DNA from: a candidate division WS6 bacterium GW2011_GWF2_39_15 | GTDB lineage: Bacteria; Patescibacteriota; Dojkabacteria; SC72 | DNA length: 64,000 nucleotides | Direction: 5' to 3' | Assembly (NCBI GenBank): GCA_000993565.1 | Contig: LBWK01000001.1 | Coordinates: 198,409 to 262,408, forward strand | Shown: piece after piece, positions 1-64,000 of the stretch | Layout: every line of letters starts with the position of its first letter | Numbering within the stretch: position 1 is the first letter of the stretch | Notes under the pieces: generated by a model | What the model saw: the letters and a program-made list of their open reading frames with translations, nothing else | Databases searched by the model: none | What the model was told of the DNA's origin: nothing | Program-made: the position numbers and the translations under genes

Positions 1-651
1 TTGCTAGATGACTCAAAAAAAATATCCGGATTTAAACTTGATCATTTAGTTAGAAAAGTAAAGTTTGTTGTTGAAGTCGGGATAGGAGTTCTCTTCAGCC
101 ATTTACTCATAACCAATCTTAACTTATCCAACTCTCTGTTTAACTATGCCTTTATTACATTCCTCTTTACCAGTTATACAAATGCTTTTAATATAAATGA
201 CGGCCTTGACGGCCTGTTAACAGGACAAACAATTTGGATGTTCACAGGGATGCTTATCTTAACTATGCTCCAACACCAGAACACGGTTGCCATGTACTAC
301 GCGATTATGATCGGTATATTGATAGTCTTTTTGTACTTTAATATAAATCCGGCACGTATCTTTATGGGAGACGTTGGGTCAATGAGTTTAGGAGTAATAG
401 CCCTTGCACTTGCCGTTGCCTCAAATAACCTTCTTCCATTTATAATAATGACGGTGCCAAGTATTCTTACAATCATAAGCTCTTTAATTCAAATGCTTTC
501 TATTAAGTTCCTTGGAAAGAAAGTATTTAAAATAGCCCCTTTACATCATCACTTTCAAGCACTAGGCTGGAACGAGACAAAGGTAACAGAGCGATATTGG
601 CTGGCACAGATTTTCTTTGTATTTCTAGCTTTAGCAGTTAGTACGCTTTAG
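1..651 (+). CDS. mraY: Phospho-N-acetylmuramoyl-pentapeptide transferase MraY, C-terminal part; the gene starts upstream of the window
   Basis: Polytopic membrane protein with MraY signature motifs: NAFNINDGLDGL, FMGDVGS, PLHHHF. Confidence 0.85.
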   Translation: MLDDSKKISGFKLDHLVRKVKFVVEVGIGVLFSHLLITNLNLSNSLFNYAFITFLFTSYTNAFNINDGLDGLLTGQTIWMFTGMLILTMLQHQNTVAMYYAIMIGILIVFLYFNINPARIFMGDVGSMSLGVIALALAVASNNLLPFIIMTVPSILTIISSLIQMLSIKFLGKKVFKIAPLHHHFQALGWNETKVTERYWLAQIFFVFLALAVSTL

Positions 652-2071
652 AAATACCAAGCTCGGTCATAAAGGCCGGACTATGTCTTCCTTCTACAAG
701 AAGAACTTTCTCTTCGTTGATTCCATTCAGAAACTTAAGAATTTCAGATTCCTGTTTGAATATCCGAACTTGAGTAGAGGCCGACTCCCCAAAAAAATCC
801 GCATCAGTCGTGAGAAGCAGTATATTTTTCCCCTCCAAAGCTTTGACAATTCGTTTATATGACCCATACTTCTCATTTCCCAACTCAAATATACCCAAAG
901 TGGAGATATATTTCTTCCCGCTGTTCAAGCAATCCAAAACATCTATCGCACTGCAAAAACCATCAACATTAGAATTATAGCTATCATTCAGAACAGTCAT
1001 CCCTTTATTGACTTTATGCAAGGAAAGTTTGCCCGTAATAGGTTCAATAGCCTTTACTATTTCATAAACCTCGTGATAGCTCATACCAAGTTCTCTGCTC
1101 ACTATGATAGCCGGGACAAGATTAAGGTATGAATGCATTCCTAACAGTTTGCTTTCATACTCTTCTTCCCTCGCTCCATGAAGAATTTTAAATCTGCCAG
1201 CTTTTTCTCCGAATACTACTTTCACATCCGCTTCCCCACCAAATCCATATGTTACAATTTTTTTGTGATACTGGCTAAATGCGTTCACAGCTCCATCCCA
1301 CTCCAGAGAGGCATAAACACTGCCGTGCTTAACTCCATCAACAAGTTCAAGCTTCGTCTTAATCAGTTCCTGCCTGCTTCCGAATAGTGAGACATGCTGA
1401 TTACCAACCCCTGTGATAATCCCTATAGATGGTTTATAGAGTTTGCACAGCTTTTCAATATCATGCCTTCTGTAAGCTCCCATTTCTGCAATAAAATAAT
1501 CCATGTCACGGGTAATTTGCAGGCCAATTTCAATTGCAATTCCAACCTCAGTATTCCTATTTCCTCTTGTTTTCCCTGTCAGATATTTGGCAGACAATAT
1601 TCTATGCAGGTATTCCTTTACTGAACTCTTTCCATACGAACCAGTAATGGCGATGATCTTAACTCCTGAAGACTTCAGCTGACGATTTGCTATAAATAAA
1701 TATCTGGCTCTATATAGGGATGAAAGCGGTGATGTTATTAAAGCTCCTAATAGTACAAATACTTTTGAAACGGGATATGAGAGAAACAGAGCTATACAAA
1801 TTGCTACTGCAGATTCTAAATATGTAAAAGCCAGGAGGAAAAAACTAACTGTCAGTAAATATGTAAGACCCAAGATCATAAGATTGCGAATACTTTTCGC
1901 GGGAAACCGGAATTTCGTGAAAAGAAGTGCTTTAGCAATCCCTTTATCCTCGACTAACGCTCTATATCGATATAGGAGGTATTCACACAACTGAAGCTGC
2001 AAGATATGGGGAAAGGTACTTAAAGACAGTGGAACAGCCAAAACTAGCGAAAGAACTATATCTAGAATCAT
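638..2071 (-). CDS. murF: Mur ligase, MurF-like (UDP-MurNAc-tripeptide--D-Ala-D-Ala ligase), with an unusual hydrophobic N-terminal region
   Basis: P-loop IAITGSYGKSSVKE aligns to MurF VALTGSSGKTSVKE; NDSYNSN resembles the MurF DxYNANP motif; the first 110 aa contain three predicted TM helices; 14-nt convergent overlap with the mraY stop. Confidence 0.7.
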   Translation of the reverse strand: MILDIVLSLVLAVPLSLSTFPHILQLQLCEYLLYRYRALVEDKGIAKALLFTKFRFPAKSIRNLMILGLTYLLTVSFFLLAFTYLESAVAICIALFLSYPVSKVFVLLGALITSPLSSLYRARYLFIANRQLKSSGVKIIAITGSYGKSSVKEYLHRILSAKYLTGKTRGNRNTEVGIAIEIGLQITRDMDYFIAEMGAYRRHDIEKLCKLYKPSIGIITGVGNQHVSLFGSRQELIKTKLELVDGVKHGSVYASLEWDGAVNAFSQYHKKIVTYGFGGEADVKVVFGEKAGRFKILHGAREEEYESKLLGMHSYLNLVPAIIVSRELGMSYHEVYEIVKAIEPITGKLSLHKVNKGMTVLNDSYNSNVDGFCSAIDVLDCLNSGKKYISTLGIFELGNEKYGSYKRIVKALEGKNILLLTTDADFFGESASTQVRIFKQESEILKFLNGINEEKVLLVEGRHSPAFMTELGISKAY

Positions 2072-2799
2072 TTCTTCTTAAGAAAGAATTTAACCTGTTC
2101 AATAGTTACTTCAGGGTAGAAGACAGGAAGCTCATGTCCAAAACCTCCTACAATATGAAGGATTGAGCTCTTGACCTTATCTTTTAGGACGTAAGCATCA
2201 TTTAATGGTGTCTCGATGTCATCACTTCCCCAAAAAATAAGAGTCCTGCATCTTATATCCTCTAAATATTTTGTGAGATCTTCATTTACAATTTTGACAA
2301 AATTACTCTCCAAACCCGGAACTTTAAAAAGATCTGAGTTCGGGTAGAAGATCCGATAATAGAGTTTCCTGATTAAAGGAAAACTCTTAAATATTGATCT
2401 CAAGACACTTTTACCTGATTGTGCAGATCCCACAGTTCGCCTATATGAAGGAGCATAAAGAATGAGTTTATCTACTGCTTCAAATTGCGACGCCAGAAAC
2501 ACACCGAGTGTACCTCCAAATGAATGTCCTACAATACAAACTTTTGACTTGATAACCTTGTTTATGAAATCCAATACTAGATTTGCATATTCCTTAACAC
2601 CCCAGTTTGAGTCCGGAAGATCACTTTGACCTCTCCCCGGAAGATCGAGTAGATAACACGAATGATCAGGAAGCAATTCAGCAATTCCCTTTAGACTTTT
2701 TTTATCACCACCCCATCCATGTATAAATAGAATAGGGGAACCCTTTCCTAGTCTTTCATACGAAATCTTTTTACCCTTTATATTTGTAACCACACTCAA
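2068..2799 (-). CDS. Alpha/beta-fold hydrolase
   Basis: ILFIHGWGGD oxyanion region and GHSFGG nucleophile elbow; ATGA start/stop overlap with murF. Confidence 0.6.
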   Translation of the reverse strand: MSVVTNIKGKKISYERLGKGSPILFIHGWGGDKKSLKGIAELLPDHSCYLLDLPGRGQSDLPDSNWGVKEYANLVLDFINKVIKSKVCIVGHSFGGTLGVFLASQFEAVDKLILYAPSYRRTVGSAQSGKSVLRSIFKSFPLIRKLYYRIFYPNSDLFKVPGLESNFVKIVNEDLTKYLEDIRCRTLIFWGSDDIETPLNDAYVLKDKVKSSILHIVGGFGHELPVFYPEVTIEQVKFFLKKK

Positions 2800-2861
2800 T
2801 TATAGCAAAGATTTAAAGAGTTTCTTTCTTAATAGGCTGCAAATCATATATAATTAATGAA

Positions 2862-3740
2862 ATGATAAAGCATTCACAAAACTTTCTGCTTAACCCGCAT
2901 CTGGTATCCCGACTGGTAGATACGATGGATATACAAACTGGAGACACTATAATTGATATTGGTGCTGGTGAAGGTATCATAACAGAAGCTCTACTAGAAC
3001 GATTTCCTCAAATAGGAACGATCATGGCGGTTGAAATAGATAAAGAGCTCTCTTCAAGATTAGAAACACGATTTGAGAATAATCTAAAAGTCGGAATCGT
3101 GAATCAGGATATTCTTGACTTAAGCTTGCCGAAAAATGAATTCAAAGTCGTTGCTAATATCCCATTTAATATAACCTCATCAATTCTCAACATACTTTTA
3201 AACCCTGAAAATAGTATGTCAAAAGCATATATAGTAATCCAGGAAGAGGCCGCAGCAATGTATGGAGGAGATAGAGTTTACGGGGAGGAAAGCTTGAAGT
3301 CCCTACTGGCTTATCCATATTACGACTTTCAAATTGCACACTATTTCAAGTCGCATGATTTTGTTCCGGAACCCCAAATTAATATTGTCCTTCTAGAAAT
3401 AACCAGAAAACAGCCTCCACTAATATCTCTGAATCAGTTTCTGACCTATCGTGATTTTATAACTTTTGTATCAAAAGACCGAGTAGGAGAAGGAGCATGG
3501 AAAGGTCTATTTCGGCAAAAGAGTCAGGCTTTTTTTAAGAGGATGGGACTTAAGCTTGGAGCCGGTATCAAACAACAAAGTGTTGACGCAATTCTTTCTG
3601 CATATAAAAGCTTTACGGTTTACGAATCAGAAGATAAAAAGTTTTATATAAAAGGAGCATACGAAAAACACCTTCAAGAGCAAATAAAGATTGCCAAAGT
3701 AAACAGGACAAGGCGTGACAGGACCTGGCACACAAAATAA
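2862..3740 (+). CDS. rsmA: rRNA adenine N6,N6-dimethyltransferase, KsgA/Dim1 or Erm family
   Basis: SQNFL, DIGAGEGIIT (SAM motif I), NIPFNITS; cannot separate KsgA from Erm by eye. Confidence 0.55.
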   Translation: MIKHSQNFLLNPHLVSRLVDTMDIQTGDTIIDIGAGEGIITEALLERFPQIGTIMAVEIDKELSSRLETRFENNLKVGIVNQDILDLSLPKNEFKVVANIPFNITSSILNILLNPENSMSKAYIVIQEEAAAMYGGDRVYGEESLKSLLAYPYYDFQIAHYFKSHDFVPEPQINIVLLEITRKQPPLISLNQFLTYRDFITFVSKDRVGEGAWKGLFRQKSQAFFKRMGLKLGAGIKQQSVDAILSAYKSFTVYESEDKKFYIKGAYEKHLQEQIKIAKVNRTRRDRTWHTK

Positions 3741-3809
3741 CGTTTTCTAAGTATTTCCAAACCTATAACTATTGTTTAGTGATAAATACAATCCTGTAAT
3801 ATATTTCTC

Positions 3810-3838
3810 TTGACCCTTTATTTCCCCGATGCTAGATT
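3810..3838 (+). promoter_or_regulatory. Sigma70-like promoter for mraZ operon: TTGACC, 17 nt, TAGATT
   Basis: Hexamers and spacing read directly; position just upstream of mraZ. Confidence 0.45.
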
Positions 3839-3878
3839 AGTGGTGAATAGTGGTGAGCATTGGTGAAAGGTGATACAA
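3839..3878 (+). promoter_or_regulatory. Direct repeats of TGGTGA at 10-bp spacing (three copies plus a fourth GGTGA at 8 bp); putative MraZ operator
   Basis: agTGGTGAat agTGGTGAgc atTGGTGAaa GGTGA lies between the -10 element and the mraZ start, matching the known arrangement of MraZ-box direct repeats. Confidence 0.45.
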
Positions 3879-3886
3879 TTCTAAAC

Positions 3887-4327
3887 ATGATTATAGGAGA
3901 GTACAAAACTAAGGTAGGGGAGAAAAAAAGAATTGCCATTCCCAAGAAGTTCAGAAATGAACTGGGAGAAAACCTAATACTCACCCGAGGTTATGAAAAA
4001 TGTCTGGTGCTAGTAAGTGAAACACAGTGGAAAGGAATAGCATCTGAAGTTATAAACGGCTCTTTTATAAATCGTGATATCAGAGATACTAGCCGATTCC
4101 TGGTTGGAAGTGCAAATGAGGTCATTCCAGATTCTCAAGGTAGAATAGTAATCCCACAGCCCCTCTATGACCATGCTAATTTCACTGACGAGGTCATATT
4201 TTTGGGTTTGGTTAATTGGATTGAAATCTGGTCGAAAGAAGAGTGGGAAAAAAGACTTGAATACCTTGAAACAAATGGAGATCAAATTGCGCAGGAGCTT
4301 TCTAAACTATCTGGCAAAACACAATGA
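3887..4327 (+). CDS. mraZ: Transcriptional regulator MraZ
   Basis: Two MraZ half-domains (IPKKFR..., VIPDSQGRIVIPQPL); the ORF is open from a TTG at 3860, but ATG 3887 (MIIGEY) fits the MraZ N-terminus. Confidence 0.85.
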   Translation: MIIGEYKTKVGEKKRIAIPKKFRNELGENLILTRGYEKCLVLVSETQWKGIASEVINGSFINRDIRDTSRFLVGSANEVIPDSQGRIVIPQPLYDHANFTDEVIFLGLVNWIEIWSKEEWEKRLEYLETNGDQIAQELSKLSGKTQ

Positions 4328-5193
4328 AGTCATACCATACACCAGTTCTCCTCACTGAATCAATAGTAGCACTCAATATAAAGCCCAGAGGAGTTTATGT
4401 TGACTGTACTTTGGGAGAGGCCGGACATAGTTTTGAAATATTCAAAAGATTAGAAAGCCAAGGAAAGCTTATAAGTATAGACCAAGACCAAAGTGCTCTT
4501 TCATATGTCAAAGAGAAATACTCGAAGGAGATAGCACAAGGAAACTGGATTATAGTTAAAGGCAATTTCAGCAATCTCAAGCAAATATGCATGGATATGC
4601 AGATTGAGAAAGTCGATGGTATTTTAATGGACCTCGGACTCTCATCAAGACAGCTTGAGGAAGAAGGAAGAGGGTTCAGTTATAATACACCCTCAGAATC
4701 CTTAGATATGCGTATGGATACAGATCTAGGAGTTACGGCAGATGACTTGCTTAAAGGTTTGAATGCTACAGAGCTTGAGAAACTATTCAGGCTTTATGGA
4801 GAGGAAAGATTTGCAAAAAGAATTGCCATACAAATTAAAAAATCTGATATCAAAACAGTTGGAGATCTCACAAGCCTTATCTACAGAGTTGTACCGGCAA
4901 CGAAACGTAGAGAGGACAGCCATCATCCTGCTCGCAGGGTCTTTCAGGCCCTGCGCATAGCAGTAAATGATGAAATCAATGCCCTCAAAAAGGGATTAGA
5001 TGAAGCTTATGAGCTCTTAAACAGTAACGGAAGATTATGTGTAATAACTTTTCACTCTTTAGAAGACAGAGAAGTAAAAAGGTTCTTCGAGAATAAGGGT
5101 GCAAAAGACTCTCAGGCAGTACAGCCGACGCCTGAAGAGATTGAAGTAAACAACAGATCAAGAAGTGCAAAACTAAGAGTTTTAGAAAAATAA
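4324..5193 (+). CDS. rsmH: 16S rRNA m4C1402 methyltransferase RsmH (MraW)
   Basis: HTPVLL...VYVDCTLGEAGHS N-terminus, conserved synteny after mraZ, ATGA overlap. Confidence 0.9.
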   Translation: MKSYHTPVLLTESIVALNIKPRGVYVDCTLGEAGHSFEIFKRLESQGKLISIDQDQSALSYVKEKYSKEIAQGNWIIVKGNFSNLKQICMDMQIEKVDGILMDLGLSSRQLEEEGRGFSYNTPSESLDMRMDTDLGVTADDLLKGLNATELEKLFRLYGEERFAKRIAIQIKKSDIKTVGDLTSLIYRVVPATKRREDSHHPARRVFQALRIAVNDEINALKKGLDEAYELLNSNGRLCVITFHSLEDREVKRFFENKGAKDSQAVQPTPEEIEVNNRSRSAKLRVLEK

Positions 5194-5210
5194 ACTATTT
5201 GACACTGCCC

Positions 5211-5552
5211 ATGTCAGAAGCCGCAAAAAGAAAATTTAGACAATCAATGCAGAGCGGGAACACCCGACCTACAAACATTGCCACAAGAATATTCATGCTA
5301 ACACTATTCATTTTCCTCGCTGTACAGTTGGTAATCAACGCTATCCTTAGTCCAATGGGAGTACAGCTGGAAGCATACAATGTTGAAAAGACTCGACTTC
5401 TCGAAGAAAACCGATCCCTGGAACAGACGCTTGCAAATATGGGATCCATTAAGGCCTTAAACCATCTTTCTGCCAAGAAGTTAAAGCTTGTACAATCAAA
5501 TACAAAACAGATTGTATATATAAGCGATAGTTCACTTAGAGCAGAAAAATGA
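5211..5552 (+). CDS. ftsL: FtsL-like cell division protein (single TM plus coiled coil)
   Basis: Position between rsmH and ftsI; one TM helix followed by a heptad-like segment; the ORF is open from TTG 5199, ATG at about 5211. Confidence 0.5.
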   Translation: MSEAAKRKFRQSMQSGNTRPTNIATRIFMLTLFIFLAVQLVINAILSPMGVQLEAYNVEKTRLLEENRSLEQTLANMGSIKALNHLSAKKLKLVQSNTKQIVYISDSSLRAEK

Positions 5553-7339
5553 AAACATATTCCGCAAGATCTTTAGTTTCACCCAAAAAGGAGACCGTTA
5601 AAAGCTTCAACCCTCACTATATCGTGGGAGTGCTTATCTCCATCATTGGACTAGGGGTTCTTGCACAAGGATTTCGCTGGCAGATCCTTTCAGCCGACAA
5701 ATTTATCTCACTTGCCAAATCACAGTATATTGAAAACCAAAGGCAACCGACCAGCCGGGGAGTCATTTATGCTTCTGATTCAACAGTTTTTGCAGTAGAC
5801 CAGCCGGTATGGGGTATTTACGCAAGCTTAAGTTCCAATGATTTAGAGAGGGATAAGTTTTTCAAAAATAAAGATAAGTATATATCAACTATTTCAGCCA
5901 TTTTAAATGTATCCCAAGAAGAACTGGAAGAGAAACTCACTGAACAATTCATGTTCTTCAAGATTAAAAGCGGAGTATCAACAGAGAAAAAATCGGCGCT
6001 GGAAAAGGCGAATATCTTTGGACCAGGAACACAAGGCTTCGGGTTGTACTTTGAAAGAGAAGAACAACGCATCTATCCCAACGGAAGTCTTGCGGCTCAC
6101 CTACTAGGATTTATTGGCAAAAATAGTGATGGTGAAGATGTGGGACAATATGGCATCGAGGGCTTTTACTTTGGTGATATAACTGGTCAGGAAGGCTACA
6201 CATATGAAGAGAAAGACTCACAAGGTAATGTAATCCTAACCGCTGAGTATGAGCCAATCCTTCCAAGGCAGGGGAAAAGCTTCACCCTCACAGTGATACC
6301 TTCAATACAGCAAAAGGTAGAAAAAGCGTTAAAGCAAGGCGTTGAGAAGAACCAAGCTAAAAGCGGCAGTGCTGTAATATTAAACCCTAATACCGGAGCA
6401 ATCATAGCGATGGCAAACTATCCAACCTACAATCCCAATGAATACTGGAAAGTAACGGATCCATGGATATTTAAGAACAAAGCTATTTCAGATGTTTACG
6501 AGTACGGTTCTGTACAAAAACCCATCACTATTGCGATAGGCCTAGAATCGGGAAAAGTAGAGGACGATTACACCTGCAATGATAAAACGGGAAGTTACAA
6601 ACTCTATGACAAGACTATCTATACTTGGGACAAACAGCCCGACGGAAAGCTCACACTCGGAGGGATACTGGAAAAATCAAACAACCCTTGTGTACTCCAG
6701 GTCGCACTTCAAACAGGCCACGATTACTATTATCCCAAGCTAAAAGAGTTCGGCATCGGCTCAATTATAGGAGTAGGGCTTCAGGATGAATCTACAGGTT
6801 ACCTTATGCCGTATGAGATGTGGACCAAGCTTGATCTGGCGGTAACTGCATTCGGACAATCAATATCTGCGACACCCCTCCAAATCACCTCAGCCATCAG
6901 CACTATTGCTAATGAAGGCAAAAGAATGAGGCCTTATATCATCTCAGAGGTCCAGGAGTCTGAAGATACAATCAAATATAAACCTCAAGTCATAGCACAG
7001 CCTATATCAGAAAAAACAGCCAAAAAAGTAGCAAAGATGATGGAAGGTGTTGTAAGACAGGGTGAATCCAAGTTCTTTTTCAACAGAGATCTACCTAATT
7101 ACAGTATTGCAGGCAAAACCGGTACGGCTCAGATTCCAAAAAGAAACGAAGCCGGATACTATGACGACAGAACAAATACCACCTTCGTCGGATTTTCTCC
7201 CGTTGAAAACGCTCAAATGGTCATGATCGTAAGGCTGGAAGAACCTAAGCTGAATACATTCTCGGCTTCAACCGCTGTACCTGTATGGATAGATATATTC
7301 AAGGCTGTTGCGGATGATCTGGAAATTCCCAAGAAGTAA
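5549..7339 (+). CDS. ftsI: Class B penicillin-binding protein / FtsI transpeptidase
   Basis: N-terminal TM helix; SxxK (SVQK), SxN (SNN) and KTG (KTGTA) motifs; ATGA overlap with ftsL. Confidence 0.85.
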   Translation: MKTYSARSLVSPKKETVKSFNPHYIVGVLISIIGLGVLAQGFRWQILSADKFISLAKSQYIENQRQPTSRGVIYASDSTVFAVDQPVWGIYASLSSNDLERDKFFKNKDKYISTISAILNVSQEELEEKLTEQFMFFKIKSGVSTEKKSALEKANIFGPGTQGFGLYFEREEQRIYPNGSLAAHLLGFIGKNSDGEDVGQYGIEGFYFGDITGQEGYTYEEKDSQGNVILTAEYEPILPRQGKSFTLTVIPSIQQKVEKALKQGVEKNQAKSGSAVILNPNTGAIIAMANYPTYNPNEYWKVTDPWIFKNKAISDVYEYGSVQKPITIAIGLESGKVEDDYTCNDKTGSYKLYDKTIYTWDKQPDGKLTLGGILEKSNNPCVLQVALQTGHDYYYPKLKEFGIGSIIGVGLQDESTGYLMPYEMWTKLDLAVTAFGQSISATPLQITSAISTIANEGKRMRPYIISEVQESEDTIKYKPQVIAQPISEKTAKKVAKMMEGVVRQGESKFFFNRDLPNYSIAGKTGTAQIPKRNEAGYYDDRTNTTFVGFSPVENAQMVMIVRLEEPKLNTFSASTAVPVWIDIFKAVADDLEIPKK

Positions 7340-8080
7340 CTATTTGCCGCAAACCCGGTCAGTAGCACATTTTGTAATTCCTCCCTCACATCTACATACA
7401 TTACAGCTATCCTCGGCAAGATAGTTGTCACCATTATTATATACATTAGAGTTATAAAGGCACACATCAGCAATATCCCTCTGTCCATCCTCAGACTGAT
7501 ATACCAGCTTAAAATCCGAGACCTCACGAACATCAAGACCATTAATTTTGTACGTTAAGGATACAGTACATGGAACAGTGTACAAGCTCTCCAGAGAATT
7601 AATAACATTAAGCAAAGTTAGTGTGCTTTTGCGATAGTTATACATCCCGATCTGTGTCGGAATATCTCTTTGTGCAGTGCAAAGCTGTGATTGCTTTAAT
7701 ACTATCTCCACAGTATTACGCGATGTGTTTATGGTTGAGAAGACCACTCCTAAAGGTTTTGCAACCAAGTCATTCGACAACCCAGTTGAAAGATACTTTG
7801 CTTCAAACGTCAGATTAGATCTTAAGAAATCGGAAACCACAAGCGGTTTATCGCTTTCATCCACAGCAACTTTTGAACATACTACTTTCCCATTCGTACA
7901 ATAGCACTGCTTTCCATCGATCTCAGAGATCAAATCTCCATCTTTGGAAAAAGAAAGTCCGCTTATACAAAACTTTGTTGATACAGACCCTCTCAAAGCA
8001 GATATTACGACAAAAACTCCGAAAATAAGGAAGAAGAGGGAAAAGATAATAAGAAAGATCTGTTGTTTTCCTGTCTGCAT
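7340..8080 (-). CDS. Hypothetical membrane-anchored/secreted protein with a Cys-rich C-terminus
   Basis: N-terminal TM helix (IFLIIFSLFFLIFGVFVV); C-terminal CNVCRCEGGITKCATDRVCGK; tail-to-tail with ftsI with zero gap. Confidence 0.45.
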   Translation of the reverse strand: MQTGKQQIFLIIFSLFFLIFGVFVVISALRGSVSTKFCISGLSFSKDGDLISEIDGKQCYCTNGKVVCSKVAVDESDKPLVVSDFLRSNLTFEAKYLSTGLSNDLVAKPLGVVFSTINTSRNTVEIVLKQSQLCTAQRDIPTQIGMYNYRKSTLTLLNVINSLESLYTVPCTVSLTYKINGLDVREVSDFKLVYQSEDGQRDIADVCLYNSNVYNNGDNYLAEDSCNVCRCEGGITKCATDRVCGK

Positions 8081-8105
8081 AGCCCAAGTTTACCACCCTT
8101 TAGAG

Positions 8106-8123
8106 TGTGCTACAATTAGCACA
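8106..8123. promoter_or_regulatory. Inverted repeat TGTGCTA-CAAT-TAGCACA in a 42-bp divergent intergenic region, touching the tatD start codon
   Basis: 7-bp arms with a 4-nt spacer, read directly. Confidence 0.3.
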
Positions 8124-9007
8124 TGACAGATTCACACGCACATTTGAGTTTTAGTGAAATACAAACAGCTTTAAGTCAGGTTCTAGATGAGTTCAAACGA
8201 AAACAGGGCAACTATATCTTAAATGTAGGTTATGACCCGGAATCCAATATTGAGGTCCTTAATACACATTCACGACTCTCTCCGGAGGATAAGACTATAG
8301 TATATAACGCCATAGGGATACACCCTGAGTACCTCTCACAATTATTATCCAAGGATCTTGATATGTATAAACAGCTGCGAAAGTTAGTAGAAACCTTTAA
8401 AGAACTTCTCAAAGATAACCTGGAGAATATTAAAGGAATAGGGGAATGCGGGCTGGATTACTACCATCTTAGAAATGATAAAGGGCTAGATTTGCAAACC
8501 CAGAGGGAATATATGGATGTCCAAAAAAATATGTTCAGAGAACATGTTGCACTTGCACATGAACTTCAAATACCCCTCTCAGTACACACACGGGATATTG
8601 AAGGTGAGGATCTGTGTATTGAAGACACTTTGCAAATAGTTGTAGAAGCAGGGAAGGGTAATGTAAAAGGTGTATTTCACAGCTACACACAAAATTCTAA
8701 GTATCTCTCAGAAATATTGGGACTGGGGTTCTATGTTGGCTTCAACGGCATAATTACCTATCCCAAAGCTGATAATGTCAGAGACATACTAAAAAAGGTT
8801 CCCTTAAACAGGATTGTCCTGGAAACAGACACTCCACTTCTTCCATCATACAAAGTTCGAAAGGATAGAAAGTATTGGAGACATTTCGGAGCTCCGGCTG
8901 ACGTTGAAGAGATTGCTCAAAAAGCTGCAGAAGTTAAGGATGTCGCATATGATGAAATTATTAAGCAGACAACAGACAACTTTAAGAATCTATTCCTTAT
9001 CGATTAG
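8123..9007 (+). CDS. tatD: TatD-family metal-dependent hydrolase/DNase
   Basis: DSHAHL N-terminal motif, GECGLDYY, HTRD. Confidence 0.85.
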   Translation: MTDSHAHLSFSEIQTALSQVLDEFKRKQGNYILNVGYDPESNIEVLNTHSRLSPEDKTIVYNAIGIHPEYLSQLLSKDLDMYKQLRKLVETFKELLKDNLENIKGIGECGLDYYHLRNDKGLDLQTQREYMDVQKNMFREHVALAHELQIPLSVHTRDIEGEDLCIEDTLQIVVEAGKGNVKGVFHSYTQNSKYLSEILGLGFYVGFNGIITYPKADNVRDILKKVPLNRIVLETDTPLLPSYKVRKDRKYWRHFGAPADVEEIAQKAAEVKDVAYDEIIKQTTDNFKNLFLID

Positions 9008-9670
9008 AACTACAAACTCACCTTTAAGTTTGATCCTGCCATTTTTAATATCCATAAGATGCTCACTCACATTTTTCTTACTAAACAGTTCGTATAACTT
9101 TGTTATATCATTAGCAATAACGACGTTTCGATCTCCCAAACTTTCAGAAATTTCTATTAGCAGCCTCTCCAATCTCTGCGGAGACTCGTAAATAACAAGA
9201 GAGACATCCAGTTTTCCATACTCTGTAAGCATCTCTTTCCTTTTAGTATCAGACTTCGGAAGAAAACCCAGAAAAAGAAATTTGTCTGTAACAACACCAC
9301 TTACGCTTAAAGCTGCAATTGCAGCATTAGGACCCGGAATAGGCGAGACTGTATAACCTCTTGATACAAGGTCTCTCACCAATTTAAAACCGGGATCAGA
9401 GATAACCGGGGTGCCGGAATCGGACACCAGTGCCAGGTTTAAACCGTTATCTAACTTCTCGAGCACTTTTTCAATCATTCTCACGTGATTCTGGTCACGA
9501 TAAGACACAAGAGAGGTTTCAATGGAATACTTCCGAAGTAACTTAGCCGTTTCTCTCGTGTCCTCAGCCAGTATGAAGGCGACTGATTTAAGTGTTTCTA
9601 TCGCACGCAGTGTAATATCACCAAGATTACCTATTGGAGTAGCTACTACAAAGAGAGTTCCTTTATTCAT
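8990..9670 (-). CDS. rsmI: 16S rRNA 2'-O-ribose C1402 methyltransferase RsmI (tetrapyrrole methylase fold)
   Basis: LFVVATPIGNLGDITLRA...LAEDTR signature N-terminus; 18-nt convergent overlap with tatD. Confidence 0.85.
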   Translation of the reverse strand: MNKGTLFVVATPIGNLGDITLRAIETLKSVAFILAEDTRETAKLLRKYSIETSLVSYRDQNHVRMIEKVLEKLDNGLNLALVSDSGTPVISDPGFKLVRDLVSRGYTVSPIPGPNAAIAALSVSGVVTDKFLFLGFLPKSDTKRKEMLTEYGKLDVSLVIYESPQRLERLLIEISESLGDRNVVIANDITKLYELFSKKNVSEHLMDIKNGRIKLKGEFVVLIDKE

Positions 9671-10418
9671 TTCTTAAAAAGTCTTTAACTAATTTAGTAC
9701 TCGCCTTCCAGCCCTCCTTTGTTCCAAAATGTCCGCCGCCTTTAACTACCCTTATCATATCACTTCCTCCAATTTCCTCAGTATTTTTAACGTCAAAGAC
9801 CTTTTCATGATCTCCCATGATAATCATGACATTAGATTTTTTGTTAACTCTGATATTCTTTATCTGCCCTAAAAGATTACATATATACTTCACATCTCCC
9901 GAGAGAATCGATTGAACCTCCTTTGCTGAAAGACGCAGATTAAATACCGCAAGAATCTTCTGAATTAGGGAATACCTCCAGTGATCTCCTAATCCCCTAA
10001 ATAAATACATAAACTTTAAACCCATTATGGTTGTAAGCGGTATTCCATTGAAGGGTCCCGACCATAACACGACCTTCTTTATATTTCTTTTCGCTCTGTA
10101 TTTATCTACATACAGTGCGGCAATTATCGCCCCAAAGGAAAAGCCTACAAGCGAAACGGTTCTATACTCCAGATGACTCACAAGGCCATCTAGATAATCA
10201 ACAATCTGGTCTAGAGAAGTTAGACCTTGCTTTGATAATCCATTATGCCCGGGCAAATCCAGAGAAATACATCGATACATTTTAAACGAAGGGAAAAACC
10301 TTGCTCCAAATTCCATAGAATGAAAAGCCCCATGGAGAAAAATAAGGACATCACTGCTGTCACCCACATCATAGTATGAATATTCGTAATCATTAATTTT
10401 GATTGATTTAGAGTTCAT
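9663..10418 (-). CDS. Alpha/beta-fold hydrolase
   Basis: VLIFLHGAFHS and GFSFGA nucleophile elbow; the ORF is open to 10562, but the basic N-terminal extension looks spurious, so Met at about 10418 (MNSKSIKIN) is preferred. Confidence 0.55.
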   Translation of the reverse strand: MNSKSIKINDYEYSYYDVGDSSDVLIFLHGAFHSMEFGARFFPSFKMYRCISLDLPGHNGLSKQGLTSLDQIVDYLDGLVSHLEYRTVSLVGFSFGAIIAALYVDKYRAKRNIKKVVLWSGPFNGIPLTTIMGLKFMYLFRGLGDHWRYSLIQKILAVFNLRLSAKEVQSILSGDVKYICNLLGQIKNIRVNKKSNVMIIMGDHEKVFDVKNTEEIGGSDMIRVVKGGGHFGTKEGWKASTKLVKDFLRNE

Positions 10419-10464
10419 GACATATAATTGTACTATAGAATCTCTAGGATATATAATAGAGACT

Positions 10465-10998
10465 ATGTGGAATGGAATAATCATATCAGTCTTTTTTCTC
10501 TTAATTCTTTTCTTTCTGGGAATAATCCTTACCTCGATAACCTCATTCTTCCTTGTCCCCATATACTTTACCCCAGTAAAACTGCTTAAAGAGATTTCTC
10601 AGATAATTAATCCTCAAAACGGAGATAATGTAGTAGATCTAGGATCAGGTGACGGACGCATTCTGTTCTCCCTCTCTGACATTGCAAAGATAAAGGCTTA
10701 TGGATATGACATATCGCCAATCATGATTATCTTTTCCAAAATCAGAATGATATATACTCTGAGATTAAATCGGGATATCACATTTGATGTAATGAGCATA
10801 TTTGATATACCGCTTAAAAAGTTTGATATCGTATATTGCAATTTAAATTCCAAGGTTATGCAGATACTCGGTAAGAAGTTCGAGAAAGAACTGAAAGGGA
10901 CTACAGTTTACAGCTATAATTACGAAATAGAGAAAAAGAAGATAAATAAAACTTATACATTGAGCAACGGAGTCAAACTATTTGAATATAAGTACTAA
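10465..10998 (+). CDS. Class I SAM-dependent methyltransferase with an N-terminal TM anchor
   Basis: VVDLGSGDGRI (motif I) and DIVYCNL (motif IV-like); the ORF is open from 10399, but ATG at about 10465 is preferred; divergent from the hydrolase gene, with starts overlapping at a TCATGA. Confidence 0.55.
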   Translation: MWNGIIISVFFLLILFFLGIILTSITSFFLVPIYFTPVKLLKEISQIINPQNGDNVVDLGSGDGRILFSLSDIAKIKAYGYDISPIMIIFSKIRMIYTLRLNRDITFDVMSIFDIPLKKFDIVYCNLNSKVMQILGKKFEKELKGTTVYSYNYEIEKKKINKTYTLSNGVKLFEYKY

Positions 10999-10999
10999 G

Positions 11000-11593
11000 A
11001 TGAATCCTGAATTGCGCCTTCTTAAGTCAGAAATAATACGTTTATGCTCATATCCTCGGTTTATTCATCATCAATGGTTTGTGAAGTACCATCTTGAAAT
11101 AGTAGAAAGAATTGTAAATGAAGCTTGTCAATTCTATCCTAAGGCAGATCAGGAATTACTTCAGGGTTTAATTTGGATGCATGACTACGCAAAAATTGTT
11201 GATTTTGAAAAGAAAGATGACTTTACAGTTTTCGAAAAAGCAATTCCAATGCTCACAAGTTTCGGGTTCACCACAGATTATATTTCAAGGCAGATGAAAG
11301 CCCTCAGTCAGATTGAAAACAAGCTGAAAGAGGATATTAATAAAGCACCACTAGAAGTTAAAATCCTATCATCAGCTGACGGTGCCTCTCACTTTTTCGG
11401 TCCATTTTTTGAGATATACTTCGCAGAAAACAGCTCACTGCCGATTGAAGAACTAATGCTGAGTAACCTTAAGAAAATAGATAAGGACGTTACAAGGAAA
11501 ATCGTTATTCCCGAGATAATGAAGGCAGTTCAGACCAGAATTAAGTTCCTAAAAGAGCAAAACGGAATCTTACCTAAGCGATATCTTTCATAA
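11000..11593 (+). CDS. HD-domain phosphohydrolase
   Basis: HH...WMHDYAK metal-binding pattern; start 1 nt after the preceding stop (translational coupling). Confidence 0.55.
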   Translation: MNPELRLLKSEIIRLCSYPRFIHHQWFVKYHLEIVERIVNEACQFYPKADQELLQGLIWMHDYAKIVDFEKKDDFTVFEKAIPMLTSFGFTTDYISRQMKALSQIENKLKEDINKAPLEVKILSSADGASHFFGPFFEIYFAENSSLPIEELMLSNLKKIDKDVTRKIVIPEIMKAVQTRIKFLKEQNGILPKRYLS

Positions 11594-11605
11594 ATTAACC
11601 CTCAA

Positions 11606-11634
11606 TTGACTTCCCGGTATACCGGGTATACTAT
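11606..11634 (+). promoter_or_regulatory. Sigma70-like promoter for rarA: TTGACT, 17 nt, TACTAT, with a CCCGGTATACCGGG palindrome in the spacer
   Basis: Read directly; lies 9 to 37 nt upstream of the rarA ATG. Confidence 0.45.
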
Positions 11635-11642
11635 ATATTCAT

Positions 11643-12833
11643 ATGAACGAACCTCTTGCTTCAAAATACAGGCCAAATACTCTTTCCGACTTTGTTGGTC
11701 AGAAACATCTAGTTGGAGACTCTTCACCAATATATAAGTTCATAAAGAATAGAACACTCCCATCCATGATCTTCTGGGGACCTCCTGGTACTGGCAAGAC
11801 AACACTCGCCTATATTATTTCACAAGATCTTTTCTACGATTTCCACAGGCTTCAGGCTATCTCAAGCGGCAAAAGCACACTACTTAAGCTCGTAAAGGTA
11901 GCACTAAACAATCAGATGTATGGGAAAGGAACTATTGTTTTCATTGATGAAATACATAGATGGAACAAAGCACAGCAGGATGTTCTTCTTCCATATGTTG
12001 AAAAAGGAATCATCACTTTAATAGGTGCAACGACTGAAAATCCGTCGTTTAGAATAAATGGAGCTCTGCTCTCAAGAACCAAAGTATTTGTGTTTAAACA
12101 GCATACACTGGAAGATATAAAAGAGTATTTAGTGAAGATAAGTAAAAAAGAGTTTCCGGATATTAAAATATCAAAGGATATACTTGAGAATATGTCTGAG
12201 CTATCAAATGGTGACCTAAGATCAGGGCTGAATATTCTTCAAATATCCGCTGATTTGTCCAAAGAAGAAGGGAAAATAACAAAAGAGATTCTGGAATCAG
12301 CTATCCAAAAGAACCTATACTACGATAGAGCAGGGGATGAGCATTTCAACCTTATATCTGCTGTCCATAAATCACTCAGGTCATCAAACGCTGATGCGGC
12401 CTGTTATTGGATTATACGCATGCTTGAAGGAGGTGAGGATCCTCTCTATATAGCAAGGAGGATGGTCCGCTTTGCCGCTGAAGATATTGGTAATGCTGAT
12501 CCTAATGCCACAATACTTGCAAATGCCGTTTATGATGTATGCAATAAACTTGGGGTACCGGAGTGTGATGTTCACCTTATACAGTTAGCAATATATCTTG
12601 CCAAAGCTCCTAAAGACAATACAACCTACAGGATAAGTCAGGAGATTAAGGCTGACATAAAAAAGTTCGGAAACCTTGAAGTTCCCCTACATATTAGAAA
12701 TGCTCCGACACAGTTAATGAAAGATTTAGGATACGGAGACGGATACCAGTATGATCATGATCTGCCGGACAAGAAGTCCGACCAACAGTGTATGCCTGAC
12801 AAATTGAAGGATAGAAGATATAATATCTCATAG
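11643..12833 (+). CDS. rarA: Replication-associated recombination protein A (RarA/MgsA AAA+ ATPase)
   Basis: LASKYRPNTLSDFVGQKHL..., Walker A GPPGTGKTTLA, Walker B VFIDEIHR. Confidence 0.85.
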   Translation: MNEPLASKYRPNTLSDFVGQKHLVGDSSPIYKFIKNRTLPSMIFWGPPGTGKTTLAYIISQDLFYDFHRLQAISSGKSTLLKLVKVALNNQMYGKGTIVFIDEIHRWNKAQQDVLLPYVEKGIITLIGATTENPSFRINGALLSRTKVFVFKQHTLEDIKEYLVKISKKEFPDIKISKDILENMSELSNGDLRSGLNILQISADLSKEEGKITKEILESAIQKNLYYDRAGDEHFNLISAVHKSLRSSNADAACYWIIRMLEGGEDPLYIARRMVRFAAEDIGNADPNATILANAVYDVCNKLGVPECDVHLIQLAIYLAKAPKDNTTYRISQEIKADIKKFGNLEVPLHIRNAPTQLMKDLGYGDGYQYDHDLPDKKSDQQCMPDKLKDRRYNIS

Positions 12834-12916
12834 TAACACCAATTCTAGATACAAAATTTCTTTCAGCGAAAGATTGGGAGACAGAGGATGTTCTTCAAGG
12901 ACATAGCTATGAAACT

Positions 12917-13666
12917 ATGCTTTCGAATCGTGAAGGTTTCAGCCCGTATCATCTTAGATCATGCCTTTTAAAAGCAAAGGAAAAACTTGACTCAATACCT
13001 GGCCCCCACTTAAAACAACGAAATGAACTTTCACCAGATTGGCTAGGCTGGTGGATTGACCGCTTTGAACAAATTCAAAATGATTATTCCCATGATATAC
13101 TCATACATCACCAAAACTTCGCTACATTCTATAGTATTCAGTACATAATTCCCCCCCGATTAAGACCAAACTACGGAACCCTGTTTGTGGCAGGGTTTGA
13201 GGGAGGACCTAACCATCGAAACGCTCTTTATCAGATATCTGCTAAAAGATATACACCCATAATTATTTTTGAACAGGAAAGTTATTTTGAATTGTTCAAA
13301 GACAGGCTACCTTTGCTTCCACTGGAAATAAGGATGTCTATGCTAAAGTTTTTCCCCGGGTTTGAAGGGATTGTAACTGTTTCTCCGACGGTGCCGATAC
13401 CAGGTCAAGATTTAAACCAATACTATGCCAACCTTCATAGGCAGACAGAAGCCTTTGTTTGCTTTGTCGATGAAAATGATCCTAATTGGGAAATGAAAAG
13501 AAATCGAGGAATCAAACCAGAGGACGCAACCCTTACTCACTTTAATGTGCCAAGCACTTCAGAACGGGTTGCGAGACTTAGACCAAGAGACGCAGAGAGT
13601 CTGCAAACCACTCTTTTTAGCGGTATAAAAATCCCAATATCCCTTGAACCCGAAGAGATATTATAA
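12917..13666 (+). CDS. Hypothetical protein, no recognisable domain
   Basis: Long ORF; local composition looks slightly GC-richer than flanking genes; weak RBS. Confidence 0.4.
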   Translation: MLSNREGFSPYHLRSCLLKAKEKLDSIPGPHLKQRNELSPDWLGWWIDRFEQIQNDYSHDILIHHQNFATFYSIQYIIPPRLRPNYGTLFVAGFEGGPNHRNALYQISAKRYTPIIIFEQESYFELFKDRLPLLPLEIRMSMLKFFPGFEGIVTVSPTVPIPGQDLNQYYANLHRQTEAFVCFVDENDPNWEMKRNRGIKPEDATLTHFNVPSTSERVARLRPRDAESLQTTLFSGIKIPISLEPEEIL

Positions 13667-14188
13667 ATCAAAAAGCTCCCAGAAATGATCAAGGAATAAC
13701 CAATTATTATGTTTATTGGCGATTGCAACTGCTTGATCTAAGGTAATTACTTTAGCTTTTACAAGAAGAGTTAGAACATATAATTCATCCTTTTCTTGCA
13801 AAAATCCCGAACAGCTAACTACAATATCTGTTCCTGGAACATTAACCGCCCCAAGAAATAGCCCTCTATCTCTTGGATCCCCACTATTACCCCACTTTGC
13901 ACAGTCATAGGCCTTTCTTAAACCAGTTTCAAAGTAAGTAACATCTTTTCTTTTCATAACTTGCTCTTCACTTAATTCTCCCAGTGTTAGAACCTCGTCA
14001 TTCACATATTTACCAAATTCATTTCTTCTCCCTAGATATAAATAAACCCTTTGACGAGAAACTTCATTTTCTTCTCCAGGATGGGGAATATCTTTACATA
14101 GACTGAAGACTTGCGGTGCAGCCTTAGTAATCATATCAATATATTCCTGCTCTTCCTCCTTCGTTATAGATTCGTAATATAAACCCAT
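13661..14188 (-). CDS. Hypothetical protein, no recognisable domain
   Basis: Long ORF convergent with the previous gene (6-nt overlap). Confidence 0.45.
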   Translation of the reverse strand: MGLYYESITKEEEQEYIDMITKAAPQVFSLCKDIPHPGEENEVSRQRVYLYLGRRNEFGKYVNDEVLTLGELSEEQVMKRKDVTYFETGLRKAYDCAKWGNSGDPRDRGLFLGAVNVPGTDIVVSCSGFLQEKDELYVLTLLVKAKVITLDQAVAIANKHNNWLFLDHFWELFDL

Positions 14189-14251
14189 AGAGGATATTAT
14201 ACATCTGTAACAAGATATTATAAAAGGAGTGAGCCGAACTCTAAATATACG

Positions 14252-14280
14252 TTGCTACAATACATATTCTCCTGTATAAT
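14252..14280 (+). promoter_or_regulatory. Near-consensus sigma70 promoter: TTGCTA, 17 nt, TATAAT
   Basis: Read directly; 28 nt upstream of the 14308 ORF. Confidence 0.5.
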
Positions 14281-14307
14281 CAATTTCTTTAACCAAAGCA
14301 AATAAAA

Positions 14308-14625
14308 ATGGCAGATAGAAAAAGAGGTGGAGAATTTGGAGGTGACGATTATCAAGGTTCTGGCAACTCCTCACTGATTTTCGATGCAGGAGCAGACCAT
14401 CCTACCAATCCTGAAAGAATACGGACGATGAAAAAAATAGTGAAAAGGATGAAAGAAGAAAGTCTTCCTAATACAGATACCGACTTTGAAATGGCTTCAA
14501 AGTTCTCCAATTTAGCGCGAACACAAGGGTTTATACCTTCTTCAATAATGAATAGATTCCAACTTACAGACAGAACACGAGAGATCATTCTAAGGATGGA
14601 GGAAGACCCAGAAGAAATTGACTAA
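14308..14625 (+). CDS. Hypothetical acidic, probably disordered protein
   Basis: ORF with the strong promoter above; Gly/Asp/Glu-rich, no domain recognised. Confidence 0.45.
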   Translation: MADRKRGGEFGGDDYQGSGNSSLIFDAGADHPTNPERIRTMKKIVKRMKEESLPNTDTDFEMASKFSNLARTQGFIPSSIMNRFQLTDRTREIILRMEEDPEEID

Positions 14626-14631
14626 CTGTCA

Positions 14632-14899
14632 TTTACTCTTTTCAGATCTTTATATATAATAAACCTGTTCTTTCCAACTAACAAACTGTGAAGGAGAAAC
14701 AGTAGAGAGTAGTGGTGACATTAAGAGAAAGGTTGTCTGTTGCAAAACCTTCGTACACTATGGTCTCGAATTACACTCTGGAGTTTTAATATCAATGAGT
14801 CCCACTAACTTATAGTGGGAAAAGTAAAGTGGTACCGCGTTTATACACGCCTTTACATATATCTAAAAGATTAGGTATATGTAAGGGCGTTTTTGTTTT
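14632..14899 (+). promoter_or_regulatory. T-box riboswitch leader of tyrS, Tyr UAC specifier: promoter, Stem I region, Stem III, antiterminator/terminator switch
   Basis: T-box core AAAGUGGUACCGCG at about 14826-14840. Antiterminator A1 AAAG/CUUU, 7-nt bulge UGGUACC (UGGU matches the tRNA-Tyr discriminator A), A2 GCGU/ACGC. Mutually exclusive 15-bp terminator hairpin (ACGCCTTTACATATA / TATATGTAAGGGCGT) followed by TTTTGTTTT, ending 26 nt before the tyrS ATG. AGAGAG motif and cgUACAc specifier candidate at about 14754. Stem III hairpin CCCACT/AGTGGG just 5' of the T-box sequence. Putative promoter TTTACT, 17 nt, TATAAT at 14632-14660. Confidence 0.7.
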
Positions 14900-14924
14900 A
14901 AATAAACTATGATACATTAAATAC

Positions 14925-16115
14925 ATGGTAAAAACTGATGAGAAGATAATTAACAGAATCCTTAACAAAGCCGTTGAGGAAATACTCCCAACTAAAGAGG
15001 AACTTAACAAGCTTCTACACTCAGGAAAGAGAATAAGAATATACCAAGGATTTGACCCTACTGCTCCCACTCTCCATATTGGACACACTGTAATGATGAG
15101 AAAGCTTGAAGATTTTAGAAAGCTGGGACACGAGGTAATCTTTCTCATGGGAAACTTCACAGGCATGATCGGGGATCCAACGGATAAAGCCGCAGCCAGA
15201 AAACAACTAACCATAGAGCAGGTAAATGAGAATTTAAAGCTATATAAAGAGCAGGCAAGCTCAATCATTGATATCGACAATCCTGAAAATCCAGTTCAGA
15301 TCCTATATAACTACGACTGGTTAAGCAAGCTCAGTTTCGCAGACGTTGTTGAACTGGCAAGCCAGTTTACAGTCCAGCAGATGCTAAAAAGAAGCATGTT
15401 CCAGAAGAGACTGGAAGAAGATAGACCCATCGGACTGCATGAATTCCTCTACCCGCTAATGCAGGGATATGATTCCGTAGCTATGGATGTTGATGTCGAA
15501 GTAGGGGGGAATGATCAGCTCTTTAATATGCTGGCAGGAAGAACACTTGTAAAAGCCTTAAAGAACAAAGAGAAAATCGTAATAGCAGGCAAACTCCTTA
15601 CAACTGCTGAAGGAGCTAAGATGGGCAAATCGGAGGGCAATATGATCATGCTCTCAGACTCTTCGGAAAATATATATGGCAAAGTAATGGCGTTTCCTGA
15701 TGAACACATTGTACCCGGGTTTGAGCTTCTCACATCGATGGAACTTGAAGAGGTTGAAGACATTAAGCAGAAATTAGAAAAGGGAGAGAACCCAGTGGGA
15801 CTGAAAAAGCAGCTTGCCCACCAACTCACCAAAGAACTAAAAGGTGAGGGAGCCGCCGATGCCGCTCAAAAATACTTTGAAGAGATATTTCAAAATAAAA
15901 GCTTTGAAACAGATATAGAAACATTCAAAGGAATCGGAAAAAACGTTCTAGACATAATGACTGAATCAGGAATATGCAAGAGCAAAGGTGAAGCAAGGAG
16001 ATTAATACAACAGAATGCCGTAAAACACGAAAACACTCTTATAACAGATTCCACACAAGTAATCTCAGCACAAGGGATTCTAAAAGTAGGCAAACAGGTC
16101 GTTAATATAGTATAA
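14925..16115 (+). CDS. tyrS: Tyrosyl-tRNA synthetase (with C-terminal S4-like domain)
   Basis: HIGH motif (TLHIGHTV), KMSKS-like motif (KMGKSEGN), S4-like C-terminus. Confidence 0.9.
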   Translation: MVKTDEKIINRILNKAVEEILPTKEELNKLLHSGKRIRIYQGFDPTAPTLHIGHTVMMRKLEDFRKLGHEVIFLMGNFTGMIGDPTDKAAARKQLTIEQVNENLKLYKEQASSIIDIDNPENPVQILYNYDWLSKLSFADVVELASQFTVQQMLKRSMFQKRLEEDRPIGLHEFLYPLMQGYDSVAMDVDVEVGGNDQLFNMLAGRTLVKALKNKEKIVIAGKLLTTAEGAKMGKSEGNMIMLSDSSENIYGKVMAFPDEHIVPGFELLTSMELEEVEDIKQKLEKGENPVGLKKQLAHQLTKELKGEGAADAAQKYFEEIFQNKSFETDIETFKGIGKNVLDIMTESGICKSKGEARRLIQQNAVKHENTLITDSTQVISAQGILKVGKQVVNIV

Positions 16116-16205
16116 TCACTCCCAATATGAAAACAACCAAACCTATCACAATGTTAATTTGCCTTAAGCTACAGCCATAGGGGTTATATTAAACTGATAT
16201 ATACA

Positions 16206-16230
16206 CCCCTACGAAAGTAGGGGTTTTTGT
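16206..16230 (+). terminator. Rho-independent terminator after tyrS
   Basis: CCCCTAC-GAAA-GTAGGGG followed by TTTTTGTT. Confidence 0.6.
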
Positions 16231-16233
16231 TAA

Positions 16234-17739
16234 ATGAAAAGACTAAATGATAAACAGACAATAATCAAAGAGATCCTGAAGAACGTGCCCGATAGATTTG
16301 AGGACATTGTAATGAAGGCCATTCACTTTGCAGAGCTGGCCCACAACGGTGAGAAAAGATTTTCAGGAGAAGACTTCATAATACACGCACTGAATGTAGG
16401 CCTTTTTGCCGCACAAATCCGCCTCGATACCTCCTCAGTAATTGCAGGCATATTCCACCAAACCACGTCAAAAAGGTTTAAAACGGAGGAACAGATAAAA
16501 AAAGTAAAAGGCGAGATCAAGGAGTTATTTGGGGAAGAAATCCTTCAAATTGTAGAGCAGCTTGAACAGCTCAACCAGGCTACTAAAATCAACAAGTTCG
16601 GGAACACAAAAGTCTTAACGAAATATATGCTCAGTAGCTCTAAAGATATCCGACCCCTCCTTATCAAGCTCTGCGATATACAAGAGGAGATTAAAACAGT
16701 TGAATACCTGCCAAAAGACAAAATAAAAGGATTTTGTAAGAAAGTCCTTGATGTATATTCCCCCCTTTCTGAGTTTATGAACTTTGCAGAGACCAAAAAA
16801 TTCCTCGACGAATCTGCTTTTAAGATCCTTGACCCTGAAAATTACACAGTAATTGAAGGAATTCTTAAGGAATATGGAATAAATGAGTCACTCAAGAAAA
16901 AATATATACGATACCTCAAAACTCTCTCGGAGGTCTTAGATTTCAAAACAATGATCACAGGTCGAATTAAGAGCAAATACAGTATATATAGGAAATTGGA
17001 AAAGTACTTAAAAGAAGGCCGAAACGGTAAGATAGTTGAGATAAGCGACCTACTTGCATTCTCCGTAATAACGAAGCTTGTATCACAATGTTTTAAAACT
17101 TCTCAAGCCCTCAAAATGTTTACAAATGAGAGAGAAGAGAGATTTGATGATTATATAAGCAATCCGAAACCAAACGGCTTTAAAGCCATCCAGATGACAA
17201 CTCAAATTCCAGAGATATCAAGACTTTTTGTAGAGGTCCAGATTCTTACGGATGAAATGTATTATTTTAATACCTATGGCCCGGCATCTCATATAGCATA
17301 TAAAGCAAGCAGGGTCAGATTTGCACGAAGTCAAAATGACATAGACTGGATAGAGGATATACATACTTCAATCACCAAACATATTAATCAACGGGAAACG
17401 CGTTTTTCAATACCAGTCAATGGGGAAGTTTTCAAGGATCAGGTATTTGTCTTTACACCCAAAGAGCTTCTAATAGAGCTCGAAAAAGGCTCAAGTGTAA
17501 TTGATTTTGCTTATAAGCTTCATACGAATATAGGTCACAGCATGATTGCAGCTAAAATTAACGGCAGATTGGTACCAATCACTTATCAGCCTAAAACCGG
17601 AGACGTCATAGAAATCATTTCGCAAAAAGGAAAAACTAATCCAGACTCCAAATGGCTTTCTTACGCCAAGTCTACTTCTACAAAAAAGAAAATCAGGAAT
17701 AGGCTCAAAATGAAAACCCCTGTTGATAGAAAAAGGTAG
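16234..17739 (+). CDS. rel: Short RelA/SpoT homolog (HD hydrolase, synthetase and TGS domains; no ACT domain)
   Basis: HD region (HFAELAHNGEKRFSGEDFIIHAL), synthetase motif GRIKSKYSIYRKL, TGS (LVPITYQPKTGDVIEII). Confidence 0.8.
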   Translation: MKRLNDKQTIIKEILKNVPDRFEDIVMKAIHFAELAHNGEKRFSGEDFIIHALNVGLFAAQIRLDTSSVIAGIFHQTTSKRFKTEEQIKKVKGEIKELFGEEILQIVEQLEQLNQATKINKFGNTKVLTKYMLSSSKDIRPLLIKLCDIQEEIKTVEYLPKDKIKGFCKKVLDVYSPLSEFMNFAETKKFLDESAFKILDPENYTVIEGILKEYGINESLKKKYIRYLKTLSEVLDFKTMITGRIKSKYSIYRKLEKYLKEGRNGKIVEISDLLAFSVITKLVSQCFKTSQALKMFTNEREERFDDYISNPKPNGFKAIQMTTQIPEISRLFVEVQILTDEMYYFNTYGPASHIAYKASRVRFARSQNDIDWIEDIHTSITKHINQRETRFSIPVNGEVFKDQVFVFTPKELLIELEKGSSVIDFAYKLHTNIGHSMIAAKINGRLVPITYQPKTGDVIEIISQKGKTNPDSKWLSYAKSTSTKKKIRNRLKMKTPVDRKR

Positions 17740-17758
17740 TTGAAGTACAATCTGTTAT

Positions 17759-17869
17759 ATGAAAGAAAGCACAAAAAAGAGAATTAAGAACTTCTTAAAT
17801 ATTTTCGTAGCAATTATCCTAATAGGAAGCATTGTTTTCCCCTTAATAATAACTATATTAGGTCTCTAA
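17759..17869 (+). CDS. Possible 36-aa single-TM peptide abutting recG
   Basis: ATG...TAA frame MKESTKKRIKNFLNIFVAIILIGSIVFPLIITILGL; no obvious SD; below the ORF-track size cutoff. Confidence 0.3.
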   Translation: MKESTKKRIKNFLNIFVAIILIGSIVFPLIITILGL

Positions 17870-17870
17870 A

Positions 17871-19889
17871 ATGCTATTCAAACTTAGCGATACGGTAGAT
17901 CAACTCCCACTGGTTGGAGGTGTAAAAGCAAAACAGCTTGAAAAGCTTGGAATTAACACAATTAAAGATCTTCTTTTTCATATCCCATTCAGATATAAAG
18001 ACACTTCCAATATAATTTCAATTCCCCAGATAAAACTTGAACGTGAAGGGACGGTTCTTGCAACAATCAAAGCTATACAAAATATATATACACGATCACG
18101 AAAAGTCCTGACAAAGGCTATGATTGAAGATGAGATGTCAGAAATCGAAACAGTATGGTTCAACCAACCATACCTGACCAAATCACTTAAAGTCGGAGAT
18201 CGGTATCTTTTTGAAGGCAGGCTTAATCCCAAACAAACCCGCCCGCAGTTGGTAAGTCCAACATATGAAAAATACTACGATGGACTACTTTCTCAAAAAC
18301 ACGTAGGAAGGATTACACCCTTTTATCCTGAGACTGCAAACCTAACATCAAAGTGGCTCAGAAATCGAATAGACTATCTCTTTCAAAATACAGACCTGAC
18401 ATTAGAGGAGCCGCTTCCACAAAATATTTCTCAAGATTCGAAACTGATCCCTGTATCAGAAGCTATTAACCTAATACACAACCCCAAAAGTTTAGAAGAT
18501 ATTACTCAGGCACGTGCCAGGCTTGGGTTCGATGAGATGCTGGCACTAGCACTTCAGATTGAAAGCCAGGTCCAAGCTCAGGAGGGAAAAAAGGCCAATA
18601 TAATTGACATAGATTTTGATACTCTCTTCGAGTTTATAAGCTCACTACCTTATACCCTCACAGATGATCAAGTTCATGCGATTAAAGATATCCTACAGGA
18701 TCTATCAAAACCAAATCCTATGAGGAGGCTGCTTAATGGTGATGTAGGCAGCGGTAAAACAGTTGTCGCAGCCGCCGTAATGTATGGGATAAATAAAAGG
18801 GGATACCCATCAATCTTGATGGCTCCCACTTCAATCCTCGCCAGACAGCACTTCAAGACGATAACAGAACTCCTCTCCGGATTGGATATCGACATTCAGC
18901 TCTGTACAAGCCTAGAAAAGATAGAACAAAGAAAGAAACCGCAGATAATAATCGGCACGCATGCACTTCTATACCAGGCAGAACTTCCAGATAATATAGG
19001 GCTGGTAGTCGTGGACGAGCAGCACAGATTTGGTGTGAACCAGAGAAAAGAGCTTTTAGAAAGGGATACCAACTCCCTTATCCCACACTATTTAAGCATG
19101 ACAGCAACACCGATACCAAGAACTCTAACCAACATATTATTCGGAGATATGTCGGTCTCTTTTATCCACGAACTACCCAAAAATCGTATTCCTGTCAAAA
19201 CTTTCTATGTCCCGTATGAAAAAAGAGAATCCTGCTACAGCTGGTTAAAAGAAAGGATCATTAAGTCTGGATACAAAGAACAGGCCTTTATTATCTTCCC
19301 TCTGGTAGATGAATCGGAGCTGGTTGAAGCCAAATCTGCAAAAAAAGAGTTTGAAACTCTAACATCAACTGTACTTAAAGACATGAAAGTCGCTCTGCTT
19401 CATGGGCAGATGAAAGAGAAAGAAAAGGATGAGATCTTGAAAGACTTTAAAGCAGGAAAGTACTCGATACTAATAGCAACTCCAGTTGTTGAAGTAGGGA
19501 TAGATATACCCAATGCCACAATCATGGTAATCGAGAACTCTGAAAGATTTGGCTTGGCACAGCTCCATCAATTCAGGGGAAGAGTGGGGCGAAACGATAT
19601 GGAATCATACTGCTACGTTCTTGCCGGAGAGCAGGTTGAACAAGACTCGGAGACAATTCAAAGACTCCAGTACTTTAGTGAGCACAATTCCGGATTTGAT
19701 GTCGCAGAATATGACCTTCAAAAGCGAGGACCCGGAGAAGTCTTCGGAGTTAAACAGTCCGGAATCCCGCAATTCAAAATAGCATCTATAACCGATATCA
19801 AACTGCTTCTAAAGTGCAGAGAGGTCGCAAAAAAGCTTATTAACTCAGGATATAATACAGAGGAAATTAGTGATAAACTATTCAGATGA
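17871..19889 (+). CDS. recG: ATP-dependent DNA helicase RecG
   Basis: Wedge domain, Walker A GDVGSGKT, DEQH box (VVVDEQHRFG), helicase C motifs. Confidence 0.9.
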   Translation: MLFKLSDTVDQLPLVGGVKAKQLEKLGINTIKDLLFHIPFRYKDTSNIISIPQIKLEREGTVLATIKAIQNIYTRSRKVLTKAMIEDEMSEIETVWFNQPYLTKSLKVGDRYLFEGRLNPKQTRPQLVSPTYEKYYDGLLSQKHVGRITPFYPETANLTSKWLRNRIDYLFQNTDLTLEEPLPQNISQDSKLIPVSEAINLIHNPKSLEDITQARARLGFDEMLALALQIESQVQAQEGKKANIIDIDFDTLFEFISSLPYTLTDDQVHAIKDILQDLSKPNPMRRLLNGDVGSGKTVVAAAVMYGINKRGYPSILMAPTSILARQHFKTITELLSGLDIDIQLCTSLEKIEQRKKPQIIIGTHALLYQAELPDNIGLVVVDEQHRFGVNQRKELLERDTNSLIPHYLSMTATPIPRTLTNILFGDMSVSFIHELPKNRIPVKTFYVPYEKRESCYSWLKERIIKSGYKEQAFIIFPLVDESELVEAKSAKKEFETLTSTVLKDMKVALLHGQMKEKEKDEILKDFKAGKYSILIATPVVEVGIDIPNATIMVIENSERFGLAQLHQFRGRVGRNDMESYCYVLAGEQVEQDSETIQRLQYFSEHNSGFDVAEYDLQKRGPGEVFGVKQSGIPQFKIASITDIKLLLKCREVAKKLINSGYNTEEISDKLFR

Positions 19890-20341
19890 AAATATACGTC
19901 ATTCTAGACAACATAAGATCTGCGTACAATGTAGGAAGTATATTCAGAACGGCAGACGGGGCGGGTGATTGTGAGATCCTTTTATGCGGCATATCACCTA
20001 CACCTGAACATATCAAAGTCTTCAAAACGGCACTGGGATCTACTAACTCAGTTCCCTGGAAATACTTCAAAACAACCCAAGAGGCCGTACAATTTATCAA
20101 AGATAAAAAAGTTCCTCTATACAGTATTGAACTAACTGATAGAGCTAAGGTATATCATCAACTCACCTTTCCGCAAGACCTTGCTATAGTACTTGGCCAC
20201 GAAACGGAAGGAGTTAACCGACATATTTTAGAACAGAGTAATGAACATATCTTTGTACCAATGAATGGAAAGAAAGAGTCCTTGAATGTTGCTACCGTAG
20301 CAGGTATTGTTATATACGAAATAGTTAAAAACAAAAAATAA
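19886..20341 (+). CDS. SpoU/TrmH-family RNA 2'-O-methyltransferase (TrmL-like)
   Basis: SAYNVGSIFRTADGAG N-terminal motif, SPOUT knot motifs; ATGA overlap with recG. Confidence 0.75.
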   Translation: MKIYVILDNIRSAYNVGSIFRTADGAGDCEILLCGISPTPEHIKVFKTALGSTNSVPWKYFKTTQEAVQFIKDKKVPLYSIELTDRAKVYHQLTFPQDLAIVLGHETEGVNRHILEQSNEHIFVPMNGKKESLNVATVAGIVIYEIVKNKK

Positions 20342-20342
20342 A

Positions 20343-21398
20343 ATGGTAGAGATTAGAGAAGTTACTAATCAACAAGAATGGGATAATGTAGCCAAATCAG
20401 TTACACCCACTTCTGTTCTGCAATCCTGGCACTGGGGGGATTTTCAAGAATCATTGGGCAGAAAAGTCTGGAAATTAGGAATTTACGACAATGATATTCT
20501 GACTGGTGTAGCTCTGACTCAAAAAATTCCAACCCGTCTTAGAACACATTTATACGTCTCAAACGGTCCTGCTATATTGCGCCAGGACATGCTGAAATAC
20601 TTTCCTTCCTTTATAGATTATCTCAAAAAGCTTGGCACAGAGGAAAATGTTGAGTTTATCAGAATGGACCCGGTCTACGAAGACAGTCAAGAGCTGTACA
20701 ATGAGTTGAAGTCATTGAAACTGGTTCGGGCCAAAACATTTACTCAATCAGAGAACAAGTGGCTGCTCGATGTCACTCAGGATGAGGAGTCCATTCTTGC
20801 TAACATGGAAAAAAGCACCAGGTACGAAATAAGGAGATCAGCAAAAGAAGGTGTCGTAGTATACTCATCAACCGATTTAAAAGACTACGATAAGTTTGAA
20901 AAGCTCTTTTTAGAGACTGCAAAGCGCCAGAACTTTATAACTCACCCGCTTGAGTATTACAAAAAGCAATTTGAAATACTGACAAAGTACGATATGTACA
21001 AAATCTTCTGGGCGGAAAAGGATGGTCACATCTTAGCTGCAGCCCTGATTTCCTTCTTTGGAGACTCGGCTTCATATCTGCATGCAGCAAGTGAAAGCAA
21101 TAGAGAGGTAAATAAGCTGTTTGCCCCACCTGCCGTAGTATGGGCCGCCATAAGGGAGGCAAAGTTACGCGGAATGAAGTATTTCGACTTCTGGGGTATT
21201 GCACTTACTGACGATCCCAAACATCCATGGGCGGGATTTACCAGATTCAAAAAGGGCTTTGGAGGATTTCTATATCGAATAGTCCGAGCTCATGATATAC
21301 CACTCTCACCTAAATATCCGTTAATTGCCCTCCTGGATGCGACAAGGGATCATTGGGGACTGGCATATTCAAAGCTACTTAAGGTATTGAAAAAATAG
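20343..21398 (+). CDS. FemAB/FemX-family peptidoglycan branch aminoacyltransferase
   Basis: Size and N-terminus (WHWGDFQE...) fit FemX; the C-terminal block aligns to Weissella FemX (…IFWAEKDGHILAAALISFFGDSASYLHAAS…YFDFWGI). Confidence 0.75.
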   Translation: MVEIREVTNQQEWDNVAKSVTPTSVLQSWHWGDFQESLGRKVWKLGIYDNDILTGVALTQKIPTRLRTHLYVSNGPAILRQDMLKYFPSFIDYLKKLGTEENVEFIRMDPVYEDSQELYNELKSLKLVRAKTFTQSENKWLLDVTQDEESILANMEKSTRYEIRRSAKEGVVVYSSTDLKDYDKFEKLFLETAKRQNFITHPLEYYKKQFEILTKYDMYKIFWAEKDGHILAAALISFFGDSASYLHAASESNREVNKLFAPPAVVWAAIREAKLRGMKYFDFWGIALTDDPKHPWAGFTRFKKGFGGFLYRIVRAHDIPLSPKYPLIALLDATRDHWGLAYSKLLKVLKK

Positions 21399-21412
21399 CT
21401 CAAAATTATATT

Positions 21413-21439
21413 TTGACAACATTTTCTCCTCCCTATAAT
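21413..21439 (+). promoter_or_regulatory. Consensus promoter TTGACA, 15 nt, TATAAT, ending 7 nt before the ATG of the giant gene (predicts a leaderless transcript)
   Basis: Read directly. Confidence 0.45.
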
Positions 21440-21446
21440 ATGTACA

Positions 21447-24400
21447 ATGATGGAGGATAATCTGCTCAAAAAGAAACAATTTAAGAGTGCTCTCATTAAA
21501 CTGTTCTTTGCACTACTAGTTCTTATACCCATCCTCACTTATTCGCTTTATACAGCGTATACAAATCCTAAACCGAGAATTGTAACAACACCCGAATCCT
21601 CTAATTATATGTTTGAAGCTCAAAATAGCGTATACAAAGCAAAATTGGGGCAGAAGGGCACTGGGATTCCAATCATCCAATTTCAAACAAACAAAGGGAA
21701 ATCAATTGAATTTGCATATGTATCCGAATCACAAAGCGGACAGATTCAGACTGAAACAAAAAATAGATCAATCCTCTTTAATAATGTAGAACAAATGATC
21801 GACCTTGAATATATAATGCTTGAAAACGGTGTCAAAGAAAATATTATTCTTAGAGAAAAGGTAGATAAAACCACTTTCTATTTCAAGACAAATACTCATG
21901 ATTTAGTTATAAAAAAACACTACACCGAAGCAGCACCATCCTTTTACGATGAGAATGGATCATATCTTTTTAACATTGAAAAAGGGTATGCAGTTGATGC
22001 CTTAGGTAAGAGAACTGAAAATGTACAGATAGATTTGGTAAAGGATCCTGACGGACAGCCATATATACGAGTGCGTATAGATCCAAAGTGGCTGAATAGT
22101 CCCTCAAGAAGATACCCAGTAAGGATAGATCCAACCTTGGTGCATGACACAACCTCGGAGTTCTCGGAAGGTCAATTCAATCGCATCAAAGATACTGGCT
22201 CCGGATCTTCACCTATACTCCAAACATACTACCAGCCACCGAACTCCGACCTTTCAACAGTAGGTCTCTGGCATTTTGACGAGCCTTCAGGGAATGTTCT
22301 TGATTCATCCGGATATAGTCAGACGGGTACTCCGACTGGGACAACTGTCGACACCAGCAGCATATTGGGAAACGCCAGAATATTCAACGGAACATCAGAC
22401 TATATAACAGTAAATGATACATCCGAACTTAGAGCCGTTGGAGCCATAACGATCGAAGTCTGGATTAAGTCAACAGGATCAAATGACTACTCGGGAATTG
22501 TCTATAAGCGTGTAGGCAATAATGGATATCAAATGGGTTTAAACACCAATGGAGGAGTCCGTGCGGATCTCTATAATGGCTCAACTTGGGCAACAGTAAC
22601 CAATTCCACAAATGTAGAGGATGGGCAGTGGCATCATGTAGCAACAACCTACGATGGAATAAGTGCCCTTATCTACGTAGACGGGAAACCTGGAAACCCA
22701 CTCCAGGCGACATCGTATGTGACATCAAGTGCCGCAAACCTGCTCATAGGAAACGACTCTGGAGCGGCTAACAGATTTTTTAACGGAGAAATAGATGAAG
22801 TAAGAATAAGTAATAGGGCACGATCAGCAGAGGAAATAAAACTAGATGCTCAAAAAAGGCCCTATTCTACATTCACATCCAATGTCCTAGATCTGGCTGA
22901 TGTTATAAGCTGGAACTCACTAAGCTGGAGTGAACTTGGAGTAAATACTGGAGGAGGAGAAACCCTAAAAGACTCCTCAAATGTAGTTGCTCATTGGAAG
23001 TTAAACGAAACCTCAGGAACAAGTGCAAATAATGATGCAGAAGGGACTAGTTGTGGCGGGACTCCAGGTAACTGTGATGGAACTCTAATAGGGGTTGACT
23101 CTACAACAAGTCAGGATAGTGACTTAGACTCAAGCTGGACTGCCAATAACCGCAGATGGGGAGAGGGGGCACTTCAACTTGATGGTGTAAATAGTTACGT
23201 TGAAGTAGCCGATAATAACGCGATCAGTTTTGGCAACGGAGTAACAGACACTCCATTTAGCATCTGTTCATGGATTAACCCTATCAGTGCGACCAGTTTT
23301 ATAATCGCCGCAAAACAAAGTGTAACAGCAGACATTCGCGAATTCACTTTTTCATTACGAGCTGAAGAAGATCTCTCGCTAATCCTTTTTGATGATAACG
23401 GGGCAAACCAGATAGAGAAAGTAAGCAATATAAAATTCGCTCAGGATGAAGGCCAGTGGGTTTACGTCTGTAGCACATATGACGGAAGCGGAAGCGTGAA
23501 TGGAATCAAACTTTATAGAAACGGAATTCAGCTTCAAACATTCAGTGATAATGCAGGCACGTATACAGCAATGAGCAATACCGCTCAGAAACTATTTTTA
23601 GGATGGAACGGTACCGGTGGAACAACATATGCAAAAGGCATGATGGATTCGACGTACATGTACCAACGAGAACTATCAGCATCAGAAATCCTGTCAAACT
23701 ACAATACGGGGAATATTAATATTCAAACAAGAGTAGGGACTGATAGCACACAAGATGACGGTTCATGGGAAGAATGGAAACCTAATAGTAGTGAAACGGC
23801 CATAGAATCAATGGACCTTTCCAGTAAATGGAGTGTTCCAAATACTAATGAAAACATACTTTTGAACGACTCGAACGAGGCGGACGTCGGAGACGGTGCC
23901 GATGGGGCACTAAGCCCGAGTGGCACATTTAACCTTAACACATCTACATCCGGGAGTAGAACATATGCTGATGGAATAGCTTATCAGATAGCTTCTAATC
24001 CGACCGGCAATTCAATAGTCACAGTTGATACACCCAACGGGATAGCTGCTGGCGACGAAATTCTCCTTATAAACCTAAGAGGATCTACAACTGACTTCCG
24101 TGATGCCGGCAATTACGAGTTTCTAGAAGTCCAAAGTGTCAACTCCGGCACAAAAACAATAACTACCACAAACCCTATACAGAAACCATACGGTGGAAAC
24201 ACCTTTTCAAACCAAAAGGTCGCTATACAAAGAGTTCCAAATTACACAAGTGTAACACTGGATTCAACAGACTCAATTACGTCATCTGCTTGGGATGCTT
24301 TTGCAACTACTCCTACCGGGTCAGCAGGATACCAAACAGGAATTGTTGCTTTTAGAGCGAATGGCACTGTGACAATAGGAACCGGAACAACCATTAGTAC

Positions 24401-27400
24401 CAACTATTTGGGATATCTGGGTGGTAATACTACAACAATAGGCGGTAAAGGTGGAGAGGCATATTGTGGAGATGGAGGAGCAGGTTCAAACACAGAGGGT
24501 GTCCCAGGAAGTGCAGGCGCAGCAGGTGGCGGTGGATACGGAGGAACAGGTGTTCTCAATCCTACAGGAAATGCAGGAGGGGCAGGTTCATGCGGTGGTG
24601 GTGGTGGTGGTGGACGAGGAGGAAATGCGGGAAGTGGAAGTACAACTCGCGGTGGTGCGGGTGGTGGTGGTGGATACAAAGATAATGCGGCAGGACAAAC
24701 TGGAGCTGGAGGAGGAGCAGGATATGGAAATCCTGGAACAGGTGGTGGTGGATATGGAGCGAGTGGGGGAACAGGTGGATTTGATGTCAGCGGAAATGGT
24801 GGTACAGATGGCGGTGGAGGAGGTGGTGGTGGTACTTATGGAGATTATCAACTTAATAGAATATATCTAGGGGCAGGGGGAGGCATGGGAGGAAGCAATG
24901 GAGGAACAGGCTCCGGGGTTGGAGGGAAGGGTGGAGGGATTATTTTTATTTCTGCAAACACTTTGACCAATAGCGGTTCGATAACCTCAAATGGACAAAA
25001 CGGATCAAATGGGTCTACAAGCTTTAAAGCTCCGGGTGGTGGTGGAGCAGGAGGAAGTATATTTATACGAGCAATGTCAGTTACTTTAGGAACCAATGGA
25101 GCTACCGCAGCTGGAGGATCTGGAGGAACACTATATGAAAGGGTGGCTGGTAACGGTGGGAAAGGGAGAATTAAACTGGTAGCACAAAGCCTTACAGGGA
25201 CATCCGATCCTCAAGCAACAATAAACCAAATTTCATCCTCTAATGTCAAACAGGAAGGATCTAGTTCAATAAGCATAAAGAGCGGACAATTGAACGTAGA
25301 TAGTTTTACAACCTCACTTTGGCATCTTGATGAGACAGGAGGGAATGGAGCATACTTAAAAGACTCAACAAACAACTCTAATCACCTTACTCCGACAGGT
25401 ACAGTCCCCGAAAAAGGGATCTCACAAAAGTCCAGGGATCTCAACGGGACAAGTGACTTCATGTCTATAAGTTCACCAACAGGATTACCATCAGGATCAT
25501 CTGCAAGAACCATTGAACTTTGGGTAAAACCTGACAATACAAACCCTGGCGGTGCTCTTGTACACTGGGGTGATGGAACAGGTGGAGGGCAGGAATTTGC
25601 TCTGCAATTAGGAACCATATCTGGCACCTGTTACCTTTTTTCTGATGGAATCAACGGAACAAACAATATAACAATCTCAGGGGCAGAAATCCCCGCAAAC
25701 GGCAGGTGGTCGCATATCGCTTTTACGAAGGACTTGGGAAGCAACTGGAAATACTATTTGAATGGCACCTTAACTAAAAGTGGATCATTTGCGGTAACTA
25801 TAAATACTTCAACTCCTAATATCCTTAACATTGGAGAAAGAACCGATGTCGCTTCAAATAACTTCCCGGGCTTAATGGACGAGATAAGAATCTCAAATAT
25901 TGAGAGAACCGCCAGGGAAGTTGCAGAAGATTACAGGGCAGGTAGAGATCATTATTTAAATTTAAATTTGAATAGTGCTAACCTGAACACTCAAAGCACA
26001 CTTCCATTCTATATTGCAGCTGATAAACCTGGAACATATCTTGAAAGCATTGTGGGGGAATCTGCCTATGCAAATAATCTAACAGACGGAAACACATTAG
26101 GTTTGTGGCACCTTGAAGAACAAAGTGGAGCGGGAGCTTTTCTAAAAGACAGTAGTGGCAATGAAAATAATGGGACACCGACATCTTTAACAATGGCTAC
26201 AGGGAAAATCGGAAAAGCAAGAAGCTTTGTCGCAGGAACAAATTACATTAATTTAGGAAGTCCATCAGCCTACGGCGGCCTTACCGCATTCACAATTGAG
26301 GCCTGGATCTACCCAACTTCTGTCTCAGGTCAACACAGGATATTTGACCGCGGCTCCTCAGGCAGTCCAAATGTCCTCCTTTTATACCAGGAAAGCGCCG
26401 CAATCAGGCTTCTCGTAAATAATACGGATTTAGTAACCACTTCAGACGTTTTAACAGTTAATCAGTGGTACCATGTAGTGGCAGTATACACCGGCTCTGG
26501 AGGAGAAAAGGCTATTTACGTAAATGGTGTGAAAGTCGCTACAGGGACATCGACCCAAAGTTCAGTAACAGCTGGAAGCCTGGCTACATGGATAGGATGT
26601 CCATCGTGGGGAACATGTTCTACATACGTTTTCAACGGTATTATTGACGAAGTCAGACTTAGTAATGTTGCACGCAGCTCAGAATCTATAAGACAAGCTT
26701 ATGAAATAAATCGCAGATCACATAATATCACAATAGATTTTGGTGCGGCATTGCACTTCAGTAATCTTATAACGAGTAGCAGCGATACCTCCTTTACCAT
26801 TGATGCCACATACTATGGACTTCAGAATAAAGGATCAAACCTCTACCTGGGAGATAAAATAATTGTTCAGGAAAATTACGACGGAACAGTTTATACGGCA
26901 CAAGGAACAGTGAGCTCAGTGAATACTTCCACAGGGGCCGTGCTTGTCTCAGGGTGGGAAAATGGCAGTACTTTTCCTCCAACCGCAGGTTTTTCTTCAA
27001 ATGCCTCAGTATTTAAATGGCAGAGAGAATACTGGCCGCTACAGAATGTATCTCAGGATTCACACATAGATACTACTTCTGTCTTTACATTAAGATTTAC
27101 AGACGGAAGCGAAGGAAGAAATGTCTGGATCGACGATCTCAAATCTAGCGGAGAATACCTAACAACACCAACAGGATCGGCAATAGCGTCCTCAGTCGAG
27201 AATAGGTACATACAATACAAAGCTCTTTTAATTTCGGGTGATTATAACACTTCACCCTCACTAAGCACCGTTGAATTAGACTGGGACTCAAACAGTCTGC
27301 CCGGAGTTCCAACTCTAGATACGCCAACCAATCTTTCTGTCGGAAATATTCTTAAACCAGCACTTAAAACAACTGCGACAGATGCAGATTTAGATTATTT

Positions 27401-29891
27401 AAGATATAAGATAGTCCTTTGTCAAAATGTGGATATGACAATCGGCTGCCAGACTTTTAATCAGACGCTTTCACAAACAGGATGGAGCGGACAAAATGCA
27501 GAAGGTAACACTGCGTATTCATCAGGCACTCAGGCGACATATACTCTGCAATCCGATCTCAAAGCCGGTGGAACCTACTACTGGAAATCTTATGCCATTG
27601 ACCCGGGAGGTAGGAATGATTGGGGATATTCGCAAACTTCTCCGTACCATTTTGGAATAAACTCGAAACCACGGTCTACAAATTCCAATGAAGTTCAATC
27701 ATTCATAGCTCGAAGGGAAAGCTCATTCCCAAGTCTTAGTACAGGATGGACAAGCATTACAGGCTCTGCCGAGAGCGGTACAACAGCCTCTTCTAACGGT
27801 TGGATTGCAGGCACCAACTTTACAGTAGGAGATCAATACCTTTTAATGGTGTGGGGGGAGCATCAGGCAGACAACGTAGGATCTCAGAGCGGAATCCGTG
27901 TTACCCACGGAGGAACACCTTTCTCAGAATCTGAAACTGTCGAACAATCAGATCAAACAGATTCGTCTCATAAAACACCATACTACTGGTTTACAGTCTG
28001 GACAGCGACAAACGAAGCAGTGGAAACGGAAGTTTATTGGAGCGGAACGAGTGGAAGCGAAGCCCGAGTTGAGGATGTGACACTTGTAGCTCTAAATGTA
28101 ACTGATCTCATAGACAATAACTATTTTAAATACAATATCTCCAACACAGGTGGAACTCTAAACACTAGCTATGCACAGAAAGCCCATTTATCTTTTTCAC
28201 CTTCAAATAATAATGATCTTTGGTGGATAATGGGATATTCAAAAGCTGACGTTGTTTCAACAGCAGGTTCCAAATATCAAGCACAGCTAAATATTGATGG
28301 TCAGAATCTTTCTCATCAGGTTATTAAAGGGGTAAATGCCTCAGATACTCCTCTTTATGGACTTGGTCATGTTGCTGAGTTAACAACAGACACTCATATT
28401 ATAGACCTGGAATTAAAAGAATCTTTGGCTGACCAAGAGTGGGACAGTGCTGGAGTCTTTGCACTCAATCTTTCATATTTTGATTCCTATCTAGGTACAA
28501 CGAAAACAGGAACAGGAACTTCGATGTCCACACCATCAAATTGGGTCGGGCAAACCAGTATAGATCCAATAAGCCAATATCAGGGTCGTTATATTATCGC
28601 TGGTGGAGGTGTCGTTGCAGATGCAGGAGGCAGAGTCATCGGCCGTATCCAAAATAGTGGATCAAATATAACCGATGATGCAGGAGGATGGAGCCATGAC
28701 AATGCGGATTATCAGCCGCTTACACTAGGAGATGTTCAAAATGCTTATACAATTGGGTTAAAATCTCTAACACTTGATACTCAAACAACACAGGTTGGGA
28801 CCTCATGGGTAGAGGACGCATGGATGGTAGGATTCTCGCTGGAGAAAAACGGAAACGGACCACAACTAAATCTTCCGGCAGATAATGCTACAAATCAAAG
28901 TGTTCGCACTCAGTTAAAACTCACAGCTATTGACCCAAATAACGATACATTAAAATACAAAATTGAACTCTGCCAAAATGAGGCTATGACACTCAGCTGT
29001 CAAACTTTCGACCAAACAGCAACGCAAACGGGTTGGAGTGGTCAGAATGCCGCAAGTTTCACCCGATATACATCGGGTACACAAGCTACTTACACCCTTC
29101 AAACTGATCTAGCTGTTAATACAGAGTATTTCTGGAGAGGATATGCAAAAGATCTTGACGGGACCAACACCTTTAGTAGTCCAAGCTCAATCTTTTCTTT
29201 TACAACAACAGTTTCGCCAAATGCTCCAACTTCAATTGAAATCGAGGGCACAGCTTCCCCTCAAGAAGTGACCGACACGACCCCGGAATTCAGTGCCATT
29301 CATACAGATACAAATAGTGACGCTGCTAACTATTATGAGGTGGAGGTAAATACACTGCCGACATTCGCCGGGACTATCAAATGGGATTCAGGTAAAACGG
29401 CAATGACATCAACGCCAAGTACTAATAGATCCCCTCTAATTACATATGCGGGATCATCACTATCAGTAGACGGAAGTACATACTATCTTAGGATAAGATT
29501 CTGGGATACAAACGAAGCCGTAAGCCCATGGTCGGCAACTTCTTCCTTTAGAATGGACGCTCTCGAAATCCCGCTTGCTTGTCGCATAATCGACAGCGAT
29601 TCTACAGATACAACGATCCAAATACTATGGACGGATACAAACACAGTAGAAGATGGATATAAAATACAACGAAGCGTAAATGGAGGAGCTTTCGGTGACC
29701 TAATCTCTAAACCAGCAGATTCAACAAGCCATTCAGACTCAATTTCAGCGGGAAACACATATAGATACAGGATAGCTGCAACTCTCTCACCGTTTACAGG
29801 ATCATGGTGTACAACCTCAACCGCAGATGTTCATCAGGGAAGTATGCAGATAAACGGTAACTTCCAGATAGGAGGGATAACCTTCAAATAA
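21447..29891 (+). CDS. Giant (2814 aa) surface protein: N-terminal signal anchor, four LamG/ConA-like modules, a Gly-rich beta-helix-like tract, two Cys-pair FN3-like repeats, C-terminal FN3-like domains
   Basis: Four repeats of the pattern LWHFDE/LWHLDE...G...NG... ending in DEVRISN (Laminin_G_3-type); Gly-rich 985-1250 aa; duplicated 120-aa module with YYW/YFW and CQN...C; uninterrupted 8.4 kb ORF. Confidence 0.85.
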   Translation: MMEDNLLKKKQFKSALIKLFFALLVLIPILTYSLYTAYTNPKPRIVTTPESSNYMFEAQNSVYKAKLGQKGTGIPIIQFQTNKGKSIEFAYVSESQSGQIQTETKNRSILFNNVEQMIDLEYIMLENGVKENIILREKVDKTTFYFKTNTHDLVIKKHYTEAAPSFYDENGSYLFNIEKGYAVDALGKRTENVQIDLVKDPDGQPYIRVRIDPKWLNSPSRRYPVRIDPTLVHDTTSEFSEGQFNRIKDTGSGSSPILQTYYQPPNSDLSTVGLWHFDEPSGNVLDSSGYSQTGTPTGTTVDTSSILGNARIFNGTSDYITVNDTSELRAVGAITIEVWIKSTGSNDYSGIVYKRVGNNGYQMGLNTNGGVRADLYNGSTWATVTNSTNVEDGQWHHVATTYDGISALIYVDGKPGNPLQATSYVTSSAANLLIGNDSGAANRFFNGEIDEVRISNRARSAEEIKLDAQKRPYSTFTSNVLDLADVISWNSLSWSELGVNTGGGETLKDSSNVVAHWKLNETSGTSANNDAEGTSCGGTPGNCDGTLIGVDSTTSQDSDLDSSWTANNRRWGEGALQLDGVNSYVEVADNNAISFGNGVTDTPFSICSWINPISATSFIIAAKQSVTADIREFTFSLRAEEDLSLILFDDNGANQIEKVSNIKFAQDEGQWVYVCSTYDGSGSVNGIKLYRNGIQLQTFSDNAGTYTAMSNTAQKLFLGWNGTGGTTYAKGMMDSTYMYQRELSASEILSNYNTGNINIQTRVGTDSTQDDGSWEEWKPNSSETAIESMDLSSKWSVPNTNENILLNDSNEADVGDGADGALSPSGTFNLNTSTSGSRTYADGIAYQIASNPTGNSIVTVDTPNGIAAGDEILLINLRGSTTDFRDAGNYEFLEVQSVNSGTKTITTTNPIQKPYGGNTFSNQKVAIQRVPNYTSVTLDSTDSITSSAWDAFATTPTGSAGYQTGIVAFRANGTVTIGTGTTISTNYLGYLGGNTTTIGGKGGEAYCGDGGAGSNTEGVPGSAGAAGGGGYGGTGVLNPTGNAGGAGSCGGGGGGGRGGNAGSGSTTRGGAGGGGGYKDNAAGQTGAGGGAGYGNPGTGGGGYGASGGTGGFDVSGNGGTDGGGGGGGGTYGDYQLNRIYLGAGGGMGGSNGGTGSGVGGKGGGIIFISANTLTNSGSITSNGQNGSNGSTSFKAPGGGGAGGSIFIRAMSVTLGTNGATAAGGSGGTLYERVAGNGGKGRIKLVAQSLTGTSDPQATINQISSSNVKQEGSSSISIKSGQLNVDSFTTSLWHLDETGGNGAYLKDSTNNSNHLTPTGTVPEKGISQKSRDLNGTSDFMSISSPTGLPSGSSARTIELWVKPDNTNPGGALVHWGDGTGGGQEFALQLGTISGTCYLFSDGINGTNNITISGAEIPANGRWSHIAFTKDLGSNWKYYLNGTLTKSGSFAVTINTSTPNILNIGERTDVASNNFPGLMDEIRISNIERTAREVAEDYRAGRDHYLNLNLNSANLNTQSTLPFYIAADKPGTYLESIVGESAYANNLTDGNTLGLWHLEEQSGAGAFLKDSSGNENNGTPTSLTMATGKIGKARSFVAGTNYINLGSPSAYGGLTAFTIEAWIYPTSVSGQHRIFDRGSSGSPNVLLLYQESAAIRLLVNNTDLVTTSDVLTVNQWYHVVAVYTGSGGEKAIYVNGVKVATGTSTQSSVTAGSLATWIGCPSWGTCSTYVFNGIIDEVRLSNVARSSESIRQAYEINRRSHNITIDFGAALHFSNLITSSSDTSFTIDATYYGLQNKGSNLYLGDKIIVQENYDGTVYTAQGTVSSVNTSTGAVLVSGWENGSTFPPTAGFSSNASVFKWQREYWPLQNVSQDSHIDTTSVFTLRFTDGSEGRNVWIDDLKSSGEYLTTPTGSAIASSVENRYIQYKALLISGDYNTSPSLSTVELDWDSNSLPGVPTLDTPTNLSVGNILKPALKTTATDADLDYLRYKIVLCQNVDMTIGCQTFNQTLSQTGWSGQNAEGNTAYSSGTQATYTLQSDLKAGGTYYWKSYAIDPGGRNDWGYSQTSPYHFGINSKPRSTNSNEVQSFIARRESSFPSLSTGWTSITGSAESGTTASSNGWIAGTNFTVGDQYLLMVWGEHQADNVGSQSGIRVTHGGTPFSESETVEQSDQTDSSHKTPYYWFTVWTATNEAVETEVYWSGTSGSEARVEDVTLVALNVTDLIDNNYFKYNISNTGGTLNTSYAQKAHLSFSPSNNNDLWWIMGYSKADVVSTAGSKYQAQLNIDGQNLSHQVIKGVNASDTPLYGLGHVAELTTDTHIIDLELKESLADQEWDSAGVFALNLSYFDSYLGTTKTGTGTSMSTPSNWVGQTSIDPISQYQGRYIIAGGGVVADAGGRVIGRIQNSGSNITDDAGGWSHDNADYQPLTLGDVQNAYTIGLKSLTLDTQTTQVGTSWVEDAWMVGFSLEKNGNGPQLNLPADNATNQSVRTQLKLTAIDPNNDTLKYKIELCQNEAMTLSCQTFDQTATQTGWSGQNAASFTRYTSGTQATYTLQTDLAVNTEYFWRGYAKDLDGTNTFSSPSSIFSFTTTVSPNAPTSIEIEGTASPQEVTDTTPEFSAIHTDTNSDAANYYEVEVNTLPTFAGTIKWDSGKTAMTSTPSTNRSPLITYAGSSLSVDGSTYYLRIRFWDTNEAVSPWSATSSFRMDALEIPLACRIIDSDSTDTTIQILWTDTNTVEDGYKIQRSVNGGAFGDLISKPADSTSHSDSISAGNTYRYRIAATLSPFTGSWCTTSTADVHQGSMQINGNFQIGGITFK
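24400..25200 (+). repeat. Low-complexity GGN-codon tract encoding the Gly-rich segment
   Basis: Runs of ggtggtggtgga / ggaggagga; this is what generates the spurious Pro-, Arg/Trp- and Ser/Thr-rich shadow ORFs on other frames. Confidence 0.6.
27300..27660 (+). repeat. Internal duplicated module, copy 1 (FN3-like with conserved Cys pair)
   Basis: About 50% aa identity to copy 2: DYLRYKIVLCQNVDMTIGCQTF...TGWSGQNA...SGTQATYTLQSDL...YYWKSYAIDPGG. Confidence 0.5.
28850..29210 (+). repeat. Internal duplicated module, copy 2
   Basis: DTLKYKIELCQNEAMTLSCQTF...TGWSGQNA...SGTQATYTLQTDL...YFWRGYAKDLDG. Confidence 0.5.
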
Positions 29892-29949
29892 TACCGAAAT
29901 GCTAATGTAATTTACAATTATACGTTTTTTTACTATAGTACTGCCTATA

Positions 29950-30681
29950 ATGAGCTTAAAAGTCGATTCGTTTAAAAAACTAAGAAAAGAGAAAAACAAG
30001 TGGAAGACAGAATCCTGGGAAGAATATGAGGAGAGAGAAAAGGCCTTTCTAAAAGATCGACTTCTTAGCAAAGAACCTACAATCAAGGGACAGGTAAGGA
30101 TTACAGCAGGCAAAGCTAAAAATGTCCAGATTGATATCCCAAGGAACACAAGACCACTTACCGACAGAATGAAGGTTAGAACTTTTGATATTCTCAATAC
30201 AGATATTGCTAACAAAACAATTCTGGATCTCTACGCCGGATCAGGAAGCTTTGGACTTGAAGCAATTTCACGGGGTGCAAAATCCGCTACATTTGTTGAT
30301 GCATCAAAACATGCCGCTAAAATACTCCAAGAGAATGCAAACAAAACCGGATTTGCATCAGTATCAGAAGTAATCAAGATGAAAGTGGAAGAATATCTTT
30401 TCAAAAAAACTACGGAAAAGACCTCTTCCTACGATATTATTTTCTTGGACCCTCCATATAAACATTTCAATACTAAAAAGCTTTTTAAAATGCAGGAGAT
30501 TATAAACTCGGCATCAAAACTCCTCCCGGCTGTAAGAAAGGAAAAAGGACGTTTTAAAGGTGCCGTTATTATCAAACATCCGAGGCGATATCCTAAAGAG
30601 AAATTAGAATTAGATAATTTAAAGCTTTTTGATACTTTTGATTTTGGATTAAACAGTATTTCCCTATATATTGTTAAATGA
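29950..30681 (+). CDS. rsmD: RsmD-family rRNA (guanine-N2)-methyltransferase with a Lys/Glu-rich N-terminal extension
   Basis: RPLTDRMKVRTFDIL, DLYAGSGSFGLEA, DIIFLDPPY. Confidence 0.7.
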   Translation: MSLKVDSFKKLRKEKNKWKTESWEEYEEREKAFLKDRLLSKEPTIKGQVRITAGKAKNVQIDIPRNTRPLTDRMKVRTFDILNTDIANKTILDLYAGSGSFGLEAISRGAKSATFVDASKHAAKILQENANKTGFASVSEVIKMKVEEYLFKKTTEKTSSYDIIFLDPPYKHFNTKKLFKMQEIINSASKLLPAVRKEKGRFKGAVIIKHPRRYPKEKLELDNLKLFDTFDFGLNSISLYIVK

Positions 30682-31099
30682 AAGTATGAGTAATTGGAGG
30701 CTGTTCAAAATAACCGTCCGGGGAAGTTTTTTTATAGTATACTTCTGGTTTGGGCTACTTAAAGTTCTGTATGTAAGCTCCGCATATAGTATGGTCTCCG
30801 ATCTATTACTAGGGATATTTCCAACCGCAAATCCTGATATTTTTATATTCTACTTCGGTCTTGTTGAGATGTTTATTGGTCTTATGTTTTTATTTCCAAA
30901 GTTTACCAAAGTAGCCACATTTCTTACTACCATCCATCTTATTTCCTGCTTCCTACCTTTTATAGTAGTTCCGGATCTAGTATGGAAGTCTTTTGGCGTG
31001 TTAACACAAGAGGGACAATATATAGTTAAGAATGTATTCATTATTGCCGGACTAATAGGATTGAACCATAATAGCGAAGCTATTCGGAAGGATAAATAG
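30671..31099 (+). CDS. Small polytopic membrane protein (DoxX/YkgB-like topology)
   Basis: Four hydrophobic helices; no motif recognised. Confidence 0.4.
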   Translation: MLNESMSNWRLFKITVRGSFFIVYFWFGLLKVLYVSSAYSMVSDLLLGIFPTANPDIFIFYFGLVEMFIGLMFLFPKFTKVATFLTTIHLISCFLPFIVVPDLVWKSFGVLTQEGQYIVKNVFIIAGLIGLNHNSEAIRKDK

Positions 31100-31670
31100 A
31101 ACTAAAAAGAAATCCTGAGCATTTAAATCCGCTGAATGAGGGATGAAAGTCAAAATGGTACAGTTTTGAAGCATAACCTTTCTTGTTTTCAAACTCTCCT
31201 ACACACTCAAGAGGATAAATACCTGACCAGAAAAGATATCTATTATCAGGTAATAGTTTGTAATATTCATCATATGGTCGGCGAACAATCGAAAGACCTC
31301 TCGAATCAAACTCAACATTGGGCGGAAAATCCGGGATAGAGACTATCAGTTGAACACTGGGGGAAAGATTGCCACCAGACGATTCAAGTAGGGCAATCAC
31401 ACCCTCCTCATAAGATATATAGGCCGTATTACGGTTTAGAGTGAAACTTCTTTGTGCTGGCATATTCTTACAAACTTCCAAAAGCTGAATATATCTGTGA
31501 GTATCAGAGCCCACCCATGCTAATATACTGTCTAATCTGGACACAGCAGCATTTAAATAAACAGTCTCAGGACCAAAATCTATTAAACCCTTAGCCCTTC
31601 CTGCTTGCCAGGCCTCAATTATTTTTTCTTCACCAGAATATTGATAAAACGCATTTTCACTCATGAGCAA
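31080..31670 (-). CDS. Hypothetical protein
   Basis: Long ORF convergent with the membrane protein; no domain recognised. Confidence 0.4.
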   Translation of the reverse strand: MLMSENAFYQYSGEEKIIEAWQAGRAKGLIDFGPETVYLNAAVSRLDSILAWVGSDTHRYIQLLEVCKNMPAQRSFTLNRNTAYISYEEGVIALLESSGGNLSPSVQLIVSIPDFPPNVEFDSRGLSIVRRPYDEYYKLLPDNRYLFWSGIYPLECVGEFENKKGYASKLYHFDFHPSFSGFKCSGFLFSSIYPSE

Positions 31671-31711
31671 GATTATACTATAAGATAGATTTTCCTTCTT
31701 GCACTCCGTAG

Positions 31712-31740
31712 TTGCAAATTAATACCTTTAGCTATAGAAT
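31712..31740 (+). promoter_or_regulatory. Promoter-like TTGCAA, 17 nt, TAGAAT, about 120 nt upstream of thrS
   Basis: Read directly; implies a thrS 5' leader of about 120 nt. Confidence 0.35.
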
Positions 31741-31859
31741 TAGCTACATGTATAGACAAATAGGTAATAGAAAAGAAAAACTTCTTAAAATTGTATTCCC
31801 GACATCCCTGTGATGTTGAACCTTTATATTTCCCAACCTAAATTTTATTTCCCTAACTA

Positions 31860-33635
31860 ATGGCTAATTCAAACGTAAACTTAGAAAACATCCCAGAAAT
31901 AGAAAAGATGCGGCATACAGCCTCTCACATACTTGCTCAAGCTGTACTTAAGTACTACCCAGATGCAAAACTTGGTATTGGACCTGCAATTGATGACGGT
32001 TTCTACTACGATTTCCAGTTCAATGAACCAATTACAGACGAAGACCTCCAGCAGATTGAAAAAGAGATGAAGAGAATCATTGATGCAAACCTTCCCCTTA
32101 CACAATCCTTCATGAAAAGAAAGCAGGCTGAAAAATTTTTTAAGGAAAAAGAACAGAGATTTAAGATTGAACTCCTTAGAGACATTCCGGATAAAGAATT
32201 AAGCTTCTTTACAACCGGTGAGAATCAATTTGTAGATATGTGCCGAGGTCCCCATGTAGAATCAACTGGTAAGGTGGGAGCGGTCAAACTGATGAGCTTG
32301 GCAGGAGCATACTGGAGAGGCAATGAAAAGCAGCCCATGCTAACCCGAATCTATGGACTGGCGTTTAAGACTCCTAAAGAGCTTCGCAAACATATTACGA
32401 TGCTAGAAGAAGCAGAGAAGCGAGACCACAGAGTAGTAGGTAAGAATCTTGGCCTTTTCGTATTCTCCGATCTTGTAGGAAAAGGACTCCCGCTTTGGAC
32501 TGCAAAAGGTGCGACCGTTAGGAGAGAATTGGAGAGATTCATTGTTGATGAGGAACTCAAAAGAGGGTATCAGCATGTATATACTCCGGATATAGCAAAG
32601 ATAGATCTGTATAAAACCTCAGGTCACTACCCATATTATAAAGACTCAATGTATGCACCTATAAAAATTGATGAGGAAGAGTTTATGCTTCGCCCTATGA
32701 CATGTCCTCATCACTTTGAGCTCTACAGATCACAAAAACGAAGCTATAGAGAATTACCTATGAGAATTGCGGAGCTTGCTAAGTTATACCGATATGAAAA
32801 AAGCGGTGAGCTTACCGGGCTCATGCGGGTAAGGAGTTTCTGCCTTGCTGATGCACATATAGTAGCCATGCCAAGTCAGGCCGAGGAAGAGATAAACCAA
32901 GCCCTAGACCTTATAGAATACGCTTCTCAGGTATTTGGTTTAAAAGCTAATGAAGATTACAGGTATCGATTATCTCTGGGAGATAGAAACAACTCTGAGA
33001 AATACTATAAAGATGATGCTGCGTGGGATTTTGCAGAAAATGTATTAAGAGAGGTCCTCAAGAAGCGTGATGTAGAGAGCTATGAAGCTCCGGGAGAGGC
33101 CGCATTTTACGGCCCGAAGATTGATATACAGATGAAGAATACTGTAGGGAAAGAAGATACTGCATTTACAGTACAGTATGACTTTGTAATGCCAAAACGA
33201 TTCGATCTTAAATATGATGACGAAAAAGGTGAGGAGAAAGAGCCTATTGTTATCCACAGATCTTCAATCGGAGCAATAGAAAGAATTATGGCCCTCCTTA
33301 TAGAGAAGTATGCAGGGGCATTTCCTTTATGGTTGGCACCTGTACAGGCAAAGATCCTTCCAATTTCAGATTCTCACAACAAGTACGCTCAGGAGATAAC
33401 TCAAAGGCTTCAGGAGACTGGATTTAGGGTAGTTCTTGATAACAGAAATGAGACCCTGCAGTATAAGATCAGAGACGGAGAAGTAAATAAAGTCCCTTAT
33501 CTGGCAATAGTCGGGGACAAGGAGATAGGAACTCAGACAGTTTCTGTTAGGTCACGTGGAAGCAAAGAGATAGGTCTTATGAAAATAGATGAGTTCATAC
33601 AATCGTTGCAAAAAGAAATTGCTAACAAATCTTAA
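31860..33635 (+). CDS. thrS: Threonyl-tRNA synthetase (no N-terminal TGS domain)
   Basis: Editing-domain motif RHTASHILAQAV; class II core; anticodon-binding C-terminus. Confidence 0.9.
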   Translation: MANSNVNLENIPEIEKMRHTASHILAQAVLKYYPDAKLGIGPAIDDGFYYDFQFNEPITDEDLQQIEKEMKRIIDANLPLTQSFMKRKQAEKFFKEKEQRFKIELLRDIPDKELSFFTTGENQFVDMCRGPHVESTGKVGAVKLMSLAGAYWRGNEKQPMLTRIYGLAFKTPKELRKHITMLEEAEKRDHRVVGKNLGLFVFSDLVGKGLPLWTAKGATVRRELERFIVDEELKRGYQHVYTPDIAKIDLYKTSGHYPYYKDSMYAPIKIDEEEFMLRPMTCPHHFELYRSQKRSYRELPMRIAELAKLYRYEKSGELTGLMRVRSFCLADAHIVAMPSQAEEEINQALDLIEYASQVFGLKANEDYRYRLSLGDRNNSEKYYKDDAAWDFAENVLREVLKKRDVESYEAPGEAAFYGPKIDIQMKNTVGKEDTAFTVQYDFVMPKRFDLKYDDEKGEEKEPIVIHRSSIGAIERIMALLIEKYAGAFPLWLAPVQAKILPISDSHNKYAQEITQRLQETGFRVVLDNRNETLQYKIRDGEVNKVPYLAIVGDKEIGTQTVSVRSRGSKEIGLMKIDEFIQSLQKEIANKS

Positions 33636-33661
33636 CTAACTTAATTATTTATATCTAATAC

Positions 33662-34231
33662 ATGGAATTCAAGAGAGATTTTAGAAGCAGTTACGATAGG
33701 AACAGATTTCAGGATAAAAAGAAATTCTTCGGGCCAAGAAAAAATGAATACATTAGAGTACCGCAGGTCATGCTAATAGATGAAAGCGGTAACAACCTTG
33801 GTGTAACAAAAACAGACGAAGCGATCAGGTTAGCACAGGCAAAAGGTTTAGATCTGGTTGAGGTTGGAGCAACAGCTACTCCTCCCGTGTGCAAAATAAT
33901 AGACTTTGCCAAATATATGTACGAACAGAATAAGAAGCAACGAAAGAGCAAAAATAAAAGCAAACCGATGAAAGAGTTTCAGTTCAGTCCTGTCATCGAA
34001 CAAGGTGATATTGACACAAGAGTGAGACGATCAAAGGAATTTCTGGGTAAAGGACACATGGTTAGACTTACAATGGTTCGTAAGGGCCGTCAGACCCATG
34101 AACAGGCGGTACAAGTTTTTAATGGTATATTGACTAATTTCGAAGGCTATAGTACTATTGAGCCCGATAAAAAAGTCGAAGGTAAAACAATATCTATAAC
34201 TTTCAAACCTAATGGCAAGACAAAGGACTAG
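33662..34231 (+). CDS. infC: Translation initiation factor IF-3
   Basis: YIRVPQVMLIDESGNNLGV...; conserved thrS-infC-rpmI-rplT synteny. Confidence 0.85.
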   Translation: MEFKRDFRSSYDRNRFQDKKKFFGPRKNEYIRVPQVMLIDESGNNLGVTKTDEAIRLAQAKGLDLVEVGATATPPVCKIIDFAKYMYEQNKKQRKSKNKSKPMKEFQFSPVIEQGDIDTRVRRSKEFLGKGHMVRLTMVRKGRQTHEQAVQVFNGILTNFEGYSTIEPDKKVEGKTISITFKPNGKTKD

Positions 34232-34424
34232 AAAAACAGCAATAAAGAGAGTCAGAGCGACTAATCCTAAAGGGAATAGGAAAGCAAAATTGATGTACAG
34301 CAAAACAGCCCAACATCATTTAATGACTAAAAGATCTGCTAGAGTGAAGAGAAGAAAGCCTAATAAGGCTGTCGCTTCAAAGAATAATGCCCGAAACTTT
34401 AGAAAAATTATTAAAAACATCTAA
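34212..34424 (+). CDS. rpmI: Ribosomal protein bL35
   Basis: MARQRTRKTAIKRVRATNPKG... aligns to L35; 20-nt overlap with infC. Confidence 0.75.
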   Translation: MARQRTRKTAIKRVRATNPKGNRKAKLMYSKTAQHHLMTKRSARVKRRKPNKAVASKNNARNFRKIIKNI

Positions 34425-34426
34425 CA

Positions 34427-34765
34427 ATGAGAGTATCAACTGGAAAAGTAAGAAGGAGAGCCCACAAAAAGATCCTATCTGCAACTAAGGGATATAGAAT
34501 GACTAAAAACCGATTGTATAAGGTTGCTCACGAAGCATACATGCATGCCGGTCAATACTCATATAACGACAGAAAAAAGAGACTTGGACAGTTAAAGAAC
34601 CTATGGATTAAGAGATTAAACGCAGCCGCACAGGCACACGGACTTAGATACTCTGAGTTCATGGACAAACTCAAAAAAGCAAACATAGTGATTAACAGAA
34701 AGATCCTAGCTGATCTTGCAGTTGATTCACCGGAAGTATTTTCACAGATAGTAAAGTCGTTTTAA
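34427..34765 (+). CDS. rplT: Ribosomal protein bL20
   Basis: MRVSTGKVRRRAHKKIL...WIKRLNAAAQAHGLRYSEFM. Confidence 0.9.
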   Translation: MRVSTGKVRRRAHKKILSATKGYRMTKNRLYKVAHEAYMHAGQYSYNDRKKRLGQLKNLWIKRLNAAAQAHGLRYSEFMDKLKKANIVINRKILADLAVDSPEVFSQIVKSF

Positions 34766-34827
34766 GTTATACAAACAGCTCCTAAATGATGTATACTGAA
34801 ACATCAGAATAGGGGAGGCTAACTATT

Positions 34828-35865
34828 ATGGAGTTTAAAAACCAAGATATAAAAAATACATACGATAAGTTCAATGAAGATACAAACTCTCTGCCTCTAA
34901 AGGAGCTCACCGCTAAATACCTCGGAAGAAACAGCCTCGTAAAAGAACTCCTTGCTAAGATCAAAAACATTCCCGACGACCAGAAAAAAGAGTACGGCCA
35001 GCAAGCAAATGAATTAAGCAGGTATATTGAGGAAAAACTCGAGCAGATAAGCAATACCCCGATTTTTCAGGGAACAAAGGAGTACATTGATCCCACAGCA
35101 CCATTTGATATTAATCAGAACAACAGTTCAGAAGTATATCCTAAGGGGTTAGAAGGAACCAAGAACCCTTTGACTCAGGAAATGGATAGAGTATTGGATA
35201 TATTCAAACAGATGGGTTTTGATATTATAGAATCAAGGCAGCTTGATGATGACTACCATATGTTCGAGACATTAAACATTCCTAAAGGTCACCCGGCCAG
35301 AGATATCTGGGATACCTTTTGGACAGAAGAAGGCCTGATTCCCCCTGCTCACACTTCAACCATGCAAAATAGAGTCATGAAAACAGCAGGACAGCCACCT
35401 GTAAGGTGCGTAATACCGGGTATGTGCTATCGAAATGAAGCCACCGATGCCTCACATGAACATACCCTTTTTCAAATTGAAGGAGTATATGTTGATAAAA
35501 ATATTTCCGTAGGCGATATGCTTGGAACAATTAAAACATATCTTGAAGCATTCTTCCAAACAAAACTTGAAATTAAAGTTCAGCCTGCATACTTCCCATT
35601 CACAGAACCAGATATGGAATTTGTAATATCATGTCCGTTCTGTAAAAAGACCGGATGTAAAGTATGTAAGTATTCCGGATGGATGGAATTAATGGGATGC
35701 GGTGAAATTAATCCCTTTGTACTCAGAGAAGCAGGAATTGACCCAGAAGTATATTCCGGGTTTGCATGGGGTTTCGGATTGGATAGGTTAGTAATGGTAA
35801 AAAATGGAATACAGGATGTAAGAAGGTTTCGAAGCGGTGATCTTAATTTCTTAAAGCAGTTCTAA
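34828..35865 (+). CDS. pheS: Phenylalanyl-tRNA synthetase alpha subunit
   Basis: AYFPFTEPDMEF, GWAFGFGLDRLVM class II motifs. Confidence 0.9.
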   Translation: MEFKNQDIKNTYDKFNEDTNSLPLKELTAKYLGRNSLVKELLAKIKNIPDDQKKEYGQQANELSRYIEEKLEQISNTPIFQGTKEYIDPTAPFDINQNNSSEVYPKGLEGTKNPLTQEMDRVLDIFKQMGFDIIESRQLDDDYHMFETLNIPKGHPARDIWDTFWTEEGLIPPAHTSTMQNRVMKTAGQPPVRCVIPGMCYRNEATDASHEHTLFQIEGVYVDKNISVGDMLGTIKTYLEAFFQTKLEIKVQPAYFPFTEPDMEFVISCPFCKKTGCKVCKYSGWMELMGCGEINPFVLREAGIDPEVYSGFAWGFGLDRLVMVKNGIQDVRRFRSGDLNFLKQF

Positions 35866-38319
35866 ATGAAAATCTCGGTTAATTGGCTAAAACAATATAC
35901 TGATATAGACCTTAAAACAGATGATCTTGTTCATGCTCTTGAGACAAAGGTCGGGGCTGTTGAGGAAGTTATTGATCTAAGTGAGAAGTATAAAGGGATT
36001 ATAACTGCGGAAATTATGAGCAAGAAAGAACATCCCGATGCCGACAAACTGGCTATATACCAGTTAAACATAGGGGGTAAAGAGATACAGGTTGTAGCAG
36101 GGGACAAGACGCTAGTTGCAGGAGACAAAGTAGCATACTTTGCACCTGGTGTTAAAGTCCCGTACAACGCACACCCGGAAAAATATGATGGTGTAGTATC
36201 AAAGATCTCCCTTAGAGGAGTCGAATCCGAAGGAATGATGGCCTCAGAAATAGAACTGGATTTAGGTGCAGACCACAGCAAAGTGATGAGGCTTGATCCT
36301 TCCGTAAAGGCAGGTGAGAGTTTCGCCAAACTTTATGACCTTGACGACGTGATAATAGATATAGAGAATAAAGCATTGGCAAATAGAGGCGACCTATTTG
36401 GCATATTGGGAATTGCAAGGGAGCTCAGCGGTATACAAGGCAAACCTTTTTCATCACCGGATTGGTATGCAAAACCCAATATTGAAGAAAACGACCAAAT
36501 TCCCCTCAAAATTACTAACGAGATCGAAGCTTTTTGCAGAAGATATATCGGATTTATAATGGATAACGTAACTATCTCTGAATCACCCACATGGCTGAAA
36601 AGCCTTCTTTCAAAGGTGGGGATCAGACCAATCAACAATGTTGTCGATATAACTAACTACATGATGTACCTGACTTCTCAGCCGTTACACGCATTTGACC
36701 TGGATAAAGTGTTGGCAAAATCAGGCAAAAAAGAGACTGAAATTCTCATTCGGCTTGCTAAAAACGGGGAGACCATTACAACTCTGGACGGAAAAACTGT
36801 TGTTCTGGATGACAGTACTATGGTAATTACAGATGGCAACGATCCAATAGCAATTGCCGGCGTTATGGGAGGATTGGACACAGAGATCGATAACACCACC
36901 AAACGAATTATTATAGAGAGTGCTTCCTTTGACAGATACAATATTAGAAAGACATCTATGAGGCTTGGGCTTTTCACAGAAGCAGTAACCCGATATACCA
37001 AGGCCCAGGATCCTAACCAGTGTTTACCTACCATTGCTAAGACTATAGAGTTGGTTAAAGAACTCGCAGGCGGAAAAGAAGCAAGCAAACTATATGATAA
37101 TTATATTCAGCCTGTCACTCCTAAAACACTGGATATTAATATCCAGAGGCTGAATACCATAATTGGTACAGAGTTATCAAAGGATGAAGTTGCAACTATC
37201 TTGAAAAATCTTGAGTACTCAGTAGAGGAGAGTGATGATATGCTGCACGTTGCAGTACCTACATTCCGACAGGATGTACAGATTGCTGAAGATCTCTACG
37301 AGGATATTGCAAGACATTTCGGTTACAACAATATCAAGCTAACATTGCCGTCAAGGTCAATCTCACCTGCATCGGTGAATCAGATGTATGAATTCAAAAG
37401 GAAATTAAGAGGTATTGTGAGCGGGGCAGGAGCAAATGAGATCCTTACATACAACTTTATAGATTCAAAGGTACTAGGCAGATATAACATTAATTTAGAT
37501 AGTGCGTACAAGCTCAAGAATCCTCTTTCACCTGAACTTGAGTATATGAGGTATTCACTTCTTCCTTCCATTCTTGAGAAGGTTTCATTTAACATGGATC
37601 AAGGGTATTCCAAGTTCATTCTTTATGAGATTAACAAAGGACATAGCAAGGATGAACAGGACGAAGAGGGTCTTCCTTACGAACGGGAATATTTAGGTGC
37701 AGTTGTTGTAAATCCTGATTATAAGGGTAATTCATACTATAGTTCTAAAGCCCTCCTTTCTAAGATTCTTAAAGAGCTTAATATCAAAACCTATGATCTG
37801 ATTCTGCTTAAAGATGCTCAAGAAGGAAAATCCAAATGGACAGATAGATATAGTAAGATGCTGGATGTAAATAAGAGTGCCGTTTTGGTTATAAATGAGC
37901 TGTATGTTGGTGTAGTAGGGCAGTTAAGTACGAATGTATCAGCAAAGTCTAAAACTCCTGAGTATATTTCTATGCTAGAACTCGATCTTCAAACTCTTCT
38001 TCCCCTTGCTACTGATTCCTACGGGTATGTAGAGCCTTCCAGGTATCCTAAAACCGTTCAGGATTTCTGTTTTGAAGTTATACTTGATACAAAATATAAA
38101 GATGTTCACGAGATGGTAGAGAGGGTCGTTACAGATATTGATTATATCCATGTAATACAACCTTTAGATATCTACCATAGAGAAGGTGAGGAAAAGAAGA
38201 GAGTTACTATTAGACTTGAGCTTCAACATAGAGATAGAACACTTACACAGTATGATGTTACACAGCTTAGAGGTACCTTAGAGAAAGAGATAGAGAAATT
38301 CAAAGGAAAGATTGTATAA
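35866..38319 (+). CDS. pheT: Phenylalanyl-tRNA synthetase beta subunit
   Basis: MKISVNWLKQY... N-terminus, tRNA-binding, B3/B4, B5 and C-terminal domains; starts 1 nt after pheS. Confidence 0.9.
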   Translation: MKISVNWLKQYTDIDLKTDDLVHALETKVGAVEEVIDLSEKYKGIITAEIMSKKEHPDADKLAIYQLNIGGKEIQVVAGDKTLVAGDKVAYFAPGVKVPYNAHPEKYDGVVSKISLRGVESEGMMASEIELDLGADHSKVMRLDPSVKAGESFAKLYDLDDVIIDIENKALANRGDLFGILGIARELSGIQGKPFSSPDWYAKPNIEENDQIPLKITNEIEAFCRRYIGFIMDNVTISESPTWLKSLLSKVGIRPINNVVDITNYMMYLTSQPLHAFDLDKVLAKSGKKETEILIRLAKNGETITTLDGKTVVLDDSTMVITDGNDPIAIAGVMGGLDTEIDNTTKRIIIESASFDRYNIRKTSMRLGLFTEAVTRYTKAQDPNQCLPTIAKTIELVKELAGGKEASKLYDNYIQPVTPKTLDINIQRLNTIIGTELSKDEVATILKNLEYSVEESDDMLHVAVPTFRQDVQIAEDLYEDIARHFGYNNIKLTLPSRSISPASVNQMYEFKRKLRGIVSGAGANEILTYNFIDSKVLGRYNINLDSAYKLKNPLSPELEYMRYSLLPSILEKVSFNMDQGYSKFILYEINKGHSKDEQDEEGLPYEREYLGAVVVNPDYKGNSYYSSKALLSKILKELNIKTYDLILLKDAQEGKSKWTDRYSKMLDVNKSAVLVINELYVGVVGQLSTNVSAKSKTPEYISMLELDLQTLLPLATDSYGYVEPSRYPKTVQDFCFEVILDTKYKDVHEMVERVVTDIDYIHVIQPLDIYHREGEEKKRVTIRLELQHRDRTLTQYDVTQLRGTLEKEIEKFKGKIV

Positions 38320-38422
38320 CACACTCACAAGGTATTGCAATTTGGCGGTTTGGATTTTGTGTGAGAACTTTTAAGGTTACTCTAATTTCCAGGAGATGCA
38401 GCGAATGCCGCAACTTACCGCC

Positions 38423-38458
38423 AGGGCCTTTCGTCATCAGACGAATTACAAAGGCCTT
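38423..38458 (+). terminator. Hairpin (about 9-bp stem GGCCTTT...AAAGGCCT) about 100 nt after pheT; weak T-tract
   Basis: Inverted repeat read directly; downstream TTACCTGTCTTTCAC. Confidence 0.3.
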
Positions 38459-38487
38459 ACCTGTCTTTCACCTATAAAGGGTGGGAA

Positions 38488-38583
38488 TTACTTTTTCTTG
38501 GTACTGACGTATGAGCCGTTAGACTTCTTTTTCTCCTTACCCTGCTTTTGCTGGGAAGGGGACTGCTTTTTATTGTCAGCCAT
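38488..38583 (-). CDS. Possible 31-aa lysine-rich peptide MADNKKQSPSQQKQGKEKKKSNGSYVSTKKK
   Basis: GAGGAGGTGA Shine-Dalgarno 8 nt upstream of the ATG; promoter-like TTGCTG...ATATAC upstream; below the ORF-track cutoff. Confidence 0.35.
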   Translation of the reverse strand: MADNKKQSPSQQKQGKEKKKSNGSYVSTKKK

Positions 38584-38779
38584 TGTAATCTCACCTCCTC
38601 TCGGATTAAGATGGGTGAGTATATCACAACCCATAATACATCAGCAAGATACCTACAGAAAGAATCTTTTAACCCTCTCTAACAACGGTAGATAGTCCTA
38701 TTATTACCCTATAGTATTGTTTATTAATAATATTTCCAATATAATTCCACATCTCTAATCGAAAGATTGAGATATATCC

Positions 38780-38795
38780 TGTGACGAAAGTCACA
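38780..38795. promoter_or_regulatory. Perfect palindrome TGTGAC-GAAA-GTCACA (CRP/FNR-type TGTGA-N6-TCACA) 20 nt upstream of the 38816 ORF
   Basis: Read directly. Confidence 0.4.
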
Positions 38796-38815
38796 AACAA
38801 CGGAGGGCATAGAAA

Positions 38816-39097
38816 ATGCCTAAAGATTTGAATGAGGACACTTGCGGTGGAACTTGTGGAATCAACATTTGCGAGGAGAGCTGTGCTCTCCAACCCGGTC
38901 ACAGAGCCGGCTGCAGATGTAAGAAACACAAGTACGGAGCGACATGGCCATCACGGTTTGCATCATGGGGAATAATCCTTGGATTATTAATCATTTCGCT
39001 GGGGGCAAATGATCCAGAAGCAACAAGGTGCTGGGCTTGTAAAAAGAAAATTGCTCCAGGGACAAAAACCTGTCCATACTGTCGCAAGGCTCAGTAG
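38816..39097 (+). CDS. Small Cys-rich bitopic protein: N-terminal Cys cluster, one TM helix, C-terminal CxxC...CxxC zinc ribbon
   Basis: GGAGGG RBS 8 nt upstream; CGGTCGINICEESC...CRC, TM FASWGIILGLLIISLGA, CWACKKK...CPYC. Confidence 0.55.
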   Translation: MPKDLNEDTCGGTCGINICEESCALQPGHRAGCRCKKHKYGATWPSRFASWGIILGLLIISLGANDPEATRCWACKKKIAPGTKTCPYCRKAQ

Positions 39098-39181
39098 AAA
39101 ATTGGAGTGACATTGATCACAAACCTAGTTCAACTAGACATGTCACTCCAATTTACAAATCGGAATAGGAGGTTGCAATCA

Positions 39182-42166
39182 CTAGTACTTTATCGTAATA
39201 GAACTACTTTCATAATTATTACCACCTTTAATGGCCACTGCTTTCACAGAGTAGTAGGTATTTACACCTGGCAACGTTCCATCATTCCATGATACTGACC
39301 ATCCGCCTGCGACAGAATTATCCTCCAATGTTGTAGAAAAACCTCCACCGTTCTTTGTAATTACAAATTGGACCTTCTCTACATCATCATCAGATAAAGC
39401 TGCGGTTATATTAATTGGCTGCACAATAAAAGATGCTCCATTAGTAGGAGAGCTTATACTTACGGTTATGCCGTTTGAAATAATAGAAACATTAATCTGA
39501 GACTCGCCTGTTTTACCCTCATCATCATGAACAACTGCTTTTATGACATGTGTTCCTACTGATGTACTGTTTGGAATATTATAACCATACTCATATGGAG
39601 CCGCGTTTATAGTTTGTATCTTATCTCCATCAAAATATAGATCAACACTCGTTACATTACCTTTTGCTCTCGGATCGACCTTAATAGTTACCGTACTATT
39701 CTTTGCAATAGTAGCACCTGAGGCAGGTGTTAAGATATCGACAATTGGAGCATCACCCGGCCCAAGCGGCAGTGGACAATCTGCAGACTCAGGCTCTTTA
39801 AACAAGGCACTCGACCCTTTTATAGACGACAGATACTTCTCATAGTATGCCTGTTGGAGTTTATTCTCCAGTTGCTTTTCTATTACATAAACCGTAGTTG
39901 TGAGACCATACTTCTTAGCCGATTCCAAGTTCGTGGGTTTCTTTTTATTTACTTTGCATACTTCAACTGCAGTTCTTTTATCCGGCTTTGGAGCTTTCCC
40001 TGATATATATATTGATGGAACCTTTTTACAATTACTATCTTTGCTAGCCATGTTACCTGTATCAGCACATACTGACGTTGCAATAATACCTGATGGTCTA
40101 GAGAACCCTACGGGCTTATATTTTGATGCAACTCTATTCATAAACGAACTGGCAATTGGAAGAGGAACTGTAGTACTCCATGCTCCAGGAGTCTCAATAT
40201 TATTATTGTTTCCAGACCAAACAGCAGTTAGAAGACTTTTTGAATACATTATAGAGACAAGATCCTTTGGACCGTTAGTAGTACCAGTTTTTCCACAATA
40301 TGCTCTACGGCCATTGTAGTAGTAATATTTATCATTCGGCTGATCCCTAAAACCTCCCAGATCACAAAGAATCCAGTTAAGGGCGTAAATTTCTCTCTCA
40401 TCCCAAACCCGTTTCCCTTTATTCTCTTTCTTCTCTAAAAGTACATTTCCTTTAGAGTCTTCAACCTTGAGAATTGAACGAATATCTTTTTTAATACCTT
40501 CATTAGCAAACACCGTAAAAGCTCCTGCATGTTCAACAAGAGACATCTCAGCCGTGCCAAGAGTCAAACTCAAGCCATACTGATCACGATGGGTGAGAGT
40601 AGTTATACCAAGTGTTTCTGCTGTTTTAATAAAGTTATCGATACCGACAAGCTGCATAGTGTAAACAGCAGGGATATTTCTCGACTGAAGCAAACCCTGA
40701 CGTGCCGTAAGGAGGCCGGAATACTTATTATCCCAGTTCTCCAGCTTGTAATTTCCGAAATTCAACCCTTTAACATCAGGCACTAATAGCCAAGGTCCGT
40801 ATCCCTGATTAAATGCGGTTAGGTAAGTATATGGCTTAACGGAAGAACCCATTTGGCGGGGACTGATTGTCACATTTACATTACCGTCGATTCTCTTATC
40901 ATTTGTTTTATTATAATCAACCGATCCTACCATAGCGATAATATCTCCGCTTCTAGGATCAATTGAAACTAATGCCCCGTTATTTACATTCCATTTCTTT
41001 CCCAAATTCCTTATACCGTTCCTGACTTCTTCCTCTGCAATCTTTTGAATAGAGAGATCCAAAGTGGTAGTAACTTTCAATCCTCCCTGCTCAACCCTTT
41101 CTAGTCCGAACTCATCTGCGAGAAGCTGTTTTACATAGAAAACAAAATGGGGAGCATTAATATTGATCTCTTTTGATGTATACACTAAGGGCTCGTTTCG
41201 GGCTTTATCAATCTCTTCTTCTGTAACACCAGTCAGATCCTTATGTTTAAGCATTTGATCCAGAACATAACTCTGTCTGAGTTTAGCTTCCTCTGGGTTT
41301 GTACCAAAAAGAGGAGAGGAGTATCCGGGACGTTGTATCAATCCGGCTATTAGAGCACTCTCAGCAAGGCTTAGGTCCTTAACATCTTTCCCGAAATATG
41401 CGTTTGCCGCAGCCTGGAAACCATAGTTCACTCCACCAAGTGGAACCTCGTTCATATACATCTGTAAAATATCATCCTTTGAGAATGCCTGCTCCATCTG
41501 CATAGTGATGAGTATCTCCTTAATCTTCCTGCTGATCGTTTTGTCGTAGGCTTCAACCCCTAAAATATCGTAAAGAAGAGTTGTTTTAACTAACTGCTGG
41601 GAGATAGTACTTCCGCTGGCCATTACTCTATTTAAAACGTAGGTATTATATGCAGAACGAAGGATAGCGATTATATCGATACCTTTATGTTGATAAAAAT
41701 CGACATCTTCGGCAGCCAATAGGGCCCATTTAGTGTATTCAGGGATCTCTTCAAGCTTCACAAACTCCCTGTTCTGATCTCCATGGATTGTATACAACAG
41801 CTTACCATTCCTATCAAGAATCTGGGTACTTAATGCTGAACTTCTGTCTACTAGTTTGTTTGGATCAGGAAGTGAGGCCTCAAGCTGCTTTAGATATATA
41901 CCAGCACCAATTATCAGAAAAAGACCTACAAAGAAACATATCCCAATAAATATATATGTAGCCTTAAGAAGTTTCTTCTTGAATGCACTGCTTCCTTTAC
42001 CTTTTTTATTTGCTGCAATTCTTTGACTTGGCGTCACCCTGCTTCCGTACCTCTTAAGATTACGGACGCTTGATGCATATGCCTTACTGCCGCTTACGCG
42101 TCTATTATATCCCTGGAAATTAGGTTTTACCGGTTTTCGATCTGTTAGACCTACTCGATATTTCAT
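39182..42166 (-). CDS. Class A bifunctional penicillin-binding protein (GT51 glycosyltransferase plus transpeptidase) with C-terminal Ig-like extension and a basic cytoplasmic tail
   Basis: GT51 motifs (ASGSTISQQLVKT, RKIKE), transpeptidase SxxK/SxN/KTG, about 250 aa beta-rich C-terminal extension. Confidence 0.85.
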   Translation of the reverse strand: MKYRVGLTDRKPVKPNFQGYNRRVSGSKAYASSVRNLKRYGSRVTPSQRIAANKKGKGSSAFKKKLLKATYIFIGICFFVGLFLIIGAGIYLKQLEASLPDPNKLVDRSSALSTQILDRNGKLLYTIHGDQNREFVKLEEIPEYTKWALLAAEDVDFYQHKGIDIIAILRSAYNTYVLNRVMASGSTISQQLVKTTLLYDILGVEAYDKTISRKIKEILITMQMEQAFSKDDILQMYMNEVPLGGVNYGFQAAANAYFGKDVKDLSLAESALIAGLIQRPGYSSPLFGTNPEEAKLRQSYVLDQMLKHKDLTGVTEEEIDKARNEPLVYTSKEININAPHFVFYVKQLLADEFGLERVEQGGLKVTTTLDLSIQKIAEEEVRNGIRNLGKKWNVNNGALVSIDPRSGDIIAMVGSVDYNKTNDKRIDGNVNVTISPRQMGSSVKPYTYLTAFNQGYGPWLLVPDVKGLNFGNYKLENWDNKYSGLLTARQGLLQSRNIPAVYTMQLVGIDNFIKTAETLGITTLTHRDQYGLSLTLGTAEMSLVEHAGAFTVFANEGIKKDIRSILKVEDSKGNVLLEKKENKGKRVWDEREIYALNWILCDLGGFRDQPNDKYYYYNGRRAYCGKTGTTNGPKDLVSIMYSKSLLTAVWSGNNNNIETPGAWSTTVPLPIASSFMNRVASKYKPVGFSRPSGIIATSVCADTGNMASKDSNCKKVPSIYISGKAPKPDKRTAVEVCKVNKKKPTNLESAKKYGLTTTVYVIEKQLENKLQQAYYEKYLSSIKGSSALFKEPESADCPLPLGPGDAPIVDILTPASGATIAKNSTVTIKVDPRAKGNVTSVDLYFDGDKIQTINAAPYEYGYNIPNSTSVGTHVIKAVVHDDEGKTGESQINVSIISNGITVSISSPTNGASFIVQPINITAALSDDDVEKVQFVITKNGGGFSTTLEDNSVAGGWSVSWNDGTLPGVNTYYSVKAVAIKGGNNYESSSITIKY

Positions 42167-42181
42167 GCTTGATTATACCAT

Positions 42182-42934
42182 TTAGTTTTTGTAACTTAAG
42201 TACACACTTTTATACCTTTCAAGATTTGCTTTTGCTGTACGATACATAAAATATATAACAAAACCTAATACTCCCCAAAAGATTACATCTATTATGAAAT
42301 CCGCAAGTTTAGGGAAGAAGTTCACCGAAAAGACTTTAAGAACAAAATATCCAACAAATACATATATGAACTGCAGGAATGTAGTGGGTTTAACGGTTGT
42401 AAAATACCCGGACAGCATTTCATCAACACCTCTGTTATTGATCCCGTTCTTTATATTCACAATCGTCTGACCCAAGGCCCACGTTCTGAAACCGGGTTCA
42501 AGCTTATACCTATTACGAAGAATTATATCTCTAGGAATAGCATTTTCCTCATGAAGTGAAAGTATTAATCTATTCTCGCTGTTTCTAATTTCTATAATTC
42601 GTTGATCCAATTCCGAAGACAAATCAAAATTACCTTCTAAAAGAAGATCCTGCATATCAAATTTAGGTTGCACCTCATTAAAAGAGAATGTAACCTTTGA
42701 AAGGTCATAAGCCTCTATGACCGTATCATATGTAATTAGGAGTTTCTTTGGCGTTACCTGCAACTTTGTTGTTAAGATATCATTAACTTTGCTATCCAAT
42801 GCTAGAACATCAAAACTCCTTACCACAGTTTCTCCCTGTTCCAAGATCCCTTCCAGGGTCTTTATGTATTCTCCATTTTTATATTTATATATCTTCATAC
42901 CCTTCATATTAGAAGATTTGGGAATAAGGGGCAA
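42182..42934 (-). CDS. Hypothetical protein with C-terminal TM helices (membrane-anchored PH-like fold possible)
   Basis: Long ORF; hydrophobic C-terminal 60 aa; start among M1/M10/M13 uncertain. Confidence 0.5.
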   Translation of the reverse strand: MPLIPKSSNMKGMKIYKYKNGEYIKTLEGILEQGETVVRSFDVLALDSKVNDILTTKLQVTPKKLLITYDTVIEAYDLSKVTFSFNEVQPKFDMQDLLLEGNFDLSSELDQRIIEIRNSENRLILSLHEENAIPRDIILRNRYKLEPGFRTWALGQTIVNIKNGINNRGVDEMLSGYFTTVKPTTFLQFIYVFVGYFVLKVFSVNFFPKLADFIIDVIFWGVLGFVIYFMYRTAKANLERYKSVYLSYKN

Positions 42935-43000
42935 GCAAGAAATTCATCTTGTGCAAATCGGTCTTTAGCATTATAATCTCTCGCTTCGTTATTTTAATTC

Positions 43001-43030
43001 TTGACAGCACCCATGTATTACCCGTATAAT
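43001..43030 (+). promoter_or_regulatory. Promoter TTGACA, 18 nt, TATAAT, ending 7 nt before the ATG at 43038 (leaderless)
   Basis: Read directly. Confidence 0.5.
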
Positions 43031-43037
43031 ACACCCA

Positions 43038-43352
43038 ATGAAAAGTAATATGAATAACAAAATTGAATTATACAACGCCTTTCTTCAGTTAAAAAATACT
43101 GATGAGGTTGCTAACTTCTGCAGAGACTTAATGACTGAAGACGAGATTAATGAATTTGCCAAACGATGGGAGATAGCAAGACAGCTTAACGATGGCAAAT
43201 CTCAAAGAACAATCGCTAGAAACCTCAATCTTAGCATTACCACAGTTACCAGAGTCAATAGATGGCTCAAAAGAGGAAAAAATGGTTATAAAACTGTACT
43301 AGATAGAATTAATTCTCTTCATCATCACAAACCCGATTCTGCTGGTTTGTGA
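43038..43352 (+). CDS. TrpR-like YerC/YecD-family DNA-binding protein
   Basis: ELYNAFLQLKN...MTEDEINEFAKRWEIARQL...SQRTIARNLNLSITTVTRVNRWLK matches the YerC/YecD Trp-repressor-like family. Confidence 0.7.
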   Translation: MKSNMNNKIELYNAFLQLKNTDEVANFCRDLMTEDEINEFAKRWEIARQLNDGKSQRTIARNLNLSITTVTRVNRWLKRGKNGYKTVLDRINSLHHHKPDSAGL

Positions 43353-43411
43353 TTTTTTATATCCCCTAAAACAATCTAAAAAGTCATAAGCCTGTAGAAA
43401 AGGCTTGATTT

Positions 43412-43489
43412 GGTGACTATAGCTCAACTGGTTAGAGTTCCTGTTTGTGGAACAGGAGGTTGCGGGTTCGAATCCCGTTAGTCACCCCA
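43412..43489 (+). tRNA. tRNA-His (GTG anticodon) with encoded G-1 and CCA; coordinates may lie up to 8 nt further right
   Basis: Cloverleaf read by hand: G-1 plus acceptor GTGACTA/TAGTCAC, D-arm GCTC-AACTGGTTA-GAGT, anticodon arm CCTGT-TTGTGGA-ACAGG, T-arm GCGGG-TTCGAAT-CCCGT, discriminator C, CCA. Confidence 0.85.
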
Positions 43490-43562
43490 ATTATTGCACG
43501 ACATATGAACATCCCTGGTATTCATTTGTTCTGCAATAAGCAGAAGAAAGGAGGTGAGGTTA

Positions 43563-43658
43563 ATGTTCAGCGGACCTGATCACGGCACTGATCATTAGTG
43601 TCACCTGTCCAGAGAGGAAATTGTGGAGTTATCTCCCAAGTTATATTCCTCTCTGGAC
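43563..43658 (+). promoter_or_regulatory. Candidate leader peptide (MFSGPDHGTDH, 11 codons, strong SD AAGGAGGTGA) followed by a perfect 13-bp stem-loop (GTCCAGAGAGGAA...TTCCTCTCTGGAC) and a T-rich tract, upstream of the M20 peptidase and hisS
   Basis: Read directly; coordinates approximate (hand count placed it 8 nt to the left of the ORF-track frame). Confidence 0.3.
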
Positions 43659-43685
43659 CACATTTTAATTTAAGAATAAATAAAA

Positions 43686-44843
43686 ATGAAAGTAGAAGAA
43701 CAGCTGGTAAAACTCGTTTCCATACCAAGTTTTGTCGACAAAACAAATAATGAGAAGATGCTGGGAGAATACCTGCTAGAAAGATTATATGAAATATATC
43801 CAACCCTTCCGGCAGTTAAACAGTATGTGACAAAGGAGAGATTTAATGTCTATGTTAAGCAGGAAAGTCCGAAGTTATTCGTTATTGGCCACATTGACAC
43901 TGTTCAGCCATCATCAAACTGGAAGACCGATCCATTTAGACCTTTAATCAGGGACGGTAACCTGTACGGACTGGGAGCATGGGATATGAAAGGTTCTTTA
44001 GCAGCTTTTTTAACCGCCTTAGAAAACGTAAAAAAGGAAATAGATTTAACTAAACTATCTATGCTTTTCTATGTTGATGAAGAATATGATTTTTTGGGGA
44101 TGAAAAAATTTGTAGAGAAGAAACCCGTCTTAAAGCCAAAGCTTGTACTCTCCTTAGATGGTACAGAAAAGTTGAGGAGCGGCTGTAGAGGACTCATTGA
44201 ACTTGATTTGGAAATAATCGGAAAGAGCGGACATTCATCAAAACCCTTCAATGGTGTAAATGCAATTACTTCAACTACAGAAATTGTTAAGACTCTTGAA
44301 AAAGAAATGATGAATATTACAAACAAGGAGCTTGGGTATTGCACCGTAAACCTGGCATATTTGCAGGGAGGTAAGATCAGTAAAAGCAAAAATCAGATTG
44401 AATGGAAAAGAGAAGGGAACGTTATACCAGACTATACAGATTGTACAATTGAAATCAGGACTACAGATAAAAAAGTGGATGCTGCATCCATCATTTCTAA
44501 GCTGAAGGAAATAAGTCGGTCGGTAGGAGTAAAAATTAATGTTAAAAGAACAAGACACAACATAATACCTTGGAAGTGTGCCAACCGTGAAGCCGTTACT
44601 GAAGAGATTAAAGAAATATATAAACAGTGTTCATTATCCTTCAGTCTAGAAGATATACAGTTTAGCGGCTATGTAGATATTGGAATGCTCGAAGGTGTAA
44701 TTACGGCACCTAAATATACAATTGGAGTATCTGGAGATAATGCCCACGCTCCAAATGAGTATGCCATAATAAAGTCACTCTATAATGCACAAAAAATATA
44801 TGAGAAAATCCTAAAGAAGTACTGTCAAGAAGAGATACTTTAA
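43686..44843 (+). CDS. M20-family metallopeptidase (ArgE/DapE/dipeptidase-like)
   Basis: GHIDTVQP metal-binding motif, dimerisation insert, C-terminal His/Glu ligands. Confidence 0.75.
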   Translation: MKVEEQLVKLVSIPSFVDKTNNEKMLGEYLLERLYEIYPTLPAVKQYVTKERFNVYVKQESPKLFVIGHIDTVQPSSNWKTDPFRPLIRDGNLYGLGAWDMKGSLAAFLTALENVKKEIDLTKLSMLFYVDEEYDFLGMKKFVEKKPVLKPKLVLSLDGTEKLRSGCRGLIELDLEIIGKSGHSSKPFNGVNAITSTTEIVKTLEKEMMNITNKELGYCTVNLAYLQGGKISKSKNQIEWKREGNVIPDYTDCTIEIRTTDKKVDAASIISKLKEISRSVGVKINVKRTRHNIIPWKCANREAVTEEIKEIYKQCSLSFSLEDIQFSGYVDIGMLEGVITAPKYTIGVSGDNAHAPNEYAIIKSLYNAQKIYEKILKKYCQEEIL

Positions 44844-44875
44844 CCTTAATTAATCTATGTTATACTAAAAATACT

Positions 44876-46156
44876 ATGAAAAAATCATTACTATCAACAC
44901 AACCATACAAGGGAACCCAGGATTATTACCCTGAAGATATGTTTAAAAGAGACTATCTATTTAACATATGGAGAGAAACAGCAAAGGAATTCGGGTACAA
45001 AGAGTATGATACACCTATCCTGGAAGACGCTGATATATACAGGGCAAAATCAGGCGATGAACTCACAAATACACAGCTGTACAACTTTGTAGATAAAGGC
45101 GGACGGGAAATTGCTATCAGACCGGAGATGACACCCTCACTTGCAAGAATCATAGCTGCAAAATACCAGCAGCTCCCAAAGCCGATTAGATGGTTCAGTA
45201 TCGATAAGTTCTATAGGTATGAAAAACCGCAGAGAGGCCGAACCCGTGAATTTTTTCAGCTGAACATCGATATCTTTGGCATTACTCAGATGAGTGCTGA
45301 AATAGAAATTTTTAAATATATCGACAGCGTGATGAGAAAGCTTAAGGCTCCCAGAAATACATGGAAGGTTTACGTAAACAACAGATATCTGATGGACTAT
45401 ATATTCACCAAAGTTCTCAACCTGCAAGCTGATCAAATATCTAAGGTTGCACGGGCAATAGATAACTATACAAAGATATCCCCGGATGAATATCCCGAAT
45501 ATCTCTCTGAGACCGGTTTAGATAAGCTTCAGATTGGGAAACTCATTGATTTCCTTAAACAGGATTTGACCTATATCGAGAAGCTCAAGGGGGAAAGCCG
45601 TGGAGCTAAGGAACTCGTAGAGTTATTTGCAATGTGTAAAGAGCTGGGTTTGACTAGCTTTGAATTCAAACCTTACATAATGAGAGGTATAACCTATTAC
45701 ACGGGAACCGTCATCGAGATGTTTGACATAGGTGGAGATAAAAATCCGAGAGCACTTTTCGGGGGTGGCCGATATGATGACCTGCTTGAGATTTTTGGAA
45801 AGGAGAAACTCCCAGCATTTGGCATTGGATGGGGAAGTGTCACAATGATGAACTATCTTGAGACTTATAATCTCCTCCCGGAATATAGCGAGGGACTTAA
45901 TGCTTTTATTACTTTAACCCCTGGACAGAATCTCTTAGAATCTTTTAATCTTGCTGACAAACTAAGAGACGAGGGAATAAAGGTGGAAACACAACTTAAA
46001 GAGGAAGATCTCAAAAAGCAACTCGGCACTGCCAACAAAAGAAAAATCAGATATGTCTTTTTTAAGAGCGGGGATAAATGGATTGCTAAAGACATGGGAA
46101 AAGGGATTCAATCAAATCTCAATCTGGAAGACATAAAAGGATATTTCGTAAATTAG
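44876..46156 (+). CDS. hisS: Histidyl-tRNA synthetase
   Basis: Class II motif 2 RYEKPQRGRTREFFQ, motif 3 GGGRYD, anticodon-binding domain. Confidence 0.9.
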   Translation: MKKSLLSTQPYKGTQDYYPEDMFKRDYLFNIWRETAKEFGYKEYDTPILEDADIYRAKSGDELTNTQLYNFVDKGGREIAIRPEMTPSLARIIAAKYQQLPKPIRWFSIDKFYRYEKPQRGRTREFFQLNIDIFGITQMSAEIEIFKYIDSVMRKLKAPRNTWKVYVNNRYLMDYIFTKVLNLQADQISKVARAIDNYTKISPDEYPEYLSETGLDKLQIGKLIDFLKQDLTYIEKLKGESRGAKELVELFAMCKELGLTSFEFKPYIMRGITYYTGTVIEMFDIGGDKNPRALFGGGRYDDLLEIFGKEKLPAFGIGWGSVTMMNYLETYNLLPEYSEGLNAFITLTPGQNLLESFNLADKLRDEGIKVETQLKEEDLKKQLGTANKRKIRYVFFKSGDKWIAKDMGKGIQSNLNLEDIKGYFVN

Positions 46157-46192
46157 TAACTTTTTTGTAACCATTTGCGGTTATAATAAAAC

Positions 46193-46867
46193 ATGAACTT
46201 CAAACCTACCGTACTCGTAGTTGAAGACGATAAAAGAATCAACAGACTTATTGAAAGCTCTCTTTCCAAGGACTTTAATGTAATATCAACCAGAACATAC
46301 AGAGAGGCCACCAGCAATCTTCAAAGAAAACACATTGATGTCGCATGCCTGGATATAATGCTTCCCGATGGCAGTGGCTTAGACATATGCAAAATTATCA
46401 AAAAAGATTCCTGTTCAACAAAAATAATAATTTTAAGCAAAAAGACTCAGATTGGGGATAGGATTAATTCCTTTGAAACAGGTGCTGATGACTACCTCTC
46501 AAAACCCTTCTTCGTAGAAGAGCTCAATATCAGGATAAAGAGGCTTCTTCCGGGATACCATGAGAACCGCCTTGTAAAAGGGCATTACACTCTGAACCTT
46601 GAAGACTCAACAATCTCATATAAAGGGAATAAAATGTATCTGACTAAAAGCCAGATGGTAATATTAGGGAACCTGCTCAGCCCCTGCAATAAATACTGCG
46701 ATTTAGATAGCTTCATTAAATTGTATCACTCATACTCATTAGTCAACCCGACAAAGGGATCCATCAAAGTTGCTTTAAGCAGGCTGGGTTTTAGGTTTAA
46801 AAAGGAATGGGGAATCGACCTGCTCCACAGCAGGTATGGCTACGGGTACTACCTTAAATACGAGTAA
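46193..46867 (+). CDS. OmpR-family response regulator (REC plus winged helix), orphan
   Basis: VVEDD, phospho-acceptor D in LDIMLPD, SKPF; C-terminal trans_reg_C-like region; no kinase nearby. Confidence 0.75.
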   Translation: MNFKPTVLVVEDDKRINRLIESSLSKDFNVISTRTYREATSNLQRKHIDVACLDIMLPDGSGLDICKIIKKDSCSTKIIILSKKTQIGDRINSFETGADDYLSKPFFVEELNIRIKRLLPGYHENRLVKGHYTLNLEDSTISYKGNKMYLTKSQMVILGNLLSPCNKYCDLDSFIKLYHSYSLVNPTKGSIKVALSRLGFRFKKEWGIDLLHSRYGYGYYLKYE

Positions 46868-47798
46868 TATAGTCTAAAGTTTCCTGAGCACTTCTAAGTT
46901 TCATCATTTCATCTCTTAATTGTGCAGCCCCGGAAAACCCATTGATATACATCTTAAAAAATTTTTTCAATACATTGAAGTTTGTATCTTCTCCCCTGGT
47001 GTTATCAAACAATGTGACATGCATCATAAGCAGGGCAAGCTTTTCTTCCTGCGAATGAAGAACCTCCACTTTATCACCAAATAGCCAGGGGTTTTCAAAA
47101 ATACCACGCCCGATCATTACACCGTCAACACCAAATGTACCACAGTATTCAATACCCTGTTTAACAGATTTAACGTCACCATTACCTAATATCACCGTAC
47201 TTGGAGAGATACTGTCCCTCAACCGAACGGCTTTTGCTATCTCCTCCCAATGACACGGCACCTTTGATTGCTCCAAAACAGTTCTGCCATGAACAGTAAG
47301 TGCATCAGGTTTTAAGCCTAGTATATATCCAATCCATTCCTCTGTTTCGATACCCCTAAAGCCAATTCGGGTTTTGATGCTTACAGGCAGACCACAGGAA
47401 CCTTCTTTGGCGGCTAAATATATCTCTTTTGCAAGTGTCGGGTTTTTAATTAGGGCGGAACAGCCTCCAGTCTTAATTATCTTTTTTATCGGGCACCCCA
47501 TATTGATATCAATTCCATCAAACCCCATCTCAGAGACAAGTTTCCCGACCTTTCTATAGTTTTCGGGGTTCACACCCCAAACCTGTGCAATAATTGGCTT
47601 TTCAACAGACGAAAACTTTAGTCTCGCAACGACTTGTTCGTATCCAGGTGAGAAAAGACCGTCAACATTGGTAAACTCCGTAAAAAAAAGATCTGGTTTG
47701 CCAATACTGCACAATACCTGCCTAAACACTGTGTCAGTGACATCCTCCATAGGAGCAAGAGCCATAATCGGTTTCGAAAGTTTCTGCCAGATAGACAT
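46854..47798 (-). CDS. dus: tRNA-dihydrouridine synthase
   Basis: ALAPMEDVTDTVFRQV, GFDGIDINMGCP, TIM-barrel FMN site. Confidence 0.85.
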   Translation of the reverse strand: MSIWQKLSKPIMALAPMEDVTDTVFRQVLCSIGKPDLFFTEFTNVDGLFSPGYEQVVARLKFSSVEKPIIAQVWGVNPENYRKVGKLVSEMGFDGIDINMGCPIKKIIKTGGCSALIKNPTLAKEIYLAAKEGSCGLPVSIKTRIGFRGIETEEWIGYILGLKPDALTVHGRTVLEQSKVPCHWEEIAKAVRLRDSISPSTVILGNGDVKSVKQGIEYCGTFGVDGVMIGRGIFENPWLFGDKVEVLHSQEEKLALLMMHVTLFDNTRGEDTNFNVLKKFFKMYINGFSGAAQLRDEMMKLRSAQETLDYITRI

Positions 47799-47800
47799 AA

Positions 47801-48238
47801 TTAAGTGATGATCTCTTTTAAATATGCCAGTGTAATTCTGAACACTGCGTTGCCGGCTCCGCCTGCTGCAATTAATTCCCTTGTACTATCAAAACCCTCT
47901 TCAATATACGTCTCAAGTTTGTGTTTATGACCAAATGGAGGAACTCCGCCGATTGAGTATCCTGTAACATCTTTTACTTCGTCGGCATTTGCCATTCTGA
48001 TGTCATCGGTTCCAAATCTCATTGCTAGCTTCTCTAAATCAAGTCTCTTATCGCCAGGCACCAGAAAAAGCTTATAGCCGCCATCTATTTTTACCAAAAG
48101 TGACTTTACAATGTTTGACACGGGGACATTATGAACTTGAGCAGCTTGTACAGCGGTTTTTGTCGGCTCCGAAGTAACAATTATGTCAACTTGGATCCTA
48201 CTGTCTTCTACATATTTCTTAAAAGTATCATATGCCAT
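47801..48238 (-). CDS. YbaK/ProX-family aminoacyl-tRNA deacylase domain protein
   Basis: Size and GGVPPFGH motif. Confidence 0.7.
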   Translation of the reverse strand: MAYDTFKKYVEDSRIQVDIIVTSEPTKTAVQAAQVHNVPVSNIVKSLLVKIDGGYKLFLVPGDKRLDLEKLAMRFGTDDIRMANADEVKDVTGYSIGGVPPFGHKHKLETYIEEGFDSTRELIAAGGAGNAVFRITLAYLKEIIT

Positions 48239-48316
48239 AGTATTTTAAATTCCTTTATTTATATATCTTGAATTATAATTGATATAATACCTCAGTTATA
48301 ATAAACTGTATACGAA

Positions 48317-48721
48317 ATGGCTGCCCATAGGTCGCAAGGTAAAATGGAACTTTTTGATCCTAGAGAACTCCGTAATAGTATTACCCCATATCAATTTATT
48401 GTGAATACTATTCAGGACTTTTTAAACTGGTGGTACATAAAACAACCGGTAGCTATTTTAAAGCATTATATCAGGCTTATCGATATTATTGATGATAGAT
48501 TCTCAACATCCTTCCTGCTTAGAACTTTCTTTGTCCCTTGGCATAGAGATAATCAGCCTGTCGGCTATCTTGTAGGAGTCATTGCCCGGCTATTCTTTAT
48601 ACCCTTGGGACTCACTCTTATTGCATTAACAACGACTGGATACTTTTCCCTTCTGCTATTCTGGATTGTAATACCGTGGACTGCACTTGTCATGTTTTTA
48701 ATCTCACCCTTTTTAGGATAG
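48317..48721 (+). CDS. Small membrane protein (2 C-terminal TM helices) immediately preceding the Clp-type ATPase
   Basis: Stop codon abuts the next ATG (TAG-ATG). Confidence 0.4.
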   Translation: MAAHRSQGKMELFDPRELRNSITPYQFIVNTIQDFLNWWYIKQPVAILKHYIRLIDIIDDRFSTSFLLRTFFVPWHRDNQPVGYLVGVIARLFFIPLGLTLIALTTTGYFSLLLFWIVIPWTALVMFLISPFLG

Positions 48722-51418
48722 ATGGCTATAGAATTTGAACAAACAAATAAAATCGTATACGGTTACCATAACAGGGATAACAATAAATATTCGATAATAA
48801 AGAATAAATACCCGATAATAGGAGAGAAGAATTTCCAGCAGTTTATGGTTACCAGAGACAGCATCTTTACTGTTTCGGAATCGGATATCACCAAAATAGC
48901 CAAAGGGTATACTAGCTTTAACATCTATCAGGATATACAGAGAAAACTTGCAAATGCCATTATTATCCCGGGCATTGTTGTATCTCTCAGCTACGTTCTG
49001 AAGATATTTGGAGATACACAATATTTGGTCGCACTGGAAAATATTATTCCAAATAGAATAATAAATACTGTTTTCTGGCTAGCAGCTCTAGGAGTTATAC
49101 TTCTCTGGTTCACCACATATCGTAAATTTACAAGCCCTTACAAACTCCCCCAACTTAAAGCAATAAATGAAACTGAATTGGATCTTATTAAATCAGGCGA
49201 TATCAAATTCGGCAGGTACTCGCAGCTAAATACTATTGATTACCTTTCTGAGGGTCTTCTTGATTACTTTGAACTGCTCGATCGAAATAAGTATCAGATC
49301 AGCTCAATTATTCCATACCTTCTAAAAGACGATCTTGTAATGAGAATGTTTAAAAGATCTGGACTTGAGAATCTTTCTAACACCTTAACAAATGACCCCG
49401 AACTCTTTAAAGACCTAAACGCAATTTCACTTGAGGGTTTCCGAAGCCTAATTCTCTACGCCTGCGAAGAGGCACTAGTTACCGGATCACGAGATTTACA
49501 ACCCGTTCATCTTTTCCTAGCTCTTTTCAGAGTACTCCCGGGATTAGTAAAGGAACTCCAGAAAAGAAACTCAACCCAAAGAGTACTACGCCAGAGCTAT
49601 ATTTACGAAAAAGATCTTGATCTCAAAATATCCAAGAGCTTCTTTGATCCAGATTTTGATTACCATAAAACTAATGGAGTGGCCAAATCATGGGCATATG
49701 GCTACACCTTCATTCTCAATCATTTCAGTAGAGAAATAAACGAAGAAGTTGCAAACAGTTTTGAGAAGTTTGGAATAGGTCATATGGAAGAAGTCGAAGA
49801 ACTTGTTTCAATCATCGGAAAAATCGGAAAAAGAAACGCTCTTTTAATTGGGGATCCCGGAGTGGGAAAGAGCAGTCTCATAAAAGGTCTCGCACAAAGG
49901 ATTAACAATGGTGATGTTCCTCCTCAGCTCATAGGGAAAAGGATTGTACAGTTAGACCTTAATGGGATGATAGCGTACTCCTCAAACCTCAAGAACACGG
50001 AAGCGGTTGTCCAGAAAGCAATGGACGAACTCAAAAGGGCAGGCAATACCATTTTGTATATTGATGAACTTCAGGAACTTATCCCTGCTAAAGCGGATGA
50101 GTCTGGCCACTCCCTGGCTGGCATCCTGCTCCCGTATATTCTGGAAGGTCATTTCCCGGTTATCGGAACTGTAAACTATGCAAACTATAAGAAATATTTC
50201 TATACAAACGAGAGTTTCAGACAGAGCTTTAACAATATCGAGGTAAAAGAGCTAAGTCAAACAGACACCATAACTATCCTACAAAGCAAGGTCGAGAAGC
50301 TTGAAGATCTTTTCAAGCTGTACATAACAACACCGGCACTCACTGCAGCTGCGGAGCTGGCTCAAAGGTACATACATGATCGAATGCTCCCAGATAGTGC
50401 GGTAGATGTACTTGAATCAGCCTGTTCATGGGCACAGTCAAATAATGTACCGGTCCTAACGACGGAGCATGTCTCCAAGATTGTATCAATCCAAACAAAC
50501 ATAGATGTAGAGTCTGTTTCCACTCTGGATGTTGATAAGGTAATAAAGCTCGAAGAAAAGATTAAAAGCAAAGTTATTGGACAAGATGAAGCCGTGGGTG
50601 TTGTAGTAGAAGCCATTAAGCGATCCAAAACAGGTATAAGAAATCCGAATAAGCCTATTGGGGTATTTATGTTCATAGGACCAACCGGGGTAGGGAAGAC
50701 CTATCTGGCTAAGGTACTGGCTCAGGAGTTCTTTAGTGCCAAGTCAGATATTGTACGGATAGATATGTCTGAGTACCAGGATGAAGGAAGTGTTAATAGA
50801 CTACTGGGGGGGTCCTCAAACAGCGAGCAATCTATAAGTCTTGTCGATAAGATTAAGAAAGATCCGTATTCAGTAGTCCTCTTTGACGAAATTGAGAAGG
50901 CAAACCCTCAGGTTCTGGACCTCTTCCTTCAGATTTTTGATGAGGGCAGGGTAACCAGTATCTCAGGCGAGACTATTAATTTCACAAACTCCATCATCAT
51001 CTGCACAAGCAACATTGCCAGTGATATGATCATGAAGAACTTTGCCCAGAACATGCTATGGGAACAGATTAAAGACTTGGTGCTGATAGAACTTAAGCAG
51101 AGTGTACGTCCGGAGCTTTTCAACAGATTTGACAATATTGTTGTCTTTTCTCCACAATCTATTGCTACACTTGCGCAAATTTCCTCACTTCTACTAGGAG
51201 AGCTAGCCTCCCGTTTATCTGAGCAGGGGGTAACAGTAACATGGGAGTCTACAATACCGATGTTAATAGCAAGTAAAGCATATGATCCCGCATTAGGAGC
51301 GAGACCTATAAAAAGATACATCCAGGAGAATATTGAGGGGAACATAGCAAATGAAATAATAAACGAGGGGAAGAAACCTGGTAGTACAATAAAGATAAAG
51401 GAAAGCTGGATTATATAG
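48722..51418 (+). CDS. Clp/Hsp100-family double-AAA+ ATPase with an N-terminal membrane anchor (2 TM) and Clp_N-like repeat; no ClpB middle domain and no obvious ClpP-docking IGF/L loop
   Basis: NBD1 GDPGVGKSSLIKGLAQRINNGDVP, NBD2 FIGPTGVGKTYLAKVLA with sensor-2 GARPIKRYIQ; hydrophobic helices at about aa 80-140; HLFLALF Clp_N-like segment. Confidence 0.8.
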   Translation: MAIEFEQTNKIVYGYHNRDNNKYSIIKNKYPIIGEKNFQQFMVTRDSIFTVSESDITKIAKGYTSFNIYQDIQRKLANAIIIPGIVVSLSYVLKIFGDTQYLVALENIIPNRIINTVFWLAALGVILLWFTTYRKFTSPYKLPQLKAINETELDLIKSGDIKFGRYSQLNTIDYLSEGLLDYFELLDRNKYQISSIIPYLLKDDLVMRMFKRSGLENLSNTLTNDPELFKDLNAISLEGFRSLILYACEEALVTGSRDLQPVHLFLALFRVLPGLVKELQKRNSTQRVLRQSYIYEKDLDLKISKSFFDPDFDYHKTNGVAKSWAYGYTFILNHFSREINEEVANSFEKFGIGHMEEVEELVSIIGKIGKRNALLIGDPGVGKSSLIKGLAQRINNGDVPPQLIGKRIVQLDLNGMIAYSSNLKNTEAVVQKAMDELKRAGNTILYIDELQELIPAKADESGHSLAGILLPYILEGHFPVIGTVNYANYKKYFYTNESFRQSFNNIEVKELSQTDTITILQSKVEKLEDLFKLYITTPALTAAAELAQRYIHDRMLPDSAVDVLESACSWAQSNNVPVLTTEHVSKIVSIQTNIDVESVSTLDVDKVIKLEEKIKSKVIGQDEAVGVVVEAIKRSKTGIRNPNKPIGVFMFIGPTGVGKTYLAKVLAQEFFSAKSDIVRIDMSEYQDEGSVNRLLGGSSNSEQSISLVDKIKKDPYSVVLFDEIEKANPQVLDLFLQIFDEGRVTSISGETINFTNSIIICTSNIASDMIMKNFAQNMLWEQIKDLVLIELKQSVRPELFNRFDNIVVFSPQSIATLAQISSLLLGELASRLSEQGVTVTWESTIPMLIASKAYDPALGARPIKRYIQENIEGNIANEIINEGKKPGSTIKIKESWII

Positions 51419-51556
51419 TCCGACGAGATATTCATCTCGCTTAAATATCATTAATTGTGTATCCAAACTTTTAAGCTATAAATATATTTCTATCGGGTTG
51501 CTTGTTTATTTTGAGCAGGTTTATTAACCTGTTTAATAACTTCTCACAAACTTTTT

Positions 51557-51982
51557 ATGCCACCAAGATCTAATATGGAAATATCCAGTTTGATGCGAGA
51601 ACGGCCTTCACTAGCAATTCTTCAGTGTGACCTTTTACAGCATGGTTTAGAGTTTGACAGCATAATTGAAGGCGATCTCCCATGGCATGAGATTGTAGTA
51701 GGATGCAGATCAGCGAGTGCCGTTGTTAACGAAACATTAATACAATTTCCAGGACGAGTCACTTTTCCGGAAAGAGAAAATAGTGTTTTACGATGTGGCA
51801 ATCATATAATCGAGGGGCCCTATATAGGAATAACAGTCAGTAACCCAAGATCAAATGCGGAGATAATCGTGTTATCTGGAAGAAATGGTTGCGTTCATAT
51901 CAACCTTGATCGGAGAAAGAACCTTTCCACTTTCTATCAAACTGCTCCACTGACTGAGTTTCAACAAGGAGTGCTATTTTGA
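51557..51982 (+). CDS. Questionable 141-aa ORF in a 630-bp gap between the Clp gene and rpmF
   Basis: ORF only; no RBS; no domain; local GC seems higher than the surroundings. Confidence 0.25.
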   Translation: MPPRSNMEISSLMRERPSLAILQCDLLQHGLEFDSIIEGDLPWHEIVVGCRSASAVVNETLIQFPGRVTFPERENSVLRCGNHIIEGPYIGITVSNPRSNAEIIVLSGRNGCVHINLDRRKNLSTFYQTAPLTEFQQGVLF

Positions 51983-52047
51983 CAGGTTGCACATAGCCCT
52001 CTTTTCCCATATAATCAACATGTTATATAAGTTATAGAACCTGATAA

Positions 52048-52254
52048 ATGGGTGCACTACCAAAACGAAAACTATCCAAGGGTAGGAGAGACCGAAGAAG
52101 GTCACAGGACGCACTAAAGGCTCCTGCTTTAAGTATATGTCCAAAGTGTAAAAAGGCTAAAAGGCCTCACTTTGTATGTGAATACTGCGGATACTACGGA
52201 CCTGCAACTAAGGAAGAGAATAAGGCAACTGCCAAAACAGAAACCAAGAAGTAA
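52048..52254 (+). CDS. rpmF: Ribosomal protein bL32
   Basis: [24 protein letters not shown]...CPKC...C..C zinc-ribbon L32. Confidence 0.85.
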
Positions 52255-52256
52255 TA

Positions 52257-52697
52257 ATGAAGAAAGCAACTGATCCAAGACACTTAGCAAGAGTATTAGC
52301 ACTTCAATATCTTTTCTCTAAAGATTTCAACATTAACCCTGCAATAGGGGATAGAGTTCAATATACACAGGACGAGCTTGCAAAGATTGATGAAATAGAT
52401 AAATATGACAATGACCTTTTTACAAGCATCATTGATGGTTTAAAGAACGATGTTTCTGAAGCGGACAACATCATAAAGCGATACGCCCCGCAATGGCCGG
52501 TAGAACAGATAAAGAAAGTGGATCTGGTAATACTGCGAATTGCCATTCAGGAAGGATTTCTTTCAAAGATTACACCACCCAAAGTTGCAATTGATGAAGC
52601 AATTGAACTTGCAAAAGACTTTGGAGGCTCAGCCAGTGATAAGTTTATAAACGGTGTGCTCGGAGCAATATATGAGGAGACCAAAAAGGAGAAATAA
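52257..52697 (+). CDS. nusB: Transcription antitermination factor NusB-family protein
   Basis: [14 protein letters not shown]-terminal motif, all-helical, size. Confidence 0.75.
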
Positions 52698-53402
52698 ATG
52701 GAAGATCTAAAAGCATACTTAGAAAAGCTAGGAATAAGAGGAGTTAAAAACATCAGCTACTTTGAAGAGGCCTTTACTCATAGATCATATGTGAACGAAG
52801 CTAAAAGAAAACAGGGAATAAATCATAATGAAAGACTTGAGTTTTTAGGAGATGCAGTACTTGAACTCATAATTTCCCAATACCTCTTCCAAACCTTCCC
52901 AGATAGACCCGAAGGAGAACTTACCAGTTTCAGAGCTGCAACAGTCAAGACAGAAACTCTGGCCAGTGTAGCAAGAACGTTAGGGTACGGTCAATATTTA
53001 AGAATGTCCAACGGGGAAGAAGCCACAGGAGGAAGGGATAAAGATTACCTTCTTGCAAATACATTTGAAGCCGTACTGGGAGCTCTTTACCTGGATCAGG
53101 GAATTGAAGCATGTGAGTCTTACGTTAGAGAGAAATTAATAATTTTAATCCCTAGCATTGTTGAAAACAGACTCGATATAGATCCTAAAACAAAGTTTCA
53201 AGAACTTGCTCAGGAGCTTTTTAAAGTTACTCCTATTTACGAAGTCATTAAGGAAGAGGGACCAGATCATAATAAAATATTCACAATGGCTGTGATAATC
53301 AACGGAAAAGAACTCGGGAGAGGTGAAGGTGCAAGTAAACAAAAGGCTGAGGAACAGGCCGCAACAGCAGCCCTTCTATCAGTAGCAGCCGATAATAAAT
53401 AA
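52698..53402 (+). CDS. rnc: Ribonuclease III
   Basis: ERLEFLGDAVLEL signature, C-terminal dsRBD. Confidence 0.9.
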   Translation: MEDLKAYLEKLGIRGVKNISYFEEAFTHRSYVNEAKRKQGINHNERLEFLGDAVLELIISQYLFQTFPDRPEGELTSFRAATVKTETLASVARTLGYGQYLRMSNGEEATGGRDKDYLLANTFEAVLGALYLDQGIEACESYVREKLIILIPSIVENRLDIDPKTKFQELAQELFKVTPIYEVIKEEGPDHNKIFTMAVIINGKELGRGEGASKQKAEEQAATAALLSVAADNK

Positions 53403-53448
53403 TATAAAACTTGAATTACGTTAACCCATCTGTTACAATAACCAAGCT

Positions 53449-53760
53449 ATGTTAAAGATCAGATTAAAAAGAATAGGAAAAAGAGGAGAGCCCCACTACA
53501 GAATAGTAGTTATACCTTCTACCTCTAATAGAAGCAGTAAAGCAATTGCAGAAGTAGGGTATTACAATCCAAGAACAAACCCTTCAACATTCACCATAGA
53601 AAAGGAAAAAGTTGAAGAGTGGCTAAAAAAAGGTGCCCAGCCTACAGAGACAGTTGCACACTTTCTTATAAAAAATGGTATCATGAAAAAATTAAAAAAA
53701 GGTTCTACTCTTTCCAAGGGTAGGGCAAAAAAGAAAAACGCTGACAGCGCTAATTCATAA
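53449..53760 (+). CDS. rpsP: Ribosomal protein bS16 with a Lys-rich C-terminal tail
   Basis: MLKIRLKRIGKRGEPHYRIVV... Confidence 0.9.
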   Translation: MLKIRLKRIGKRGEPHYRIVVIPSTSNRSSKAIAEVGYYNPRTNPSTFTIEKEKVEEWLKKGAQPTETVAHFLIKNGIMKKLKKGSTLSKGRAKKKNADSANS

Positions 53761-53789
53761 GTAAGTAAATTTATCATATTTTAGTTATC

Positions 53790-54107
53790 ATGAAGGACCT
53801 TTTAGAGTACATAGTTAAAGGTATCGTCAATAATCCCGATGAAGTTGTCATCGAAGAGAAGGATAGTGTTGATTTCCCGGGATTGATGATCTTAAATATC
53901 AAAGTTTCTGAACAGGATAAAGGAGTAGTAATTGGCAGAAAAGGTAGAACAATCAATGCTATCAGAGATCTCATAACAATAAGTGCTATACGAAACGATA
54001 AGAGAGTGAAAGTACTTGTAGACGAAGATCAGAGACCTGGTAACAAGGTTGAGGAGACTCAAGCAGATGAGAGTTCAAATGAAGATATGCTAAACGACGA
54101 GATTTAA
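53790..54107 (+). CDS. khpA: KH-domain RNA-binding protein (KhpA/YlqC-like)
   Basis: GVVIGRKGRTINAIRDL GXXG loop; typical position after rpsP. Confidence 0.75.
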   Translation: MKDLLEYIVKGIVNNPDEVVIEEKDSVDFPGLMILNIKVSEQDKGVVIGRKGRTINAIRDLITISAIRNDKRVKVLVDEDQRPGNKVEETQADESSNEDMLNDEI

Positions 54108-54117
54108 AAAGTCGGAG

Positions 54118-55029
54118 CTATTTTTCTATACTTTCTGACTTTTCCTTAAATATATCTATCACGCTTTTATATTGAGCATATGAGCTCATTGGAACATATA
54201 TATCCAATGCAGGCAAACTTGCTTTATTAAGATAATATCCTGTTATGATAAGGGATAACTCCCAGTCATTAGTTCCTGCCACTTGCTTTAGCTCAATACT
54301 GTCTGCAGAGATTATAAAAGGTGACACATTTTGCAGCTCATCAAGAAAATCAACAACCTTAGTTAACGATCCAACATACTTCAAAGGACCGCTCACTCCT
54401 TTTATGACGGGATCAACATCCCGTTTCTCCCCTTTACTTCGTATAAGAATATCACCTGCAAGTATCTCCTTAAAATCAAGTCCCTTGTGTTCTGCCAAAT
54501 CGTTGACATAGAGAACAAAGTCAGAAACCTGAAGAGAGAACGGAATAACATCCCGGGAGACAGCAAGATCCTGCTGGAGCTGTCCGACATCTATTCGACC
54601 TATCTCAGTTTCAAGCTGATTAAGCTTCTTTATATTCTCAGCGACCTGACCCTTCTCATTTCTAAACTCAATCGCTTTAGTGATCATTGGAACATATACA
54701 AAAATTGTAAGGATAATCAGAAGAAAGAGACTCAAAACAGGGATAAACAGGTCAGATGGTTTAAATGATTTTACATCGACCTGCAGCTGTTTCAATTCAT
54801 CAATAACACCACTTTTCTGACGTCTTTTGAAATCGGCTTCCGGTGCAAGGGGTGTGGCAGGGGCTGCGACTGGCACAGCAGTCTCAGTCTGAACTTTCGG
54901 TTTATTCGAGGTTAATGACTCCTGCTGTGGTGCCGCAGATGAAATGGCTTTGGCTTCTGCTTCTGGCTCTTTATTAACTTCCGGCATTTTTTGCAAATTC
55001 ATTAAAGTTAAGCTTACCTTCAAATTCAA
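54118..55029 (-). CDS. PilO-like pilus assembly protein (bitopic)
   Basis: Position after pilM-pilN; one TM plus coiled coil plus periplasmic domain; the true start is probably an internal Met (about 54987), since the annotated ORF overlaps pilN by 56 nt. Confidence 0.5.
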   Translation of the reverse strand: MNLKVSLTLMNLQKMPEVNKEPEAEAKAISSAAPQQESLTSNKPKVQTETAVPVAAPATPLAPEADFKRRQKSGVIDELKQLQVDVKSFKPSDLFIPVLSLFLLIILTIFVYVPMITKAIEFRNEKGQVAENIKKLNQLETEIGRIDVGQLQQDLAVSRDVIPFSLQVSDFVLYVNDLAEHKGLDFKEILAGDILIRSKGEKRDVDPVIKGVSGPLKYVGSLTKVVDFLDELQNVSPFIISADSIELKQVAGTNDWELSLIITGYYLNKASLPALDIYVPMSSYAQYKSVIDIFKEKSESIEK

Positions 55030-55582
55030 ATCTCACAAGCGTTTTATCTTTTGCAACACTTCTTAAATCTAAAGTTTCAACTTTAGCATCGTTACCCAAT
55101 AGATACCACAACTTAGATACGTCAGTGAGAGTTTTGGCTGTACCTGTAACCTCAAACGTCATTCCCTGAGTCAAGTCTATCTGGTTTATCGTGGCAATTC
55201 CCTTAGACACTCCCTGCCAGTAGTTTATAACATCCTTAGAGGAGTATGTGGACTGTTCAATACTATTATAGAGCTTAACCCTTCTTAAAATTTCATCATT
55301 AGAGGATATCACTTCCTCTCTTGCACGTATGCTTTGCTCCAGGGCATACAGCTCTTCCTTTCTTTGATTTAAATCCAGTTTGGAAAATAGGTTAAAACCC
55401 ACGATACTTAAAGACAATACAAAGAAAAAAAGCAGTGCGAATGCTGCATTTGTATTAACAGAAACTTTTCTCTTTTCTATATGAGCCTCATGCTCGGTCA
55501 GTGGCGGAATGAGGTTAATAGACTTACCGGCTATTAAGTTCTCAGCCATTTTCTGTTTTGCTTTTTCCTTTTTATCATTCAT
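54974..55582 (-). CDS. PilN-like pilus assembly protein
   Basis: Short cytoplasmic N-terminus, one TM, coiled coil; overlaps pilM by 8 nt. Confidence 0.55.
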   Translation of the reverse strand: MNDKKEKAKQKMAENLIAGKSINLIPPLTEHEAHIEKRKVSVNTNAAFALLFFFVLSLSIVGFNLFSKLDLNQRKEELYALEQSIRAREEVISSNDEILRRVKLYNSIEQSTYSSKDVINYWQGVSKGIATINQIDLTQGMTFEVTGTAKTLTDVSKLWYLLGNDAKVETLDLRSVAKDKTLVRFEFEGKLNFNEFAKNAGS

Positions 55583-56606
55583 CTTTTAATGCAAGACCAA
55601 TTGCCACCGAGTATGAAGAAGCACTTTTGGTCACTATGTTTCTAAACTTATCCGGCACTGCTATATTTTTCCACGGATCTGAAAGGACTGCACTTACTCC
55701 CAATACTTTAGATATATAATCAGCAAGACCAGGAAGCAGTGCTCCGTCACCGCTAAGCAGTACATTATTAGGAGCGGGGGATAAAGTCTTATTTTTGTAG
55801 AACTCTATTCCTCGGCTAACTTCATTCATAATAGCCTCGAGAATAGGGGAGAGTGTCGCATACATCTTACCTTCTAAAATACCCTCTACAACACCATAAT
55901 TTCTCTTATACTCTTCAGCCTGCTGATACTCGAAATTAAACTTATTCACAATTGTCTGAGTTAATGAGTCAGATCCTATGGCAATACTTTGAGAAAACAC
56001 TAATTGACCGTCAAGCATTATACTCATGTCTGTACTTGTTGCACCAAAGTCCAACATCACAACATGCTTCATCCCCGAGGATCGAAACATTGAACGACCA
56101 ATTGCAATTGACTCTGTTTCGATAGCAATAGGCTCAAGACCGGCTTTAAGTGCTACGGACTGGTAGATTTGAATTATCTTCTTAGGTGCCGCCACGAGAA
56201 GTACTTTCTGTGCATTCTTCTCTGGATTGATACCCAATGGAACATAGTTCATATGAACATCATCAATGGGCATAGGGATGTACTCCTTTGCCTGATAGTA
56301 CACTGCATTCTCAAGTTCTTCTTCCTTAACACCTGGAAACTCCAAGAATCTTGTGAATATTGAAGACTCAGGAAGAGCCATTACCACAAGTTTATTTCGC
56401 ATCTTAGCCGTTGAGAAAAGGGTTTTAACGGCATCCGCCAGTTGATTCTGATGCATATCATCCTCGCTGTTTATAACACCGTGTGGGGTTCTCTGGCTTC
56501 CAAAATTGATTAGCTCGGGAGAATTGGTACCAACACCTTTTAGTTCGACTGCTTTAACTGAGTGGTTACCAAAGTCTATACCAACATGATCGGGCAGCTT
56601 ACTCAT
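55575..56606 (-). CDS. pilM: Type IV pilus assembly ATPase-fold protein PilM
   Basis: Actin/HSP70-fold motifs (VGIDFGNHSVKAV, DFGATSTD), length. Confidence 0.8.
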   Translation of the reverse strand: MSKLPDHVGIDFGNHSVKAVELKGVGTNSPELINFGSQRTPHGVINSEDDMHQNQLADAVKTLFSTAKMRNKLVVMALPESSIFTRFLEFPGVKEEELENAVYYQAKEYIPMPIDDVHMNYVPLGINPEKNAQKVLLVAAPKKIIQIYQSVALKAGLEPIAIETESIAIGRSMFRSSGMKHVVMLDFGATSTDMSIMLDGQLVFSQSIAIGSDSLTQTIVNKFNFEYQQAEEYKRNYGVVEGILEGKMYATLSPILEAIMNEVSRGIEFYKNKTLSPAPNNVLLSGDGALLPGLADYISKVLGVSAVLSDPWKNIAVPDKFRNIVTKSASSYSVAIGLALKDE

Positions 56607-56710
56607 AAAAACAAATGCTTAAATTAGGCAGTATATATTACATTAATTAATAACAGGGAATAGGGGAGATGTCAATTGAAAAAGACTTATAACATACTGC
56701 ATTTGTAACA

Positions 56711-59284
56711 CTAGAGAGGTTTAAAACCTACCTCCTGTTTGAAACCGTCAGTATCACCACCGAAGAAGAGTGTCGCAAGACTCAGGTACCTTGCATCATA
56801 GTGTATTGCAGTCACAGGATAACCTGTATTATCAAGTCTTCGCAAGGTTCTGAAGAGAACAATTGATGGGGATTGCTGGTCATCAAATGCTAGAATACTT
56901 CCATTTATTTTTAATCCGTCTTTTATATTCTGGCTATCATCTCCGTCTTCAAGTATTACCTGTCCGTCTGACAACAAAAAACCTTCAACAATATCATACT
57001 TAGGGTATGTTGATGAACCAGATTTATAGCTTCCCTCTGTTATATTTACATTATTTTGAGAAATTACGAGACATCCATTACTCATTGAAGAAGCCGTCAG
57101 ATCAGGATGTATTGTAGTGGTTCCTTCAACTAAAAACACAGTTTTTGCATCGCAGGAAAAGCCGGAGGAGAGGGTAAGGTTACCCGCTACTTTTACAACA
57201 CATGGCTTAGCAGCAGTACAGGTCCCAATATCCGTAGACTGTCCGCTAAGAGTCTGGTTTCCAGCAAGAGATATGACCGTCATCAGAGTTGGATCATCAG
57301 TTGTTCTTTTTTCAATCCTATTCGATAGCTTTGTGTACCAGTATCCTGACACATTATTTGCATTTGATTTATTTAAAAGCCTTGAAGAAGATAATTTTAT
57401 ATCGTAGAGCAACTCATTCAAGGTTCCACTGGAACTGCTTAAAACTTCTGTTGAGATATCAGCCTCATCCTTATAGAAACCGAATGGTGAGTTCCAATAC
57501 GCATCATTGGAGAAAGCTACATGGCCGGTTAAAGTTCTGAGATTGAATGCGGTTCCTCCTGAAGAGTATAAAATTCCGCCCTTTGTAACCATCCAAGCAT
57601 CACCTAGTGGGATGTTAACAACACTACTCACATAGTTACAAGCTCCATCAAAAGCATAAGCGGTGAAATCAATAGACCCACCCTCATTTGCTAGCAGGTC
57701 TATCACATCTGTTCTGGTTGCAAGATTAGAGACTTTCCAAAGATTATTTGTCCCATTATATATATTTGCACCGGTATCACCCGAACCTAATATATAGTTA
57801 TTTGTCCCTGAGGTAATATCACTTATCGGCCCGTTTACTGTTCCAACCTTGTTTAGAGCGGCATTTCCTACAACTCTGGCAATACTTGTCAATCCATCAG
57901 CAAACCTCCATAAAAGGTTCAGCCTATCTGATGCATCCACTGTATAACTGAAGTCTTCATTTGTAGGGTCAGTCATATCAACAGTCCATGACTTTGTCGA
58001 GTCAACCCATTCAGGATTACTCGATATTGTGTTACCACCACCCGGCAAGAATGAGTTTTGAGTATTGGATGCTGCATATACTTTATATACACCATCTACA
58101 ACCTGTTCGTAATCTGTAAGCCCGGATAGGGAGTTATAGTATTCAATTTTAAAGGCAAGAGTTAGGGTTGTACCATTAACTGTGACTCCCACATTACTCA
58201 ACCCTGCCAGTTTGTCCCCACCGCTTCCAATTATCTCAGCTCTTAAACCGTTACCAACTGTTCCCACTTTTATCCATGCAGGAGATCCACTATTAATGCC
58301 TGGAACGTATATGTCTCTCCATTCATTTCCTACTTTTCTAACAAGAAGCCCATATGAATCATTTGACTGTAGCCGTCCTGTTCCAGTGTCATAGACATTA
58401 CTAATTGTAGGAGGAGTGCTTCCTGACTTGCTAAACCACGTCTGCAAGGCAACAGTAGGATTAGTGGCAGTATCATAGTTGAAAGCAACAGAAACGTTTC
58501 CAATATTGCTAGCATCTTTTCCAAGATAGCCGCTGCTTGCAGTACAACCTAATGCTGAAGCATTTACTTCGGGAGTTAGTGTTACGATAGGAGGATTTGT
58601 ATTATCCCAGCATGTTTGAGTTCTGGTAGCCTGAGTACAGGATCCATTTCCATTCACGGCTCCCGTATTATAGGAACAGGATGTCGTTGAAGTATCTCCA
58701 CCAGTATTATATGGTACCTTACCAGCGGGACAGGTAGGGGAGCATGGTGTTTGTGCTGTACATGTAGGCTCTGGATCTGGTTCACCAAATTCACTACATC
58801 TTACTGAAACAGTATCTAGGGTACATTGAATATTATAATAACACGTTCTTGGCTCCCAATTACATTCATCCCAGCATTCAACCCAATGCTCTGTTCCACG
58901 AGGACAAGAGTGAGCATAAACATTACCACTGCTATTGGTCGGCCCTTGAGCCGGCGGAGTACCGCAACCGTGTACACATTTTTCTTTGCACTTATACTCC
59001 GGGCACTCATATGACCCACCTCCACTCTTCTTACACACTAAACTCCCTATTGAAGTTGTACAAGCACAATTAACGAACTGATCAACGCCCCCACTTCCTG
59101 TCCCACAGTACGCACTCGAAGTACCCTGATTTACAGGATAGCAAGGAAGCGATGTCTTAACTGTAGCTCCACAATATGTAGCCGCTTGAATAGGTTCGAT
59201 AGATATCATACCAAACACCACTAAACTCACGACTATGAATAGATATTTAGTCAAATTTTGATTATTCATCTTTACCTTTTTCAT
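56711..59284 (-). CDS. Large secreted Cys-rich protein (857 aa) immediately upstream of pilM; candidate pilus-associated adhesin
   Basis: Signal peptide, about 200-aa Cys-rich N-terminal region (more than 35 Cys), long Gly/Asn/Thr-rich beta region. Confidence 0.55.
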   Translation of the reverse strand: MKKVKMNNQNLTKYLFIVVSLVVFGMISIEPIQAATYCGATVKTSLPCYPVNQGTSSAYCGTGSGGVDQFVNCACTTSIGSLVCKKSGGGSYECPEYKCKEKCVHGCGTPPAQGPTNSSGNVYAHSCPRGTEHWVECWDECNWEPRTCYYNIQCTLDTVSVRCSEFGEPDPEPTCTAQTPCSPTCPAGKVPYNTGGDTSTTSCSYNTGAVNGNGSCTQATRTQTCWDNTNPPIVTLTPEVNASALGCTASSGYLGKDASNIGNVSVAFNYDTATNPTVALQTWFSKSGSTPPTISNVYDTGTGRLQSNDSYGLLVRKVGNEWRDIYVPGINSGSPAWIKVGTVGNGLRAEIIGSGGDKLAGLSNVGVTVNGTTLTLAFKIEYYNSLSGLTDYEQVVDGVYKVYAASNTQNSFLPGGGNTISSNPEWVDSTKSWTVDMTDPTNEDFSYTVDASDRLNLLWRFADGLTSIARVVGNAALNKVGTVNGPISDITSGTNNYILGSGDTGANIYNGTNNLWKVSNLATRTDVIDLLANEGGSIDFTAYAFDGACNYVSSVVNIPLGDAWMVTKGGILYSSGGTAFNLRTLTGHVAFSNDAYWNSPFGFYKDEADISTEVLSSSSGTLNELLYDIKLSSSRLLNKSNANNVSGYWYTKLSNRIEKRTTDDPTLMTVISLAGNQTLSGQSTDIGTCTAAKPCVVKVAGNLTLSSGFSCDAKTVFLVEGTTTIHPDLTASSMSNGCLVISQNNVNITEGSYKSGSSTYPKYDIVEGFLLSDGQVILEDGDDSQNIKDGLKINGSILAFDDQQSPSIVLFRTLRRLDNTGYPVTAIHYDARYLSLATLFFGGDTDGFKQEVGFKPL

Positions 59285-60002
59285 GCGTAATTAATGTAGA
59301 GTTGATATTCACTGGTACCAAAAATTCCCCATCTGGAAGATTTTCTTTACTCCAAAACTCCCTAAAACTTGGTGATGAATACTCAACAAGATCAGCAATT
59401 ATACAATTACGTACTGATACTTCATTACAATACTTAACCGTCCTGTTAGCTTTTTCTGGGAAAGATATATATATTTCAAACCGTAAACCTTCACCTGGAG
59501 AGTACATCTCCTTAAACTCGTCCAATGTATGGGGGATTACAGCAAGTGCCGTAGAATTAGGAATTTTATAATTCATATGGATACTATCAACATAGTTAAG
59601 TGTAAAAAGAAGATAGTCAGGATTTGAAGACCAAGTTGTAACTGTTTTAGGTAACTTATCTTTATCAATGGTTAAAAGAATCTTAACTTCCCTTGACTTG
59701 GTCCGATCTGAAGTTATGTACTTAACAATCACATAATTGATACCATTCAATGAACTATATTCTTTGATAATTCCTTGTAAGGTTCCTACTGACCACTTTT
59801 TTTCTTTGTCTGTCCAACCGTTCACTCGATTACCTTCGGGAAATGATAAAACTACGGAACCAGTATCAGATAGATCTTCAATATACTGTGGATTGCTATT
59901 CTCTATTCTTGACCTATTCCAGCTCCAAAGAAGATAAAGTGCAGAAGAAAAAAATACTACCGCAATACCAAAAATTATTATCTTTTTAAAGGCAGATTTC
60001 AT
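59262..60002 (-). CDS. Membrane-anchored hypothetical protein (N-terminal TM)
   Basis: ORF; 23-nt overlap with the downstream gene. Confidence 0.45.
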   Translation of the reverse strand: MKSAFKKIIIFGIAVVFFSSALYLLWSWNRSRIENSNPQYIEDLSDTGSVVLSFPEGNRVNGWTDKEKKWSVGTLQGIIKEYSSLNGINYVIVKYITSDRTKSREVKILLTIDKDKLPKTVTTWSSNPDYLLFTLNYVDSIHMNYKIPNSTALAVIPHTLDEFKEMYSPGEGLRFEIYISFPEKANRTVKYCNEVSVRNCIIADLVEYSSPSFREFWSKENLPDGEFLVPVNINSTLITHEKGKDE

Positions 60003-60062
60003 CTCTCTTTAATCTAGCAGGAAAGAAATGCTAATGCAAGATATCAATTCCAATTTGCTTTC

Positions 60063-61829
60063 TTAATCTGACAAATCACTCGATTCAAAAATAGTAAGCG
60101 GTGTTCTAAAGGTAGCAGGCGCCATCTCTGGCTGCTCCTTCATTACCATTTCATAAACATCCCTGGAAGTAAATCCTTCAGGTATGAATATAAGCTGCCC
60201 ACATTCAGGTATAAAGATATATTGAGGCTTTTCAAATCCCTCGCTATATATAATTGGAGAGTTCTGAATAAATTTCCCTCCAGCATCTACTTGCCTAGGA
60301 TAGTTGGGAACACCCTCAAAAAGTCTATCAAATAGCTTGGGATCTTCACCGATTACAATATTTCCAATTATCATATTCGGATTCTGAACAGCTTTTAAGT
60401 AATCATTAATTCCATGAGCTCTTGATAATGATAACATGGCACCTGGAATAGGAACTATATCACCAGACCTCCAGGTTATGACATCGAAATCAAGTGTATT
60501 ATAGGGACCAAACATAACAATACCACCTGACTGTTCAATCACCTGTATATCACTTCTAGTAAGCTTTATTGGTTCTTCATTAAAATACACATTTGTCGAG
60601 ACATTGCTCATTACCATTGGGGCTTCCAGTCCATCAAAACTAACAGGAATACCGTTTTCAATGAGGAAGAGATATCTCATGGACATATCACGAAGTTCAG
60701 AATTGATTCCTCCAGACACATCGTAAATTATACCTCCTGGTGTATCATCGAGAACCTTAGCCCTCCTTCTTATTTCCTCCAGTTTTCTTCCAAAATCTCT
60801 TCCCTCAATTTCAAGCGCAGCCCTTTCTGGATCGACTACAGCTGTTGGCTCTGACACAACAGTAGGTAACACCGGAGGGATAATCATATCAGAAGTAGGG
60901 GTGAACATGGTATCAGGTGTTGCAGTAGTAACGGCAGTAGGGGTGAAGTTATTACCATCTCCTCCCCCAACAGGAGGCTGAGGTGGCTTAATCGTGGCTT
61001 TAACTGCCGCATAAGCAACGACAAGAGTTGTAGCAATTACCATTAGACCTCCGAGCAATCGACCTGTAGCAGAAGCATGACGCCTATTTCCCTCATTATT
61101 CCTTCCACCCATTGTTCTCTCTCCACTTACCGGGACGAGTACCTTTCCCTGCGGTTGTGCACCAGCTCCACTTTTAACTAAAGCTTCCAATCTATCCTTT
61201 CTAAACTTCTTATTGAAAATGTCCTCAGAGTTAACTCCTCTATCAAGTACTAGACCTGCCTCAAAAACCTTACCTTCTTCATCAAAGCTTATCCGTATAC
61301 CAGTTAATAAATCAATCGTTCTTCCAGCTAAATTAGGACATCGAAGATCCTCAAACGATTTCAGTATCTCCCCATAGTTTATCTTATCTTTTAATTCGTT
61401 TAGGGCATCCGATGCATCTCTTCCACTATTAATGAGTTTTAATATTTCATCGACATAACTTTGGCCCTGAGTCGCTATATTATTATCAAAAACTCCTTGA
61501 TAATAATCTCTTTCTGGCCCTGCATTTGCAACTGAATGAACAAGCATTAGAGGTGACAGTGCGATCTCTTCTCTCATTGAATCCATTTCTGGATCATGAA
61601 CAGCATCAAAGGCAAGTAAATAACTTTTAGACAAATCCAAAGTCGCTTTAAGAACAGCGTCTGTATCACTTTCATTGAACCCATCCTTATTTTCTCCTTG
61701 AGACTTTTTTCCCTGAATCTCGCGTAAATCATTTAGAATATGATCAGGAGCATTTAATCCAAACATAGCATATGAATTAGTATCCGGACCGAAGTCGGCA
61801 CCAGAAAAACCACCTGTGTATAAACTCAT
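60063..61829 (-). CDS. Bitopic hypothetical protein (588 aa): about 250-aa cytoplasmic domain, one TM, Pro/Thr-rich linker, about 280-aa extracytoplasmic domain
   Basis: TM LLGGLMVIATTLVVAYAAV; no nucleotide-binding motifs. Confidence 0.5.
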   Translation of the reverse strand: MSLYTGGFSGADFGPDTNSYAMFGLNAPDHILNDLREIQGKKSQGENKDGFNESDTDAVLKATLDLSKSYLLAFDAVHDPEMDSMREEIALSPLMLVHSVANAGPERDYYQGVFDNNIATQGQSYVDEILKLINSGRDASDALNELKDKINYGEILKSFEDLRCPNLAGRTIDLLTGIRISFDEEGKVFEAGLVLDRGVNSEDIFNKKFRKDRLEALVKSGAGAQPQGKVLVPVSGERTMGGRNNEGNRRHASATGRLLGGLMVIATTLVVAYAAVKATIKPPQPPVGGGDGNNFTPTAVTTATPDTMFTPTSDMIIPPVLPTVVSEPTAVVDPERAALEIEGRDFGRKLEEIRRRAKVLDDTPGGIIYDVSGGINSELRDMSMRYLFLIENGIPVSFDGLEAPMVMSNVSTNVYFNEEPIKLTRSDIQVIEQSGGIVMFGPYNTLDFDVITWRSGDIVPIPGAMLSLSRAHGINDYLKAVQNPNMIIGNIVIGEDPKLFDRLFEGVPNYPRQVDAGGKFIQNSPIIYSEGFEKPQYIFIPECGQLIFIPEGFTSRDVYEMVMKEQPEMAPATFRTPLTIFESSDLSD

Positions 61830-61902
61830 TCTAAAGCAGTTTAAGTTAATACTTAATTATATAACTAACACACTGCATATTCAATCCTATAGTCCTATCT
61901 AT

Positions 61903-62292
61903 CTACCCTATAATTTTCTCTATCTCCTTTGTAAGGTCGGTGTATTCAAGCTCTGATTTAATGAGATATGATGAGGCTCCAAGGTCAAAAGCCTCTTTGA
62001 TAACTTTCTCACTTGTCATATTAGTGAGAACAATAATAGGGGAGGAGCCATACTTCTCTTTATCATTATGAATCGTTTTAAGAATCTCAAGACCATCCAT
62101 ACCAGGCATCATAAGATCCAAGATTATCATATCAATATCACCATGGTTTTTACTCAGCATATCCAATCCTTTATAACCATCTGAACACTTGAGAGTATTG
62201 TAGCCCTCATTTGATAGGACTTCGGAGTATGAATCAAGAAGCACGGTTTCATCTTCAATAATCAGGACATTTTTTTTAATTTTTTCAGCCAT
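61903..62292 (-). CDS. Stand-alone CheY-like receiver domain protein (PilG/PilH-like)
   Basis: VLIIEDE, phospho-acceptor D in IILDLMMPGMDG, T in VLTNMTS, K in YLIKS. Confidence 0.75.
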   Translation of the reverse strand: MAEKIKKNVLIIEDETVLLDSYSEVLSNEGYNTLKCSDGYKGLDMLSKNHGDIDMIILDLMMPGMDGLEILKTIHNDKEKYGSSPIIVLTNMTSEKVIKEAFDLGASSYLIKSELEYTDLTKEIEKIIG

Positions 62293-62309
62293 TTAAACAA
62301 TATTCAAAA

Positions 62310-63257
62310 TTATTCCGGCCCGAGTACACCTTCACTATTGAAGAGTACATAATCAAAAATTGATAGAGCAGACTCCTTTTGCGGAATCTGTATCTCTTTT
62401 GCTCTAAATGTACCGGTACAATTAGCTCCTATACGTATAGCAACCATCTCCCAATCCTTAATACAATCAGGATCGGAAAGTGAAGCTTTAATAGCAACTG
62501 TACCGCCAACTGACCTAACTCTAATTTCATCAAGAGGATACCCTCCCTTTGCAGCCAGAGGTACGGATACAGTAGCACCACTTGCAAGGTCTATCCAAGA
62601 ACCGTCCATGCTACTATTATCAGCACATAGTTTCCCGGTCAGATGAACGCAATACTGCTGAATATCGTCATACTCGTACGGCTTATATTCTCCGGGGATT
62701 CCGTTTGTATAGTTCCTGGCATATATTCTTGAAATGATAAGGCCACCGTAACTTGAGCCACGTGGTTCAAACTTTAGATTAAGAGTACAGGATAACGGGT
62801 TAGGGGTTTGCTCTCTCACAACGAAAGATCTCACATTATCAGACCTAAGTTCCAGTTCATCATCCGAATCAGCAAGTTTGGCACTCAACTCAACATTGGA
62901 GCTGCTGTTCTGACATTTATCAAAAACATCCAACGTATTATTGTCCACACCTGCACTTGTTAAGAACGCCTTTACATCAGAAACTCCCTTTACGTTACAC
63001 CCATCGGCTGATTTCAATCCTTCACCATATTGAGCATTATCACAAGCATTTACCAATGTTGCTACAGTTGTTCCCTTCATAGTATCAAGAACTGAGTCAG
63101 CGAATTCTAGTGCTTCAGCAGAGGATTTTTCGTTTGCAAGCTGCTGAGTATCTCTGAGGGTTCTGGAAAGCATTGCCATTCCTAATATAGCTGCGATGAC
63201 AAGCACTATCATTACAATAGCTAAAGCCTGTGCACTATATACTTTCTTCATTCTCAT
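62310..63257 (-). CDS. PilX-like minor pilin/pseudopilin (hydrophobic N-terminal helix without Glu+5)
   Basis: MRMKKVYSAQALAIVMIVLVIAAILGMAML N-terminus followed by a beta-rich domain. Confidence 0.45.
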   Translation of the reverse strand: MRMKKVYSAQALAIVMIVLVIAAILGMAMLSRTLRDTQQLANEKSSAEALEFADSVLDTMKGTTVATLVNACDNAQYGEGLKSADGCNVKGVSDVKAFLTSAGVDNNTLDVFDKCQNSSSNVELSAKLADSDDELELRSDNVRSFVVREQTPNPLSCTLNLKFEPRGSSYGGLIISRIYARNYTNGIPGEYKPYEYDDIQQYCVHLTGKLCADNSSMDGSWIDLASGATVSVPLAAKGGYPLDEIRVRSVGGTVAIKASLSDPDCIKDWEMVAIRIGANCTGTFRAKEIQIPQKESALSIFDYVLFNSEGVLGPE

Positions 63258-63289
63258 GTTTCTACAGTTATATACATAAAATTAGCAGA

Positions 63290-63985
63290 TTAATCCTCCC
63301 AGGTCAATTTTTGTGTAGAGACAACTGTCTGTTTGAAATAATTCGGCTTAATGCTATCACTATTCGCAATCCAATGAATAGGTTCCATATCAAGATCAAT
63401 TGTAAGGAGATAGTTCTCATCGTAAGTAGGGAAAAAGACTAAGCTCAATGAATTAACATCAACATCTTCTGAATTTAGAAGTATTGTGTTTTGACTATAC
63501 TCCGACGTTGCACTGTTAAAACAATCCGAGGAAGTCTCTAAGTCCTGCCTGACGGATTTTAATACATACCCTCTTGTATTATCTGAATAATCAGGGAAGA
63601 AACCCACGCATATCCATTTCCCGTAGCCGACAGGCCTAAAATGTATCTCAGTACCCGAAACTCCATCAGTCACAGTAGATTCATATCCAGTCAGACTACT
63701 ATCAATCGTCATTCCTGTTGTATTATTGTATGCACGCCCTCCTACATTATATATTCTGAGATCCTCAGTATTTGAATTCCGAATGGTCTTGCGAAGAAGT
63801 TCAAGAATAAATTCAGACTCTTCTCTCGTTGCGGTACGGGAGGTTGAGATAATTGAGGTTCGAATCATTGTTGTAAGGGTAATGGAGACAAGGATCATAA
63901 CGACTCCGATAATCACCATCGTTATCAGCACTTCTATTAGACTAACACCACTATATTGTTTACTTCTTCTAAGACCTTTCTTCAT
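63290..63985 (-). CDS. Type IV pilin-like protein with prepilin cleavage/methylation motif (minor pilin PilV/W-like)
   Basis: KQYSG|VSLIEVLITMVIIGVVMIL: Gly-1, Glu+5, hydrophobic helix. Confidence 0.65.
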   Translation of the reverse strand: MKKGLRRSKQYSGVSLIEVLITMVIIGVVMILVSITLTTMIRTSIISTSRTATREESEFILELLRKTIRNSNTEDLRIYNVGGRAYNNTTGMTIDSSLTGYESTVTDGVSGTEIHFRPVGYGKWICVGFFPDYSDNTRGYVLKSVRQDLETSSDCFNSATSEYSQNTILLNSEDVDVNSLSLVFFPTYDENYLLTIDLDMEPIHWIANSDSIKPNYFKQTVVSTQKLTWED

Positions 63986-64000
63986 CAGTTTTTCTGTTCA

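Follow-up and report, generated by a model that had tools for sequence, protein, structure and literature searches.

How a bacterium of the Candidate Phyla Radiation (CPR) might control its tyrosyl-tRNA synthetase gene, tyrS, is the question raised by a 64,000-nt stretch of DNA (hereafter the window) in which a first-pass annotation had placed a tyrosine T-box riboswitch just upstream of that gene. Our analysis indicates that the tyrS leader is very probably a transcription-attenuating T-box riboswitch that senses tRNA-Tyr charging in Candidatus Dojkabacteria (CPR/Patescibacteria), a reading built on sequence comparison and predicted structure.

Both the gene and its host can be placed from the protein. 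tyrS (14925-16115, on the plus strand, as are the promoter and RNA elements described below) encodes a 396-aa class I Tyr/Trp synthetase with a TyrRS C-terminal domain (Pfam tRNA-synt_1b, PF00579, 5.5e-70). It is followed by an intrinsic terminator of its own (an 8-bp stem with five GC pairs and a T tract, 16205 to about 16233), so the regulated unit is monocistronic. The TyrRS is 78% identical to that of the Candidatus Dojkabacteria MAG L001, 55-70% identical to about 30 other Dojkabacteria-type sequences and 43-54% identical to those of other Patescibacteria, in keeping with the CPR-like gene context noticed at first pass. Nine contigs encode exactly this protein; the longest, a 721,202-bp contig (ERZ909592 k127_670107) from a groundwater metagenome (PRJNA268031), has the same tyrS neighbourhood as the window. 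Three more contigs, from three different sample accessions, carry an identical copy of the whole leader, which rules out an assembly chimera or a sequencing error.

The Rfam covariance model of the T-box leader (RF00230) aligns over its full length (model positions 1-219) to 14679-14857 with a score of 90.3 bits and an E-value of 1.5e-20 when the leader is searched alone, or 2.4e-18 when both strands of the entire 64-kb window are searched. This is far beyond chance and puts a T-box where the first-pass annotation had it. The outcome of the Rfam test was nevertheless ambiguous, in that a highly significant E-value went with a score 2.7 bits short of the gathering score of 93 bits. Routine gathering-score annotation consequently misses the leader: a gathering-threshold scan of the window lists tRNA only, and the T-box surfaced only with E-value reporting. 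Related leaders, introduced below, score 75.1 bits (L056), 62.9 bits (L001), 72.9 bits (L005) and 68.5 bits (L003), and 118.3 bits, above the gathering score, in L012. At least four of the six distinct Dojkabacteria leaders do not reach the gathering score, nor does L161, where the L056 leader occurs a second time, which means that annotation based on this score under-reports them; since L012 exceeds the cut-off, some database annotations probably exist already. Matches to miRNA, CRISPR-DR and trpB-motif families in the local Rfam scan were chance hits on the A/U-rich terminator hairpin, far below their gathering scores. A search of both strands with RF00230 at E<=0.1 found no other T-box in the window, which bears out the claim that the other aminoacyl-tRNA synthetase genes there (ThrRS, 31860-33635; PheS, 34828-35865; PheT, 35866-38319; HisRS, 44876-46156) have none.

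The region opens with a sigma-70-type promoter (TTTACT-17 nt-TATAAT, 14632-14660, matching the consensus at 10 of 12 positions) that can be aligned in L001, L012 and L005, and the transcript would start near 14667. The extent originally given to the leader, 14632-14899, holds at its 3' end, where the U-tract reaches 14899, but not at its 5' end, where 14632-14660 is promoter and the RNA element begins near 14679. The RF00230 alignment then lays out the tRNA-decoding arm, Stem I (14685-14784), with its K-turn strands UGUGAA (14687-14692) and GGA (14780-14782), the specifier-loop S-turn AGUA (14701-14704) and GAA (14768-14770), the AG bulge AGAGA (14724-14728) and the distal loop (14735-14745). 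The K-turn, the codon with its purine and the S-turn that a T-box Stem I requires are all present, and these motifs are invariant in relatives.

The covariance model places the tyrosine specifier UAC at 14772-14774, followed by the conserved 3' purine A14775, in a GAA-U-UAC-A specifier-loop context 52 nt upstream of the T-box core. The context, GAAUUACAC, is identical in the window, L001, L056, L003 and L012 and reads GAAUUACCC in L005; GAAUUAC is common to L012, L005 and L003. In the model alignment Stem I does present a UAC in the specifier loop, and the UAC specifier, the UGGU bulge and the downstream tyrS gene agree with the tyrosine specificity first assigned. The particular candidates named at first pass, a UAC-A about 80 nt upstream of the core and an AGAGAG box, were misplaced: the distal UAC-A (14754-14757) lies about 72 nt upstream and was rejected as specifier, since it is base-paired within the 3' strand of distal Stem I, and AGAGAG (14704-14709) overlaps the S-turn and the helix that follows it, the AG bulge lying further downstream.

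Between Stem I and Stem III runs a 15-nt linker (14785-14799) without a stable fold (0.0 kcal/mol). Folding and covariation define Stem III (14800-14820), an 8-bp hairpin of -10.8 kcal/mol that sits directly 5' of the T-box, as the first-pass annotation had it; its 5' flank AUGAG (UUGAG in L001, ACAAG in L056) fits the RRRxG pattern in part, and the 3' AA is present. The T-box core AAAGUGGUACCGCG (14826-14839) also reads as first described, and so does the antiterminator (14824-14856), on which the RF00230 alignment and folding agree: a 6-bp helix A1 (14824-14829 with 14851-14856), the 7-nt bulge UGGUACC (14830-14836) and a 4-bp helix A2, GCGU/ACGC (14837-14840 with 14847-14850). Positions 14830-14833 of the bulge, UGGU, are complementary to a tRNA 3' ACCA, and bacterial tRNA-Tyr has an A73 discriminator, matching the UGGU bulge. 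ARAGORN found no tRNA-Tyr gene in the window or in 36 related loci.

By itself the antiterminator hairpin is worth -5.5 kcal/mol. It competes with an intrinsic terminator (14847-14890; -27.3 kcal/mol, z -8.7 against shuffles) whose stem is 20 bp long rather than the 15 bp first counted, and directly after which comes the U-tract UUUUUGUUUU (14890-14899), just ahead of the tyrS ATG at 14925 as had been noted. The two structures are mutually exclusive because the 5' arm of the terminator includes the 3' strands of A2 and A1. Computed over 14800-14900, the terminator state has an energy of -38.9 kcal/mol and the antiterminator state -18.6 kcal/mol, a gap of about 20, which predicts a default-off arrangement with the terminator state favoured by a margin like that of glyQS, where it is about -16 kcal/mol (PMC5570125).

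From this layout we infer both tRNA binding and its regulatory outcome. Transcription would begin at the promoter at 14632-14660, and Stem I would offer its UAC to the anticodon of tRNA-Tyr while the AG bulge and the distal loop dock on the tRNA elbow. The 3' ACCA of an uncharged tRNA would then pair with the UGGU of the bulge and stabilise the weak antiterminator stacked on Stem III, allowing the polymerase to read through and tyrS to be expressed. With a charged tRNA, the far more stable 20-bp terminator would form with its U-tract and stop transcription 25 nt before the ATG. We also considered a translational T-box, in which tRNA binding controls ribosome access to the tyrS start; such T-boxes are known in Actinobacteria (PMC7583486, PMC7778990), and the terminator hairpin here ends just 34 nt ahead of the ATG. 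This is exceedingly improbable, given that a canonical U-tract, conserved across the six Dojkabacteria leaders, comes right behind the hairpin, that the hairpin stops short of the start codon, and that inspection of the sequence upstream of tyrS found no Shine-Dalgarno (SD) motif to sequester, SD sites being rare in this genome (SD-like motifs precede 5 of the 45 genes in the window). Transcription attenuation is therefore the outcome that we retain.

Whether selection acts on this fold can be read from close relatives. The leaders of L001 and L056 are 73-77% identical to that of the window (L161, a metagenome copy, has the same blastn statistics and Rfam alignment as L056), giving a covariation set of three distinct Dojkabacteria leaders, with the modest statistics that n=3 allows. 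Across them, 98.3% of alignment cells in the antiterminator-state structure are paired, against 29-50% in a control in which the 3' partners were slid by 1-3 columns. Ten pairs are changed on both sides, a number reached by none of 500 shuffles. These compensatory changes concentrate in distal Stem I and Stem III (Stem I helices 1, 3 and 5, and four pairs in Stem III), and terminator pairing is likewise kept in relatives (96.6% of cells). The functional parts do not vary: A1, A2 and the 19-nt block around the T-box bulge are invariant among the three leaders and the block is so throughout their TyrRS clade (clade A, below), as are the K-turn GA, the S-turn AGUA/GAA, AGAGA and UGGU in relatives. 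Modest as they are, the three-leader statistics agree with the family model.

The word canonical, applied to this T-box at first pass, did not survive the alignment. T-boxes fall into a simple subtype, with a single-stranded linker followed by Stem III and glyQS as its prototype, and a complex subtype, which adds Stem II and the Stem IIA/B pseudoknot and has Bacillus subtilis tyrS as its prototype (PMC5570125). No nucleotide of the window leader aligns to the 40-nt Stem II segment of the Rfam model; the leader has neither Stem II nor IIA/B, and the short linker gives it a glyQS-like layout. By its sequence it carries tyrosine specificity on a simple, glyQS-type chassis. On the argument of published structural work (PMC7583486), codon-anticodon pairs rich in A and U depend on Stem II for their stability; UAC:GUA is one of these, so the leader does not fit the published rationale for Stem II.

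This combination is not peculiar to the CPR. A metagenome scan with a pattern of GAATTACAC, 30-60 nt and RRRGTGGTACCGCG, a spacing that leaves no room for Stem II, returned 102 loci, mostly before tyrS and all but one from other organisms, Enterococcus included, which ruled out a Stem II-less tyrosine layout unique to CPR. The contigs mostly have a GC content of 26-42%, with two at 54-55%, and the downstream TyrRS are about 28-38% identical to that of the window. One group that recurs, with a gap of 56 nt, lies before a different gene: in L083, which also carries the Enterococcus-specific sRNA RF02637 (459 bits), a compact Tyr T-box of 98 bits lies before an NhaC-family transporter gene. In L080, compact Tyr and Trp T-boxes precede tyrS and trpS. 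An alignment of 61 matches to R1, a covariance model built from the three leaders of the covariation set, includes four Dojkabacteria leaders (window, L001, L056 and L003) and shows the compact-class linkers to range from 8 to 27 nt around a median of 15-16 nt, beside the 15 nt of the window.

We next turn to where in the Patescibacteria such leaders occur. A regular expression for the core, applied to the 500 nt upstream of each tblastn TyrRS match, picked out just two of the 70 loci, L001 and L056. The single tiny T-box clade that this implied was overturned when R1 was searched over the window and the 70 loci (511 kb), as it added L012, L005 and L003, in each of which the T-box precedes the TyrRS match by 800-1000 nt. 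There the tyrS ORF encodes 647-653 aa, the TyrRS being fused to a B3/4 domain (PF03483, 5.6e-19) at its N-terminus, and the T-box is directly upstream of this fusion ORF. Set against 70 Patescibacteria tyrS loci, leaders thus occur at six species-level loci (window, L001, L056, L003, L005 and L012), which fall in two neighbouring Dojkabacteria subclades. The R1 search found no T-box beside tyrS in about 60 other Patescibacteria loci or in two Chloroflexota loci; a weak match in L048 (18 bits, E 0.06) was not confirmed by Rfam. Most Dojkabacteria tyrS genes lie 40-110 nt behind the previous gene with TATAAT about 10 nt from the ATG and are practically leaderless. In a neighbour-joining tree of TyrRS, the window, L001, L002, L056 and L161 form one clade (clade A, 76% bootstrap), within which L002 has no leader, and L005 and L012 group together (100%); L003 joins these two with 44% bootstrap on the TyrRS core, and the B3/4 fusion is common to all three.

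The leaders of the two subclades are plainly homologous and differ in one part. Those of L012 (1951-2194) and L005 (1955-2198) have Stem II with GAA...AGUA as well as Stem IIA/B, and that of L003 is compact; the terminators of all three are visibly homologous to that of the window (…AUAUAUCUA…UAGGUAUAU…GGGCGUUUU). In a six-way alignment, the compact leaders miss a single block of about 67 nt that corresponds exactly to Stem II and IIA/B and is bordered by conserved flanks. On parsimony, and because L012 and L005 agree with the general consensus of the family, we infer loss rather than gain, such that the compact form would have arisen from an ancestor with Stem II by deletion of these ~67 nt. 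The most economical reading of the alignment and tree is that the ancestor of both subclades had a full tyrS T-box and that L002 and L019 lost the leader altogether; Stem II would have been lost in the clade of the window and probably again, independently, in L003.

How that ancestor came by its leader is a separate matter. The first-pass annotation had called the T-box taxonomically informative, which is weakly true: it occurs in one small part of the Dojkabacteria and beside none of about 60 other Patescibacteria tyrS loci, and with so restricted a distribution it cannot separate old vertical inheritance from lateral acquisition. A Terrabacteria donor such as Firmicutes or Chloroflexota may have passed the leader laterally to the ancestor of the two subclades, in which case it would not be an ancient CPR trait and would have little bearing on the deep placement of the CPR. 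The confinement of the leader to six species-level loci of 70, in two neighbouring subclades, and the abundance of T-boxes in low-GC Firmicutes speak for such a transfer. The synthetase, however, is of Dojkabacteria/Patescibacteria type and only about 30% identical to those behind the compact T-boxes outside the CPR, so that those donors did not supply gene and leader together; moreover, the leader has no close non-CPR relative beyond the universal core, and the nearest non-CPR TyrRS loci, Chloroflexota L052 and L053, have no T-box. We regard lateral origin as quite conceivable, if somewhat doubtful. A full T-box in the common ancestor of the two subclades, whatever its source, remains our reading of the later history.

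The compact form also raises the question of whether the leader still works, or is a decaying T-box relic, no more than a leaky constitutive terminator or inert 5' UTR that has ceased to bind tRNA-Tyr productively. Some features could be read as signs of decay. The window leader falls under the gathering cut-off and those of L056 and L001 lower still, Stem II is absent although the codon is A/U-rich (PMC7583486), and most Dojkabacteria manage without any tyrS leader, L002 having lost it from inside the clade. In the distal loop, 9 of 11 positions agree with the compact-class consensus and AGAGA matches exactly, yet two conserved G are replaced: U14736 stands where 51 of 59 compact T-boxes have G and two have U, and U14740 where 47 of 59 have G and five have U. 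These G-to-U changes could weaken docking on the tRNA elbow. Against decay, U at the 14740 position is also found in those five other compact T-boxes, and the 102 compact Tyr T-boxes of the metagenome scan lie mostly before tyrS. Functional motifs stay invariant while the helices around them change by compensatory substitution, indicating selection on the fold, and a terminator of -27 kcal/mol before an essential gene would be strongly deleterious without antitermination. A relic is thus very unlikely, and we continue to read the leader as, very probably, a working attenuator.

A bolder proposal is that the Dojkabacteria hold a "deletion series" of one tyrS T-box whose compact forms are fully functional, the lateral stabilisation by Stem II being unneeded for an A/U-rich codon. 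We consider it unlikely as it stands. Were it true, the compact class would have to compensate by some mechanism not yet described. One candidate is a fourth pair between U14771, the U before the codon, and A37, unmodified in a genome that possibly has no tRNA-modification enzymes; this U is present in 61 of 61 aligned leaders, partly by construction, as the search pattern required GAATTACAC. Slower polymerase kinetics or a protein cofactor are other candidates. It would also establish control by a tRNA-sensing riboswitch in ultrasmall, largely leaderless and SD-less CPR genomes.

The tyrS leader stands out against its genomic background. In several genes of the window a -10 box stands 11-15 nt ahead of the start codon, a sign of leaderless mRNAs, and tyrS keeps a leader of about 258 nt in a mostly leaderless, SD-less genome that cannot make amino acids. 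Its retention suggests that tRNA-Tyr charging is a monitored variable in this obligate symbiont. Full-text searches with partial coverage found no paper that links T-boxes with Patescibacteria, Saccharibacteria, Parcubacteria, Dojkabacteria or CPR, which, given that coverage, is weak evidence of absence; the TBDB paper makes no mention of candidate phyla, and a 2024 perspective describes regulation in Patescibacteria as virtually unknown and names riboswitches only as tools (PMC11665869). The mechanism proposed here is already known, and the layout belongs to a recognised subtype, though with a specificity that is unusual without being unique; the lineage is one from which such an element had not been described. 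What the analysis adds is a working-looking T-box placed in the Candidate Phyla Radiation and, as its most useful by-product, orthologous leaders from one lineage that form a natural pair, one having Stem II and the other lacking it.

Compared with known systems, the window leader has its regulated gene in common with one prototype and its architecture with the other. It shares with Bacillus subtilis tyrS the regulated gene, the UAC specifier and the UGGU bulge, as well as the K-turn, S-turn, AG bulge, distal loop, Stem III, antiterminator, terminator, U-tract and attenuation, but differs from it in having no Stem II, IIA/B or SD, in scoring below the Rfam gathering score and in belonging to a CPR host rather than a Firmicute. 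With the glyQS T-boxes of B. subtilis and Geobacillus (PMC5570125, PMC7583486) it shares the plain succession of Stem I, linker (13 nt in B. subtilis glyQS, PMC5570125; 15 nt here), Stem III, antiterminator and intrinsic terminator. Its specifier is UAC (Tyr, one G-C pair) where glyQS has GGC (Gly, three G-C pairs), its bulge is UGGU where Gly leaders typically have UGGA, and the published reason why glyQS can do without Stem II, a strong GGC:GCC duplex, is inapplicable to it. The compact Tyr and Trp T-boxes of low-GC bacteria (L083, L080) are likewise Stem II-less and have the same GAAUUACAC specifier context, but they are unrelated to the window leader outside the universal motifs, lie upstream of genes that have SD sites, some score above the Rfam cut-off (98-114 bits), and their TyrRS are about 30% identical to that of the window. 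Their orthologous counterparts with Stem II in sister Dojkabacteria, the leaders of L012 and L005, have the same T-box core, a homologous terminator, a U-tract and the same downstream gene family, and differ from the window leader by Stem II with its S-turn and IIA/B, some 67 nt more, and by the extra N-terminal B3/4 domain of their tyrS. The metagenome scan shows that the simple subtype is not confined to glycine and that a glycine-only picture of it is too narrow; Stem II-less T-boxes for other amino acids appear to be under-stated in the reviews consulted.

Few genes in the window have a recognizable Shine-Dalgarno (SD) sequence: among its 45 gene starts (for example 2862, 8123, 21447, 39182 on the reverse strand, 43038, 46193, and 53449), only 5 have GGAG, GAGG, or AGGA at -18 to -4, and a TATAAT-like box lies 11-15 nt upstream of the start codon in at least eight genes. 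Judging from this scarcity of SD motifs and the start-proximal boxes, most mRNAs of this genome seem to be leaderless or to lack an SD, a pattern from which tyrS departs by having a leader of ~258 nt.

In most other Dojkabacteria, a conserved promoter, TTTGTAAA ... GAATATATAAT, lies ~60 nt upstream of tyrS (loci L004, L007-L009, L011, L013, L017, L018, L020, L022, and L023). Its -10 box ends ~8-12 nt before the ATG, and tyrS in these loci is near-leaderless. The tyrS of L002, a locus nested within the T-box clade, has no leader whatever, since only 10 nt separate it from the end of the preceding ORF. Within the window's own leader, the distal loop of Stem I reads GUCUGUUGCAA, with G-to-U changes at 14736 and 14740 relative to the G(G)nUGGAGnAA of four other Dojkabacteria T-boxes (L001 and L056, with the same compact leader, and L012 and L005, which keep Stem II). 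Each of the four contigs with exactly the window leader has both changes.

The region downstream of tyrS may hold a second regulatory element. Within 16087-16233, which spans the end of tyrS and the spacer to the next gene, a RelA/SpoT homolog, a promoter-like TAGGCA-18-TATAAT (16087-16116) lies within the tyrS end; the 118-nt spacer folds at -23.6 kcal/mol and is closed by an intrinsic terminator (16205-16224) plus T tract, 5 nt before the RelA/SpoT-homolog ATG (16234). Rfam returned no match for the spacer, which may give this stringent-response gene an attenuator or leader of its own.

Elsewhere in the window, a 2814-aa ORF (21447-29891) with Laminin_G_3, pentaxin-like, and Ig-like domain hits, in the region of highest GC (0.446), probably encodes a giant surface protein, a class common in CPR episymbionts. 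An M20 peptidase gene separates the sole tRNA, tRNA-His (GUG; 43413-43489), from hisS, which is 1.4 kb further downstream.

Compact T-boxes also occur on metagenome contigs outside CPR. A single low-GC contig (L080) carries two, with nearly identical terminators: a Tyr T-box (UAC, UGGU; 1253-1433, + strand) preceding tyrS and a Trp T-box (UGG, UGGC; 4643-4825, - strand) preceding trpS, a pair that suggests a lineage habit of doing without Stem II in leaders that respond to aromatic amino acids. Another contig (L083), which carries an Enterococcus-specific sRNA (RF02637, 459 bits; 10837-11251), has a Tyr T-box (98 bits; 2813-2988) that lacks Stem II as well as an obvious K-turn and whose 56-nt-gap form is common to ~35 metagenome hits; the gene behind it (3078-4523) belongs to the NhaC-type Na+/H+ antiporter family and presumably encodes a tyrosine transporter.

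Finally, in three Dojkabacteria-type loci (L012:2257-4200, L005:2248-4197, and L003:2248-4209) TyrRS is 647-653 aa long and bears an in-frame N-terminal B3/4 domain of ~250 aa (PF03483; E 5.6e-19 in L012). TyrRS of the window's clade is without this extension, which may serve in editing or tRNA binding; elsewhere, B3/4 is known as a domain of the PheRS beta subunit.

Follow-up and report, generated by a model that had tools for sequence, protein, structure and literature searches.

A giant modular LamG protein of a Dojkabacteria (WS6) bacterium, a candidate glycan-binding surface fibre

How does an ultra-small bacterium recognise and hold another cell, and what part could a single giant gene play in this? 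Patescibacteria make up a large part of bacterial diversity, and those in culture live attached to other cells; apart from type IV pili, the means by which a host is recognised and held are, to our knowledge, largely unexplained. Here, we report a domain analysis of a giant protein whose gene lies in a 64,000-nucleotide stretch of DNA (the window). The source is an ultra-small groundwater bacterium of the candidate division WS6/Dojkabacteria, and the gene takes up ~1% of its 869-kb genome. An initial annotation had placed a 2814-aa open reading frame here and had given its share of the window as 13%; the same coordinates and strand were recovered, with a computed share of 13.2% (Table 1). The reading frame is intact, and the probability of 2814 stop-free codons at the base composition of the window is ~1e-82. 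No Shine-Dalgarno sequence is visible before the start when the sequence is inspected, and the promoter-like element, ~8 nt from the ATG, is a consensus match only. We found no published description of the protein or its family in the literature on this genome, on AgmC or on giant LamG proteins of the candidate phyla radiation. We lean towards the reading that the gene encodes a giant Dojkabacteria (WS6) cell-surface protein which binds the polysaccharide of a partner or a substrate as a fibre.

Table 1. Features of the giant gene and its product, with positions in the window and residue numbers in the protein.
Feature	Residues	Positions	Strand	Remarks
Whole gene		21447..29891	+	ATG start; 2814 aa and stop codon
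Promoter-like element		21413..21441	+	TTGACA, then TATAAT at 21434-21439; consensus scan, 10/12 matches
N-terminal signal anchor	~12-38	21480..21560	+	Hydropathy; preceded by basic KKKQFK stub
N domain	38-235	21558..22151	+	Family-defining, all-beta; predicted galactose-mutarotase-like beta-supersandwich
LamG module 1	272-468	22260..22850	+	Laminin_G_3 aa 314-465, 118 bits, E 4.7e-34
LamG module 2	~508-752	22968..23702	+	Laminin_G_3 aa 579-748, 68 bits, E 1.5e-18
Cassette, first half	805-1005	23859..24461	+	Beta-barrel / beta-rich domain, begins GDGADGAL
Cassette, second half	1006-1285	24462..25301	+	Gly-rich tract, beta-helix rungs at end
LamG module 3	1288-1497	25308..25937	+	Laminin_G_3 aa 1334-1493, 89 bits, E 3.7e-25
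LamG module 4	1550-1752	26094..26702	+	Laminin_G_3 aa 1597-1748, 101 bits, E 7.3e-29
X domain	1753-1955	26703..27311	+	Most conserved domain of the family; no fold assigned
Cys-pair module 1	1955-2070	27309..27656	+	C1992/C2001; weakly FN3/Ig-like; internal repeat
M domain	2070-2470	27654..28856	+	Variable insert between Cys-pair modules; no fold assigned
Cys-pair module 2	2472-2586	28860..29204	+	C2509/C2518; internal repeat of module 1
Ig-like domain	2595-2706	29229..29564	+	Pfam Ig_Rha78A_N, 49 bits, cut-off 27.4
Last FN3-like domain	2707-2797	29565..29837	+	C2712/C2788, ends WCTT; sub-threshold fn3
Conserved C-terminal tail		29838..29888	+	GSMQINGNFQIGGITFK; 17 residues, three (hydrophobic-x-hydrophobic-x-G)-like pentads to C-terminus

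In the whole protein, only aa ~12-38 exceed a Kyte-Doolittle hydropathy of 1.6 over 19 residues, in agreement with the signal anchor proposed initially; a conserved P-x-x-P follows, and family members have the same N-terminal arrangement. We read the anchor as uncleaved because no AxA-type site was seen after it by eye. With one hydrophobic anchor and a basic stub in front of it, the predicted topology has the short N-terminus inside the cell and ~2,775 residues outside. A sequence-profile search of the adjoining N domain against the PDB gave nothing significant. The supersandwich fold is typical of polysaccharide lyases and glycoside hydrolases and is also found in YidC P1.

Four LamG-type modules had been proposed, and the Pfam search bears this out: Laminin_G_3 (PF13385), of the concanavalin A-like lectin/glucanase superfamily, gives four separate matches above its gathering score of 27.6 bits, with a total of 321 bits. 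The motifs said to bound all four modules hold in three of them, i.e., LWH[FL][DE]E and DE[VI]R[IL]SN, which read LWHFDE (aa 274) and DEVRISN (aa 450) in module 1, LWHLDE (aa 1291) and DEIRISN (aa 1478) in module 3, and LWHLEE (aa 1553) and DEVRLSN (aa 1734) in module 4. Module 2 is divergent, carries a Cys-pair insertion (C536/C543) and has degenerate boundary motifs (AHWKLNE ... YQRELSASEI). Module 4 also matches Pentaxin (E 4e-7).

The Gly-rich tract noted earlier between modules 2 and 3 is present and flanked by them; Gly content reaches 48 and 42 per 100 residues across aa 1001-1200, and IIFISANTLTNSGSITSNG begins at aa 1165. This tract is the second half of a cassette whose two halves always occur together as a ~450-aa unit (41 full-length copies). 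The first half is predicted with pLDDT >90. The cassette is predicted to contain a beta-solenoid, i.e., the parallel beta-helix fold of adhesins and tailspikes; this helix is short, and the predicted model shows no regular secondary structure for a Gly-rich stretch of ~135 residues. Pfam Gly_rich_2 (PF21722), a candidate for the tract, was rejected: it matches neither the protein nor any of 24 cassette copies. Gly_rich_2 is present in close homologues, and in P0001, P0002 and P0006 the regions that carry it do not resemble the tract.

The Foldseek matches of the first half are tailspikes, its weak profile match is the Klebsiella phage P560 depolymerase 7vul (E 0.013), and the cassette matches together are phage capsule depolymerases and tailspikes (4ru4, 4y9v, 7vul, 9k4a, 7w1c). 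These matches, and the lyases and hydrolases for which the supersandwich is typical, would suit a surface-bound polysaccharide-degrading enzyme, with the cassette as the depolymerase and with the LamG modules and the supersandwich as carbohydrate-binding accessories; degradation would feed a cell with few biosynthetic pathways. We judge such an enzyme improbable: the likeness is at the fold level only (TM about 0.15, identity 10-20%); in a 24-sequence cassette alignment the conserved columns of the Gly-rich half are nearly all Gly, with no conserved acidic pair; no catalytic family of glycoside hydrolases or lyases is found by Pfam or NCBIfam; and the cassette is missing in many family members. 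In NCBIfam, NF047640 (gliding_AgmC_N) is matched by 23 of the 24 cassette copies (best E 2e-29), over model positions 237-404 only and with 68.9 bits, far short of the equivalog cut-off of 275 bits. As judged by this profile, the cassette is a homologous domain of the AgmC N-terminal model and not an equivalog, and the rest of the giant protein is unrelated to AgmC, the Myxococcus protein named for adventurous gliding motility; a Cystobacter protein named as AgmC (P0199) is among the cassette homologues.

Beyond the last LamG module, the X domain is found in 119 of the 120 best homologues, always at this place, with a mean column identity of 57% and no match in the PDB or Pfam. Kinship between this domain and the cassette barrel, with which it has a 'GDxI' motif in common, was ruled out (hhalign probability 0.6%). 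The two Cys-pair modules annotated initially as FN3-like are both there, with 63% identity in their cores, and 128 copies were counted in homologues, of which 87% keep the Cys pair. Their FN3/Ig character is less firm than had been stated, i.e., profile matches to FN3 domains of titin, DCC and gp130 are weak (E 1e-3 to 1), and Pfam matches to Pur_ac_phosph_N, Ig_Rha78A_N, Big_5 and fn3 are sub-threshold. The two modules do not adjoin each other; the 400-aa M domain, absent from the initial annotation, lies between them. PDB profile searches with the Cys-pair and cassette domains gave only weak FN3 and tail-fibre matches. Further FN3-like domains had been noted towards the C-terminus; one of the two, the Ig-like domain, exceeds its Pfam cut-off, and the other, at aa 2717-2779, reaches 19.6 bits with fn3 (PF00041), below the cut-off of 25. 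This last FN3-like domain is the terminal domain in most homologues. The initial annotation did not recognise ~800 aa of the protein, which make up the N, X and M domains, nor the conserved tail at the C-terminus.

The tail was examined across the family. Of the 178 family members with 1500 aa or more, 88 have a perfect 6/6 hydrophobic register at the extreme C-terminus, against 0 of 3,560 internal control positions; in the giant protein, GSMQINGNFQIGGITFK follows the family pattern in a shifted register. No LPxTG occurs anywhere in the protein, the hydropathy scan gave no C-terminal membrane helix and no second hydrophobic segment, and no NCBIfam sorting signal was matched. A tentative idea, to which we give rather little weight, is that the N domain, the X domain and the (hydrophobic-x-hydrophobic-x-G)x3 tail constitute a Patescibacteria-specific surface-assembly system of which we found no description, with the tail as a new sorting, wall-anchoring or donor-strand signal. 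If so, the giants would be the fibres or the surface layer that cryo-EM has shown on ultra-small cells, and each chain would be either held at its two ends or joined to others head to tail in a polymer.

The protein is a member of a patescibacterial family of giant LamG surface proteins that we define here: the anchor is followed by the N domain, the X domain by a Cys-pair/Ig/FN3 array, X comes after the last LamG module, and the pentad tail closes the chain. The family order N-L(n)-X-C/I-F is conserved, and the cassette and the M insert vary. With an N-domain profile built with aa 38-272 of the giant protein as first sequence, at least 4,741 cluster representatives at 50% identity were retrieved at E<=1e-10; N-domain hits number 9,152 in all. 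Among the 150 best hits, nearly every match begins no more than ~190 residues from the N-terminus. Dojkabacteria, Microgenomates, Gottesmanbacteria and Amesbacteria all have giant homologues, so that the lineage-specific status suggested for the gene in the initial annotation does not stand. A genome scan with the single N-domain sequence returned mostly LamG-only matches from many phyla, and one genome scan gave no named archaeal match for the N and X domains. The nearest members, P0001-P0003 (2.8 kaa), are 43-51% identical to the giant protein and collinear with it end to end; the two ends of the syntenic orthologue P0002 are collinear, and aa ~560-1266 are rearranged. The giant protein has four LamG modules with the cassette between the second and third, whereas the syntenic orthologue has a Gly_rich_2 domain at another place.

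The gene order is RelA/SpoT, RecG, SpoU, FemX, the giant gene, then RsmD ... ThrRS and IF3, and the neighbourhood is syntenic in GCA_964621555.1 and partly in the Dojkabacteria genome GCA_023229785.1. One giant gene stands here, compared with two in tandem in a relative. The conserved position beside the peptidoglycan enzyme FemX, the two penicillin-binding proteins in the window and the clustering of more distant relatives with LysM-Peptidase_M23 and TPR proteins would fit a structural component of the envelope, i.e., a building block of a surface layer or fibrous coat whose lectin-like modules bind the cell's own wall polymers, with the N domain, the X domain and the tail mediating self-assembly or wall attachment. 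The strong conservation of these three parts while other modules vary points the same way, as does the occurrence in YidC P1 of the fold predicted next to the membrane. However, SLH, LysM and other domains known to bind walls are absent from the protein, and close relatives differ in module number and have shuffled inserts, which is less typical of a lattice than of partner-specific binding; we consider the structural component unlikely, though it deserves a hearing.

The same neighbourhood speaks to a possible foreign origin. The tailspike-like cassette and the concanavalin A-like genes reported in Patescibacteria phages might suggest that the gene derives from a phage or mobile element, as a tail fibre or receptor-binding protein, or else that it is an artefact of assembly or a pseudogene. 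Either would surprise us greatly, given the housekeeping genes on both sides, the position shared with other genomes, the N-terminal membrane anchor and an unbroken reading frame whose product aligns collinearly with homologues as far as the conserved tail. Searches for viral relatives found none of the X domain in IMG/VR and none of the cassette among GenBank phages, no integrase lies near the gene, and, apart from Gly-codon repeats, direct or inverted repeats of 40 nt or more are absent from the window. Phase variation or repeats of the type used by diversity-generating retroelements were considered as well and rejected, the only repeats being (GGT)6.7 and Gly codons; no reverse transcriptase was seen among the ORFs scanned, which were part of those in the window.

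We return to the glycan-binding fibre as the reading we favour. The outer part is predicted to consist of 13 all-beta modules, i.e., the galactose-mutarotase-like supersandwich adjoining the membrane, two LamG jelly-rolls, the tailspike/adhesin-like cassette, two further LamG modules, the X domain and an FN3/Ig-type array interrupted by the variable 400-aa M domain, with the 17-residue tail at the end. We propose that these modules form a fibre projecting from the envelope because every recognisable module type among them binds carbohydrates elsewhere or accompanies their processing. The LamG modules and the beta-helix may then provide multivalent binding of polysaccharide on another cell or substrate; anchoring and assembly would fall to the invariant parts (N, X and tail), and specificity to the shuffled ones (LamG number, cassette position and M insert). 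From the domain types, attachment to a host or substrate is presumed for the protein and its family. Lectin-like (concanavalin A-like) proteins of Patescibacteria have likewise been presumed, speculatively, to be attachment factors (PMC12911398), and a cultivated Saccharibacterium cannot do without its predicted surface adhesins (PMC11665869). The gene takes up ~1% of the genome and its family, counted in thousands, combines a fixed scaffold with shuffled lectin-like modules, and we therefore see a reasonable candidate for a specificity-determining contact molecule. Counting against an adhesin, LamG, supersandwich and beta-helix folds are known as well from enzymes and from proteins with a purely structural role, and X, M and the tail (~620 aa in total) carry no assignable fold or function. 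GenBank labels family members 'LamG domain-containing protein' or 'hypothetical protein', and the value of our map lies in dividing such a 'hypothetical protein' into testable pieces rather than in a new kind of system.

Several known proteins invite comparison. Beta-helix adhesins (HMW1, FHA, HxuA, EtpA, Awp adhesins and tapirins) and tailspikes (LKA1 gp49 and AP22 gp54) were compared; unlike beta-helix adhesins, the giant protein lacks the motif of a two-partner-secretion (TPS) domain and has neither an outer-membrane partner nor the barrel of an autotransporter. Pfam and NCBIfam gave no matches to a TPS domain, a TpsB partner or a C-terminal beta-barrel, and the chain ends in an FN3-like domain and the 17-aa tail without a beta-barrel translocator. 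Gram-positive fibrillar or 'periscope' adhesins (SasG, Aap) are modular, with lectin-like modules on repeated Ig/FN3-type stalk modules. The giant protein has the same combination; however, its module families differ, and it has an N-terminal membrane segment where those adhesins have a C-terminal LPxTG anchor. Its layout is inverted with respect to typical fibrillar adhesins, with the lectin-like modules close to the predicted anchor and the FN3/Ig stalk-type repeats distant from it, an arrangement that would fit better if the C-terminal tail were the wall-proximal end or an assembly interface. SPEARE-type proteins of Nanohaloarchaeota (DPANN episymbionts) are also giant, LamG-containing surface proteins of an ultra-small host-dependent organism; in contrast to them, no protease or restriction-endonuclease domains were detected in the giant protein by Pfam.

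The M domain has no Pfam match, and an internal triplication of it was considered and dismissed as not significant (best P 0.0014, probability 17%). It is common only to the giant protein and its nearest relatives (6 of the 120 best homologues) and was found in 9 of the 311 proteins fetched, i.e., eight family members and P0311, a stand-alone secreted M-domain protein of 441 aa with 47% identity, encoded on a contig of different gene content.

The 2814-aa surface protein (the giant) is encoded by a single intact ORF running from ATG to stop, at the position given in the initial annotation; with the base composition of the window, one stop is expected per ~15 codons, and 2814 codons in a row would be free of stops with a probability of ~1e-82. 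The protein is composed of 12% Gly, 11% Ser, 11% Thr, and 7% Asn, and its 15 Cys occur mainly as local pairs. The previously proposed signal anchor was recovered in a hydropathy scan as the sole hydrophobic segment of the giant, preceded by KKKQFK. The G+C content reaches 0.46 and the GC skew +0.18 at window 24000-26000, inside the gene, compared with a G+C of ~0.39 in other parts of the window. This peak overlaps the Gly tract, which is rich in GGN codons and includes (GGT)6.7 at 24594-24613, and a foreign origin was rejected because the amino-acid composition explains it. A promoter-like TTGACA ... TATAAT element ends ~8 nt upstream of the ATG at 21447. No Shine-Dalgarno sequence is visible ahead of this ATG (spacer CTCCTCCC); judging from the sequence, the mRNA may be leaderless, or a second ATG at 21450 may be the true start.

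The earlier description of the giant is correct with two qualifications, i.e., its module motifs are found in three modules, and ~800 aa had been left undescribed. All four LamG modules were matched by Pfam. The LWH(F/L)(D/E)E and DE(V/I)R(I/L)SN motifs, ascribed to all four, are present in modules 1, 3, and 4, whereas module 2 has degenerate versions. The Gly-rich segment between modules 2 and 3 is confirmed, with up to 48 Gly/100 residues, as are the two copies of a Cys-pair module, which share 63% core identity; the FN3-like character given to these copies fits FN3/Ig signals that are consistent yet weak. Of the FN3-like C-terminus, the Ig_Rha78A_N part passes the Pfam threshold and the fn3 part falls below it.

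Coordinates of the giant, its segments, and other features in the window (aa, residues of the giant; all other positions, nt of the window)
Feature	Position	Strand	Match or remark
Class B penicillin-binding protein, 596 aa	5549-7339	+	
RecG	17871-19889		KKR06181.1, exact match to GW2011_GWF2_39_15 GenBank protein
FemX	20343-21398		KKR06183.1, exact match, as above
Region with promoter-like element	21413-21449		TATAAT at 21434-21439
Giant	21447-29891	+	2814 aa
Hydrophobic segment	aa ~12-38	+	
N domain	aa 38-235	+	
LamG modules 1-4	aa 314-465, 579-748, 1334-1493, 1597-1748	+	Laminin_G_3, above threshold
Cassette	aa 805-1285	+	
Gly-rich segment	aa ~1005-1285	+	
X domain	aa 1753-1955	+	
Cys-pair modules	aa 1955-2070, 2472-2586	+	
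M domain	aa 2070-2470	+	
Ig_Rha78A_N	aa 2595-2706	+	above threshold
fn3	aa 2717-2779	+	below threshold
C-terminal tail	aa 2798-2814 (29838-29888)	+	GSMQINGNFQIGGITFK
ThrRS	31860-33635		KKR06188.1, exact match, as above
IF3	33662-34231		KKR06189.1, exact match, as above
Class A penicillin-binding protein, 993 aa	39182-42166	-	two additional C-terminal Big_7 Ig-like domains
Type IV pilus gene cluster	54118-63985	-	
PilM	55575-56606	-	Pfam E 8e-55
Large protein, 857 aa, signal peptide	56711-59284	-	no Pfam match
Large protein, 588 aa	60063-61829	-	no Pfam match
Response regulator	61903-62292	-	
Pilin-like membrane protein	62310-63257	-	
Prepilin-like protein	63290-63985	-	begins ...GVSLIEVLITMVIIG

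The giant belongs to the giant LamG proteins of Patescibacteria, an annotated, uncharacterised family that is very large and combines a fixed scaffold with shuffled inserts. A search with the full-length giant had 201 hits at E<=1e-10; the best 120 of these are 1.6-3.9 kaa long, every one with LamG, and the best homologues have just ~50% identity. The named homologues among these 120, a minority of the matches from which the taxonomy is drawn, are Dojkabacteria, Microgenomates, Gottesmanbacteria, Amesbacteria, and 'Patescibacteria group'. Mapping the giant's segments onto the best 120 of 201 homologues gave a scaffold of an N-terminal anchor with the ~200-aa N domain, 4-6 LamG modules, the ~200-aa X domain (in 119 of the 120), and Cys-pair/Ig/FN3-like modules. 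The variable elements are the ~480-aa Gly-tract cassette, found in a minority of the 120 at differing positions, and the 400-aa M domain, found in 6 of the 120 and in 9 of the 311 fetched proteins (eight family members and P0311). In P0002, the syntenic orthologue, the parts matching aa 9-557 and 1267-2814 of the giant are collinear with it (47-49% identity), and the stretch between aa 557 and 1267 is rearranged. An N-domain profile searched against 1.84 billion cluster representatives matched 4,741 proteins at E<=1e-10, a number that rose to 9,152 with the threshold relaxed to E<=1e-3; in nearly all of the best 150, the match is near the N-terminus. In a one-genome-per-species scan, matches including the N domain came from Patescibacteria (L081, Dojkabacteria UBA2022; L004; L005) and an 'uncultured bacterium' (L006); LamG-only matches were spread over many bacterial and archaeal phyla.

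The N domain, a predicted galactose-mutarotase-like supersandwich, has no PDB sequence match, and Pfam DUF7948 matches weakly in 6 of 15 N-domain members. Residues 236-272 have low confidence when the N region is modelled in isolation and probably are part of the following LamG module. The X domain, whose alignment columns average 57% identity over the family, has no match in PDB or Pfam. The M domain has no Pfam match, and its single stand-alone homologue, P0311, is a secreted protein of 441 aa (47% identity; L003, 8252-9577). The P0311 contig, with genes for cyclopropane-fatty-acid synthases, DUF1365, MarR, and ParE, is unlike a Patescibacteria genome, which suggests that the M domain is mobile between lineages.

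The cassette behaves as one unit, with 41 full-length copies found both in giants and in proteins of 400-840 aa, the latter assigned to Acidobacteria, Planctomycetes, Myxococcales, and Patescibacteria. Some cassette proteins have a prepilin N-terminus; fusions to a prepilin-type methylation domain (Pfam N_methyl) are seen in P0159, P0170, P0182, P0185, and P0195, pilin-like proteins of other bacteria. Since hits to NCBIfam gliding_AgmC_N were obtained for 23 of 24 copies, with scores well under the cut-off, the cassette is a relative of the AgmC N-terminal domain; the giant itself is not an AgmC equivalog. Nor is it a Gly_rich_2 protein: this Pfam domain, which several close homologues carry in place of the cassette, matched neither the giant nor any of 24 cassette copies. 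The structure model (pLDDT 85.7, pTM 0.89) has a beta-rich first half, ~135 Gly-rich residues that are confident without regular helix or strand, and regular strands in the final ~100 residues. The hydrophobic rungs lie within these strands, in line with the beta-helix likeness proposed for them. The modelled fold is tailspike-like, which at the fold level would be compatible with an enzymatic role of the cassette, but the alignment of 24 copies revealed no conserved catalytic residues in the Gly-rich half.

Most complete members end in approximately three hydrophobic-x-hydrophobic-x-G pentads, which directly follow the last FN3-like domain ('WCTT') and reach the extreme C-terminus, e.g., GSFQLNGLKLNGIKLD and GTFQFGGLDIKGVILQ. 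Comparing the C-termini of the giant, P0001-P0120, and P0213-P0310, we found a perfect hydrophobic register (6/6) in 88 of the 178 members with a length of 1500 aa or more, and at 0 of 3,560 internal control positions. A membrane helix, a basic tail, and LPxTG are all missing from the C-terminal tail, no NCBIfam sorting-signal model matched it, and no description of it was found. It may represent a novel signal for sorting or assembly.

The intact gene encodes an N-terminal anchor followed by extracellular-type, beta-rich modules that together make up ~2,775 residues. Since only a conserved P-x-x-P, and by eye no AxA-type signal-peptidase site, was seen after the hydrophobic segment, this segment probably stays uncleaved as the anchor. 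In that case, the N-domain supersandwich would be located at the membrane or wall, with the remainder projecting outward. Since every module that can be assigned belongs to a carbohydrate-binding or carbohydrate-enzyme-accessory type, the giant would most economically be read as a multivalent glycan-binding fibre, an adhesin directed at a host cell or polymeric substrate, whose specificity would be set by the LamG modules, the cassette, and the M domain. This agrees with the lectin-like proteins of Patescibacteria, which are presumed attachment factors (PMC12911398), and fits the predicted surface adhesins that are essential in a cultivated Saccharibacterium (PMC11665869). In its supposed mode of working, the giant is similar to beta-helix adhesins and to the fibrillar adhesins of Gram-positive bacteria, but it has neither the TPS domain or barrel of the former nor, in its whole sequence, the LPxTG of the latter. 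The adhesin reading is less easily squared with the position of the stalk-type FN3/Ig modules, which lie distal to the anchor, opposite to the layout of typical fibrillar adhesins. In view of this position and of the conserved tail, the giant may instead have a structural or assembly role in the envelope, or may be tethered by both ends.

The gene lies on an 868,911-bp contig of candidate division WS6 (Dojkabacteria) GW2011_GWF2_39_15, and its exact sequence was not found in the protein collection holding its neighbours. Its surroundings are housekeeping genes, in the order TyrRS, RelA/SpoT, RecG, SpoU, FemX, giant, RsmD-type methyltransferase, two small unknowns, ThrRS, and IF3. This order is repeated in GCA_964621555.1, there with two tandem giants, and partially conserved in Dojkabacteria GCA_023229785.1. 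Integrase, repeats, and tRNA were looked for in the flanks and none was found. Given this context, its syntenic recurrence, and these flanks, a mobile element was rejected; the giant is a chromosomal gene. It is very unlikely to be of phage origin or an artefact. Its sequence presumably became public with the deposition of the genome, and lectin-rich surface proteins of ultra-small bacteria have been discussed in the literature before. The new contribution is descriptive and consists of the domain map, the fold assignments of the N domain and cassette, the scaffold of the family, and the tail at the C-terminus.

Tandem giants, two or three, are frequent in relatives (L001, 5805-21911; L002, 253-17384; L084, 2-14898; L085, 3-11101; L086, 1-16751). 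In more distant lineages, giants are recurrently followed by a ~240-aa protein without Pfam match, a 650-700-aa TPR protein, and an opposite-strand LysM-Peptidase_M23 gene; the window has one giant only, and these neighbours are not adjacent to it. The window is rich in cell-wall functions, with two penicillin-binding proteins and FemX adjoining the giant gene, and it also holds a type IV pilus gene cluster.
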